A DNA stretch of 64,000 nt from Setoptus koraiensis (taxonomy: Eukaryota > Animalia > Arthropoda), in contig CM106585.1 in NCBI GenBank assembly GCA_048013815.1, positions 17,050,001-17,114,000 on the forward strand, given 5' to 3'. Below the pieces are notes generated by a model. That model was given only the letters and a program-made list of their open reading frames with translations, searched no databases and was not told where the DNA came from. A program made the position numbers and the translations under genes. Within the stretch, counting starts at the first letter, position 1, and each line of letters starts with the position of its first letter. Below are positions 1-64,000 of this stretch, in pieces.

Positions 1-1
1 C

Positions 2-3000
2 TTTGGCCAGTGCGCCAGACCTAGAGTTGGCTGGCAAATAGATCCGTTTGGGCACAGCAACGAGCAGGCGTCATTGTTTGCCCAATTTGGATTTGATGGC
101 ATGTTCTTTCAGCGGATACATTTTCTAGACAAATGGTCACGATCAATGAGCAAATCGTTGGATTTGATCTGGCGCGCCGACGAGGCACTAGCCAGCGATT
201 CGGGCTCTATTTACACAAACGTATTTATAGACACGTACAATGCGCCCTCGACATTTTGTTTTGATACGTTCTGTTTGGACGCCAATCTAGTGGACAACAA
301 CAAATCGTACGAGTACAACATCGAGGAGCGAGTGTCCAGTTTCGCTGGCTACGCCAAATACTATGCGCAACACAAGCGAACCAACCACATAATGATACCG
401 ATGGGGGGCGATTTTCAGTACACTTCCGCCAGGCAAAATTTCAAGAATCTCGACAGACTGATCAAGTATTTGAACAAGATGCGACCCGATCAGATTCATG
501 CCTTTTACAGCACACCCAGCTGCTATCAGTACGCGCTGAACGAGGCCGGCAAGGCGGCCAATGTGAGCTGGCCCCAAAAACTGAACGATTTCTTTCCGTA
601 TGCCACGGATCAGCACACCTATTGGACGGGTTATTTCACCAGCAGGCCGGCGCTGAAATTGTTTGAACGAAAATCGTCGACAATATTGCAAGTGAGCAGA
701 CAAATGGCTCTCATCAAGATGATAGACAACCTGAGAGCAACGCCGGCATACAGTAACAATAATAGCGACACCAGCGCCAATTGGAACTACGATCTACTCA
801 TGCACCAAGAGCAATGTTTGGACCGGATGTGGCAAGTGATGGGCGACATGCAACATCATGACGCCGTCACAGGTACGGAGAAACAGCACGTGGCAAACGA
901 TTATTTGAGACGGGCCACTGATGCAATCAATCAGTGTATCGGTGCTATTACGTTGAGTCCATTGCAACAGCAACAGCAATCAAAAGCAACAACAGCAACA
1001 ACAACAAAAGATGCGACTAGCTTGCCAAACAAACTGGCCACCGAATCAACCACCGGTATGTGGTGTCCGGCGCTAAACATAAGCAACTGCTGGGCCACAG
1101 AATATTATCTCAGGCCACTGTCGGACAGCAGCGACGGCATCAGAGTGAACCTGTTCAATCCTTTGAGCGAGAAACTCGTCCAGACACCCATAAGGTTGCC
1201 CTGTCCCAGCCCGTGCGAACTGGACAAGCTGTCCATTAGGGACATGTCAACAGGTGAACAGGTCAGTGTCATAGTGAAAGTGCCCCTCAATGCCGGCTTA
1301 GAGAAGCTCAGATATAGAGTGTCGCTAGCTGATGAAGAGATTCAATTTTATGCAAATCTTCCACCTGTTGGCTACAACTCGTACGAGATAGTTGTCAAGC
1401 CGGGCCAAAACGACAGCCAAGAACAAGCATTCACAATGGGGCCCACACCGGCACCAGCGCTCCCAACAAACAATAACAATAATCCTTTTGAGCACATATA
1501 CAACAGTGACAGATGGATAAGAACGTCGCCCAATTACAATGATCAGGATTTGGGTGTGACGAGTAAGTGGAGCGACGACGAAACAAACACCAACAACAAA
1601 GACCAACAGCAAGTCAATAAACTGGTCAAGTTGGCAATTGGTTTGCAGCAAGCAAGCGCCAACAACAACAGATATCTGTCTGTCAATTTGGCCACGGGTC
1701 TAGTGGAGGCGCTCCATGTTGGCGACAAATATTTGCCAGTGAAACAAAAATTTGGCTTTTATTTGCCCGTAAAAGGAAGCAGATCGTCAGGCGCCTACAT
1801 AATGAGGCCAAATTCTAGCGAGCCGCAATTGTTCCAACAGCCAGAGAGATTTAAAATATTCGTATCGGAATATATTCTAGAAATTCATCAGCAATGGAAC
1901 GAATGGATATGGCAAACAATTAGAGCAGACGCCTATTTGGATTACATAGAATATGATTATGTTGTTGGACCGTTGCCCAAAGACGAAACAAGCAAGCTTG
2001 GCACAGAGTTTATTAGTCGGTATGAGACTGATTTAAACACACATGGCGTATTTTATACGGACTCTAACGGTCGTCAATTGTTGACTCGGCGCACCATTGA
2101 TCCCAATGACACTAGCGAGCCGGTTGCTGCAAACTATTATCCAGTGACCACCACAATAATGCTCAAAGACCCCAACGCAACCAGACCAATTGACGTGGCC
2201 ATACTGACCGATAGAGCACAAGGCGGAACTAGCCTGGCAAATGGTCAGTTGGAGTTGCTCATACACAGACGGTTGCTGGTAGATGACAATTTTGGCGTTA
2301 GCGAAGCCCTCGACGAACCGGGCGAGGATGGCCGAGGCGTTGTGATACGCGGACAGCACAGGATGCTGGTCAAGTTCAGCAATCAATTATCAGAGCGAGA
2401 AAACAATAACAACGGTGACAAACAGGCTCAAGCGGCGCCCAGATTCCTGATTAACAAGAGAGACAATCTCAGATCGTTCACTCGGCAGGCTCACCAGCAA
2501 CTGAAGCACGGCGATTTCAAGCCAGACAGCTCAATCTTTCAATCTAAAACTGCCCTTCTGATGGACAGAAGCCTCGATCAGATACGCCAACAGTCCATCA
2601 GGTTTCTGTTGAGGCCCATAGTGACATTTGAGCCCATCAAAAAGGGTGCATCGCAGCAGCAAGTTTCGAATGGGCCGTCTACAGCGGGCGCTGTTAGCCT
2701 GTTGAACAATTCTTTGCCGCAAAATGTTCACTTGTTGACAGTGCAACCGTGGAAGGACAAACAAATATTGTTGAGATTGGAGAATTTGCAAAATCCGTTG
2801 ACGTTGCACCAGTCGTTTTATCCCGACGAGATGTACCAACAAATGCTCAACATTTACAAAGAGATGCCCCCAGTGAACACGTTGAGGCAGGCGACAAATG
2901 ACACCAGCAACAGCACTGGCGACGATTCCGTCGGTGTCAATTATGCCGGTCAGTTAGCAAGTGGCCAGAAATTGGCGGATCAATCGCCGAAATGCAAGCG

Positions 3001-3454
3001 CTTGCATTCGCACTATCAACGAAGCAAATACGATGGCCGATATCACACACATCGCTTGCCGTGTGCCGCCAACAGTAACAGCCCGTATAACAATGCGGCA
3101 ACAATTTTATCCGGTCGCAACATCACAAATGAGCAATTGGACAGTGTTTGTTTGGAACGCCAGAGATTGTTTTATTCGCAAATGGAGACGAGAGTTGAGC
3201 TGGAGTATTTATTCAATCACGTACGCATTGTAGAGCTGCAAGAGATGACATTGGGAGCAAACGAGAATCTTGACCAATTGAATCGACTGAATTGGAACAA
3301 CAACAACAACAACAACAGATCTGCCGACGACAATTTGTTGTTGCAGGGAGCTTGTGATAGTTTTACGCCTCTAACGGACAACAACAGTCAGACGAGCATA
3401 ACTCTGACGCCTCGCCAGATCAGAACCTACATAGCGCGCATAGAGAAGATATAA
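2..3454 (+). CDS. MAN2B1: Lysosomal alpha-mannosidase, glycoside hydrolase family 38 (5'-truncated at window edge)
   Basis: Frame is open from nt 2 and reads FGQCARPRVGWQIDPFGHS, the GH38 catalytic nucleophile motif. It also has IMIPMGGDFQY, YWTGYFTSRPALK, QHHDAVTGTEKQHV, FYTDSNGR, DRAQGG, ELLIHRRL and a C-terminal ITLTPRQIRTY. No introns in the visible part. Confidence 0.95.
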   Translation, partial: FGQCARPRVGWQIDPFGHSNEQASLFAQFGFDGMFFQRIHFLDKWSRSMSKSLDLIWRADEALASDSGSIYTNVFIDTYNAPSTFCFDTFCLDANLVDNNKSYEYNIEERVSSFAGYAKYYAQHKRTNHIMIPMGGDFQYTSARQNFKNLDRLIKYLNKMRPDQIHAFYSTPSCYQYALNEAGKAANVSWPQKLNDFFPYATDQHTYWTGYFTSRPALKLFERKSSTILQVSRQMALIKMIDNLRATPAYSNNNSDTSANWNYDLLMHQEQCLDRMWQVMGDMQHHDAVTGTEKQHVANDYLRRATDAINQCIGAITLSPLQQQQQSKATTATTTKDATSLPNKLATESTTGMWCPALNISNCWATEYYLRPLSDSSDGIRVNLFNPLSEKLVQTPIRLPCPSPCELDKLSIRDMSTGEQVSVIVKVPLNAGLEKLRYRVSLADEEIQFYANLPPVGYNSYEIVVKPGQNDSQEQAFTMGPTPAPALPTNNNNNPFEHIYNSDRWIRTSPNYNDQDLGVTSKWSDDETNTNNKDQQQVNKLVKLAIGLQQASANNNRYLSVNLATGLVEALHVGDKYLPVKQKFGFYLPVKGSRSSGAYIMRPNSSEPQLFQQPERFKIFVSEYILEIHQQWNEWIWQTIRADAYLDYIEYDYVVGPLPKDETSKLGTEFISRYETDLNTHGVFYTDSNGRQLLTRRTIDPNDTSEPVAANYYPVTTTIMLKDPNATRPIDVAILTDRAQGGTSLANGQLELLIHRRLLVDDNFGVSEALDEPGEDGRGVVIRGQHRMLVKFSNQLSERENNNNGDKQAQAAPRFLINKRDNLRSFTRQAHQQLKHGDFKPDSSIFQSKTALLMDRSLDQIRQQSIRFLLRPIVTFEPIKKGASQQQVSNGPSTAGAVSLLNNSLPQNVHLLTVQPWKDKQILLRLENLQNPLTLHQSFYPDEMYQQMLNIYKEMPPVNTLRQATNDTSNSTGDDSVGVNYAGQLASGQKLADQSPKCKRLHSHYQRSKYDGRYHTHRLPCAANSNSPYNNAATILSGRNITNEQLDSVCLERQRLFYSQMETRVELEYLFNHVRIVELQEMTLGANENLDQLNRLNWNNNNNNNRSADDNLLLQGACDSFTPLTDNNSQTSITLTPRQIRTYIARIEKI

Positions 3455-4142
3455 CACAATATATAAATAATAATAACAAGACATGTTCACGTGAATGTCT
3501 CATGCAGCGCGATCATCAACGAAATATTCAAATAAAATAGTATTAGACAAAACAGCTCGTTGCAGCCATGATTGCGTTAGCTGCAGCTATTGCTGCTATT
3601 GCAGAGCTCGCGTGCTCGAACTGACCCACCACGACTGCCCATCGATCCGGTGGGGCCCCGTCGGTGGGCTGGCGCACCTCAGTGTGACTTGTGGCTGCCG
3701 GTGCAGCCAGAACAGCGGCAAATTTGTTGGCCGGATTGGCGTTGAGTTTCTTTCAAGTTCGACGGTGACATTGCGAACGGCATTCGTTTGCGCCCAACTG
3801 TCCCCTTTTTGACAATGTCATATCAATGAAAACAAATCTCAATCGGTTTCAAGAGACTCAAAACGTGAGAAATGTTGTCCCACGCTTGCACGGGCCACGA
3901 TCGAACTCCGAATGCGGCAGCCCAACAAATTGTTCAAGCAATTGGCTTGGATGTCGCGAACAATATGTATAATTAGTAATATGCAGTCGGAGCGACGGTT
4001 GTGATGCGCCGAATATGAGAAATGTTTTATTATTATTGGTATTTTATATTAATGGTGTGTGCGTGTGTCGGCAGCATTTAAAAATGCTGCCGGGTTGCAG
4101 TGTGGGTATAATTGTGTGTGAATCATTTCATTCCGTCGTTAA

Positions 4143-6047
4143 TTACAATCGCTCGTGATCCACCAGTGACCCAATACAACTCTCTATCTCTTGTCTGCTC
4201 TTCAACGGCACGGGTACCTCTAGTCTGTTGCTGGCCCCGTTGAGGCCGTACCTCTTTGCGGCGTTGTATTTGGCTAAATCGATTTCTAGCGACCACAATT
4301 CCAGGCTTTTGGCTGTCATTCGTAGCACATCGGGCAATTGACCAAATTGATTTGGATTACAATCAGTGGGATAGTTTTTGGCCAATAGACGTTGATGCAA
4401 TTCAACGCATTGATCGTCGGGCGACGCTGGCCCAGGCAACAAACTTCTGTATCTCATTGAGGCCATACGGGCACGTTCTGGGTCAATGTTGGCCAATACA
4501 AGCTTCACTGATTGCTGTAGGAATTGTTCCACCTCAATAAATTGTCTGTCGAATTGCAATGGCGTGTTGAGTTCGTGCTCGAGAACTTTAGCCCGCAGAT
4601 CGTCCATGGCAAACGCAAACTCAACGTTGTCTCGTCTAATGGAACTTGATTCGCTTCTAAACGATGACAGTGCCGACACAATGTCTATCAATCTACGCCG
4701 GGCACATTCATCTTCGGCTATTTGCGCGTACAAGCGAGGCCACGAATCCGATTTTTCCTGTTGATTCTCCGCCAAATGATTGAACAGTGCCTTGGCTAGA
4801 CGCAACGAATTCTTTTTGCATTCTCTAATGTTTATCGTGGAATTTTGCTCCAAACCATTGCCGCTCACATAGCTGCTAACTCCGCCAACCACGCCATCCA
4901 AAGCGGCCGAGTTTTGTTGAGACAAAGCAGAGCCGCCACTTCCGCCCGACATTGACACACTGTCTGACGGACTGGCCAATCGGTGTCTGTTTCCGTTTAT
5001 TTTGGCGGGTAGGTCGTCGAGCCATTGATTTGTTGACTGTAGCGATGGATTGGGCGAATTGCAATTGGGCGACGATGCCTCGTCGGCACAATCGCACCAG
5101 GCTGCCTCGGCCATCAATCTAAGATCGTGGGCCGTGCATTTGCCCACTACTGGCCAACCTCTGCTACTAACTCCGTTTGATGCATCTTGCTGAACTGGCT
5201 TGCCAGACGTAACTGCGCCTGTGCCCGCATCCTGACCGACCAACGGACTGCTGTTTGCAGCCAACAAACCACCCAAAGCTGAGCTGCCACTTTTGCCCGT
5301 TAGCTGGTTAGCGTCACCGGGAGTGGCGCCTGCCAAGGCCTGTTGCTGTAATGGCTGGGAGGATCTGAGTATTGGCGAGGCCGAATTGTGTTGAACTGTG
5401 CTTAATCGTGAACTTAGCTTCTCTAAATCAGTGAATTTCAAGCTCATAAATTCAAACAGTGACTTGCGAACATTTGAACGTTGGCTGTACAATGGCGAAC
5501 TGGGCTCCTCTAAGCTCTCCGGTTGTGGATTACATAATGTCTCGGCCAATAGATGTAGCGGACCTAAGCCTCCCTTGATGCCAAGCGTGACAGCGTCCAA
5601 TGTTGCGTTGGACAACAATGGCGCGTTGCTTGGTGGCTGTTGTTTAGCTTGCGACGGATACAATTCATTGGGCGCCGATGATTTGTGGCTCACTGGCGCT
5701 TGTTGTAAATGCTGCTGTTGTTGTTGTTGTGCAACAACAGGTGCCACAGGTGAACCAGCGGCTTTCAGAGCCGCCGGTTGTTGAGTTTGCTGGGGAACAG
5801 AGTGAGCAGGCTGAACTGACTGAGCTGAATTCAATTGATTGTTGTGTAGTTGTTGTTCATGAACTGGTGCAGCAGATTTCGATTGGGGCGTCTGCTGTAG
5901 TTGTTGTTGTTGTTGTTTGGCGTTGGCAATGTGGGCAATCTGTTGTTGATGTTGTTGTTGCAGTGTGGCAGCGGAAACCGAATAAAAGATGAATGATGCC
6001 AATAAAATTTGAGTAAATACAAGCACTGCTAGATGGGCCACCTTCAT
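4143..6047 (-). CDS. Orphan secreted protein, 634 aa: signal peptide, Q-rich N-terminal region, Cys-containing C-terminal region
   Basis: Long single-exon ORF with a hydrophobic N-terminus (MKVAHLAVLVFTQILLASFIFYSVSA), polyQ tracts and 10 Cys. No family motif recognised. Confidence 0.8.
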   Translation of the reverse strand: MKVAHLAVLVFTQILLASFIFYSVSAATLQQQHQQQIAHIANAKQQQQQLQQTPQSKSAAPVHEQQLHNNQLNSAQSVQPAHSVPQQTQQPAALKAAGSPVAPVVAQQQQQQHLQQAPVSHKSSAPNELYPSQAKQQPPSNAPLLSNATLDAVTLGIKGGLGPLHLLAETLCNPQPESLEEPSSPLYSQRSNVRKSLFEFMSLKFTDLEKLSSRLSTVQHNSASPILRSSQPLQQQALAGATPGDANQLTGKSGSSALGGLLAANSSPLVGQDAGTGAVTSGKPVQQDASNGVSSRGWPVVGKCTAHDLRLMAEAAWCDCADEASSPNCNSPNPSLQSTNQWLDDLPAKINGNRHRLASPSDSVSMSGGSGGSALSQQNSAALDGVVGGVSSYVSGNGLEQNSTINIRECKKNSLRLAKALFNHLAENQQEKSDSWPRLYAQIAEDECARRRLIDIVSALSSFRSESSSIRRDNVEFAFAMDDLRAKVLEHELNTPLQFDRQFIEVEQFLQQSVKLVLANIDPERARMASMRYRSLLPGPASPDDQCVELHQRLLAKNYPTDCNPNQFGQLPDVLRMTAKSLELWSLEIDLAKYNAAKRYGLNGASNRLEVPVPLKSRQEIESCIGSLVDHERL

Positions 6048-6707
6048 TTTGTAAAGCTGTTATATTCTCAAGACACAAATAAATAAAAAATTAATCTACT
6101 AATTTCAATTACTAATCAGTTTGTATTATTGGTTATTATTAGTGGATTGTTGCGTTATTACGTATGCGAATTGTCACTACGATGGGCAAAATGGATAGAC
6201 AAATTTAGTTGCATTCTAGTATACCGCGACTCTTTAGATGATATGACTTGCATGTATGAATCTATTTTGCTACTACAATTTCTTATAACTTTACAATTGC
6301 AAGTGAACAACCATTGCAGTCGCTGTTGCTACCATGCAAGACGGATGCTGCCTATACGATGTAATACGGCCAGGCAAAATCGCCAATCGTCTCACGTAAT
6401 AGCTGCTGGTCAGCCGAGGAAGCGAAAGAGAGAATAATAAAAGAGTACATTATATTCTTGTTCTTCTTGTAACTGGTATAGTCACAGCCTTGAACTTCAA
6501 GGGCGCGATCAACGACCCAACTACGGACACCACATCTATCCTCAGGTAAGTCTGCCAGAAACATTTCATTTCACTAATGCTCACACACACACACGCACAC
6601 ACCAGAGGCACAAGTCAAAAGTCCATCCAAAAGCAACAGGTTGCTAAAGAACTATCGCGAATTCTTCATCTTTAAGCATCTTTTCCTTTCTACTCATCAA
6701 GAAGGAA

Positions 6708-6712
<5 letters not shown>

Positions 6713-6758
<46 letters not shown>
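6713..6758. repeat. (CT)n microsatellite
   Basis: Perfect CT run of about 23 units. Confidence 0.97.
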
Positions 6759-6760
<2 letters not shown>

Positions 6761-7726
6761 CTCCTGCACACTATACTTGAGTCTGATTTCAAGCTATCGA
6801 TAATTCGTGCTCTCGTTGCTTGCCGCAGCAACAGCATAAACTCCTTTTCACTAACTAGTTTTATGCCACTAGTCTACTTTATTATGTAATCAAGCCAGTA
6901 TATAGAAGATAGTATAAGTCTTAGAGAAAGTTGCAACAACAACATTATATACACTTCCTGCACTAAGTCGATAATTGGAGTTTGTTTCATCCGAGCATCT
7001 CTTGGTCGCTTACTTGCTTGCTTCAGTGGTCAATAGCAATCATCTAATTTCTAGTTCTTAAAACCAAGTATTAGTCCGTCTTCCTCTCTCCCACTCACAG
7101 CAGCTGAAATGAAACATTGAAACGAAACCAGTTCGCTCATTGTTCGCAGACGAATCTCGTCGGGTCTGCTGAGAAGCTCAAACGAATTCCGAAACGATTG
7201 TTGTTCGACCGCCGAGGCTTCTCTTTCATTTCCCGTCAAGGACAAACTTAAGGTCGCTTCTTGTGTGTACATTTTGTGATGCTGCCTAAATCACAAGTAA
7301 CATACTCAATAGTTTGCTCGTTATCTGAATTCCATATAACTATGCAGCTCTGACACCCTACAATGGCTGCAAGCTGCATTATCTGATCAGCAAAAGTTTG
7401 TACTAGTTATTTATACTATGTGAAACAAACTATCAATCGCTTCCATGTCATAATTGATGGCGTCAAAGGTACAATTGTCAACCCAATAGATTGTCCGTCA
7501 CCAATTCAAAATGGTGACATCAATGAACACATCAGTTATGTAAAAATATGCAAGTTTTGCACAAAGAGCACTAATCGCCCATGTACTGTATGCAGTACAG
7601 AGAAAAAGATGAAATCATGCATTAGTTTTAGCTAATTGTGGTTGGCGTAAATTTGGCGGAACCTTGTAAAATTGATATCTAAGTATATTTATTGAATGAA
7701 AAGAACCATTACAACATGTGAACGCT

Positions 7727-10700
7727 TCATATTTTGGCGTTTTCAATGAATTCTTTGGGTATCTTCAACTTCTCCACAAGCCACGTCTCGATCTCTTGGC
7801 ATTTAGAAATGTCTTTGACGTTATTAGTGTACTTTTCATTCGGGCAGATCTGGCCAATATTCTGTTCAAGGCACTTGATCAAAACTTTGTTCCTTATATC
7901 ATTATTAACTATGTGCAAAGCTATAAAACATGCCCATCTTAAATCTATCGCACCTAATTGAGCTACCATATTACAATGTATAATGTCTGAATCGGCCCAT
8001 TCCATCTCAGTGCATATAATGTGAAAGCTCTTTAGAGACTCAAGTAGAAACCACTCTTCCGAAAGGTTCATTCTTGAGGCAGCTGAAAGGATAGTTGAAG
8101 GGTTATTTCTGGACAGTATGTGAAAGTCCACGTCATTGGTGTCTGTATCCAATCTTTTGAGAAACTGCGGTAATAAATGGAATCCATACTTGTCTGGCTC
8201 TGAAACGAACGATGATACATGCAGAATGAGTAAACTCAATTGTTGAGTCCATTCCAACCCTTTGAGACAATCAATGGGCTTGTTGTCAGACGTTTTCCAA
8301 TCAGTTAAACCAGCCAGTAGAACGTAGATCTTGAGAAGCTCTTTGTCTATGTATTGGTCGGCGCAACTCATTCTCCACATATCAAGTTGTTCGATCATGA
8401 GATCCTTGTTAACGTTCGCTGATGATACTAACAAAGCTAATCGAGGGTGATTCCCATCCATCGCTACTGAACTTGCAAGATCATATCTATCACAAGTCAA
8501 ATGATATATTATTCTTTGATAAATGTTTGTGGGCACGGGTAGCTTAAGATTCTTCGACGACAACCAGTCAATAACTCTCAAGAGACGTTCGTTTTGCTTG
8601 GCGTATGGTCCATCAGTTGTTAGATTGCCATATAAAGCATGGAGAAGGTCATGGGATTCAGCGCTGTCAATATAATCGTCGGTTTCTATGTAAGGTGCTA
8701 ATGTGGGCTTCATCTGAAGTTGCGTAACAATGGAGTGAGATGTAAGGTACCTGTCCAGTTTGTGGTCGAGTTTCTCTCCCAATTGTCCGTCTGTTATTGA
8801 GGGAACAATTTTCAGTTCATGCAGAGTCACGGAATCCCCTTGGATCATTGAAAAGGTTCTGGAACCATTGATGAATCGTATTTTGGGTGAGCCACTGACC
8901 CTTACCGCTGATACGTCTTTTATCAATTTGTTTTGGGCAGCAAATAAGTCAGGTTTCAGCTTCATGTCACGGATTTTCGGTTGTTTCGGAGCGCTCACGT
9001 CTTGTGCGCAAATTTTGTCTTGAAAAAATCCACTGTTGTTGGGGCTATGTAAAGCGATTCGTTTGGTGCCGTGAACAGATATTGCTCTTTTGGAATCATT
9101 GTGAGACTTATTGAAAGCTTTGGACTCATTTATTTTATCTTCGTCGTCAAATATTGAGTTCCTAATGAGATCCAACTCAACGTACTTTTCGCTAAATATT
9201 GGAGCTAGAGCGAATGGGTTCATAGCTAAATCTGCCAGAATATTAGAGTCTACTTCTTGTTCATTTTTAGTTTTTGAGCCAGATAGATTGCTGTCACCTG
9301 ATCGGCTGCTCAACAATGAAGACGACATCCCAGGGTAGATCTGCTCAATTGTACCGTTGTATCGTAAATTAGACCTGTCGGCTCTATTGTTTTCCTCTCT
9401 TTTGGGTGTTTGACGTTCGGCTGCATCGAGGTAAGTTTCCATGTTTTGCTCCATTATGGTGGCATGACTCAGGGACGAAAGCGATTTGTTATGCTCTCGG
9501 CGTTCAAGAACAACGCGTTGTTCTACAGGCCTTTGGGAGGAAGGAGGTATAGTTGTTGGAGGGCCCATATCGGAAACTATTATAGGAAGCTGGTTGCGTC
9601 TAGCCTGAGAGTTGACCTGAACAGGTTGAACAGTTTCATCGTCTTCTGTCAAGCCGTATTTGCTGAAATGTTTGACGGCGAAAACCCAAGAACCAGTTTG
9701 TGGTCGATAATCTATGAATCTAGCTCCCTTCCTGATAGTAGCGTTCTCGATTGTTTCTGAGTACTTCATCAAATTCAGACGGTTAATATCCTTTATGACT
9801 TCGTGTGTTTTTTTGTCAACAGGCCACACTTGATGCAACGTTATTGTGGCCGGTCTATTGAGTCCTTGACCAACGGGAGGCTTGTTGTTGTCGTCTGGAT
9901 ATACAACCACTTCTTTTCGTCTGATATGTACAATCTCGTCCAAGTTGAGTCCTTTAATATCCATTTGCTGTTCAAACAAGATTGAACCATATTGGTTTCG
10001 CTCAATCAAAAATTTGTTGACAATACACGTCTTAGTCTCGGGGTTGTATAAACGTTCTAATTCATCCAGAGATGGTTGTGTTTGATAGTCCAATCTATTA
10101 AGAGTAACTCCACTTTTTGAACTGGTAAGGTTCATAGTGAATGGCTCAGGGGGTGCTCGATTTCTACTGCTATCATTAGATGAAGGGGAGCTCGCATTTG
10201 AGACAGACAATGTCTCTGGCGAAGTTAGGTTGCGAGAGTAATCTGCTAGACTAGATCTAGAGGTGACATCCCTAACGTTCAACGATTGATTCATAGATAA
10301 TGATGTTCTATTCGGGGAATTTTCTATATCGTTGATATCATCAGATTCGTTAATATTAGGTATAATATTATCGCGAGCTATCATAGATGGTGACTCATCT
10401 GGGGATTCAATTTCCGCCTCGGAGGCGTTCGAGTTCGTCTTAGATTTCAACACCAACTTCTTGATGTTTCTTTTGGGAACGAATACATCTAGTGCGCATT
10501 TCATGTCATCACCCGTGGGATCATCTAGCCCATCAAAGAGGACAGAATTCGGCCTTGCACGATCAGCACTTGAAGGTTTGGTAAGTATTGAATTAGTTTT
10601 AGCACTCATTTTGTATTGATTTAATGTTCTCGGGTCGGTAGTGAACTTGGCTTGACTCAAATCATCCTGTGTGATAGATGTGTCTCCATAAGGTAATGTT

Positions 10701-12610
10701 CTCAGCCTATTCATCAGTAGATCGGAACTTAGAGGTGAACGAGACTGGTTTGTCTGCTGCGATTGTTGCTGTTGTTGTTGCTGCTGTTGTTGTTGTTGAA
10801 GAATATTCGAAGAGAAAGGTGAATTATTTTGACCAAATGGAGCATTCGCAGAATTGAAATTGAAGAGAGATGCACTGGTGTTGTTTTGTTGAGCACTTCC
10901 AAATAATGAGCTACTAGAGTTGAAGGCGTCAAAACTCTGGCCCACAGTGTTATTTGTGCCAAATAGTTTCAATTCACCTCCAGGTTTTGTTTCATTCAAA
11001 GAACCTAAAGTTTGGGGGGCCTGAGATCCAAGGGTTGTCCCGAGACCTGTTTTCTGCATACTATCCACGGTAGGTGGATTGAATCGGATCGTGTTGTTGG
11101 TAGATCCAAAAGAGCCAAAAGTTGGAGTCCCAAGAGTGCTGCTTGCGCCGAATAGCGTGTTGTTCGGTTTGGTCTGAAACATTCCGGAGCTTGCCCCGAA
11201 AGTAGTGGCCGTTGAAGTTGGAGCACCAAAAGTTGTATTGGCTGTGCTAGTTGCTGGGTTGATTCCGAAGGATGTATTTGGTGTTTGAAATAGATTAGAT
11301 CCGCCGAGTGTACCAGATGTTTGACTACCAAATAAGCCTGTCTGTGGGGTGTTTTGTGGCTGTGTTTGACCGAAAACTGATCCAGTTGAAGGCGCCGCAC
11401 CAAAAACATTGGGACTGGTGAAGGTCGTTGATCCAAATGTGCTCGTAGTTCCAGTTGTACCTTGGTTGAATGTATTCTGTTGTTGGCCGAATGTGTTGGC
11501 GGTACTTGTGCTTGTGTTCAAGCCACCAAATGAGGTGCCAGTCGAAGGAAATATGGACGATGTTCCACTGCCCAAAACGTTGTTTGTTGGCTGAGGAGTC
11601 CCGAAGATATTGGATTGTTGGGCAGGTTGCTGATTTTGTAGGGTCTGACCAAAAACAGAGGTGTTGTTAGTAGCACCAAATGCCGTGCTTGTTGGAGTTC
11701 CAAAAGAGGATTGCTGACCGAAAAAACTGTTAGTAGTGGCATTTTGTGAGCCCTTTCTATTGGCTGCGTAATCCTCCATTCTTAATTCTTCAACTGATTT
11801 CGACTCGTATTCCTTCATTGCAGTAATATTCTGATGTCGAGTGGGTACGTTTTGCTGAGATCCATTCTTCTGTATGTAGTCTGTGCCTGTAGGTGGATTG
11901 AATCGAACTGTGTTATTAGTGGCGGATCCAAAAGAACCAAATGTCGGATTTCCTAGGGTACTGCTAGCCCCGAACAATGTGTTGTTTGGTTTGCTCTGAA
12001 ACATGCCAAAGCTTGCGCCAAAAGTGTTGGCTGTTGATGTTGGAGCACCAAAAGATGTATTGGCCGTGCTAGTAGCTGGGTTAATTCCGAAAGAGGTGTT
12101 CGGTGTTTGAAATAGATTAGATCCGCCTGTTTGGCTACCAAATAAGGCAGTCGTTTGTGGGGTGTTTTGTGGCTGTGCTTGGCCAAATACTGACCCGGTC
12201 GATGGGGCCGCACCAAAAACATTAGAGCTAGTGAAGGTCGAGCCAAATGTGTTCGTAGCTCCTGGGGTGCCCTGATTAAATGTATTCTGTTGTTGGCCGA
12301 ATGTGTTGGCGGTACTTGTACTTGTGTTCAAGCCACCAAATGATGTACCAGTCGAAGGAAATATGGACGAAGCTCCACTACCCAAAATATTGTTTGTTTG
12401 CTGAGGTGTCCCGAAGATATTGGATTGTTGTGCAGGCTGCTGATTTTGTAGGGTCTGACCAAAAACAGAGGTATTGTTAGCGGCTCCAAAAGAGGTGCTG
12501 GCAGCGGCGCCAAAGGTCGGCTGTTGACCAAACTGATTCGGTTGACCGAATGACGTGTTGGTTGCATTATTATTCAGCCCAAAAGTCGGATTGTTGTTTG
12601 GTTGAAACAT
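7727..12610 (-). CDS. NUP98: Nup98-Nup96 polyprotein precursor, 1627 aa, intronless
   Basis: N-terminal FG repeats, GLEBS motif (TRHQNITAMKEYESKSVEELRMEDY) and autoprotease domain (EIVHIRRKEVVVYPDD...KPPVGQGLNRPATITL). The HF/S cleavage motif WVFAVKHFSKYGL lies at 9670-9662 and is followed by the Nup96 region. Confidence 0.96.
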   Translation of the reverse strand: MFQPNNNPTFGLNNNATNTSFGQPNQFGQQPTFGAAASTSFGAANNTSVFGQTLQNQQPAQQSNIFGTPQQTNNILGSGASSIFPSTGTSFGGLNTSTSTANTFGQQQNTFNQGTPGATNTFGSTFTSSNVFGAAPSTGSVFGQAQPQNTPQTTALFGSQTGGSNLFQTPNTSFGINPATSTANTSFGAPTSTANTFGASFGMFQSKPNNTLFGASSTLGNPTFGSFGSATNNTVRFNPPTGTDYIQKNGSQQNVPTRHQNITAMKEYESKSVEELRMEDYAANRKGSQNATTNSFFGQQSSFGTPTSTAFGATNNTSVFGQTLQNQQPAQQSNIFGTPQPTNNVLGSGTSSIFPSTGTSFGGLNTSTSTANTFGQQQNTFNQGTTGTTSTFGSTTFTSPNVFGAAPSTGSVFGQTQPQNTPQTGLFGSQTSGTLGGSNLFQTPNTSFGINPATSTANTTFGAPTSTATTFGASSGMFQTKPNNTLFGASSTLGTPTFGSFGSTNNTIRFNPPTVDSMQKTGLGTTLGSQAPQTLGSLNETKPGGELKLFGTNNTVGQSFDAFNSSSSLFGSAQQNNTSASLFNFNSANAPFGQNNSPFSSNILQQQQQQQQQQQQSQQTNQSRSPLSSDLLMNRLRTLPYGDTSITQDDLSQAKFTTDPRTLNQYKMSAKTNSILTKPSSADRARPNSVLFDGLDDPTGDDMKCALDVFVPKRNIKKLVLKSKTNSNASEAEIESPDESPSMIARDNIIPNINESDDINDIENSPNRTSLSMNQSLNVRDVTSRSSLADYSRNLTSPETLSVSNASSPSSNDSSRNRAPPEPFTMNLTSSKSGVTLNRLDYQTQPSLDELERLYNPETKTCIVNKFLIERNQYGSILFEQQMDIKGLNLDEIVHIRRKEVVVYPDDNNKPPVGQGLNRPATITLHQVWPVDKKTHEVIKDINRLNLMKYSETIENATIRKGARFIDYRPQTGSWVFAVKHFSKYGLTEDDETVQPVQVNSQARRNQLPIIVSDMGPPTTIPPSSQRPVEQRVVLERREHNKSLSSLSHATIMEQNMETYLDAAERQTPKREENNRADRSNLRYNGTIEQIYPGMSSSLLSSRSGDSNLSGSKTKNEQEVDSNILADLAMNPFALAPIFSEKYVELDLIRNSIFDDEDKINESKAFNKSHNDSKRAISVHGTKRIALHSPNNSGFFQDKICAQDVSAPKQPKIRDMKLKPDLFAAQNKLIKDVSAVRVSGSPKIRFINGSRTFSMIQGDSVTLHELKIVPSITDGQLGEKLDHKLDRYLTSHSIVTQLQMKPTLAPYIETDDYIDSAESHDLLHALYGNLTTDGPYAKQNERLLRVIDWLSSKNLKLPVPTNIYQRIIYHLTCDRYDLASSVAMDGNHPRLALLVSSANVNKDLMIEQLDMWRMSCADQYIDKELLKIYVLLAGLTDWKTSDNKPIDCLKGLEWTQQLSLLILHVSSFVSEPDKYGFHLLPQFLKRLDTDTNDVDFHILSRNNPSTILSAASRMNLSEEWFLLESLKSFHIICTEMEWADSDIIHCNMVAQLGAIDLRWACFIALHIVNNDIRNKVLIKCLEQNIGQICPNEKYTNNVKDISKCQEIETWLVEKLKIPKEFIENAKI
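11070..12510 (-). repeat. Internal tandem duplication (~620 nt x2, offset ~810-820 nt) in the Nup98 FG domain
   Basis: 12421 tggattgttgtgcaggctgctgattttgtagggtctgaccaaaaacagagg matches 11611 tggattgttgggcaggttgctgattttgtagggtctgaccaaaaacagagg. Similarity continues to ggtggattgaatcg at ~11893 and ~11073. Confidence 0.92.
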
Positions 12611-12951
12611 ATTGTCACTTGTATTCCTTTCAAGATATTAAGACAATCTCACTGTATTAACTAATAATAATTCTAGAATTGATACCATGTTAAACCGCGG
12701 AATACGTTGCTTTTCTACTCACAATTGTCAATGCATGAACGTTGCTCGAAGATCATGATAAAATACACCCAGCGTTTGAGCGCTAATTTCAAATGTACCT
12801 AGTGGAAAAGCGTGCTCAAATTGTGTTGTTGCCAAAGTTGGCACGTTGTATCGGACGCATCAATTATCGTCAATTATTCATTGCAGTTCTGTGATGTTTA
12901 CCAAGATAATTGGAATTAGACTATTACACTTTGCACACTATTCTAAGTAGT

Positions 12952-13254
12952 ATGGAGAATTTTTGCAAAAAATGTGAATCAATTATAGCCCTCAATGAAG
13001 ATAGTTGCTCATGTGGCTTAAAGGTCCATGCTGAACCTAAAGAGCAAGTTATTCGAGTGCGATTTAATACTAGGAAAAAAGAAATACAGGATAGAGATGA
13101 AGAAGATGGACCAGTGGTGGAAAAATTCTGCAATACTTGCAATGAACTGACTGAACAGACGTATTTTACCTTGCAGATAAGATCGGCTGATGAGGGTCAG
13201 ACTGTATTTTATAAGTGCAAAAAATGTTCTACTAAAACAAACGAAAATTCCTAG
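12952..13254 (+). CDS. POLR1H: RNA polymerase I subunit RPA12, 100 aa
   Basis: N-terminal CxxC..CxC zinc ribbon and C-terminal TFIIS-like ribbon with QIRSADEGQTVFYKC, ending ENS. EGQT distinguishes RPA12 from RPC11. ATG at 12952; the ORF track uses an upstream TTG. Confidence 0.93.
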   Translation: MENFCKKCESIIALNEDSCSCGLKVHAEPKEQVIRVRFNTRKKEIQDRDEEDGPVVEKFCNTCNELTEQTYFTLQIRSADEGQTVFYKCKKCSTKTNENS

Positions 13255-13731
13255 ATTGGTCGCAGATTCACGCATATGAACAAACGAATCGTCTGGGTGT
13301 CAGGTCCGCCCGTTCATTCGACGCGTAAGAGCGATTTTGCTGAAGATAGTGACAAAGCTCCTCGAGGATTCATATGTAACTAGAGAAAAAGGGAATTTAT
13401 TGGCCAAGATACGAAGCGTCAACAAGTTGTTAATTTTTTTTTTCATTCAATAAATATATACACATAGGAAAGTTTGCTCTATAGCTAAATAAGAATAGTA
13501 TTCTGTATTATTAAATTTTAATAACTAGGTATCTTGAGCTATGACTACTTGATTACCATTTCTGCCTACACAACTCAATATACAGCACGGTAATAATACT
13601 TTTTTCAATAATATGATTGTTTACTGTCGTTGCACTATTAAAGCCAGCTGGCATGAGCATATGAGAGTAGTAATTTCTCTTCTCTCGTTGTTCATGATTC
13701 AAATCGAACCGAGTCGCTAGTTATACTGAAT

Positions 13732-15663
13732 TCACTGATTTTTATGAAATGTAAAAAAAATTGCTAACGATATCCCGGGAGTTAGCAAGAACACCACTAC
13801 CAAATATGCAATACTGAACCATCTATTTTTAACACTTAATAAACCAAAATGCTTGGAGGCCCATAGAGGTAGCATGGTGTAGGGGAATACGTAAAACATG
13901 AATATACCGGCAACATTGAATATAAAATGACACAAGGCAATCTGAAGTGTCTCTCTTGGGTATGTAGAGTTGCTGGATAGAGCGGCTAGGATACCTGTCG
14001 TTGTGGTGCCAACATTAGAGCCCAAAGTTAGCTCATATATCTGCATCAGCGATAAAACGTCGCCGCCCGCTAACGGCACGAGCATGGATGTGAAGACACC
14101 GCTACTATGTAGAATAATGGTTACAACCATACCAACGAAGATGAATATATATCCAACTAGGCATGGGTACTTGTATTCACGGCGCGCGAGATCACTAATC
14201 CAATTAGTTAATTTTCCACTGGTGTTGATAGAAGTGATAGAGAAGAATGAAGTTCGTTTCAGTGTATGCGAAAGTTGAACTGTACTAGTGGGATACTAAT
14301 GATCTATTACTTACCCTAACATAGATTGTGTTGTTCTCACAACAAATATCAAGCATGTGAACAAGGTAACTAGAGCTATAAGCAACAACATGAGGCAGAC
14401 TGCGTCATCGCTCAAGTCAGTTTGGCTGAACAATGATGAACCTAGATATCCGGTATGGGAGAAGAATAGTTTTAGAAAGTTAAATTTACTTGTTTGCATA
14501 GTCACTAGGGAGATGTATGTGTAGGGCTCGAATTTTGTTCACTTACATCTATCTTTACAATTTGATATGTTATCTATTGTATAATTAGAAGTCGAGTTAA
14601 TATCGCAGCAACGTTTTATTATAGATTCTGTCGAATTGAGCGGTTCATTCGGATTGACTGTACGCAATTTAACTTCGTCAATGTAAACGATCCACTTGAC
14701 GACGGGCTGAACTAAAAAGCTTAAAAATTGCAACTCCCCAACATCGGGCCTATTCTTGCTTGTTCCAATTAATTCCAGTAACCATAGCGATGATTTCTCA
14801 AGGAATCCCGTTAGCAATTCAAATGGCAATAGAAATACTACAGACAGTATGTTGTACATATCGTGCACAATTCCAGCAGTTATTGCGATACCAAAGTTCT
14901 TCTTGTCACCATACTCAATTAATGAAACAATTGTGTTAGTTACTGAAGTTCCAACATTTGCGCCCATGATAATAGGTATACCTTCTTTGACACCGATAAC
15001 ACCAGATCCAACCATTGTTACCAAGACAGATGTTACCGCCCCAGAGCTTTGAACTATAATAGTGGTGATGATACCTACCATGAGGCCCATGATGGGATTC
15101 TCGAGGATGGGCGATAGTTGGCCAGTGTGATGAACTGACGTCAATTTGAATGCCTCGCTCAGCAAACTTGATGAGCACATGAAAAAGTATAATGTTGAAA
15201 ATATTGCTAACAATTTAAGCGCTACCTTAAAGTTAGACTCGTTCATTCTCTTAATAATAATACTGTCACTTAGACCAGTGTTAGCACGACGTTCTAAGTT
15301 ATTTAAGGCTATGGTATTGTTTGTTTTAGCTAGGGGATCGCGTTCACCAACATCACTGATCTCTAGCTTACCGGCCTCCATAATCGCCGGGTGACTATTT
15401 GAATTAATTGTTGCTAAATTATTTTGACTAACTGATTTGTGGCTATTAGTACTATTAATCATGTTGTTTTCCTGTAGTTGCTGTTCTTTTGCTGTCGAGA
15501 TATCATTCTCTTTAATAGGATGAACATGGTGAAGATTTGAGAAGGCACCCGATGATTTTGGCATTATTGTATTTGTTGTGGTAGATGGTTTGTCCAGGGA
15601 ATCTAATTTCTCTATAATTACTTGTGAAATGACGGCTGCAGTGTTATTGTTTGATGATGTCAT
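13732..15663 (-). CDS. SLC34A: Type II sodium-dependent phosphate cotransporter (SLC34/NaPi-II); exons 15663-14547, 14441-14315, 14218-13732
   Basis: Two signature repeats: IIVQSSGAVTS/GANVGTSVTN and ILHSSGVFTS/LGSNVGTTTT, plus LQIALCHFIFN. GT-AG introns of 105 and 96 nt restore the frame (…KDRC SSLFSQTDLSD…; …QSMLG GKLTNW…). Confidence 0.92.
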
Positions 15664-17381
15664 CTTGTTTGTGTGTGCTTTTATTATTGTCACTTTCCAG
15701 TGCACAAACGATGTGTTGTGGAAAACTATCTAGAAATAGTTGACGAATAGTTTTTGTTTTGAAAATCGAACTTTATCTGGATGTTGAACCTTGTTGGTGG
15801 GGCTGTTGTTGTTGTTGCGTCCACACCGTTGTTATTAGACGGATTCAAGGTGATCAATGAAACAACGAGCGTCTAGTCGTCAAAACTAAATGGTCGAATG
15901 GTTGAACTTTTAGTCCCGAGCGCTTGTTTGTGTTAAGTCGAGATGGCTTTACACGCAAATGATATGTCGTTGTCGTTTTTGATTGCGACATAAATTGATT
16001 GTGTTCTCGATAGTTTAGTTGGGTTAAGTTTGATCTAGTGAACTACTTAGCGAGCGATCAAGCTAGCCAGCCAGTCAGCGTTCAATTGAAGAGTGTGTGT
16101 GTGTGTGTGTGTAATAGGTTAGCAGTTTGTCGCAGTGCAAGTGTAGGCGTAAGAGTGTGAGTGTTGATTATGCGGTGATGATTAATTGATTAACCAAACA
16201 TTGGCGATGAAGCACCATTGAGTGGCGCTATTCTCGATAGCGGCGGCGGCGGCGTCGGCTGCTGCAATATAATTGTGTGCACTGGCAACAACAGCAACAT
16301 CAACCATGAGCAACAATTAACACTTGCTAGCTAGAGAAGTTATTGATGAGATACATATGGACTGGTATGGACTCTTGGAATCCCTGCCACAGGATTCTGA
16401 AGTTAGCCGGGTGTTGGCGGTTGGCGAGCGAGTATTTTGTTGTTGCTGTTGTTGCTGTTGTCGTCGTCGTCGTTGTTGTTGGTGTCGCTATTGTTGCGTG
16501 ATGTGAGCCGAGCAGAGTTGAATGATCAGTTGTATGGGTGACAATATTGTCAAAAGTACTCGTACTGATTGTGTGAGACGCTGCTGTTGTTGGCGCCGTC
16601 GTCACCACCTTTGCCTATTTTGTCCTATTTGTTTGTTCCTAATTTTAGCGCTTTATAGATTATTATTTTTCTATTAGTCGTATTGTGCAGCATTTATGGA
16701 ACTGTCAATGTGTTCGGTCATCTGTGTGCGTGTGTGTGTGCGTGTGTGTGTTGCGAATAATAAAAATCTTGATAAATATAATTGTTGTTTATCGTTTGAT
16801 AACCACGGCTCATGACGATGACGATCGTACAACAACGACATTTCCATGGATTGTTCCTAGCTCGCGAGACATGACATGACACACAATAGTAGTAATATAA
16901 TAGAACAACAAAAAATATCCTCAATGCCTAGTTAGCAAGTTGTCGTCTTGCTATTGTTGCTTTTTGTTGTTGTTGTTGTTAAGTGTTGATAGTGATACGA
17001 TAATGCAATTTTCGCCTATTAGTATTAGTATAATTGGGTAGTATACTACACTATACTGGTATACTGTTACTATCTCAAATCTGTCTCATAACTATTATTA
17101 GCGATACTATTGTTGATCTCCACTATTATTGATATTAATAATAGTAATAATAATAGCGATAATAAGTATCCGGCTAACAATGTAAATCATATAGGCAGCG
17201 AGAGGGACAATATCTGAAGAAATAGACAATATCAATCATGAAGCGTGATGCAAACGCTGCTGCCGCCGCTCACTACACACAGATAAAAGAAGAACACGGC
17301 ACCGCTACACACACATTTGTATACAACAACCAGCTAATAACATGGCGAAAAGCATGGGCCGGCCTGCAGTTCCCCTTATTG

Positions 17382-17390
17382 CACACACAC

Positions 17391-17430
<40 letters not shown>
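17382..17430. repeat. (CA)n microsatellite
   Basis: Near-perfect CA run upstream of the SLC34 gene. Confidence 0.95.
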
Positions 17431-17431
<1 letters not shown>

Positions 17432-18531
17432 ATCAAACATCGGCTTCAGAAACTGAGGGATACAACACACACACACACACACACTGCAGATTTGCGTACA
17501 TAGTGCACGAGAAACATTGGTCCATCACTATGTTATAGCTACACGCTGAGGCGGCTATAGCAAATCTCCAATGCTCTACCAAATGCCTGTGTTTGTGCAC
17601 TATACTATGCGTATGTACAGTGTGCTGCTCTTGTATTTGGCACACATGCTCATGCGTCACGTCGCGGGGCCTTACAGGCTGCCCCCTTCATCCTCGTTTA
17701 GCACTTCTGCATAGCACTGTTCACCACCAGTTATCTCTATAGACACTACTAATGTGCGGTCTTCTATGCATTACCTAACAATAACGCTGTCTTGGCACAC
17801 TTTTGACCAGTCTGCTTGTGTGCGCACTGAGCGAGCGCGCGATTCACACATCGCAACTGTGTGTCTAGACTCTAGAGAACAGTCTAGACTCTCGAAGCAA
17901 TCGCGGCAATCGTAAAGCTACCATATTGAATCACGTAACCTATAGCTCATCATCATCATCATCATCGTGTAATGTAAATTTATTATTGTGCGAAAGTAAA
18001 TCCGGCCAACAAACATATCACACGCCGCCATTGCGCTTGCATATAAACCGGCAACTCTCGCCATGTTGTTGTTTGCACGGCTTTACATGTTCCCCTTTAT
18101 CCCCTTACTTCTCCTCCTTACTATTACTCATATTTCGCTCGCTCATTAAGCTCGCTAGATACTGTTAACGACTCCTACTAAATCAATACTAGACACACAC
18201 AACATCAAAAAGATTAGCCAAGAGAAATTTGAGATGTGAGAGACTATGCCATCGCAAGCTGGCTTCAAGTGTTCATGGAGCACTACACCTAAAGATGATT
18301 GTGAATCCAGATTGTTATTGCATCGACTTGTATTGTAACGAAACTTGAATAACACTTCAAGAAAACTGCATAACTGAAATAAGTCTATTCATACGGTACA
18401 AAATATATAACATAAAGTAAAAAATCTCGTAGTAGACTTTATCATGTCAAGTGGAAATTTTCACTGATCAAATCAACATGGTTAATCATTTGGTAATAAT
18501 ATCATTCTTGTTTCTCGCAACCAGATTGTCA

Positions 18532-20920
18532 TTACTGAGAATTTCCATTCACTTGGGTGTTCTTCTCTAATTCTTGGATTTTGGCTAGAAGTTCACGATT
18601 TTGTTGTTGTTGTAATTCAAACGCGCTTTCCAATTGTTGTTTGTGTTGCTTTTCTAACAACAATTGCTCAGACAGAGTTTCATTCTGAGTTTGCAGTTCG
18701 TGCACAATTAAATCTATTGTTTCGTTACCATTTACTAACGAAGTCTCCATGTCATCACTGCTTGCCGTAATTGGTAAATTGAATGCTTGAGGGAGATTTA
18801 TCGCTATAGTCCCGACATTTGAGTGATCACTATCACCTCCGGGACAACAAACTCTGTGGATATGCTTACACATATTTAAATTTATGGTGTAGTCTAAACA
18901 GTTACATCTATAACAATGAACACATGATCTACATGTGACACACTTGATTTTACATGGACATTCTTCTGGCCTTATATCTTGTTGACGGACCTCAAAATAT
19001 TGTTCGCTGACATTGTCTGAAGGTACTAGCCAGTACGTTCTCTCAACAGCAATCTCATACACTAATACTTCTGTCTCAACACTTTTTGCATGACGATTCA
19101 CTATTGATTTCATTTTCGATTGACTAGCTTCTTCGAGAGCTACGAGATGGTTGAATTGGTCGTCTTCAAACAATGACATTAATCCAGATATTGACTTGCA
19201 TAATTTCTTTGAGTTTTTACCTTCTTTGTAAGCATTTTTAAATTTTTCATGTAATGTAAGTAGATGAGAGTTGGACGGACCCGACTGCTCTTTGCGTAGG
19301 CAATTCGACCAAATTTCAATATTTTGCCTGAAATTCTCGTCGAAATATTCAACAAATTCTTTCATTTGAGCGTCTTGTTTATGCTGATCAATTGTGGCTT
19401 TTAAGATTCTAGTAAACTTGGAACGATCAGATTCCAACAAGAGAAGTTTCAGGTCCTTCTTCAATTTTCGTAATTTATCCCTACTCGTAACAAGATCGAA
19501 CTTCTTGAACCAATTATCTTGAACGGTCCAAGGTGCTAGTAAATTAAAAGCTGGCTTTGACATTACTTCTGCCCATGCCTCGTAGAAGTCATCAAGCTCG
19601 TCAGCGATGATCATTTTAGTTGTGATCTCTCCCACTTCATCTTTGATGATTGTGAAAAAAACTTTAAAAATCTCTAGATCAGTCCTCGTAGAATATAGGA
19701 AAGCAACTGGGAACCCTTGTCTTTGTGTCCAGGACGTTGAAGAAAAGTACAGAAAAGAATTGTTAGTGGTTATGAGTTAACAGATAGTTATAAAAACAAG
19801 TTGTGATTTGTGCTACAAATACATACCCTTCATCATCTATCACCGAGACAGCAGCCAAGTGCAAATATTCACAATGTACATTATGCGTAGAGTCAATTAC
19901 GATGCAAACGTGACCACGTTTCTTCAACATCTCTCGTTGACCATCTTTCATGATGATCAGCATGAAATCGTCCTCTTTAAGTGCTGGAAATCTTTCCATA
20001 GTTTCTGATTGTGATTTGTAAAAAACCACGGAGCTATACTCGTTATATTCCTTCATTTCACTAATCCACGCCTCCACATTGACTAGATCATAATTGTGTC
20101 TGATCAATTTAGAATCTAGATTCAATGAATTAATTATATTGTGTATATCTTTGGTAGTGGTGAGATGTAACCTGGATGGATTGTTTGTCGTGTCAACAGA
20201 ATCTCTAATTTGTTTTATGATATCCTTTTTTGGCACTCCTTGAGCAAGTTTTTGTACAATCAAATCTCTATCTCTGTCAGACAGATCTAAATGTTTAAGC
20301 TCGAAGTCATGGCCCACGTGTGACTTGACATATCTCACATCAACGCAATCATCCTCAATATTAATAGTAACATTCATGGATGCAGGACAACGGCCATTAA
20401 TCTTGCGACTGCCTTGCTTCTTGAGGGCTTTCCGCGTTCTTGCTTTGCTAATATAGTATCCTGACCTATTACAACTGTAATAGATTTTTTGTAAATCATC
20501 TGTTCTTTTGACACCGCGAGATTTTATGAATTGTGACACAGATTCTCGTTCAATCGCTTGTTTCCATTCTATGAAATCGTTAAAAGTTGAGAATCTGTAA
20601 TTTTCGATGTTTATTTGAACCTCGTGGTCCTTCTCTAGATGGCTATTATATAAGGACGAGGAAGAGAAGACATTATCGCATAGCGCACATTTTACGTTAT
20701 TGTAAGGCGAAGAAACATTCTGTTGATGTATATTCCGGAGGTGCCTGTTTAAATTTGAGTTTGCTGAGAATATCTTATCACAAATGTAACATTGGTGATT
20801 ATATGAGTTAGGGTCAACATTGCCTTCATTAGTGTGGCAATTAGAATTTTGGCCTTCGTTCGAAGAATCAAATGTTAATTCAGATGTTACGGACTTGTCT
20901 CCGGTTGGTGTATCCATCAT
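18532..20920 (-). CDS. MULE/Mutator-transposase-derived C2H2 zinc-finger + SWIM protein, 760 aa; exons 20920-19827 and 19720-18532
   Basis: Two C2H2 fingers (CYICDKIF..HLRNIH; CALCDNVF..HLEKDH), a WRKY/FAR1-like CNRSG...CPASM...HVGH domain, MULE core IDSTH...DDEGQGFPVAFL (rebuilt across a 106-nt intron), SWIM finger CNC...CKHIH and a C-terminal coiled-coil-like tail. Confidence 0.85.
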
Positions 20921-21527
20921 AACAAATAAATTAAAATAATAAAATGAGCAAACTGTATAATTAGGTGATGATTTTTAATATTGATCACTAAACTTTGTCG
21001 AACAAGTGTTTGCAAGAACTTGCAAGGAATCGGGCCTGGACTTGGTGAATGAGAAAAAGAGGAAAAATTATTTATTTTTATTTGTTGTGATCCGTCGCTA
21101 ACTAACTTCACTCCCATCTCCCTTGGAACACGCCCCTTTTCTCCCACATCTCCCCGAAAAATCTACCGTTCCCTTCGGATCACTTCCGTAACAATGCAGA
21201 TTTTTTTTATTTGTTTTCACCAGAAAGGGAAAACTCTATGGGATATTTACACGTAAAGAGGGGTCACGCTTCTTTTCTCCATACACGATTTGTGCGCCCG
21301 CGCATGAACGAAGAGGGGAAAACCGAATGAAATTCAAACACGTAAAAAGGGGACGCGTGTATTCAATTCAACATGAATTCAGGGATATTTTGATGCTCAC
21401 GCCTTTTGAAATCTGCGCTTACAACAACACGCAATAAGAATAGTTTTGAACACGTTATTTTGAGCAATGATAATACTTAAAACGTGCTATTATTATTAAA
21501 TCAATCAATTTTCTTTAAAACATCAAA

Positions 21528-22040
21528 ATGACTGCCCAAGAGGAGGAAAAGCCCACATCGGACAGTCTATGCACCATTCTAATTGATGGCCTACAATCTA
21601 AGGATAGCAAATTGGTTTCCAGCGTTCTCGACTGTCAAGAGGACGATTTAATAAAAGGTGTGTTGGAAATTTTACCAGCCAATCATGTTAGACAATTTGT
21701 GATGGAGCTCAGGAGTCGTTTAACTGAAGTTAATTCGTTGAAGTGGCTTCAAAAATTATTAGTTGTAAAGTTTTCTGTCTTATCAACAATGCCAAATATA
21801 GCAACTATATTGAGTCCAATCATGGAGCAACTAGATGATAAATGTTCATTAGATTACCATCAAAAATTACTCATGCTTAAAGGTAAAATGGATTTAATGA
21901 ATATGATAAAAGAGGACAGAAGGAAACGGAATGTTAACCCTGTCGAACGTGCCGTTATCAGTCTAAAGGCTCGCATCGAAAAAGACAGTGATGACGAGGC
22001 CATAATAGACTTAGACTCTGAAGATGAAGATGACGAATGA
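21528..22040 (+). CDS. Stand-alone Utp12/Dip2-domain protein (UTP5/WDR43 C-terminal-like), 170 aa
   Basis: SLCTILIDGLQSKDSKLVSSVL...LIKGVLEILP...KWLQKLL...LSTMP...QKLLMLKGKM resembles the WDR43 C-terminal domain and ends in an acidic tail. No WD40 coding sequence is present upstream. Confidence 0.75.
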   Translation: MTAQEEEKPTSDSLCTILIDGLQSKDSKLVSSVLDCQEDDLIKGVLEILPANHVRQFVMELRSRLTEVNSLKWLQKLLVVKFSVLSTMPNIATILSPIMEQLDDKCSLDYHQKLLMLKGKMDLMNMIKEDRRKRNVNPVERAVISLKARIEKDSDDEAIIDLDSEDEDDE

Positions 22041-22047
22041 CAATAAA

Positions 22048-22401
22048 TTATTTACTGATATTAACCATGGCAATACCATTTTCAACAGTTGGGTTATGGT
22101 TGACGCTCGTTGTATCAAAATCTTGACTTATTGTAGAGTTATCTATTATCTGCTTAACACAAATTTTGGCTTCTTTTATGGAACTATCGATTTTCGAAAG
22201 AAAGTTGACTGGATCTTCAGCATCATGCTCATCTTTGAGTTCTATTTTGTTATTGCTTTCGGGTTGATATTGGTGTTGCTGTTGGTAGTTTTCCTGGTTA
22301 TGGTTGTGCAATCTGGCAGCCAGTTTGTGCGCTTGTTGCCTGTCTGGCTGCACACTACCATATCCTGGATATTGCTTATCTATCAGCGTTTTATCCTCCA
22401 T
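22048..22401 (-). CDS. Small ORF, 117 aa, possibly a LYSMD1/2-like protein without the LysM domain
   Basis: ATG-initiated ORF with N-terminal YGS and C-terminal NFLSKIDSSIKEAK, which recalls the LYSMD1/2 SYGS and DFL..LD..I motifs. Weak, from memory only. Confidence 0.4.
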   Translation of the reverse strand: MEDKTLIDKQYPGYGSVQPDRQQAHKLAARLHNHNQENYQQQHQYQPESNNKIELKDEHDAEDPVNFLSKIDSSIKEAKICVKQIIDNSTISQDFDTTSVNHNPTVENGIAMVNISK

Positions 22402-22876
22402 ATTGTAATAAAGGTGTAATAAATCCGTCCAAATGCAAATTAGTCTAAATGCGAGTTGGCCCAGATGCGAAGAATGATCCCATGATTGCTATTATTGTTC
22501 AATTATAACTTCAAGTATATTCATGTTTCTAAGCGCGAAATTTAGAAATCGTGAATATCTACTCTAATATTCATGAATACGCCCATCCTATGACAGCTTG
22601 TTCTTCTAGAATCTTTCGCGCTGCGTTGTTGGCTATTTTCAAAACCAGAGGATCATCCTAAAACTTGGTTGAGGGATCTTAGCACCGATAGGCAAGATCA
22701 CATGTCCAAGGTATCAGATCGAATCTCTAATTCTATTGCATTCCCTTTCAACTACTATACCAGAAGAAAATTCCAAATCATTATCGAGCGATTCTTTTGT
22801 AAAAGGATTTCTAAACGTATGTTTAATATTAGATAGTTCGAAAGGTTAAGTTACATGAGCATATTTATGATATAAT

Positions 22877-24558
22877 TTATTTCTTTTTAGCTTGTGCACT
22901 TAAATCTTTCTTTACGATACGCTTTGGTTTCGAATCACCGCTACCCTTCCTCTTCTTTCTGGCCTCTCTTTGGGCTTTGTGTAATTTCTTGGCCTTCTCT
23001 ATGCTGACCTTCTTCGATTTAAGTCGATGCTCCAATTCAACCTTGCGAACCTTCTTCAATACAGGTGCATATGGATTCAGCTTAGCCATGATGCGCATGT
23101 TCTTGAGTGGGTTCCTCTTGACACATCGTCTGAACACTCTGGACCTGCAGATTCATGGCGATGATGTAGGGAATATATAAAGGAAAATGGTTAGTGATTG
23201 TGCATATGGCTAGAAGCTTTGTATAGGCCCAGATGAATATCAAGTATCAATATCTTTTTCAGTGGTTGAAACATAACCTAATAATCATGATTATCATAAA
23301 CACGGACCAGGTATATGGGTCATCATTAAAGGTATTGATAAGAAATTCAAACGTGAAAATACTGTCTACAGATACGTACCTTCTTGGTCTGATTGCCTTT
23401 TGGACCTCCTCACTCTTGAGAATACGCGCTAGGTCGGTATTGGCCATAGTGGGTTGAGGCAAGGAGTAGTTGCGTTTCAAAGATGAATCTTTCGTCCATG
23501 TACCGTAGAGCTTGTCTAGTTTGCGGAAGGCGGCTTCAGTCCAGATACAGAATCGGCCCAAGTGACCTCCTGGAGCCAATCGTTTCAGATTGAGCTTCTC
23601 GACGTTGATGGTCTCAACACCAGGTATGTTTCTGAAGGCACGAGTTAGTCCAGAGTCACGGCTGTAGATAATTACTGGGCCGAGACCTTGAACGCGTCTT
23701 CTGTCACGCATCTTACCCTTACCAGCCCTCAAGCGTTTAGACTTGTAAACGCGCTCAATATCCTTCCATGCTCGCACCTGGCGCAAAAACTTGACTGCTT
23801 GCTTGGTTTTGTTTAATTCTTGTACTTTGTCTGTAACAACGAATGGAAATTCGGAGATATTCTCGACACGGTGTCCTCTAGCCTGCACGATAGCTGGCAC
23901 GGCAGTGGCTGCGACAGCAGATACAATCGCGTAGCGACGAACATTTCTGCTGATCTTTCTATGCCACCTCCTCCAGATACGTGTCGGTGCAAATCTGCGA
24001 CCACCACGACACATGTTACCATAAGCACCTTGACCTGAACGGTGAGTACCACCACCCCGAACACGAGGAATACGAGCAACAGCTCTACCAGTACCCCAGG
24101 ATTCGGCACTTGTTTGATGACCTAACAAAATTGAATGGGAGATGAAAACATTGATGTTGATTAGTTAATAGGTCGTTGTGTTTCTGATTTCCATTTTGGA
24201 AGGTGATTAATTTAGTGGGCACAGATTCATGTCGATAACTCACCGGCTAGCTTGGAAACAGCATATGGTTGACGATTGTTCTTGCTGATATTAGTGAACA
24301 CATGCTGAACAATATCGCTTCTAATGGGAGCCGAGAAGATGGCCGGTGTGGGGACAGTGCGGCCTGTTTTAGTGTTTTTGTCCGTGTAGACGCTAACCAG
24401 AGGTCTGATTATGGCGGCGTTAGGCTATAGTTGATATCAAATGCACAAACGAGGACATTGTTAGATAAATTAATTAATCAATTATTGAGTGATTTGCTAC
24501 TAACTTCAGTATATCATAGTAAATTATTGTTGCGAGATGCTACAAGGAAACTCACCAT
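22877..24558 (-). CDS. RPL4: 60S ribosomal protein L4 (uL4); exons 24558-24556, 24424-24244, 24121-23380, 23144-22877
   Basis: [65 protein letters not shown] and [15 protein letters not shown]|gtgag first exon; all three introns are GT-AG with consistent phases. Confidence 0.97.
23245..23340 (-). ncRNA. SNORD18: Box C/D snoRNA U18 (SNORD18 orthologue) in RPL4 intron 3
   Basis: Box C ATGATGA (23326-23320), D' ATGA (23297-23294), C' ATGATTA (23288-23282), box D CTGA (23262-23259). Terminal stem TATCAATA-C-CTTT / AAAG-A-TATTGATA. Guide TGGTCCGTGTTT (23309-23298) is complementary to the conserved LSU rRNA segment AAACACGGACCA. Confidence 0.9.
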
Positions 24559-25325
24559 GACTCCTTCGTAGAATTAGCCCTCAAATAATTAATAACAAAT
24601 TAATAATGTGTCCTAGCTATGTGGTAGCAGCGCACTCGCTCAAATTGAATAAATTGTGTTTAATTAGTGTGATACAGCTATCTAAATTAATAATAATAAT
24701 ATTTGTTCCTCATCTAGCCCTTATTGTTAATCTTGAAGTATTTTTGGTAACAATTGCAGGATTGTGGCTGATACCAAATGCAACATTAAAGAGAGCTCAC
24801 AGATAGAGAATGCTCAAAGGAAGTTGTCGAAATGTGCACATGCATGAGACAGACAGTACTGCGTGAAAGCACTAGAGAATTAGACAAACGCACAACATTT
24901 TCTCTACCATCCTCACACACATGCTGTTACTGCCGGTCATTCCAATAGTAAGCGTGTGTGTCAATGTCTGAATGCGAGATTCGAGCGGTTCTTAGACTTC
25001 TCAGCTGAACGTTCTCTACCTGACCGTGTGCTATACACAGACGAATCAGCGGAAACTCGAATCAAGAGGGGGGTGTGGAATGATCCCGTGCGCCTGTGCT
25101 TGCCCCCTCCACATAGTTTACGCGCGTGAATTGAAATCAAAAACAAAAAAAAATCATTCGTGATTTCAAGTTATTGTGAACTCTTCCAAACCTGAGAGTC
25201 AACACCACCCAGGCTATTTTGAAAATCAACTTTTTTAGTTAATTATATCTCCTTTCAGATAGACCAGTTGAAAAAAAAAGAGTTTTGAGCAATAGACACT
25301 TCGAAAAATCAGTCTTGTGTTTTAA

Positions 25326-26423
25326 TCATTTTATCAGTGCAATCATGTACTCGTACATTGTCCAAGTAAAGGCAGAAACCAAAGTTCTTCTAAGCATTCT
25401 CGGACCCAAGCCGTCGAAAAATCCTACGAAACCATTTCTTTCGACATAAATATTTTTGGCGGTTTGTATCATAGTTTTGTGTATGGCTGGATTTAATTGC
25501 ATATTTGTTTTGATTACGTCAGCGGGATTTGTTACGAAGGACGCGACGGAGCCACTCAATAGTCCCGAGACAAAGTGTATCACAGGAGGGTACCCTTTGA
25601 TAGTTGATGTCCTCTCTTCAACTGAAGGATTTTTGTTTCGATTAATAGTGAATTGTCGTTTCAATCTAGAATATAGCATGTAATACAGCCCAGAGAATAG
25701 TGAATCCCTTATGATTGTGGGATACAGTCCAATCCAGCCAAATTTCAGATAGGACTCTTTGGTTGCCTTTAGGACACTCTCATATTGATAGGCTCCACTT
25801 TCATATCTCACTTTGATAACTGTCACTGGCAATAGGACAAAACTGACGAACGATCTAGCGAGGAAGCCTGAACTGAAAGTCTGCAGAGAATTGTTGGCAT
25901 GCTTTTGGAATTGATGATCACTTTCGTAGTTGAGGCATAGGCGGTCATTTAAAAAGTTCAACGAGGCATAATATAAACCAACTCCTGGCACAGATCTAAG
26001 CAGAGACTTGATTGGAGTAGTTGAAAGATGCAAATTGTTACGATCTTTGATATTGTTTTTAGAAACGCTGTGTTATGCTACATGTTAACTACTACTCACT
26101 GCACCTGTGCCTCTCCACAGATAGATTGTATTGTGCTGGTTAATAAGATTTATCACAAACCGGGTTGTACGGCCAAATACGGGCTCAGCGCGATTAACTA
26201 CAGTCGATTTAGAGATGTTGTCTTGTCGTCCGGCTAAAGTTTGCAACCTAGTTTTGACCAATTCAAGGGGTTGGAACAATATGGTTGTTATGGCACTACT
26301 GGCCGAACCCGAAGACAAGGCGCTGACAAACGACACTGAATGCAGTGAGGCATGATTGTCAAATGTGGGATCTCGTTGGCCATGTTGGTCAGCGTTGTTG
26401 CTTTCGTCTTTAATTGCCATCAA
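25326..26423 (-). CDS. SLC25A38: Mitochondrial carrier, SLC25A38 (glycine transporter)-like; exons 26423-26100 and 26006-25326
   Basis: Three carrier signatures: QPLELVKTRLQ, LPVTVIKVRYESG and NPADVIKTNMQ. LWRGTGA|SLLRSVPGVGLYY is rebuilt across a 93-nt intron; also IIRDSLFSGLY and GPRMLRRTL. Confidence 0.88.
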
Positions 26424-28359
26424 TGCTATATGACTTGTTTTGTGGGCAATCCGATTCCAAGCTTCTTATTGTTCATACCGAGCCATCAGATGAGTATCGT
26501 AAGCCAAATGTTATTGCTCTAAATAATCACGTGACATTCCATCATTTTCGTTGGATTAGATGTCCTTGTTAATGGTTGTTGTAAAAAAGTAGGATTGTAT
26601 TGTCCAGACCGGAGTGTCGCATGGTCATATGATTTCTGTTTACATCAATTATTATAGGATGAAGTAATCGGTGAAGGCACTCCTGCGATCAAAATGAGCG
26701 CCTTTTTTAAAAAGCCAATCTTTCAAAAAAAAAAAATTGTCAATCGAACATTTGTAAATCCGGGACTATTTGTTTGTTTTTGGTTGAAACTCTCTCAAGT
26801 CCAATTAATGCTAATTAGCGAAACTTGCTTGTCCGGTTGGCCAGCATCAAATTGATCCACCACTATGATACAGTCGTTACTCTGTGTATCTCAAATGCAC
26901 TGAAGTCAGTGTGCCCCTGTTGTGTCCAAAGATAATTGACTAATCAAAGTCAGTCTTTTCAATAATAACTATTCTTATTCTTTGACTGATCTTTTGACAA
27001 CGGATTCTTCCTCAAGTTAACTAGAGACAACGTCTTAAGCAGCTTCATTAGCCAGTCACTGCTGACAAAGCTACTAATAAAGACCTCGCGGTGCACAGCT
27101 ACCGCTGCTACTCAAGACATGTCCAGTCTTAAAGAAATTGGTCGTGACAAACAACTGGCACACATTGATACTTTTGTTGGTTCGTCTCTTTGCTCCTCAA
27201 ACAATGATACGCTCCATCGCAAGTCAGTTCAAGCGACTCATTGGTCTGGCCTTTATCTGGCCAAACCCCCTGGACCAGATGAAGAAGAGTTGAAGCGCGG
27301 AGCTGGACAAAAGAGACAATCTTGAGTTGACCAATGTGTTTGGTGTTTGGTCAGTGAAACATGTCAACGGCAAAAGGAACGGACCCAGCGTAGAATGCGT
27401 GCGTGTGATTGGCAACAAAAATGGAAGCTGCCACCCTCTGTTTGCATTCTTTTTTGTGTGCCATTAATGGACTCAATAATATCGAATATCATATGGGCAT
27501 AGTCCGGTAATAGCGAGAGAGAGGGAGAGAAGTGACTTTGTGAGCAATCCGTCAAGTGAGTGATGGAAATGAAGACGAAGAAGGAAAAGATGTCAGATTG
27601 TTGCATTGGTTGCACACAGTCAGAGCTAATGCAAACAAAAGGTGCGCAAAGTGACATTTGTGACAGTTGCCAATATCCAAATGGGGTAGGTTGCGAACGT
27701 TGCGACTGGACATGGACGGTCGCAATGCCTGCGTGGACGGTCGAAATGTTGGCATGGACGGTGGGGCACTTTGCTGGCCGGGCCAACCAAGTTGGTGCCG
27801 GACAATGCAAGTTGTGACCAAACAAGTGCACGCCTGCTGGTCATCGGTGGCTCAAATGTGGCCACTATCGCGCTCGTCCATACCGGGTATCTCGACCGGG
27901 GATTGTCGCAAGCCTCGAGAGTCGTTTAGCCTTGGCGCAAACAAGTCAGATTCACCTAACGTGAACGTCAAGGATCATTCATCGATACAAAATGATGATT
28001 GAGATATGATTTAGATAACCACATCAGCGGCGCTGTCACGTATGTGGCGCGTTGATGCTGGGCACGGTGCCGGTTTGGCTTGTGGAAACTTGAAATCAAA
28101 CTGGTTGAAACGGCGGACCCTACCCACAAATGACGAGATACGTGGTTGCAAAATGGCATGACTGCCACCTTCTGTTTGCATTCTTTTGTCCGGCTCTGCA
28201 TGTGTGTGTGTGTCTGACTTGTGTGGAAGTCAGTGGTGGAAACAGATTTCATGCCCGAATAGTGACAGTATTTAGCCAAATAAGCATCGGCTAAATAGTT
28301 TGGCAGCTAGCGGTTTGACGGATACCTACGCGCGAACAACTTTATCTATTTTTGCTCCC

Positions 28360-28386
28360 AGAGAGAGAGAGAGAGAGAGAGAGAGA
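28360..28386. repeat. (GA)n microsatellite downstream of labial
   Basis: Perfect GA run. Confidence 0.95.
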
Positions 28387-29638
28387 TATGAGGAGAGACT
28401 GAGAATTTCCCCTGCGAGGACAGAGTCTGTGTGTCTGTGTCCTCTGGCGGCCAGAGTGTGGCGGCCAGTCCGTACTCTGGCGGCCAGAGGACGGAGCGCG
28501 TCGCTCGTGAGAGGTGGGTATCATTGGCAGCCAGGGACGATTCGTTGCCCATGTCAGACGCTGTCTGGTTGGCCGTGGCTGTTATGTTGCAAACACAAAC
28601 AAAACGACAAAATGTGACATTTGGCGTCAATATCGGTGCCAGTTGCTCTCACTAGGTGAGCCGGCGCGAAGATGGACAGCGCCGATGGACAGCGACGATG
28701 GACAGCGACGATGGACAGTGACGATGACGGAGTGGCTACTCATCATGGCGCGTCTCTATGCAATATCTGTCATGCGAGCACTGGTCACTATTGAATAGTG
28801 TGCCTGGCGGAGTGTATTCCGTACATTGCCGGTATCTGCTGGTTGTGTATCATTGCTGCTGCCGGATCAGCGGATAAAGTAGTGCGCAGAGCTCGTGTGA
28901 TAATTGAGAAAATACTTTAATTATTATTCATCATCGAATACATTATGAGGTTGAGTGAGTCCGAGAGTGTCGTCGTTGTCATTCTCATTTTGCTGTTTGA
29001 GTCTGTTGTTGAGTGTGTGTGTGTTGGTGCAAATAATAACGAATAATAATATCAATAATAATAATAGTAATAATAATAGTAATAGCAATAATAATAGTAA
29101 TCATAATAGTAATAGTAATCACATCTACAATATATATATATATTCATATATATGTATCTCCTATGTACATGAACGCAATGACAATGACGACCACAACAAA
29201 CGCGACTAGACTTTTGCTCTCGTTCTCCTTTGTTACCAACAAATTGTTGGCGCCCGCGCCCCTCCTGCTCCCATTGGCCGCTGACTCTTATTAGTTATTT
29301 GTCCCGTGGTGCACCCATTGGGCACTGATACTTTGCATTATGCTCCAATCCAATAATGAAATGTGTCTGATATAATAAATGTCATGTGTGTCTTTTATTC
29401 AATCAATATTTGTGAGTTTGGGCGAGCGAGCGCCCGAAATCATTTCTTGTCAGTGTGTTTATCCGCACGATCCGCACCATTCGCACAATTCGCACAATTC
29501 GCACAATTCGCAACGGTCCAATGGTCTGGCGCCAGCACAGCTCCTGTCGGCCCGCGGGACGGCCGCTGGATTCAGCCGTTGGACTCCCCTGTCAGACTTG
29601 GCAAATACTACGTAATACTGCATAGGGATAATATGTGA

Positions 29639-32600
29639 TTACACCTGCACCTGGCCGGGGTCTCCGACGACCTGGTTTTGTCCTTGTCCGTTGAGAGGCG
29701 ATTGCGACGACGAATGCAGCACCATCGACTGGCTCGAGCTCACTTGTTGTTGTTGCTGCTGATGCTGCTGTTGCTGTTGTTGTTGTTGTTGGCCTAATTG
29801 ACTATTGACGAAACTTGACACGAGTCCATTACTGGCACCATTATTCGCTCCATTACTGCCACTAACATCCATGTCTCCGGGGTCGCGCGGCTTCTCCTGT
29901 CCCTGAGTGCGCTTCTTCTGTTTCATTCTCCTATTTTGGAACCTATAACGACAATGGCGACACCAATTAAACAGCGTTAATAAAACATGCACAATACAAG
30001 TTGATACATCACAGTTGATGCATCACAGTTGATAAGTCTCAGCTGATACATGATTACGGTTGATGTATATCAAATATACGCTGAGACGCGTCGACACAAA
30101 TGGCACACCGAGGCAATATTTGCGCAGCCTGTGCGTTTTGGGCCAGAGATCTCGGGGGCCAGAGTTGGCATTCGGCTCTGGCTGCCAACAGTGAGCCCGT
30201 CAATCAACACGTTGGATAATCGGCAAAGGGTTGCCTCAGTGATGCACCCAGCGAAAATACTCTGAGAATTCTTTGTGTGTAAACTGCAACAAAAACCGAA
30301 ATTGATGACCATGGACACGCAGCAACATGTTACACATGCATCGTATAGCAATAGTGTTACCACAATACGATGCTGGCATCATATAGCAGCATAGCTTGTG
30401 ATGCAACGTCATTGTTTCTTGATGAACTGGCGCAGTTAGCGTCCGTCTTGCGAGTATGGTCAGCATGGCGATTATGGCGAGTAGGGCGAGCACGGCTAGT
30501 AGGGCGAGTATGCCGACTATGCCGAATATGCCGGGCAAATGATGAAATGATGAAATGGCCGAAATGGCCGAATTGGCCGAAATGGGCACACACAATACGG
30601 ACTGCGGACACAGACGACACACGCAAGCACCAAAGTCACACAACAATTGCAATTGATCCCGCGATAATCTCACGGTATCACGGTAGCCGTTTTACACACA
30701 CTTAGCGCACACATGATACGTCACGTCGAGCCTCGCTCCGAACTCTGCAGCAACGAGCGCAGCAAAAGCAACAGCAGCAGCAACAACCTGTGCGCCCATG
30801 ACGCAACTGCCCGCTGACCGCTGCGACGAGCTCACCTGGTCAGCGCGCGTCGGCAGCCGATCGATTTCTGGGCATCGGCTTACCGAAGTCGCGCTCGGCC
30901 GCTCGATTTCTCGGCTGCCCGGCTGCCGGGGCACCGAGTTGCCAGGCTGATGTGAGAGAGATTCGCGGCCAGCTGATTGCGCCGCCGCTGCCAATTAGGC
31001 ACAAAAAAAATTTAATTCTTGCGCCGCCAAGAATTAAATCTGAGCCAGTCTTATCGCGCCATTGTGCGGCTCGCCATGGGCTCAACCTGGTCGCAGCGAG
31101 CGAACAAAGACACAAGACACGAACGCGCCGGCCAGACTCGTGGGCACCAGCATTTAGTGTTCGCTGATCGGGCCAGTGAGCCCGCCGAGAGCTCAGAGGA
31201 TTCAGAGGTTTCATTTAGCTGCATTAGCATGGCGGCGGCATGTGTCGCGGGGTATCTCTGGGGTATCGAAGGTGAGTGCCGCTGCCTTTTATAGGTTCGA
31301 TTTAGTGGTCGCGCTTCTATAAACGCGCCCAGTGGCTAACGTGACGAGTGGCGCTTGTGAGTGTGTGTGTTGTGTTGGCCGCTTCGATTGCAGTCGCGAA
31401 TCGCGACTCAACTGTGCGTTCGACGCCAATTCGACGAGTTGTTCGCGAACGTTGCCCAACGTTCTGTTTGGCTGTCATGTGTCTCGCTCGCAGCGAACGC
31501 ACTGTTCGCCGAACAGTGCGTTCGCCGAACAGTGTTCGCCGAATAGTGTTAGCAGCGAACAGTGTGTGTGTGTGTCTCTCACACACCATCGCTGTTAGCG
31601 TCAGCCAGTTCTCGACAGTGCGCTTCGAAGTTCGAGCGGCGCTCTCTTCGCCGAGCAACCGCTCGCTGCCGTGTGTGTGTGTGCTCTAATTCGAACCAGC
31701 AACAAAAATGATTCCATCGTTGGCTGTTCATTCTTTATTCGATATTTTTCTCCTTCTTCTCCTCGCCCGTCCGCTGCCTCTCGGCCTGTCTCTGTCTCTC
31801 TCTGTCTCTCGATCTCTCTGTGCCAGCGAACAACGACGCACTCGAGCCAGTTGCTGCCAGCGCCAGGCAGCCGCCAGAGCTCCTCTGAGACGCAACTGTC
31901 GTTGATTATCGTCGGCTCTAGCCGGCGCTCTGGCGCGGGCCACACACATCTGGGGCCCGCTGGCCGGCCCGATAATGCCAGAACGCGCGAGGCGAGGCTT
32001 CTTGAATTATGACACAATGCGTTTCGAGCTGGCAGTAAATTGGTGCGTCCGCCTTGCCCGAACTGGTGCGCCCGCCGGCCACCAGGCGGCCGACCTGATG
32101 TATCACTCACTGTTGTAACAGTGAGTCGCACTGCTGGAAGCGCAGCCAAGCGGGTGAATATGCGCCAACGGCGAGCTTTCAATGAATTGCTGCCCAGTGG
32201 GCCACTGTGGCCACTATAGGCCATGGCGGCCACTTCGGCCGCTAGGGTAACTGTTGAATAACAACAATAATCCACTAGTTTATTGCCAGTGTCCAGTGCC
32301 CAGTGTCCAGTGTCCAGTGTCCAGTGTCCAGCGTCCAGTGCCCAGTGTCCAGCGTGCACCGGACGGTGCGCAGTGAGTGCTCGCCGAGAGTGGCCGGCAC
32401 TCCCATCGTGCACTATAAAACAAATGCCCTGTGGCGCCCCCATCTGGCGGGCGCTCACAGGTCGCTGTGGGCTTTGTTTTTATCGTAGCGAGCGGTTGTT
32501 GGTCGGTGCCGTCATGCGACTATTATTACTTATTAGCCTATTAGGCCCATGAATTGTTGGCCGGCTTGCGCTGGCCAGTGGCTGCAAGCGGCCAACGAGA

Positions 32601-35600
32601 GCACACCTATCATTAGGACGATTATGCCTGATTGAAGCTGGCCGTCGTCGTCGTTGTTGTTGCTGTTGCCGTCGTTGTTGTTGCCGTCGTCGTTGTTGTT
32701 GTTGCTGTTGTTGTTGTTGCTGTCGTCGTGGCTGCGCTCGCAACTACGAAATTGCCAAAATACGAAACTACGAAGCTGCCAAACTGCGCCACTACGAATT
32801 TGCGATACTGCGAGCCCGCGAGCTGGCCACAGCCGGCCGACGTTATAGGCAAGTTGTTTGGGCGCAAACTTGTTCGGCGACTCTCTCATTAGCTGCTCGC
32901 AACATTATGCCGAGCGGCATAATGTGTACGCTGGCCGGCTCACCTGGCCGGCGTCGGGTTTCTTGCACCATGCGCTCGGTCGGGTATGTCGGCCGTTCGG
33001 GATACGCAGTGAGCGCTGTGGCCGGTCTCTGGGGCAGGTCCGGGCCGGTCTCTCACCGGCCGCACTGGCAACAACAACTGGCCTGCCGACTCACAACGAC
33101 TCACAACACTCGCAACAACAAACAACTGCTCGCACCAACTGGCCAGACAGGTTCCGGCATTCAGGCCACTGGCGAGCCGCCGTCAGCGCACTCCCATGCC
33201 ATGGGAGCAGCTCGCCAGCCATTCGCAGGCCAGTTTGCACACTGGCCAGCAAACTCTGCGAACTGGCCAGCAAACTCTGCGAACTGGCCAGTCTGTGAAC
33301 CGGCCAGTTCGCTTGCCAGTTCGCAGAGTGAGCTCGGGCGAACGCTCGCGAGGCTGCCAACGACGAGAGGCTGCCAACGACGACAAAGCGCTGGCTGGCT
33401 TCTCGTCGGGCGGCTCGAGCGAGGCTCCGAGCGCGAATCGTGCGCCGGCCAGCACAATCGGTTGCTCACACAGTAACAACTCTGGTCGCACTCTGGCGTT
33501 CGCAAACTCCCCTCCGACAGAGACTCTGACTCACAGTCTCTGACGGACGCTCTGACAGGCCGAGCGGAGAGAGAGTGAGCCGACACAAGCGACAGCCACA
33601 GACAGCCAACAACGACAAATATCCAAATGATGAATCATGCAAATCAAACTGGCGCATCTTTGTGCACACACACACTCTTACAAGTTCGAAGTTCGAACTC
33701 GCAAGTTCCAGCTTCGAACTCGCAAGTTCCAGCTTCGAACTCGCGAGTTCCAACTCGGAACACACAGGCAAACACAAATACCGTTAAGAGTAAATGAGCA
33801 GCCCGGCATAAGCCGTGAGCGAATGGGCCAGCGAACAGCCAGCGAACAAGCCAACTGTTCGCTGCCAACAGCCGAAATTAAGACTGTGTGTGTGTGACCG
33901 GCTAGCGTGCTGGCAGCGACGTCAAAAGTCAAACTAGTTGTTGTTGTGCCGCTATCGAACTCCGCTCGGCCAACTGGGCCAACTCGGCGGCCCGCCGAAC
34001 GTTCACCCGGCTCGGGCGGCCGCGCCCGCGGGCGGGCCGGCCGCCACCGCTCGTCACTGTTGGCACACAGTCGTCACACAGTCGCAGCTCGCGCCCGCAG
34101 CGTGCCAGTCGGACAAGCGCCCGAGCGACTGCTTGAGTGACTGCCCGAGCGCCCGCCCGAACGTCGCCCGAGCGGCGGCCCGACGACCGGCAGGCAGAGC
34201 GCCGAGGTACAGAAGCAATCAGCCTATATTGAGTGGTTGCGATGGGCAGCGCCACTAGCGCACTGGCGGCCGCATGTACGCACTTGAGTCGCTCGAGCGG
34301 CAACCAGCGCGCCTCTATATGCGCCCCGAGCGCGCTCGGATATTGCACGCGCTCGGATATTGCGCTCGGATGTTGCGCTCGGATGTTGCGCTCGGATGTT
34401 GCGCTCGGATATTGCGCGCGGATATTGCGCGCGACACGCAGCCAGCCGCGCACCAGCCGGTCGGATGTGCGCCTGCCAGCGACTTATTTAATTTATATCT
34501 GCAGCGCACAGCGGGCTGGGCGTGGCCGGCTGGCGGCCGGCGACACGCAGTACGCGGAGTACGCGCGGTACGCGGCCACGAGCCGGCCAGCGGCAAAGAG
34601 CCGCGAACCGGGCGACGTTCGCGTAATTCGCTTAATTCGTTGGCTCGTGAGGCGCGCCGCTGACACGGCCTGCGCCGCTTGCGAGTCGCCAGTGGGCCAG
34701 CTCGGCGTCACTTCGCGACGCGATTCCGGCGCACAGTTCGCGCGCGCCCCGCGACACCGACAGCAGCGCCGACAACTGCACCAACGACGCCAACAACAAC
34801 AACAGCGCTAGCGACAACAACGACAGCAACAGCGACAGCAACAACAACGACAGCAGCCCGAATCGCGGGCCATTATAGGCGAACGCACTTCCGCCAGCTG
34901 CTGCTTGTCGCGGGGCGGCGCGGCGCGGCGCGGGTTTGTTTGTCGGTGTGCGAGTGGGCAACTCGGGGTCGGCCACTCGCAAACGGGCGCGAATTTGCGA
35001 ACCACGAGCCAGCGAACTGGCAGTGTCCAAGTGAGCATACATATATACTGTACATTGTATAGACAATACGCGTATTTAGACAATGTTATTGGCGAGCATG
35101 TGCCCACTGCCCAAAGCGGACACTGCCCACGAGCGACTCGCCGGCCCGGCCGCTAGAGGCTGCTGTTGAGCCGGTTGCCAGAGGGCGACGTTGCGGGCGA
35201 CCGAGCCGCACCGAATTGGAATTAGATGCTAATGTCGCGCACATGTGCCGCGCCAATCTGGCGCAACTGGGGCCAATCCGCCAATCCCATGTCACCCCGA
35301 TCACCGATACAGCCCAATGGCTGTGCTCGCGTCAGGTGCTCGTGCCACTAGATCAGCTGAGGCCGGCCCGTGGCAAGCCTCACGAGCCTCACGAGCCTCA
35401 CGAGCTTCACGAGCCTCACGAGCTTCACGAGCCTCACGAGCCTCACAAGCATCACAAGCCTCACAAGCCTGACGAGCAGCGTCGGCACACAGCATCATGG
35501 ATGGCATCGTGTGCGATACTGGCTGGCGCAACGACGCCATGTTGGCACAATTACGTCAGCGTTGGCACAATGATGCCACATTGGCGCAATGACGCCAGCG

Positions 35601-38600
35601 TTGAGCAGGCATTGTCGTGTGCGGACATTGCGGGCAACTATTGCGTAACGCTCGCTAATGGTGCGGTTGCGCGCGGTTCGTCGACTGTGCGCCCGACTGT
35701 GCGCCGCAATGCGCGCTCGAAAGCGCCTGAACCGTCGGAATTCTCTGGACTGTGCGTTAGTTCGTGTGGCGCGCAACGTCGCCGCACAAACTAACGACCA
35801 CGATAAGATCTTGTTCGCTAGGCGCGTGTTGCCCGCACAACGCGCCACCACGTGCTGCCGACCGCAGCCGAGACAAATGGGCGCGCCGCGCATCGCAAGT
35901 TGCACAACAGCCGACCGTCGCGTCTGCCAACGTGCCAGACCGATGTGTCAATTGCCGCGTCGGGCCGCTCGGAGCCGCGTCGGGCCGGCCCGCACTATAG
36001 AGTCTATAGGCCAGAACACTGGGCGCTGCCGGCGCGGCGGTCAGCGAGCATCGGCCTGTCACTTGTCAGCTGTGCTGTTGGTATTGTGAGGACTGCTGGC
36101 GACGCATGCACGACAAGTGCGCTCGGCACATTTTGTGCGGTGTGGCGCGCACAGGCGACGGTGCACAGCCGCAGGACAGGTGAGCGGGGCTGGTGACGAG
36201 CGGCGGTGAGTGCGTTGCGTTGTACACAATGGCGCAGTTTGCATATTGTTGGCAGCATAATCGCATTGTCGGCACCGCGACATCGCCCGCGTGACTGTAC
36301 TTGTGCGTCGATTATGTTACGCAACTGGGCTCACATTGGAAGCTATGGGCAGAACGGTTGCGAGTGGCGCAATTCGCAAGCCGAATTTCGCAACAAAAAA
36401 GTATTATGTGCGCGCAAATATCCGCACACAATCGCATCACAATGGCACAAGGGCACAATAACAACACAATGTCAACAACAATGTCTGACGCACACAAGGT
36501 AACGACAGTGGCAAACTTGTCGGGCCGACTCGCCGCGATGCCAGCCATTGTTCGTCGGCGGCTGCCAACTCGTCGGGCCGGCCGCTGGCGGCTGCACCCG
36601 TCGGCGGTGCGCAACGACTAGTCGCCGCAACGAGTCGCTCGGTGCCGAGTCGGCGGCGATGTTGCAGCTCGTCGTGACGTTACGTAAGTTGTGCCGTTGT
36701 GATTATTTTGTCATTTGTTGTCTATCGGGCTGTCGTCGTTGCAGTTGCCAGACGCACAGTTGAGTGTTGCGCCAGTCGCAAGCGCCAGCGACAGCGCCCT
36801 GCCAGCGACAGCGACTCTGTCAGACGCACACGCAAGCGGGGCCCCGCGAACGGGCCGACAGCTCGACAGGCGGGCGGCCGACGGCGCACGGATCGACGCG
36901 GCGGATCGGAGCGGCGGCGGATAGACGCCGCGGGTCGACGCATAGAGGCGCATAGAGGCGCACGGAGGCGCACGGAGGCGCACGGGGGCGCAGACAGGCG
37001 CTCGCAAAGATAGCCAGATATTGGCGTCATCAAGTTCGCACAGTTGAGCACCAATTTATCTATTTATTTGTGTCGTCTTGCGTTGTGTAACAGCGCTCGC
37101 TGTTGCGTCACTGTTTGGCGCGCGTCACACGGTCGGGCAAGGGCGACACTAATAGCGCCTATAAAAGCTACCCAAGCTGCCACTAGACACACTAGACACA
37201 CTTGATATCAAATGGCGAAATGGCGACACGGTGAAGGGTTGATACAAGCACAACGAAGCGACACTTTTGCGTCGAGCTCGAGCTCGCCGAACCCTGTCGA
37301 GGGCGCCGGTCGGCACTGCGACAGCCCGCGCCCGATTCGCGCCGGCCAACTCATGCCAAATACCATTATGTCGCTAACTAACCAAGCGGCCAAGTCGCGC
37401 ACTAACGGCATTGTTATTCATCCATTTATTCGCCGCCTATCTGGCCCGTTCTGGCGTGCGTGCCATCGCGTTCGTGCGTCGCTCGGTGTGTGGCGCTGCC
37501 CATTGGCTCTATCTACAAATGCCCCGTCCATATAAGAATGCCCTGTCTGTATATGAGTGCTTCGTTCACATAAAAATGCCCTGCCTCTATACAAATACAA
37601 TGTACCCTCTGTATATACAGTGCCCCATTAACACAAAAATGCCCCGTCTGTATACAAATGCCCCGCGCGCAAATATACACGCGAACAGTGCGCGTATACT
37701 ATACAGTATTGGTAGTACAGTATTAGTGCGTTTATAGTGGGGCGTTGTGCCGGCACAGGACGCGCATATTTGCACAGGGGCTGCGCGTGCGGATATACGC
37801 GGAATAAAAGCTTTCGCAACACCACTCACAACAGTCAGTTGCCAGATATCTGGCGAGCGAGTCGTCTGGCAAGCTGGCACAGCTGACAGTTGTGTGACGT
37901 TGTCTGGTGTCTCTTGACAGCGGCCGTTCAGTTGTTGTCGTCGTTGTTGTTGCTGTTGTTGTCGTTGTTGTTGTTGTTGCTGTTGTCGTTGTGTGTCGCG
38001 ATTGTTGCTGTTGTGTGTTGCTGTTGCGTCGGTGGTTGATGTGGCTGGCGCGGCAACGACAACACGCAAGTCACGCCACACAATTAGCGAGTGAGATACC
38101 AAAGACGAAGGGACGAAAAACAGCAACAACGAGCGGCAACAACGAACAACAACAACGAACAACAACAACGAACGGCAACAACGAACAACGAAAAACAGTC
38201 GCAACGTGCGGCCTATATTGTGTGCGCTGGCTCGGCACCAAAGAATGAAAAAAACAAACTAAAAATAAAAACAGTTGCTGTTGTTCGAAATTAATTTATA
38301 CATTCGTAGCCGCCACAATCAGCTGATCGCAGCCGCTTGTCGGACTAACAAGTTGTTGTTTACGGGCAACTGACTGGTCAGTTGCGCCGACCGTCCCGAC
38401 ACAGCCAAAATCAGCTGCCGGTCGGTGAGTAAATTGTATTTTGGGTTATTTGGCACCTCTGGTCAGCTGAGTGGCCGCTCGGTCGGGCAGCGAACAACAA
38501 GCGGCCATTGGGCCGCGGATGTCGGCGGGCATCGGCGGGCATCGGCGGGCATCGGCGGATATTCGCAAACAGACACAAAGTGCGAGACGGGGGCGCATAG

Positions 38601-41600
38601 GCGAACAGGTTCGGAGGCGAGCGTGGCGCCGGCCATTGATCAGACACAATAGAGTTAACAACTGATGACTTTGCCATTCACTCGAGTCGCCCAATTGGCG
38701 AGCAGGTTAATTTAATTTGATCCCGTCTGTTATACTGTAACTATACTATGCTAAGATATGATGTGTGCAGCATAATATCTTGCGTAGTAATATTGTTATG
38801 TAACACAACAGATCGCCGTCGGATAATGGAGCATCGCACGACAAGTGAGCGAGTGAGCAAGTGAGTGCTTTTCGTAATTGTGTTTGTTGCGTTTGTTTGT
38901 TTGCATGCTCACGTTGCTGCCTATAACCTATAATAGAATATTATACAATATTATTACATTATCGTTATTATCATTACCATTTTGGCTGTGTGCCGCTGTC
39001 GTTGTTGTTGCTGCTGTCGTTGTTGTTGCTGCTGTCGTTGTTGTTGCTGCTGCCGCTGTTGTTGCTATTGCTGCTGTTGTTGTTGTTGCCGCTGTTGTTG
39101 TTGCCGCTGTTGTTGTTGGTTGGCTCGCCGCCATTATGCAACAGCCACAATGCAGCCATAATGCAGCCATAATGCAGCCGTAATGCAGCCGTAATGCAGC
39201 CCTAGTGCAGCCGTCATGAGACGAGCCGGAGCGGCAACAAACGAACGCAACGAACAAAACATGATACTTCGCAGAGCTAATATTATATCTTACATGATTA
39301 GATAATATAATTTACTCTCCGTGCGCCGCTCTCAGCCGCGTCTATAAATATTGCATCTATAAATATTGCCGCATCGCAGCCATTCTCTGTGGCCAAGTTG
39401 AACTCTGATTAACAGCAACAGCCAAAGCGACGAGGCACGCCAAGACGAACCGACTCGGCTGCCAATATTCTCGCTCCGCCGACAGAACAAATATCCGCGC
39501 TAGAATAAACATGCCAGCGCGAACAAACATGCCAACATCCGAGCCAGCGAACACCCGAGCGAACGAACATCCGAACGAGAGCCGCTTTCCAGTCGGCGTG
39601 TTGCAATCCACTGACAGCGGCACATCTCATCCGGGCCGGGCCGGCCCGGCGGCAGCCCGCTCGTAACCATTGCTAGCGCTGGCTAGCAGCGCCGGCCCGG
39701 CTCGCGAAGCAAGCCAGTGGCAAACGATAATATAAACAATATAAAGGTACGCATCGCCACTGCGAGGCGTCTAAACTCTAGACCGTCTAAACGCACCTGA
39801 GCTTACCATGGCGGTTACCTGTGCGATGCGCATTCACGATTTCAACCGTCGAGAGATTGTTTCGGCACGTTGTTCGTGATTGCTCGCCGGCCGCCGCGGC
39901 AACAACTATCCAGTTTGTTGTAGTTGTAGTTGCTGTCGGTGTCGGTGTTGTTGTTGTTCGGGCATAAATACCCGATGACGTCAACACACACACACACACT
40001 CACAATTTGTGAGTCACAAAGAGTCGACTTGGCGAGACACAAAAACAATTCGTTGCGCTTCCTCATTTCGTTTATCGTCGCTGCTGCACCCTTCTCCTGT
40101 CTAGCTGGCTCGGCGCTCGCTAGCTCGGCGCTGGCTGGCGAGCTAGCAGAGCGACAGCCGCATAACTGTGGGCACTGTGCCTTGAGTGTCCCATGCAACT
40201 TGTGTCGGCCGATGAGACGTTCGAGCGCAAGGCGTTCGAGCAGGTAAACACGGCAAACAAACGCAAGAAAACAACAACAACAGCAGCAGCAACAACAACG
40301 ACAGCAACAACAACAACAACAAGTTTGCAACTCGGCGGCGAGGGGCTAGCCCGAAATAGCTAACAAAGTGGCTGTGCGTTGTGTAATGGCACTGATTTTA
40401 TAAATAGACTTGATAGACAGCGACTAACCAACTTATTGTCAGGTTGCGAGCTCGATAGCAGGAGAGGTTATGCAACAGCGGCAGTGGCTGCTTTCGGTTG
40501 GTCGCTTGCTCGCCTTGGCTGGCGGCTCGGCGGCTCGGCAGATCGGCGAATCGGCAGCTCGGTGGCTCGGCGACTCGGCAGCTCGGTGGCTCGGTGGCTC
40601 GGCTGCTCGGCAGGGCCGTTATCGAGCATTAATGCATGCTCAAAATGCACACACACAAATAAATATCTTCTTCTCCTGCTTCTCTGGCTTCTCTGGCTTC
40701 TCTGGCTGCGCTGGCTTCTCTGGCTGCGCTGGCTTCTCTGGCTGTTGCCATTGCTGCTATTGATTACATTACAATTCTTGCAAAATGATGCCAACAACAA
40801 TAACAAACAACGACAGCGGCGGCAACTGCACCAACTACACCACCAACAACAACGACTACGACAACAACAACAGCAACAACAGCAACAGCAACAGCGGCAA
40901 CAACGACAACAACAACAATAACAACGCCAGCGACGACGACTCAAATTAATACAATACTCAATCTGCATATAAAATGTCCTATAGAGACTGGTCGTCGTGG
41001 CAGTCGTCGCCGTGGTCGTCGTGGTCGTGGTCGTTTGCAGGGTGATCAATCTTATTTCTTTTCTTTTAATTTCGCCGCATCTTTTAATTCTGACGCTGCT
41101 GCTGCTGGCTCTGGCTGCATGCGGCCCGATGCTGCTCTCAGTGGCTTCTCGCTGCAACTTGCGCCAGTGCAACTCCGAACTCTGCTCAGTCCGGTTTCGG
41201 TCGCGTTCGAACTGGCGGTCGCGTTCGAACTGGCAGTCGCTCTGCTCGGCTCTGCTCGGCTCGGCTTGCGACCGCTCGGCTCGGCGCTCCGCTCGGTCCG
41301 GCCGCCCCGAATGCGAGTCCGACTGCCAGTCCGAACGCGACTGCCAACGCGACTACCGATGCGACTGCGAGTCCGAATTCGAATACGAATGCCACTACGA
41401 ATGCCACTACGACGAGCGTCGACAATCCGATGCGAGCGCTCGGCCGGCCGCTGTCAGTGGGCCACCGGCCCGAAATGGCAGCCCGCAATTGCGAGCACTG
41501 GCCAACATTGTGCGGCCGCAATCAGCTGACGGGCGCACTCCGGCGGAGTCCGGCGCAGGAATCTGGCCGGCGCTGACTGTGGCGAGAGAATGTGTGCACT

Positions 41601-44600
41601 TGGCCGAGTGCAAGCTGCATTCATTGCGCCGAACTGCCACTGCGAACTCTCGTCGCGCGGAGCTCGTCGAGTGCTCGTTGGCCGAACTCGAATCCGAGTT
41701 GCGGCGCTCGTCGCCCGAACCGGCGAGAACCGGCGCAACTTTGCGGACGCGAGTGCCAATTGGACTGCGGCGGCCGGCGCTCGCAGGGCCGATTGTTGTG
41801 GCGAAAAGAAGACACACAAACAGTCGCCAGTTTGTTGCTAGTTAGAAACTACAAACGCGCTCACAACAATTGATACAATTGCGGCCAGCGCCGCTCCGGC
41901 CGGCCTGTGCAACCGGCCCAGCGGTATAAATAGAAACGGGCCAGCGTCGAAATAGCGCCGAAGCAGCGCCGAAGCAGCGCCGAAGCAGCGCCGAAGCAGC
42001 GCCGAAGCAGCGCCGAAGCAACGCCGAAATATTCGCCAGTGTGTGCGACCATAACTAATCCAAACCTGATATAACCACTCTTGCGCTCTCGCATTTGCGC
42101 TCTATCGGCCGCTGCTTCGATTGGCCGAATTCGCACTTTATCCACTTTATACACTCGGCCACTTTGCTGCGCTGCGCCTCGCCTCGCATGCCTCACGCTC
42201 TATAGTGGTCACTAGTGGTCACTGCTGGCGGCTGCACTATACTGGCCGCCGCCGCTGCTGCCAAACAACAATTTCCTGCCCACAAACTGACCAGACAGCC
42301 CACCTGAATCAATGGACGCTGCCGTTGCGGGCTTGTTGGAGCGGCTCGAACAGGCTCGCAACGGCTCGGAATGGCTCGCAACGGCTCGGAATGGCTCGCA
42401 CTGGCTCGCACTGGCTCGAAACGCCGTTCGAAACGGCCCGAAACGGCCCGAAACGGCCCGAAATGGCCCGAAATGGCTCGAAGTGGCTCGAAATGGCGCA
42501 CAGCGACGCGCAGCCGGCCAGACAACAATTTTCGCGCACCCGACAGATAATTCCAGTTCGCCATTCTGGGCGAGATTCGAAATTCGCCTTTGGAAATTCG
42601 CCGTTCGCAGTCCGAAATTCTCGTTCGCCGTCCGGAATTCGCAGTTTGAAATTCGCAGTGCGAAATTCGCCGTCCGAAATTCGCCGTCCGAAATTCGCAG
42701 TCCGAAATTCGCAGTTCGAAATTCGCAGTTCTCTCGAACTCGGCGACGACACGCCCCCGCACACAACAGCAACATTGCAGTGCATGCACTTGTGGGCACG
42801 ACTGCGGCCGACGCATCCGAGTCGCGGCAACGCAGTTTTGGCCCACTCGGCGAATCTCGCCCATTCGTTAGCCGTGCCCGTCTCGTGTGCCCTATATAGG
42901 CCAATAATTAATATGCATTCTCTGCAACTTTGGCGCAACACGACGACGACGACGACACACACACACACACACACACCGTTCCATTGTGTGCGCCCGAAAT
43001 GTTTGCCTGACCGGAGCACCGTTTTTCGGACACTGCTATTCGCGTTTCGGGCACGCTTTTCGGGCACGCTTTTTCGGGCGCCCTCTCTCGCTCAGTGGCC
43101 GTTTTTTCGCTGGCTGACCGCTTTTTCGGGCGCAAACGGTGCGCCGAAAAACAACTGTGTGCCTGTGTGTGCCTCGCAGACTGTTCACGGAACTCGCCAG
43201 CGGCTTATATAGGCTTCATAAATTTTCCGAGCTTTCGGAGTTTTCTAAGTTTTCGGAGCCTTCGGAGCTTTCGGACAGTGAGCGTGCGCGGCGCCAATTG
43301 TGCACAGCGGTGTCAGCGGCGAAAAATTGTGTGAAAACGCTGTTTTGCATGTTCGGCCGTCGACAGTGCGCCCCCGAACGGACAAAGAAACAAGGAGGAA
43401 ACACGGCCAACGACACGACACTGGACGAGCGACCATTAGACGCAATTATGCAACGGCGACTATGCACTTATGTAACTACACTTGTAACAGGCTTGTAACC
43501 GTCGCCACTGGCGCTAGTTACAAGTCCGCGTCGGCGGGCGACAACCGCGGCCGGCGCGGACGGGCGACTGGCCGACCATTATAACAGACGGGCGCTGAAA
43601 AATGAGAGAAGCGATGAAAGGCGCCACTCGAGAGGCGATGAAAAACGAGACGAGCGACCAGCGAGCAAAATAAATAAAAGGGCGACACTCGACACTGGCG
43701 GCGCGCGCAATCCGTGCAGCCGATTGAATCAAGTGTGCCGATTGAATGTGTATCAAGTGTGTTGTTTGTTTGGCCAACAATGGATAATCCGAGCTGCGAG
43801 AGCGATAAACGAGAGTTGTGTGAATGAATGGCCTAATCGATGCTGACAGCCGATGCTGGCAGCACTTGGCTTGCGTAATCTTGCGCAAACAGACGGCCGA
43901 GAAATAGATAAGCAGCATTATGTAAAAAACACATATTTGCCAGCCGCCGTGTATCGCCGGTATAATGGCCGGAGTTATCACGACCGCGATCGGCGCACTT
44001 GACCCCGCGCGATTGTCAGTGAGACGCACGCAAGCCCGAGACAAGTGCATCAATGTTGCGCCAATGTTGCGTCACTGTTGCGTCAATCTGGCAACAACAA
44101 CGACGACAACGACGACAGCGACACGGAGAACAGCGACGACAACAGCGGCGACAAGACGACAACGACGACACGGCCACATTACGTGACCGGCGGCCTATAT
44201 AACCGCGGCCGGCACTATAAGCCGCCCGCGTGAGTAGAGTGGCGTCATTTTTCAGTTTGCGTCTTGTCTGTCAGTCACTTGTCCGTCACTCATGCCTCGC
44301 GTCTGTCAATGGCTGTCATTATGACAGTGTCATACGGTCAGCTGACAAACCGTCGGACAGTGTGAGCCTCAGACCGATGCGACGCCGTGACATTTGATGA
44401 CAACTCGCCGAAGCGTCGCCAGTGCGTTGTCTAACAACAACAGTTGTCTAACAACGACTGTTGTCTAACAACGACTGTTGTCTAACAACGACTGTTGTCT
44501 AAACTGCCAATTGTGAGCCAATTAGCAGCTGATTGGTCAGCTGAGCCGTCGATAGTGCACAATTTGCAAGCGCACTCTGAGCGCAAAGTCACATCATGCA

Positions 44601-47600
44601 ACAGGTGAGCTGATGCATTTCGACTGACAGTCAGCTGACCGGTCGCGCTGACACTGTTGTGCGACTGTCTATTGCACAGCTGACAGACGACAACGGGCGG
44701 CGTTGGACGGGACACACGACGACGGGCGGCGTTGGACGGGACAGACGATACCCGAGTGAGGGTATCGGTGTGCAAATGATACAGTGCGGCGCTGCCAGAA
44801 ATGCCACTTCTCATATCCGTCTCGGCACACACGCAGCGTGCGCGAGAACAACAACAACAGATGGGGAACAACAATGGCACAAAGACAAGAATTGCGTGAC
44901 TCGGCAAGTGCCAGCTCTCTCCACTTGTCGCCGTCTCGGCGCACACACTCGAGCTCCCAATTCGAGAGCGACTCCGAGGGCGAATTCGAGAGCGACTCCG
45001 ACAGGCGAATTCGCGAGCGAGCCCGAGAGCGAATGCGAATCCGTCGGCGAGTGGCAGCGCGAACGCGAATTTGTCGGCGAGCCGAGAATGAAAGAATGAA
45101 AGAATTGCATTATTCGGCGCTGAGATTTCGGCCGAGAATGCGCAACAGTGCGACGGCCACAATTGTGTGTCTGTGGCTGCTCTCCTTTTGCCCATTCGCT
45201 GGCCGTTCGCTGGCCGTTCGCTGGCCAGTCTGGCCAGATTCAGCGCCAGTGTAACACAAGTGATACAAGTGATACAAGTGTTACGAGTGTTGCAAGCGTT
45301 ACAAGTGTCAGTTTTCGAGTTCGGGTTGCCTTGTGGGCAGCGCACGCATCGCTGAGAAAATGCAACTCGCTGATTACGGCATGCATAAATAACTCGCTGA
45401 TATTGAGCTTCTTTGGCTGCTCTTTAACTCACAGGTGACTTTGTCAGCGCTCTTCAGCTGGCTGGTTCGGCACTGGCTCTGGCCGGCAATTTTGTGTTCA
45501 CCTTGCCGTCGTTGGCTTGTTACGTCTTTATTTTGTTCATTTGTGGCTGCAACAATTTTATTTGGCGAGACAAAGCAGGAAACTTGACCCAAAATGTGTC
45601 ATGCCTGTGTCACACAAGCCGGCCCTGTGTCAGTCGTCTGTCAGTGTATCAGCCAGCCAGTCAGCTGGCTGTCAGTGTATCGGCCCTGTGTCAGCTGGCT
45701 GTCAGTGCGAGCGGCCCTGTGTCAGCTGAGTGTCAGTGCGAGCGGCCAAGGCTGCCACAAATGCCAATTGTGTCCAAATGACAATCGCACGGCGAGCATG
45801 CGATACCCGGTCGCACGGCAGGCGCATCGACGGCCGCCCGACAAGCCCGACGAGCCCGACGAGCCGCTCGACAAGCCGCCGGTCGCAAGCGGATAAATAG
45901 AGCGCGCCGTCGTACTCTGTCACAGCCTCTATCGCACACACTGCACATATTACAGAGTGTGTCAGCGCATTGCGTAACGAGCGCAGAGCCATGAGAATGC
46001 AAAATGCGCAAAATGGGGCTCTCGCCAGTGGTCAATTAGTGGCCGTGGCTGGCATGCAACGGCCAGCAAACGGACGGCAAACGGACGGCAAACGGACGGC
46101 GAACGGACGGCGAGCGGCACAGAAATGACGAAAGCGATGGCATGCAAACAGTGTGGCGAGTCCATAAAACTGTAAACTTTATCCATCTATTATCCGTGCA
46201 TTATATTGCCGGTGGCTAATTTGCTGCTCATAATGGCGAGCAAATTATAATCAATTTGGGCGCTGCTGTCGACGCGGCCGTGGTGCTGAGCGCAAGGCAA
46301 ACAAGCAGTGCCAAGTCGGAGTCCCATGGCACGACAAACTGTCACGGCATGAGACGCTCGTAGAATGAGACAGCCAGAGCAACGACAAAAATTTTGCTTG
46401 ATTAATGATCTTTTGCGAGCTTTGATTTATTTGCACCACGTGGCCACTACTCCAGTGTGTGGGGCCAGTCAATGTGTGTAGTGTCAACTGGTCAACAGCG
46501 TCGGGCCGGCCGCGGCGCACAGATCATTAATCTAGCCCGCGGTGCGCGGTCCGCGGAGTTAGCGGAGGTGTCGCCATTTACCTCATGTTGCTCGCGCTGG
46601 CCAATTGTTTGCGATTGGCGCTCGTTTGTTTGCAGCGACGACGCGACAACAACAACGGCGACAACAGCGACATGAACGACAACAACGATATAAACGACAA
46701 CAGCGACATGAACGACAACAACGACAGCGACAACAACGACAAGCGGCCTCAATTAGGAATGCATTAGTGTTTGCGGTCGCCGGCGGGCCAGTCAAGTGGA
46801 TAACGGGATTATTCAAATTTGCAACTTGAAATGGCGCCCATTATAGTGCCATTATAGGTGAGCGTGGGTGGCCTACCTGGGCGCACTGCACTGCGTTGCG
46901 GCCGGCGGCCAGCAGCGCGGCCCGGTGGTAAGCGGTGCGGCGGCCAGCAGCGCCCCACTAGCAGTGCCATACCAGCAGTGTCAGTGTCGTGGCCGAGTGG
47001 GCCGGCGGCCGGTCCGCCCGAGGCCATTTGCGCGCCGCACAACCGACGGGCAGCACCCATCGGTGCTTCGGTGACATTTGCTGCTGCGATTTCGGCCCGC
47101 TTCGTCTCGTCCGTTATCATATTTGCGCTCTTTGTTCTCTATTTGCTGCTTGCGTCTCCGCGTCGCCCTCTCCGGGCCGCCACAGTCTGACGTGCGTGCC
47201 TGCCCGGCCGCTTCGTGTTCGCTGGCCCCAGTTGGCCGCGGCCGGCGTCGGTTGTCGCAACTCTCCCACCCTCCCCACTCTCCCCGCTGTCGCTGGCGCT
47301 CGCCAATCTCGCTGGGTCGCGCTGTCTGCCCCCAGAAACGTCGCGCTCGCCCCCGAAATGCCGCGCTCGCCTCGAGAAATGCCGCGCTGGCCGAAATTTG
47401 TCGGTTGTCGCGGCGGTTGCGACACGGCCACATTACGACGCGGCCACATTACGACGCGGCCACATTACGACATTGCACGGTTGCGACATTTGCCGGGCAC
47501 CGCAGCACGAACGACTGGCCAGCGCCACCGAAAACATGTAAGCGGATATATAGATATAAATGCGGTTTTGTGTGACGCGGCGCTGCCACGAGCACTGGCG

Positions 47601-50600
47601 CTGGTTGCGCTTGACCAGCACATGACAACGACATTTCATTTCGGGCCGGCGCGGTTGCGTCTGCTTGCCACATGGACGCACATTGGCGGCCCGTTATGAT
47701 TAATGACCCCGCCATTGCATATGTTTTGGCCAGCCGAGCGGCCTTACATGTTACACTGGCCACACTGGCTGTCGGACGGGCCGCACTCGTCGGGCGGGCC
47801 GCGCTCGTCGGACCGGCCGCGCTAGTCGGGCGACTGGGCGCTTGTGACGCGCTGTTTAGACCGCGCGACACAAGCGCCAGCAGAGCGCCACCCGAGTGCA
47901 AAGACCGCTGCCAAACACACAGCTGGCCCGCTTGACGGTGCCCGCTCACTGGTGCCCACTCGACAGTGCCCGCTCGCTGGTGCCCACTCGACGGTGCCAG
48001 CGCGGAATCGCGGTGAGTCGCGGGCAATTGCGGCGATTCGCGGCAATTATCAATATTCATATTGCACCCGCACTGACAGCGTTGCAGCGATTGTGGCGCT
48101 CGTCGCGATGCTGAGCGGGCCTCCGCTCCGATTTCTGTCGGCGCATTGTGTTTTCTTGAGTTGGCTGCGCCGGGCACAGGCGGCCCGTCGGGCGGCGCGA
48201 TCGGCCCGCGACAGACGCACACTCGAAGCTATCGAGTTACCTTTTATAGGATAACTGGCATTCGGGCCGACTTGCCTGTGGAAGGCGCTTGCAGCGCCTT
48301 CCACTGGCCGCTTTCGCCCGGTTAGTGGCCCGAGGCGCACAAACAACTTGCCAGTGCCACTGCCATTATTATCATTATCGCCTACAAATCTATGCACTGG
48401 CCAGAGATCACCTGAACAGAGTCGCTGGCGGCCACTCCTCCGCTGCGCGCCGCTCCGACGGCCGGACAGGGCCGACAGAACGCCGAACGGCCAGAGAACG
48501 CCGAAGCCCGACAGAACGCCCAACCCCGATGTGACTCCGAACGCCGAACGCCGAACGCCGAGAGACTGTTCGAGCTCGACGCAAGTGGAAACACTGGCCA
48601 GTTCTCACAGGTCCGCGCTGCTCGCTGCCACAAGTCACTCGTCGGTGCCCGCTCGGTACTGTCGGCGCCCGCGCGGTGCCCGCTCGCTGTTTGCCTTGTC
48701 GCGTCTCCCATATTTCTCACGTCTCATGTTATCGCGCGATCAGCTGACCATTTAGCGCGAGCCTCGGGCCGCTCTCACCGCCGCCGACGGTGGCGCTGGT
48801 TGGACGCACCCAGACATCGCCACCGGTCGGCGATTCTCGAGTCGCCATTTTGATCGATCTGATTGATACTTCACATTTTGTCAGCAATCTTGTATTTCGT
48901 CGACAATCTTGTCTCGTCGACAATCTTGTATTTTGTCAGCAATCTTGTCTCGTCGACAATCTCACGTTTTGTCGACGAGTTCTGCGAATGTTTTGCGAAT
49001 TTTCGCCCGAATTTCGGTCACATCACTTACCATATTTTCACTTGGGTCTCGTTCAAATCCAGCAGTTGCGCTATCTCTATTCTTCTGGCGCGCGTTAAAT
49101 ATTTGTTTGTGTAGAATTCTTTCTCTAATTCGGTCAATTGTTTGTTTGTGAAATTGGTCCTGCCCACATTGCCGCTGCCGCCGCCGCCGGTCTGGCCGTT
49201 GGACGATTGACTATTGTGGCGTCCGTTGCGTTGTGTTGCGCCACCCTGGCCGGCCTGGCCGCCGCCCACGCCCATGCCCACCGACAGGGCGCCCATGCCC
49301 GGCGGACCGGCCGACAGGAGACCCGCACTAGAGCGCTCGGCCGAGTTTGGCAACGAGCCCGTGGATGACGAGGCCGACAATTGCGACGGCGAACAATTGT
49401 TCAGACTGGCCTGATGATGGCCACCCAGCAAATTGACTCCGTTGTTTGTTGTTGCGCCGTGCATGACGCCGATGGAACCGAACAGCGGTTTCACGTCGCC
49501 GCTCGTGGTCATTCCGTACGCGGTGCCGTTCATTGACTGGATCTGGCCGTACGGCACCATGGAGCCCGCCGTCCCGTTCGGGTGGCCGGCCGGCGACGTG
49601 GAGGAGTAGCTGTCGTCGCTGTTGATGTTGGTCTGTTGCTGTTGCAGCTTTTGGGCGCCTGCCGCGCGACACCGTTAGTAGTGTGTCGAAAAGTGGACGA
49701 TAGGGGGCCGAGAAATTGGAGAGAGGAAAACGTTAGAAATGCAGTTACGTAAGTTGAGTAATCGCGCCAACGATATGATATAAAAACAAAATATAAACAA
49801 ATGAAACTTACCCGCCGACGAGGGCGCCGAGCGCTTCACCTTCATCCACTTGTACACGACGGGCTGCTGCTGGGGCTCCCTGTTCTGCAGTTGCATCTGA
49901 TGGTGGTTGGCGTTGGCGGTGGCGGTGGTTTGGCTGTTGTTAGTGTTGGTGTTGTTGGTGGTGGTGCTGTTGTTGTTGTTGTTGTCGGCCGACTGCTGCT
50001 GTTGCTGCTGGTGCAAATGCTGCTGACTGGCGGCCTGCTGATCGAGACTTGCACCGTCCGGCACCGAGGTTGCACTGGTTTGTTGCCTGGTCAATTGGTT
50101 ATTTGTCAATGAAGGGGGTGATAAAGAGTGCGCGTTGGCACTCGTCGGCGGTGTTGTCAGGGTGGTAAAAGTCGGCGGAGAGCTCATTTGGTGATGCTGC
50201 ACCAAATGCTGCTGCTGGTGCAAGTGGTGGTGCAAGGGCTGATAGTGGGGCTGGTGCAGATGGTGCTGGTGCTGCGCCTGGTGGTGGTGATGGTGGTGCG
50301 GGGGCGCTTGATGTTGGTGGTGCTGATGTTGTTGGTGCTGTTGTTGCTGGATGTGGTGCGGATGTGCGGCGCCCAATTGGTGCTGGTGCTGCTGGTGATG
50401 CTGGTGGTGATGTTGTTGCTGTTGTTGTTGTTGCTGCTGCTGGATATACTGGTGCTGTTGGTTGTGCGGATTGTGTGTAGTCAATTGGTGCTGCTGGTGC
50501 TGGTGCTGTTGGTGGTGCTGGTGGTGCGCCTGGTGCTGGTGGTGCTGTTGTTGTTGATCGGCCTCTAGTGACACCGACGACGACGAGGGCGAATGTTGCG

Positions 50601-51813
50601 TAAGAGGATGCTGCTGCGGCTGCTGGTGACCTTGTAGAGTTGGCGGCGTCGATATAGGTAGGATCCTCAAATTGGTGCCGGCGGCATGCAGTGCGTCCGC
50701 TGCTGAGGCGCCGAAATTGCTGTTGGCGCTGCTGTTATTAGACTTGTTGCCATTTGTGACAGGCTGCAAAGTTTGGGGCGACTGGTGATTTGGTGGCGTT
50801 CCGTTTGCTGGCGACGCGGCTATTGCGCCCAGTGACGTGGGCACCACCGGCACCACTGGCACGCCGGCAGCAGCAGCTATCGGCAACAATATAGGACTAT
50901 CGGCACAGGTAGCCGGTTGTGCAATACCGTTCATGATGGGATGCTGATGATGATGCTGAAAGTGTTGCTCATAATGTTGCGCGTGTTGCTGATGGTGATG
51001 TTGTTGCTGTTGTTGCAGGTGGTGGTGGTGGTGGTGAAGTTGTTGTTGTGGTTGATGTTGCTGATTATGCAAATGCTGTTGTTGTTGTTGTTGTTGTTGT
51101 GGATGCTGAAAAGCGGCCGCATTCTGATGATGGTGATGTTGCGCGTGGTGCTGGTGGTGAAGGTGGTGAGCGTGCGGCATCAAAATCATGGGATGATGTT
51201 GCTGTTGTTCAATATTGGTTAGATCGGCTGTATTAAGCAAATGATGATGATGTTTGTTGTCCGCTAGCGGTGATTGATTGCTGGCCAGCACTTGTTGTTG
51301 TTGCCGCTGCTGAGTGAATTGCTCCTGATGTAAATCAAGCTGTTGGTGTTGGAGGTGATGAAGCTGCTGGTGCTGCTGTTGTTGTTGTTGATGGTGGTGC
51401 AATTGATGGGGTGCTTGGTGATGCTGTTGTTGTTGTTGTAATTGTTGTTGCTGTTGTTGTTGTTGCTGATGCTGAAAGTGTTGCTGATAAGTGTGATGAT
51501 GCTGTTGATGATTCTGAATTGTCACCGGCGTGATGTTTGCTGTGAGTGTTGGCGTCGATTGGGGACTCACTGCGCTCGCCAGCATGGTGGCATCGCCCGC
51601 GCCTAAACTGACCGGCGACTGATGGTGATAATTGTGAGGTAGGCTCCCATTTGTGATTGGACTAGCCGAGTGATTGAAATGATGATGATGATTATTGTTG
51701 TAGTTGACCCTAGATTGAGTCACTGCGCTTGCTGCTGCCGCCGTCATTGCCGATTGTTCATTATGCGACACAACAGGATTTGATAGATAATCGGTGGCGT
51801 TCTCTGTCTTCAT
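29639..51813 (-). CDS. lab: Hox1/labial homeodomain protein, 977 aa; exons 51813-49812, 49658-49031, 29942-29639
   Basis: Hexapeptide VYKWMKVKR in exon 1. Homeodomain [45 protein letters not shown]|[11 protein letters not shown] has labial-diagnostic RTNFT and MKQKKR. Phases match (G|GC; TG|G) and the CDS of 2002+628+304=2934 nt is a multiple of 3. Confidence 0.95.
32286..32355. repeat. 7-bp minisatellite (CCAGTGT)n, ~10 units
   Basis: Seen directly in the sequence. Confidence 0.93.
33682..33758. repeat. 21-bp minisatellite (TTCGAACTCGCAAGTTCCAGC)n, ~3 units
   Basis: Seen directly in the sequence. Confidence 0.88.
34331..34430. repeat. 13-bp minisatellite (GCGCTCGGAT[A/G]TT)n, ~7 units
   Basis: Seen directly in the sequence. 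Confidence 0.9.
35376..35470. repeat. 9-bp minisatellite (AGCCTCACG)n, ~10 units
   Basis: Seen directly in the sequence. Confidence 0.93.
41952..42027. repeat. 11-bp minisatellite (AGCGCCGAAGC)n, ~6 units
   Basis: Seen directly in the sequence. Confidence 0.93.
42352..42730. repeat. Compound minisatellite: 10-bp AAACGGCCCG/AATGGCTCG units followed by GAAATTCGC-core units
   Basis: Two degenerate arrays at 42352-42492 and 42577-42730. Confidence 0.88.
44427..44503. repeat. 17-bp minisatellite (TTGTCTAACAACGACTG)n, ~4 units
   Basis: Seen directly in the sequence. Confidence 0.92.
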
Positions 51814-52105
51814 CGTAATTAATTAATGAGAGAAAATGTGCTATTATCTTTCTGTTGTATTTCTATTGTATGTTGTATTATTCATTACTAAAAACTATAT
51901 AAACACACACACACACACACATACAACTTCCATTTCGACTGAAATGAAACTGACTTGTGAGTCAGTTCGGCAACACACACACACACACACACACATTCGA
52001 CTCAATCCAGTGCATTTCTTTTATTAGCGCATGCGCACGCGCCTTATTGCTGTTGCCGTAGTCGCTGTAGTTGTCGCTGTAGTTGCCGCTGTTGTAGTTG
52101 TTGCT

Positions 52106-52175
<70 letters not shown>
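52106..52175. repeat. Compound (TAG)n(TTG)n trinucleotide repeat upstream of the labial ATG
   Basis: Seen directly in the sequence. Confidence 0.95.
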
Positions 52176-52176
<1 letters not shown>

Positions 52177-53043
52177 GGCTGTTGTTGCTGGATTGTATTG
52201 ATTCGAATTTCTACATCACCCATTGGTTATTCGCATCAGACTCTAAATGTGCAAGAATGTGTTCTCATATAGAAACAAACAATGATGGTGGCCAACCTCT
52301 AATGTCAGTCCCATACAGCTGATGAGATTGCATAAGAGTAAGAATACAGAGTAGCTGACAAGTTGATTTGAATACAAAATTATCCAATTATTCGAATAAT
52401 AAGCATCAGTAATCTCGCAGGGGCATCACAGTATCTGCTCATCCAGTGTGGCCAATTGTCGAGTTTGGTGGCATATAGACGAACACCTACAATCGTTTGA
52501 CTATTCGCGATTGGTTAACCCAGGGCCAGTGGGCACGCCAGAGTCCACTTGCTTATTATGTGATGACTTGGTCAAGTTCACGAGGCAAACTTGCAAGTAA
52601 CTGTAAAAAAATCAATGAGAAGTCAGGAGTGTAGAAAATACGCTGAAAGTTTATTCCATCCAGATAGACTAAAGAATTTTTCGGCTCAAGCCGCCAGAAC
52701 AAAATGGACAGCGGTCTCGGTGAGGTTTATTGATTCGAGAGAAATCCAAAGAGTCTGATAACAGGCCATGGTGACGAGCAACAACAATAACAAAAGAAAA
52801 ACATTCATCAAATTTCCTGACTCCGACTCATTGGATCCATCAAGTTGACCAGAATCCGTATTGCTTTAATAACTTGTTTAACTTGCTTTAAACTTGTATG
52901 CTGGTGCCGACGACCTATCGTAGTCCGTCACCAAGAGCTTGTGAGGGACCCCTCAGATGTGCCTAGAAAAAGCCCGTTGCGAAGAAAGTAACATTTGTAA
53001 AATGCACCTATAGTTCGTAGAATGCAATACAACATCCTTTATT

Positions 53044-53930
53044 TTATATCACTTGAAAAGTAGGTTGTTTGTCTATTTTACTCTTTGTTCTTTCTTTTTC
53101 TTTATCCGTGTGAGACTTGGGATCCCTGGGATCTTTTCCTTCTATCACAAGTTTGACCTCGTCAGCGTCGAGAGTTTCATACCTGACCAAAGCATCGGCT
53201 AATAATTGCAACTCATTCTTATGTGCCTGTAGTAACACTTTGGTTATATCATATGATTCCTGTAAATATTGAGCAAACAGGGGCTAGTTAGTTAAATGTT
53301 GACGGGGTTGGTTGGTTGTTGGTTGAACCCACGAATCACATTAGAAATCATATTAGAATACTTACGTTTAAAATGTTACTTATCTCTGAGTCTACCAACT
53401 CTATCGTCGCCTCTGAAAATTTTGATTCTCCCTCACGCTGTTCGTTGAGTGTTCTCATGCCCACCTTGTCGGACATTCCATAGTGTTTCACCATACTTGT
53501 GGCTAAATTGTTTGCAGTATCGAGGTCATTACTACATCCTGTGCTAACACGGTCTGATCCTAATATTATCTCTTCAGCTATGCGGCCGCCCAAGTTCACA
53601 TCTATAGACGCTGACAATTGCTCTTTGGTAAAACCAATCCAATCTTTATCTGGTATCATATAACTTGTGTGACCCGCAGATTCGTTGCGCGCTGTTATTG
53701 TCACTTTATTCAATTTGGCCGGATGTTTTACTAATGACCAGCTTCGTGATAGGCAGTGGCCAAATTCTCCTCGGAATCAGGAATTCTGCTTTTAAACTCA
53801 GGTCCCATCATAATTTTGTCTAATAATCCAATAGTCCAACGTTTCTGCAATCACCACATCTAAATTGTCTGTTGCGGCGGCCCTCAATTTGGCAGCCTGA
53901 TTGATAAGATTCTCAAGATCGCTATTTGTA
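53044..53930 (-). pseudogene. YME1L1: Disrupted YME1L/FtsH-family (peptidase M41) C-terminal fragment with one retained intron (53365-53260)
   Basis: DLENLINQAA, DKIMMGPE, TAYHEAGH, GGRIAEEIILG, GCSND and HYGMSDKVG are all present. There is a frameshift near 53821 and TAG TAA stops (53733-53728) right after HEAGH. No intact AAA ATPase domain upstream. Confidence 0.75.
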
Positions 53931-54445
53931 CGCCATCTAGGCGATGAAATCGAAAATTTTCACTCATGAATCATGAAATCAACGAAAGTGTGGTGTGACA
54001 GTCTCGCACCAGGGGTCGCTCCGTTCAGCTCACACATGAGCATGCCAAGGTACAAGGTGTGACAATCTGCCAGTGTCTTTGGCGACCTCTGGTGCGCCAT
54101 AATCACACCACACTTTTGTGTAATGTTTTTGTCGAGAATTCGTTTCGAAAAGGGCGCCATGGATGCGCCATTTTGTTTGTGCGAAAAGCATCCTTTTGCC
54201 GCTGTTGTCCTTTTGTTTTTTACGAGAAACTTGGCGCATCAACACTGCCTGTCAGCCGTCAACAATTCTTGGCATACTTTTTCTATTTCTCTCCACATTT
54301 TAGATCATATATATATGGCACGATTGCCATTGATGCCGACACTAGTATATTACAACTAGATATATCGTCATTATTATCCAACAACCACCGCTAACGAAAC
54401 TAAAAAGGAACCATAAAATCAGACCGATTGCCAAGATATTTGGAT

Positions 54446-54715
54446 ATGTTTCAATTGAAAAAATGGAATCTCGTAGCCATGTGGAGATGGGACGTAGAAT
54501 GTGATATGTGTGCCATTTGTCGTGTACATGTCATGGATGTATGCATAGGATGCCAATCACAAAATAAACAAGACGATTGTGTAATCGTTTGGGGCGAATG
54601 TAATCACTCTTTCCACAATTGCTGTATGTCATCATGGATTCAACAAAATAATAGATGCCCGTTATGTCAGCAAGAATGGAAAATTGATAGGATGGCATCC
54701 ATATTGACCTGTTAA
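54446..54715 (+). CDS. RNF7: RING-box protein 2 (RBX2/SAG/ROC2), 89 aa
   Basis: MFQLKKWNLVAMWRWDVECDMCAICR...VWGECNHSFHNCCMSSWIQQNNRCPLCQQEW matches RBX2 (WDVECD, QNNRCPLCQQ) rather than RBX1. Confidence 0.94.
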   Translation: MFQLKKWNLVAMWRWDVECDMCAICRVHVMDVCIGCQSQNKQDDCVIVWGECNHSFHNCCMSSWIQQNNRCPLCQQEWKIDRMASILTC

Positions 54716-54916
54716 CACAGCGACCTGGGATAGTGGAAAGCAGCCGTCAAGGCATTTATTATTGTTAGTGATATCTACTTTAGTTAATTGTGCCCAGTGT
54801 GTCTATCAAGCATAAATTTGGCATAACACGTTTATCAAGTTGAAAGATTAATTTGGGGCTATAATGACTATGAGAAATAGGATAAAGTTTTTATTTTATT
54901 ATTATTAATATTTGGT

Positions 54917-55987
54917 TTAGATTAAATTTGCTCTGTCTAATACATTTGATCGGCGTCTATCGACCTCAATGGCTGCCGTTGCTAACAAATAGAGGCCGAA
55001 ATCGTTAGTTGGTGCCCTTTGTTGCGATTTGTCTAATTCGTGCCTCTTGCGCCAGCGTTTAGTTAACTTTATTGGTTGAGCGATATTGTTGTTGACATTG
55101 TTATCATTGTCCGAGCCACTTGTCGAGTCTAAATCCGACGTTGGTGGTGAATAGCTGATAGAGTGCGGTGATGAGGTTGTTGAGGGTATTGATGATGGTG
55201 ATGACGGTGATGACGTTGTTGAGGTTATTGACGATGATAATAACGATGACAATGACGATGATAGTGATGAAGCAGCCGATGATGATGATGACGATGATAG
55301 TGACGGTGACGCTAGCGTTGCTGCTGCTGCCGCGGCTGCTGCTGCTGCGTTGTTGTTGTTGTTTGGTATTAGTGTTGTTGTTGGTGTTGATGTTGTTGCA
55401 GTTGTTTTGCGCGTTATAGTATACATGAGGGGATCATTGCCCTCCTTCCTGATCATGTCTGGCAATATTCGCCTGCGCGCGTTTATGAACCAATTGCACA
55501 CTTGTAGAACGGTTAGATTGGCCTCTTGTGATAAATGTAACTTTTCTTCGTCACTAGGATATGCATTGTATTTGTGTTCGGCTAGCCATTGCTTAAGAAT
55601 TTTAACAGAATCTTTAGGTAAATTGCCTCTTCTTTTCCTGCTGCTGCTGCTGTTGCTGCCGCTGCCACTGCTACTGTTATTGCCATTGTTATTGTCTTTG
55701 CTGTAGTCTATGAGGCCCGGCGTGGCTGGTGCCATGTCTGCTGCTGTGTCGTCGTGGTCGTGGTGGTTGTGTTGTTGTCGTTGTTGTTGTTGCTGATGTT
55801 GCTGTTGTTGGTGGTGGTGGTCGTCGCGATCGTCGTCTTCTTCGTCTTCGTGTAAATAGTTGTCATCGTCTAACTGGCTGTAGTTGTAGTTGTAGTTGTC
55901 GGTAGTAGTGATGTGGTTGTTGGCTGCTGTTACAATCATGTTGTTGATGAGGTGCGTGTCGGCTATTGAGGTAGCTTGGTTGTGCAT
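54917..55987 (-). CDS. TGIF: TGIF-class TALE homeodomain protein (achintya/vismay-like), 356 aa, intronless
   Basis: [29 protein letters not shown]...[25 protein letters not shown] has the AYP TALE loop and the TGIF-specific post-homeodomain extension. C-terminal LYLLATAA motif. Confidence 0.95.
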
Positions 55988-58448
55988 AGTGAGCGAGTGT
56001 GTGTGTGTGTGTCACTTGTAACTTGCGACTTGAACGGTACCGATGGCTGGTCGATAATGAAATGGTTGCAGCGGCTGCCGTCAACTTACATAGTCGCTTG
56101 CAAGCGCGCACTCTGTCTGCTGGCAACGCACACACACACACTGTGCGACAGTGCGAGCCAGTTAGCGAGTCACTCGCATTTAGCGAATGCCCGTTTCTTG
56201 TCCGCTCTGCGCATGCTCAGTGCGCGTGCTCAGACTGTGGCGCGCACTGTGTGTGCCTTGTCGCAAGCGTTGTCAGTGTTGGCGTATTGTGTGACACCCT
56301 TTATCCAGCCAGCAGCCAGCAGCCAGCAGCCAGCCAGCCAGCGAACCGACGGCGACCGACGACGAATGACGCGTCTCTCTTAATTAGCTGCTGCCACTAA
56401 CTCACATTGGCAGCCAGCAGCAGCCAGCGAACAACTTGAACAACTTGCACTGCGAGCACCGCACAACAAGGCTCGCTGAACAGGCCGCGCACAACCGAGC
56501 AACAGTGTGCGCTTGCAACACAGCCAAGCCGACACAGGCAGCGTGGCCCGCTGGGCCAATTATTCGATTGGCGGCGGTCTGTGCAGCGCTAGCACTACTA
56601 GTCTAGTGGTGCGTGTGCAAGTGCCTGTTGTCGCCGTGTGCGCGCCGAGTGTGCGCTCCAGACACACGCTGCCACTAGCAGCTAGTTACTGGCAGCTAGT
56701 TACTGGCGGCTAGTACGTACTAAAAGTGCTATAGTCGCATGGGCTGCCAGTTCCGAGACACTGGAACTTGTGGCTTGCGACGCAAGCGGCCAACGTGCTG
56801 CCTGCTTGTCGCCGCGCGCAGCACACACATGCCGCGCTCCACGTTGCACCGCGTTCGACAGACGCGTTCGAATTTCGGTGCTGTCGCTCGTCGATATAAT
56901 CATACAACATTATTTATGCACGCTCTACGCTGGCGCTGATGGCGGCTCTTACTCTTGTTAAGCGGCGGCTGTTTGGCGTCGTCGACTCGACCACGTCGAG
57001 TGCGGCCTTGGTCGCAGCGGCGGTTGCAACCTCTTGCAACTTGTGCAAAGTGTGTCAACTGTGTCAATTGTGCCGACGCTGCCGCTGGTGCCGACTGTGC
57101 CGCTGGTGCCGAATGTGCCGCTGGTGCCGATTGTGCCGCTGGTGCCGGTAGTGCCGACTGTGCCAGTGGTGCAAGTGGTGCAAATGGTGCAAATGGTGCA
57201 AGTGTGCCGGTGGTGCCGGTGGTGCCGGCGGTGCAGCCACAAGTCGCCTCGGCCGCGTGTCTCGACCCGCCAGTGTCGAGACTCGAGAGTGGCCCGGTCG
57301 CAATGTGACTGGCGATGCAGGGGCCGCAGCGCAGGGCGATGGGCAGCGGTGCAGGTCGCTAGGCCGCCTAACTTCAAGTTTTGGGCGGCCGCTTTTAACC
57401 AGTCTCAACCGTTGAGACTCACAACGTTGTCACGTTTACAACGTGCGCGACCGCAGTCACCGGGAAGCGAAGCGGTCATAACAGACTGTTACATTAACAG
57501 TGTTACGCGGCCACGTGGGCCGCGTCTCGTGGCTCCTCCGGTCGACTGGCGTGCCCGGCACACTGTTGCTATGTCGGCGTGCAACGACCGAAACACGCCC
57601 CCCTGCCTACGCTCGCGGCTCGCCCTAGCCTCCCAAAATGGGACAGGAAGTGGCGGGAAATCGGGCACGGGGCACGGAAATATCCCCATTTTCAAATCAA
57701 TTTACTACAGTGTTTTGTTGCACTTGTAAACGCGTCTCTCATCACACTGTATACACTGTACTGTATAAACTGTATATGAACTGGCGCGGTCGTAGGCAAG
57801 GGATTATCCGCGGGGTCGACAGCCAGCCAACAGAAGAGACAACAACAAAAGCACGACCCAGCCAGACCAGCAACAGGCGAGGTCGCTCAAGGACAAGCAA
57901 CAGATATTAGCATATATTGGGGATATTTATTATCATTATTAATATTATTATTATTTGCGAGTGTTCGCGAGGACGGCATTGTGAGGAGGACGGGAATAAG
58001 TTATTCGGAATAAGGGTTGAGATTAACAGGCAAACGGGCAGCAGTCGATCGATAGACGACCATCACTATAAAGTGCTCAAAATAAAGATGCGAACGTAGA
58101 TAGAGCCGCGGACGGCCGGACAGATGAGCCAGCAAGATTACAGGTCGGACAGTGACATGTGTTGTAGTTAAGTGCACGCCGTGTCACACACCTAAGACAA
58201 CTGGCGCCACCATTGCAGGCAACGTGCGTCCTCCGGCAAACATTTTAAACTGTTTAAACTGATCTCATAAGCCCAATAACAGCAATAGATTATAATTGTT
58301 GTTGTGTGGTTGTTACTCTCCAACAACCGCCCCGTAAAAGTACACACAGCAACAACAACTGAAAGTTAAATATTATCATCGGTTGCAACGCCGCCGCCGC
58401 CGCATTATTATTATTTACCCAAACCTATTTACCTGTCCGGCCAGCGAC

Positions 58449-58449
<1 letters not shown>

Positions 58450-58488
<39 letters not shown>
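58450..58488. repeat. (CA)n microsatellite
   Basis: Perfect run. Confidence 0.96.
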
Positions 58489-58493
<5 letters not shown>

Positions 58494-61400
58494 AATGGCA
58501 TTGTGATGATGCCTGCCGGTAGCCAGCGCACGCTAGATTGTATTATTTGATAGATATCAATTATTGGAGTTGCATCGTTACTACTGCTATTAATATTATC
58601 GTTACAATCATTGTCACATGGACATTTAAATGGCTTTATTAGTGCACGCTAGTCACGCCAGAGTGAATCAGGTCCCGATCGGCAGGCCGAAACAATCAAT
58701 TTGAACTAACTAAACCGAAGAGCCCACCAGTCAACAGCCGACAAGCGCCCGACAGACAAAGGGATCTCAAATGAATCCAAATCAACTGCTCTGGCCAGTC
58801 AGCCGAGCAAGTGTCAACTGTGTGTGTGTGTTGTTGCCCAAGTCGGCTCCAATGGTGGTGATGATAAATTACCTTAGTCTTGTTGCCTTGCATGTGTGCT
58901 ATCATGTTGCCCAACTGTTGCTTGCTGCCAACAGCCAGTAACAGTGTGTTCTGGTTCTCCATCTTTGCCTCTCATGGCCTGTGGCTCGGCGTGGTGCTAA
59001 TTAATTACTTAATTGAAGTCTGTCATCGTAATTGTACTATTTACAAACAAACAAACACTTATTTACGTATTAGTTTTGTGTGTGTGTGTGTGTGTGTGCG
59101 CTATGTATGCCTGTCAATTTAGCGGACATGACATCCATCAAATGTGGAGGAGAGTTATAAAGTTATCATGTTTGTTGTTTCCGTGTCTTGTTTGTCGTCG
59201 ACACTACCCACTACCGCTAACAATTGCCGCGCATTTCAGCAGACAACACCTACACCGCCGGTTAGCGCCAACAACTGAGTGTATGACATCCGTTGCCGGC
59301 TCTAAATTAATGGTCACTTGCTGCCGGCGCATCCAATGGACACACAAACGTATTGGACATACAAACACGAGATGGCTTGATAGACGCACACACTGAGATG
59401 CCTATGACTTTAACTGGACTCTTTTATTCTCATAATATCATCATTTATATTGCTGCTGGTATCATTGTTTTGCTTTTGTTGCAAGCCAGTGACCATCAAT
59501 ACGAGACTAGGCCCATGGCGTTGGCTAGTTAACAAGTGCCGCCGTTAACAACAGCAATCGAATCCCACAACAACACTACGTCTACCGGTACATCGCGCTA
59601 GCCATAGTGTCATATGGCCACAGTGGCATATGTGACACACACACACACACACTCAATTTACTTTAGCCAGGCCTGCCTGTTGCGACATTACTTGCATTGG
59701 TTGCTTGATTATGCGAGTCGGGAATTAAATTTATCACCATCATAAGCTCATCATCGCGTAGCTGTGTGCGCCATCTTGGGACAGTATGGGCATGACATTA
59801 TTGCATCATGTATGTTATGTAATCAAGGTGAGCGTCGCTGTTGTTGTCACGCTCACAATTATGACAACTATGACTAACTGGCACATTGACTTGTTGGTGT
59901 TGCTGTTGTTACATAATGTTAATGCCATTGTTGTCAGTGTGTGTGTATGTGCGTTGTTGTGTCATATCTGATGGAACAAAACAGCAACAACAGCGGCACC
60001 AACAACAACAGCAAACAGGGCCGTCACTACCAGTGTGTGTTGGTGTTCTATTACCGACAATGTTGTGCCATATGTCTTGCATATAGCAGGCTAACATGGA
60101 CTAGTGTAGATGTGTGTACAAATGGAGAGATTGTGGCTGCGATTTGACAGTAGCAACAATGTTTGGTTTGAAAACTCAAAAACGAACTCGGCTTGACGCT
60201 GGCTAATCGTGTGTCCTCTCGTTGTTGGTCGTGGTCATATGCAAATACGGCGCAAGATAGAGGCAAACATGTCAAATTCAGTGAGATATTCTCCTTGTTC
60301 CGTTGTATAGTCGTCGTTTGCATTGTCGTTGCATATTGTCAGCATATGTTTGTTTTATTATATTTTCGTCGCTCTCTGTGTCGTGTCTTGTCTATGTCCT
60401 GCATAATACAGTCTAAAGTCTACCATAATGTGCCATATCCCTTGCATTGTGGCGCCCAATAAAACCTCTCTGCCGGCGCCGTTGTTGTTGCTGTTGTCGC
60501 CGTTGTTGCCGCTGTCGTTGGCGTGTATGGCGCTGATGCTGCTGGCGCTGCTGTTGCAGCCACCGACTTACAATATTACATAAGCTTATTAACTGCCAAG
60601 GGAGCCATTAGACACAAGAGATGAGACATGGGCACACACTCACATACGCGCAAATAGTGAGGCATCAGACACAAGAGATAAGACATTAGACTAACGAAAT
60701 GTCATTCCACTAGCGCCGCCGCCGCTGCTGCCAGTTGATGCCGGCTGCCGGCTGGCTGCTAGCGACGAATCATGAATCATGATGATACTCATATATCCAA
60801 CTTATCCATTTCGCCTCCCGCCTATATGCAGCAATGGCTGGCACTAGCATTAGCAGTGGCGCTGGTGGTTGTTGTTGTTGATGGTGACAGCGAGAATATG
60901 AAACAAAACAACAATCATTCGACAGCGTGAGCAAACGAACAGAACGAAACGGAACGAAGCGAATGAACAAGCGAGCGGGAGGCGGACGGACGGACGGACG
61001 AGCGAGCGAGCGAGCAAAAGAACGCAACAACGAACGAAGCAAAGAACCGACAACGAACGAAGCAAAGACGAACGGCAAGCAACATGTACGATGACAGGCA
61101 ACGGCATGGTCTGACTGGCAGCAACAAATGCTCGATTCTTGGCTTGGCTTCGAACGTTCGCTGCGGCTGTTCGCTTCTTTCAAATTTGTTGCTTCTTGTT
61201 GGCTTGTTGTTTGCATGGGAGCGAGCGTTTCGTTGAAAATGTCACACACACACACACACACACACGGACCTGGCCACATTGGAATGACACTAGATGTGTC
61301 AGCTTCTAGTGACTATAGGCAACGGAACAGGCAACAAACGGCACCAGAGACACATGAAGCGAGCTGACAAAATGGCAAAGAGTGGCGACTTGCGAATACT

Positions 61401-62081
61401 CGCCGTTGTGGTGCAACCCAACGAGCGGCTCCAACAATGACAATTGTTTGTCTTGCGCCCCCGCGTACCTGAATGCGTCGGCGAATATATTATTGCGTGG
61501 CGACTTGTTGAAAGGTGCCTGCTGCATTCGATCACGATGCAACATGGCAACTGTGGCCCACAATTGTCAGACTGAACATCAAGAGCCTCGTGGCAAGTAC
61601 AAAAAGCATCTAGGGCGTCCAGTTGCTAATTGGCTCGTTGGCCAAAGCGGACAAGTGGCAACATGGGCCGTTTACACTGTTTGCGGCCAGTGCGTCGGCC
61701 ATTGTCTAGTTAGCGCGCCAATATATTTTGGCACTTTGAGCATGCGGCGGACATAGAGACATGGAGACTTGGAGTGAGTAAAAGTGAACAGTGAGCAGTG
61801 ACTCAAATGTCAATTAAACAACAAAAATTTAATGTGTCTCAACGGCAGCAATTATGTGACAAGTTGGCTCAGCCTAGGCCAGTGTCAGCATTTGTGAGGC
61901 TATTCGAGGCATGTGCCCATTGATTGCTGAGTTTATTGGGATTCACTTGATACTGTCGAGCCGACTGCCGATTGCCGACTGCCGACTGGTGCTGTGTCTG
62001 CAGATAGCATCATGTAGCCGCAACAGTGGCACCAGTGGTGCCGACACTAAACAGAGGACGCTCGTATCGGGATATGTGGGC

Positions 62082-62180
62082 ATATATGGGGATGTGCGGG
62101 GATATATGGGGATGTGCGGGGATATATGGGGATGTGCGGGGCTATATGGAGATGCGTGGGGATATGTGGGGATGTGCGGA
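62082..62180. repeat. G-rich 9-10-bp minisatellite (GGGATATGT/GGGGATGTGC)
   Basis: About 10 GGG-containing units on the + strand. Confidence 0.85.
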
Positions 62181-64000
62181 GTAGAGAGCGATAATTTACA
62201 ACTGTTGACTAATGATGTCAGCCGTTTCGGCCAAATCAATGGGCGCACTCAGCATGTGCCAGCATATGCCACCATTGATGGCAGCCTAATCGCATGGCGT
62301 CATCATGATCACATCCGCGTTTTGTCACTTGTTATGGGTCTTGCCATGTCTCCTTGGCGCGTTTGACAAGCTCAACAATGCTCACAATCTCTTTGCATCC
62401 CTGTGACTCGGCGTTTGTCTGGGCGCTTGTCTCGGCGCTTGTGCCAACGCTTGCATGTTCATATGAGTATGAGTTGTTAATTTGTGTTGGCCATATTGGC
62501 CATAATACAACCTAATGGCCACACAACTTAATATGACTCACAATCGTGCCAGCCAAGCCACTTGCCGAGCGCCACTCAATTAGTGCAAACACTGACAGCA
62601 CATGTTCACTATTCATCAACTGGCAATTAGTGACTGCATTGTGTCACATTGACCATCCAATAATCAATACAACCATTAATTGATATAATAATTGATCATT
62701 GTTTCAACGTGTGTTACGTAATGGGGACTATTGTATCAGTGATAAAGTTGGTTAGTTCACTAGTGTTTTATTAAGTGACACCAAGTGATTTTTGACTGTC
62801 ATACTTTGACTGTGTCTGGCAGAGGCGATGGTCACTCGCAAGTTGTGTGAGTCACAACAGCAGCAGCAACCACAGCACACTGTTCACTTGGCCACGTATC
62901 TATCATATATAATGATATGATTGTGCAAACACACACTCTTAGAAACAATTGCACAATTTGCATAATTACATCGACTTGCGCGCGATACAAGCGGCCAAGA
63001 AATGAGATGAGATGAGATCAAGTCGAGTGACATTGTTGCCAGCACAGTGGGGAGATGTCACTCAACCATGTGACTGAATCACTGACAGTGCACGACAGCG
63101 GAGCCTCTAATGGAGAGCATTGTTATGTATTATTATTAGTATTATTAGAGTTGTCTGTGGCCATTCAACTCTGCATGCATTACACTCTGTCATATGCATA
63201 AAAGCATATGCTTGTAATATGGTTATAATGCAAGATTATATTAAATATTATGTAAGATGATTGGGGCTAATTTCATTTTCATTGTGTCTCTGTTGTGTAG
63301 TTCTTGTACTGTTCATTGTACTGTAATATTGTGTATGATTGTGCGACAAGCATGACAAGACAACAGCCCAAGTTGCCAGCTCTTTTCGCATTGTCAAACG
63401 AGCCTTTTGCGATGCTGATCAAGCAGTAATCAAGTATTGTTGTATCATGACTCCACTTGCAGCACTGTTATATCATAAATGATGATAACAGATGAATATT
63501 TAGTTGTTGCTATATCAGCTGATTATACTCACTACGTGCACTATAATTGCTGCCTTTGACCCACCAATATCCTCGATTATGTTAGTTGTGTGTTAGTTGC
63601 GCGCACAATTTATTTAGTTACAATTAATTAAAAATTGCAATTACAATTAGTTGTCATTACAATTGGTTGTAATTGAAAACGCGATATGTGACATCATTTC
63701 AATCGCATCGTAACGGCCACTTGGCAATCGTTTGGCACACTCCCTGTCGATGTAATCGCCCTGTAAGCGAACTGTGTTTGAGCCCGTTATAATGCATAAT
63801 CATCAACACATATAATACAAATCATCAGTATAATCGATGGTTGTTCGCTGACAAAAAGCCACGCTGACAACAGAGCAGCAGCAATCATTCAATCATTGGC
63901 TCTCTACTAACACTAACACTAACAATGGCACATGCAACATGCTCGTACCAGCTCGTAGTAGCGATCATAATCAATGCATCTCTTTATGTAATTATAATTA

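Follow-up and report, generated by a model that had tools for sequence, protein, structure and literature searches.

The minus strand of the window (the whole 64-kb stretch of Setoptus koraiensis DNA that was analysed, its sequence free of N) carries a gene of three exons, which is labial/Hox1. The three exons joined give a spliced coding sequence of 2,934 nt and 977 aa with a single terminal stop, and the joined homeodomain is intact with 60 residues, including W48 and N51. The gene is laid out as follows, a slash between letters marking a splice site.

49812 to 51813, minus strand: labial exon 1, coding, 2,002 nt, with the ATG at 51813 and a phase 1 end at G/GTAAGT; based on the ORF 49675 to 51813, the donor as read, and RNA-like contigs that match 50022-50373 with 0-1 mismatches
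49843 to 49854, minus strand: hexapeptide core YKWM, the Exd/Pbx-contact motif of Hox proteins, from the translation
49659 to 49811, minus strand: labial intron 1, 153 nt, GTAAGT...TACTAAC...CAG; based on an RNA-like splice, frame closure and the branch-site motif
49031 to 49658, minus strand: labial exon 2, 628 nt, with the linker followed by homeodomain codons 1-47 and by TG, the first two bases of Trp48
49031 to 49173, minus strand: first homeobox segment, codons 1-47 and then TG from codon 48; based on Pfam Homeodomain and the relatives' alignments
29943 to 49030, minus strand: labial intron 2, 19,088 nt, U2-type, GTAAGT...TTATAG, phase 2 in Trp48
29639 to 29942, minus strand: labial exon 3, with the G of Trp48, the rest of the homeodomain, a C-terminal tail rich in Gln, and a stop codon at 29641-29639
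29906 to 29942, minus strand: second part of the homeobox, the third base of codon 48 and codons 49-60

The original prediction had named the gene labial, and this identity is upheld by the Pfam Homeodomain match of the exon 2 piece (E 6e-15, profile positions 4-47 of 57), by labial/Hox-A1 homologues and by the intact spliced homeodomain. Among the matches listed, the named homologues are labial/Hox-A1 with one Hox-B6-like, and they come from insects, spiders, mites and molluscs. Exon 1 encodes a Gln/His-rich N-terminal region (Q 21%, H 13%), and the YKWM-type hexapeptide is present about 175 residues N-terminal to the homeodomain. Spider, Leptotrombidium and Drosophila labial read KKR.KEGLIP after the homeodomain, whereas the labial C-terminal KEGLIP motif is absent directly after the homeodomain of the spliced protein here.

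The two homeobox halves had been predicted to lie 19,088 nt apart with Trp48 split as TG/G, and this is confirmed to the base. Exon 2 ends in CAA GTG AAA ATA TG/gtaagt with its last base at 49031. At 29942 exon 3 starts with ttatag/G, the codons TTC CAA AAT AGG AGA and then ATG AAA CAG AAG AAG CGC. A six-frame search of the whole window gave FQNRR a single time, at 29941, and no second homeobox half in intron 2. The relatives' blastn matches start at 49173-49177. Splicing would join 49031 to 29942 and restore the uninterrupted recognition helix of the homeodomain.

Intron 2 has the donor GTAAGT, the acceptor TTATAG and candidate branch sites TTAAC at -35 and TTAAT at -25. Its acceptor is preceded by a 93-nt AG-free zone, inside which lies a short array.

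29999 to 30051, minus strand: 3.8 copies of a 14-nt unit in tandem, which carry TGATNNAT-type sites

The intron is single-copy with a GC content of 56.9% and a CpG o/e of 1.27, and short tandem repeats make up 22% of it vs 2.3% of the left flank. Blastn of intron 2 against itself and the rest of the window gave only local tandem arrays and no transposons or dispersed repeats, so bloat by such elements is rejected. A hidden gene inside the intron is rejected as well, since no Pfam family was found in its 10 longest ORFs, no Rfam family in its sequence and no second homeobox half.

Runs X2, X3 and X9 were taken as RNA by their behaviour, the run type not being on record. X3 record 10 lacks precisely intron 1, its joint skipping 153 nt with CT..AC on the plus strand. 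The X2 contigs cover 49029-49651 with zero mismatches, and X2 record 1 (225 nt) tracks exon 2 to 49029 and continues with 83 nt unlike the genome. This 2-nt overshoot fits a join to exon 3, because intron 2 and exon 3 both begin with GT. A spliced RNA-like contig ending at 29942 would carry the loose letters ...CAAGTGAAAATATG.

The RNA-like depth was 0 over 46797-48963, in reads compared with the last 2.4 kb of intron 2, and of the words of 29300-31300 run X9 contains 15% and run X10 8%. No read or contig was seen joining 49031 to 29942. In the protein collections a 76-aa query found no short spliced fragment from this species, and the exon 3 piece had 0 matches against 1.84 billion protein representatives. 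The JGI contigs contained neither the exact 26-nt junction nor a degenerate eriophyoid-type pattern of the contiguous homeobox (0 each).

Judged from its sequence, the source genome is that of an eriophyoid mite, since its RPL4 is 88% identical to that of Fragariocoptes setiger. Distinct eriophyoid-type labial sequences, assigned to eriophyoids by sequence signature and compact contigs and not by labelled records, share a homeodomain signature ending [HY]T, and all 13 of the 13 found terminate in QVKIW and a stop. Four related contigs read AT(A/T)TG/GTAAGT in their DNA, the second pair of letters there being alternatives, and a fifth (L009) aligns through ATATG/GTAAGT. Exon 3 is absent from the four within 876, 2,847, 1,383 and 4,285 nt past the donor. 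By these sequences the Trp48 TG/G position appears to be common to the eriophyoid lineage and no peculiarity of the Setoptus genome.

The homeobox introns of other arthropods are placed differently. The original prediction had placed a large Drosophila lab intron at the 44/45 boundary, 11 nt upstream of the mite position. The open-access literature yielded no statement of this position, and it was read instead from a drosophilid contig (L008), where CAG/gtaagc...tgcag/GTC puts a phase 0 intron at 44/45. Both the boundary and the 11-nt distance thus stand, but the intron of that contig is just 65 nt and not large. Drosophilid labial is the same gene interrupted in the same helix, and it has three exons with the hexapeptide in exon 1 and the homeobox over exons 2 and 3 (PMC7706710, Fig. 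1B legend; contig L008). However, identity of the two introns is rejected, as the mite one differs in both position and phase (codon 48, phase 2), and is 19,088 nt long.

The nearest differing position is that of sarcoptiform mites, 5 nt away. Dermatophagoides pteronyssinus (L005) is acariform too and its labial intron likewise falls in the recognition helix. It lies at 46/47, 5 nt upstream, in phase 0 (AAA/GTAAGT...CAG/ATT), with 861 nt and a GC of 29% vs the 57% of the eriophyoid intron. An identical position in the two groups is rejected by the phase 0 of the former vs phase 2 in codon 48. In some nine more unlabelled sequences the reading continues as QVK/V (QVK/VS in eight of them), and one ORF suggests a possible fourth position at 48/49.

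The homeobox is uninterrupted in the mite Leptotrombidium (L004) and the spider Caerostris (L006). With these and the 46/47 intron of Dermatophagoides, Trp48 phase 2 is not the general chelicerate position. The positions read in DNA are 44/45, 46/47 and codon 48 phase 2, and going by the sequences compared, the last is found in no other group among those checked.

Within intron 2, three islands are colinear with the nearest relative (L001). They are 73-86% identical vs 74-83% in the coding exons, in a comparison with this one relative over 876 nt of intron.

48757 to 48793, minus strand: conserved island 1, 86% over 37 nt, shared with L001
48323 to 48441, minus strand: conserved island 2, 73% over 144 aligned columns, E 7e-20, with L001
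48214 to 48265, minus strand: conserved island 3, 83% with L001, including 24 nt without a mismatch that have a TATAAAAGG core

L002, L003 and L007, which are relatives at a greater distance, show nothing that aligns with intron 2 at blastn sensitivity. The L009 contig reaches just 197 nt into it, with no gain in third-species conservation. Motifs of the Hox/Exd, Pbx/Meis and Polycomb types are over-represented only vs shuffles of the intron, whose background is GC-rich; per kb they are as dense in the flanks as in the intron. The apparent excess comes partly from palindromes counted twice and one tandem repeat. As for Hox/Exd autoregulatory sites, TGATGGAT and TGATNNATKR occur at chance in the window, and TGATGGAT is absent from intron 2.

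The predicted upstream spacing of about 1.2 kb is borne out, at 1,230 nt from the stop of an M41-peptidase ORF (53046-53044) to the labial ATG.

51814 to 53043, minus strand: labial 5' intergenic region, 1,230 nt

This region has one TGATGGAT site, at 52835-52842. No other Hox gene lies in the 64-kb window, where labial has RPL4, a TGIF-type TALE gene and the M41 peptidase remnant as neighbours and does not stand at a 3' cluster end beside proboscipedia. The orthology of a Hox gene is not defined by its place in a cluster. A lone labial fits the published layout of Aculops lycopersici, in which pb has been lost and labial sits by itself on a scaffold (PMC7738191); the text supplements of that study do not contain the homeodomain found here.

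The Setoptus genome is among the most intron-poor of animals. In the window, Nup98-96 is a single ORF of 1,627 aa, so the gene is intronless as predicted. In Aculops, 83.7% of genes lack introns, and those introns that exist have a median length of 170 bp (PMC7738191). A regulatory role of intron 2 is plausible on the sequence. The lineage would have lost most introns and kept the rest near 170 nt, with intron 2 as an exception. It would have stayed long because it houses much of labial's cis-regulatory DNA, such as enhancers and silencers, while local tandem duplication would keep remodelling the DNA between its few conserved islands. Retention of introns for cis-regulatory content has been discussed for Aculops, that of 5' introns as possibly regulatory (PMC7738191).

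Other accounts of the length fare less well to different extents. It is highly improbable that the 19-kb gap is an artefact, by misassembly of two loci or by splicing of exon 2 to a nearer, unrecognised exon. Such an error would agree with the exon 2-exon 3 junction not being seen directly, but the window has no N, and the frame, phase and sequence close exactly on its sole FQNRR segment. Moreover, the two letters by which the X2 contig runs past the donor are exactly those common to exon 3, four independent assemblies of relatives also go without exon 3 for up to 4.3 kb, and the DNA runs contain 92-99% of the acceptor-side words. Another transcription unit, for instance a non-coding RNA or a short labial isoform started from an internal promoter, might instead of enhancers have kept the intron long, and the perfect TATAAAAGG block of island 3, on the sense strand and common to L001, would suit it. 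We consider this quite unlikely, as the RNA-like depth there is 0 (in the reads examined over 2.4 kb of the intron) and neither Rfam families nor, in the longest ORFs, Pfam families were found. A real intron of neutral size, grown by slippage and tandem duplication where deletion is unfavoured or harmful to splicing and with little or no regulation, is unlikely but deserves more weight. The excess of short tandem arrays over the left flank fits slippage as well as it fits regulation, the distant relatives align nowhere in the intron, and the motif densities match the flanks. Against neutrality, the intron is long also in the four relatives with compact contigs, the three islands match L001 about as well as the coding exons do, this genome family is otherwise strongly streamlined (PMC7738191), and this Hox gene has just 1.2 kb of intergenic DNA on its 5' side. 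Regulatory retention remains the reading that we carry forward.

The origin of the position is a separate matter. An old acariform intron, the sarcoptiform one at 46/47, may have slid 5 nt downstream in eriophyoids without any new gain. Both groups are acariform, their introns are at most 5 nt apart in the same helix, and gains are reported to be minimal in Aculops (PMC7738191). Sliding is nevertheless rather doubtful. QVKIWFQ is unchanged in both groups, and with the protein constant across the site a 5-nt slide needs matched moves of the donor and the acceptor; Leptotrombidium, acariform as well, has no homeobox intron. Besides, at least three arthropod positions (44/45, 46/47 and 48 phase 2), with 48/49 as a possible fourth, crowd one short stretch, which suggests repeated events. 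We tentatively propose, as a possibility still short of an even chance, that the 12 nt of codons 45-48 are a recurrent intron site in arthropods and that the eriophyoid TG/G intron is a lineage-specific gain kept as a multi-kilobase regulatory container.

Taken as a whole, the account of a three-exon eriophyoid labial with a clade-wide Trp48 intron, 19,088 nt long here, and with its retention for regulation as the inferred part, probably holds. Where eriophyoids belong among mites is a matter of dispute. TG/GTAAGT in labial Trp48 is exact and easily scored, and it appears to unite eriophyoids and to set them apart from the sarcoptiform and trombidiform mites. If a lineage-specific gain is true, it would be a clean rare-genomic-change marker for the membership and placement of Eriophyoidea. 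The 44/45, 46/47 and Trp48 introns make a near-neighbour set in an invariant segment, where denser sampling could separate sliding from repeated gain. The intron also offers a natural test of which DNA an animal genome under radical streamlining is unable to lose. The finding leaves unchanged the knowledge of how Hox genes work.

Compact arthropod genomes are known to have long introns in developmental genes, Hox genes among them. In Tetranychus the average Hox gene has 5.3 kb of intron (PMC4862073), vs a genome-wide median intron of 94 bp (PMC7738191, Table 1). Here it is instead a single 19-kb intron inside the homeobox, in the most intron-poor type of arthropod genome, and known from sequence alone. 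Aculops has a 12.5-kb U12 intron in a calcium-channel gene, singled out as large (PMC7738191). That intron is AT-AC, removed by the minor spliceosome and orthologous to a Tetranychus intron, whereas labial intron 2 is GT-AG, U2-type and longer, and its position is specific to the lineage.

A very long GT-AG intron splits the labial homeobox within its Trp48 codon. The gene lies on the minus strand: exon 2 ends in ...AAC GAG ACC CAA GTG AAA ATA TG with its last base at 49031, followed by gtaagt, and exon 3 starts at 29942 with G TTC CAA AAT AGG AGA ATG AAA CAG AAG AAG CGC, preceded by ...cgttatag. The homeobox halves do lie 19,088 nt apart as first noted, and the break does fall inside Trp48, between the second and third bases of its codon. 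The Pfam Homeodomain profile matches the exon 2 piece at positions 4-47 of 57 (E 6e-15), and FQNRR, sought in all six frames of the window, occurs once, at 29941.

The coding exons are three, not two. A 712-aa ORF from the ATG at 51813 carries the hexapeptide and reaches a GTAAGT donor after 49812, and the 153-nt intron 1 has a TACTAAC branch site and ends at 49659.

Exons of the joined labial coding sequence
51813-49812, minus strand, labial exon 1
49658-49031, minus strand, labial exon 2
29942-29639, minus strand, labial exon 3

Joined, they make 2,934 nt and 977 codons with one stop, the terminal one. The spliced homeodomain is intact, W48 and N51 included, and the protein is rich in Gln (21%) and His (13%).

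The sequencing runs X2, X3 and X9 come from the same study and the same organism and match the exons without mismatch; we take them as RNA. Record 10 of X3 links 49812 to 49658, the exact removal of intron 1. Contigs of X2 cover exon 2 between 49651 and 49029, and the depth over 46797-48963, the intron 2 DNA adjoining exon 2, is zero in all three runs. X2 record 1 (225 nt) tracks exon 2 to 49029 with its first 142 letters, while its remaining 83 are unlike the genome. Its alignment extends two letters beyond the exon 2 end, as a splice to exon 3 would produce, GT being the first two letters of the intron (GTA...) as well as of exon 3 (GTT...). These contigs support the exon 2 donor and weakly support the exon 3 acceptor of the predicted 49031-29942 junction. 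Of the sequence words in 29300-31300, 92-99% are present in the DNA runs, 15% in X9 and 8% in the further run X10; the X9 share roughly matches exon 3 in size and the X10 share is below it.

ORFs called without regard to splicing continue past donors, so the labial ORF ends in public contigs report the intron position. Position classes were drawn in this way from 221 labial-like sequences pooled from protein searches.

Homeobox intron positions implied by labial ORF ends (^, exon end)
Eriophyoid type: 13 sequences, every one with a signature ending [HY]T; ...NETQVKIW then stop; implies TG^GTAA, codon 48, phase 2
Sarcoptiform type: about nine sequences; QVK^V..., eight being QVK^VS; implies 46/47, phase 0
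Drosophila type and some others: 11 sequences; Q^V..., six being Q^VS; implies 44/45, phase 0
P0255, an unlabelled ORF from a JGI contig of 1,299 nt: 1 sequence; QVKIW^VSQ then stop; possibly 48/49, phase 0

By its ORF read-through, P0255 possibly has an intron directly after codon 48, a fourth position within the same 12 nt.

The classes can be read also in DNA. Four contigs of eriophyoid-type relatives (L001, the nearest, L002, L003 and L007) have AT(A/T) TG^GTAAGT, and a fifth (L009) aligns through ATATG^GTAAGT. In Dermatophagoides pteronyssinus the reading is AAA^GTAAGT...ACAG^ATT TGG, placing an 861-nt intron of 29% GC at 46/47. The drosophilid reading, from contig L008, is CAG^gtaagc...tgcag^GTC AAG ATC TGG. 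This agrees with the 44/45 position first noted for Drosophila, but the intron, said to be large in Drosophila, is only 65 nt in this drosophilid (L008:1859-1923). The whole homeodomain lies in one exon in Leptotrombidium deliense and the spider Caerostris darwini. With these two unbroken and Dermatophagoides at 46/47, the Trp48 position is not general in chelicerates. Judged from these sequences, it is common to the eriophyoid type and unlike every other lineage examined, and so appears to be a character of the eriophyoid clade, no peculiarity of the window genome.

As to its origin, the eriophyoid intron could alternatively be the sarcoptiform-position intron moved by 5 nt. The protein sequence is invariant across the site, however, and Leptotrombidium lacks any homeobox intron. 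For both reasons we lean towards a separate gain.

The intron is long across the eriophyoid group, since the 876, 2,847, 1,383 and 4,285 nt after the donor in L001, L002, L003 and L007 (lower bounds on its length) contain no exon 3, and these contigs are elsewhere densely packed with genes. In the window it contains no N and has 56.9% GC versus 42-46% in the flanks. Its CpG observed/expected ratio is 1.27 versus 0.91-0.95 in the flanks, which makes 29943-49030 a CpG- and GC-rich 19-kb domain. No dispersed repeats are found within it or common to it and the rest of the window, no Pfam family in its ten longest ORFs, and no Rfam family reaching threshold.

L001 is 83% identical to the window in exon 2 DNA, and three colinear islands within its 876 nt of intron have counterparts in the window.

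Islands shared with L001
48793-48757, minus strand, island 1, 86% identity
48441-48323, minus strand, island 2, 73% identity, E 7e-20
48265-48214, minus strand, island 3, 83% identity, 24 nt of it perfect (TCCTATAAAAGGTAACTCGATAGC, around TATAAAAGG)

The DNA between the islands does not align, and in the more distant relatives no similarity beyond the exon is detected. The TCCTATAAAAGGTAACTCGATAGC block resembles a TATA box and might indicate an internal promoter; over island 3 (48214-48265) the RNA-like depth is zero.

In intron 2, several motifs of the Hox/Exd, Pbx/Meis, GAGA and Zeste types are commoner than in its dinucleotide shuffles, even after the tandem repeats are collapsed and the shuffling is made local. 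The excess comes partly from palindromes counted on both strands and from one tandem repeat near the acceptor, and the two motifs checked for density, TGATNNAT and TGACAG, are as dense per kb in the intron as in the flanks. At 29999-30051, 57-109 nt before exon 3, the 14-nt unit AGTTGATACATCAC is tandemly repeated (3.8 copies); the repeat has several TGATNNAT sites and lies within a 93-nt AG-free zone ahead of the acceptor. The labial/Exd-type TGATGGAT is missing from intron 2 and is at chance in the whole window (3 vs 2.2 expected); one site, at 52835-52842 on the minus strand, precedes the labial ATG by 1.0 kb.

We infer that the intron has been kept at 19 kb because it would carry labial regulatory DNA. 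This reading draws on the length kept in the relatives, the conserved islands amid turnover, the intron's having no other content found and the very short 5′ intergenic region; the upstream stop is 1,230 nt from the ATG, in keeping with the roughly 1.2 kb originally estimated. Its chief competitor is neutral inflation through slippage. Short tandem arrays (periods 3 to 42) make up 22% of the intron and 2.3% of the left flank.

Upstream on the minus strand, 53044-53713 encodes an FtsH/AFG3-like M41 peptidase of which only the C-terminal portion is present, interrupted by an intron of about 90 nt. It lacks the AAA domain, for which the ~1.2 kb to the next ORF is too little, and may be either truncated or a gene remnant. 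That next ORF (54917-55987, minus strand, 356 aa) lies 3.1 kb from the labial ATG on its upstream side, and its product is a TALE homeodomain protein of the TGIF type (Pfam Homeobox_KN 3.4e-17, ...NWFINARRR). In the more distant L002 and L003, labial exon 2 is preceded at ~2-4 kb by a MutS-family gene (L002:5385-8072, L003:2567-5059), and the hexapeptide and homeobox share a single ORF without intron 1, while the window has intron 1 and other neighbours.

Labial homeobox introns and long Hox introns in compact genomes are both already known. The exact position, the eriophyoid restriction and the extreme length are unmentioned in the Aculops genome paper (PMC7738191) and the arthropod Hox survey (PMC4862073), and we found no further report of them.

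The window RPL4 ORF is 88% identical to that of the eriophyoid mite Fragariocoptes setiger and 93% to an unlabelled contig, with other mites next in the match list. Nup98-96 is intronless as first noted, a single ORF of 1,627 aa, and no Hox gene besides labial is in the window. The eriophyoid Aculops lycopersici, whose genome is published, has no intron in 83.7% of its genes and a median intron length of 170 bp; one intron of 12.5 kb is pointed out there as large, and the genome has lost proboscipedia and carries labial alone on its scaffold (PMC7738191). The window fits this picture.
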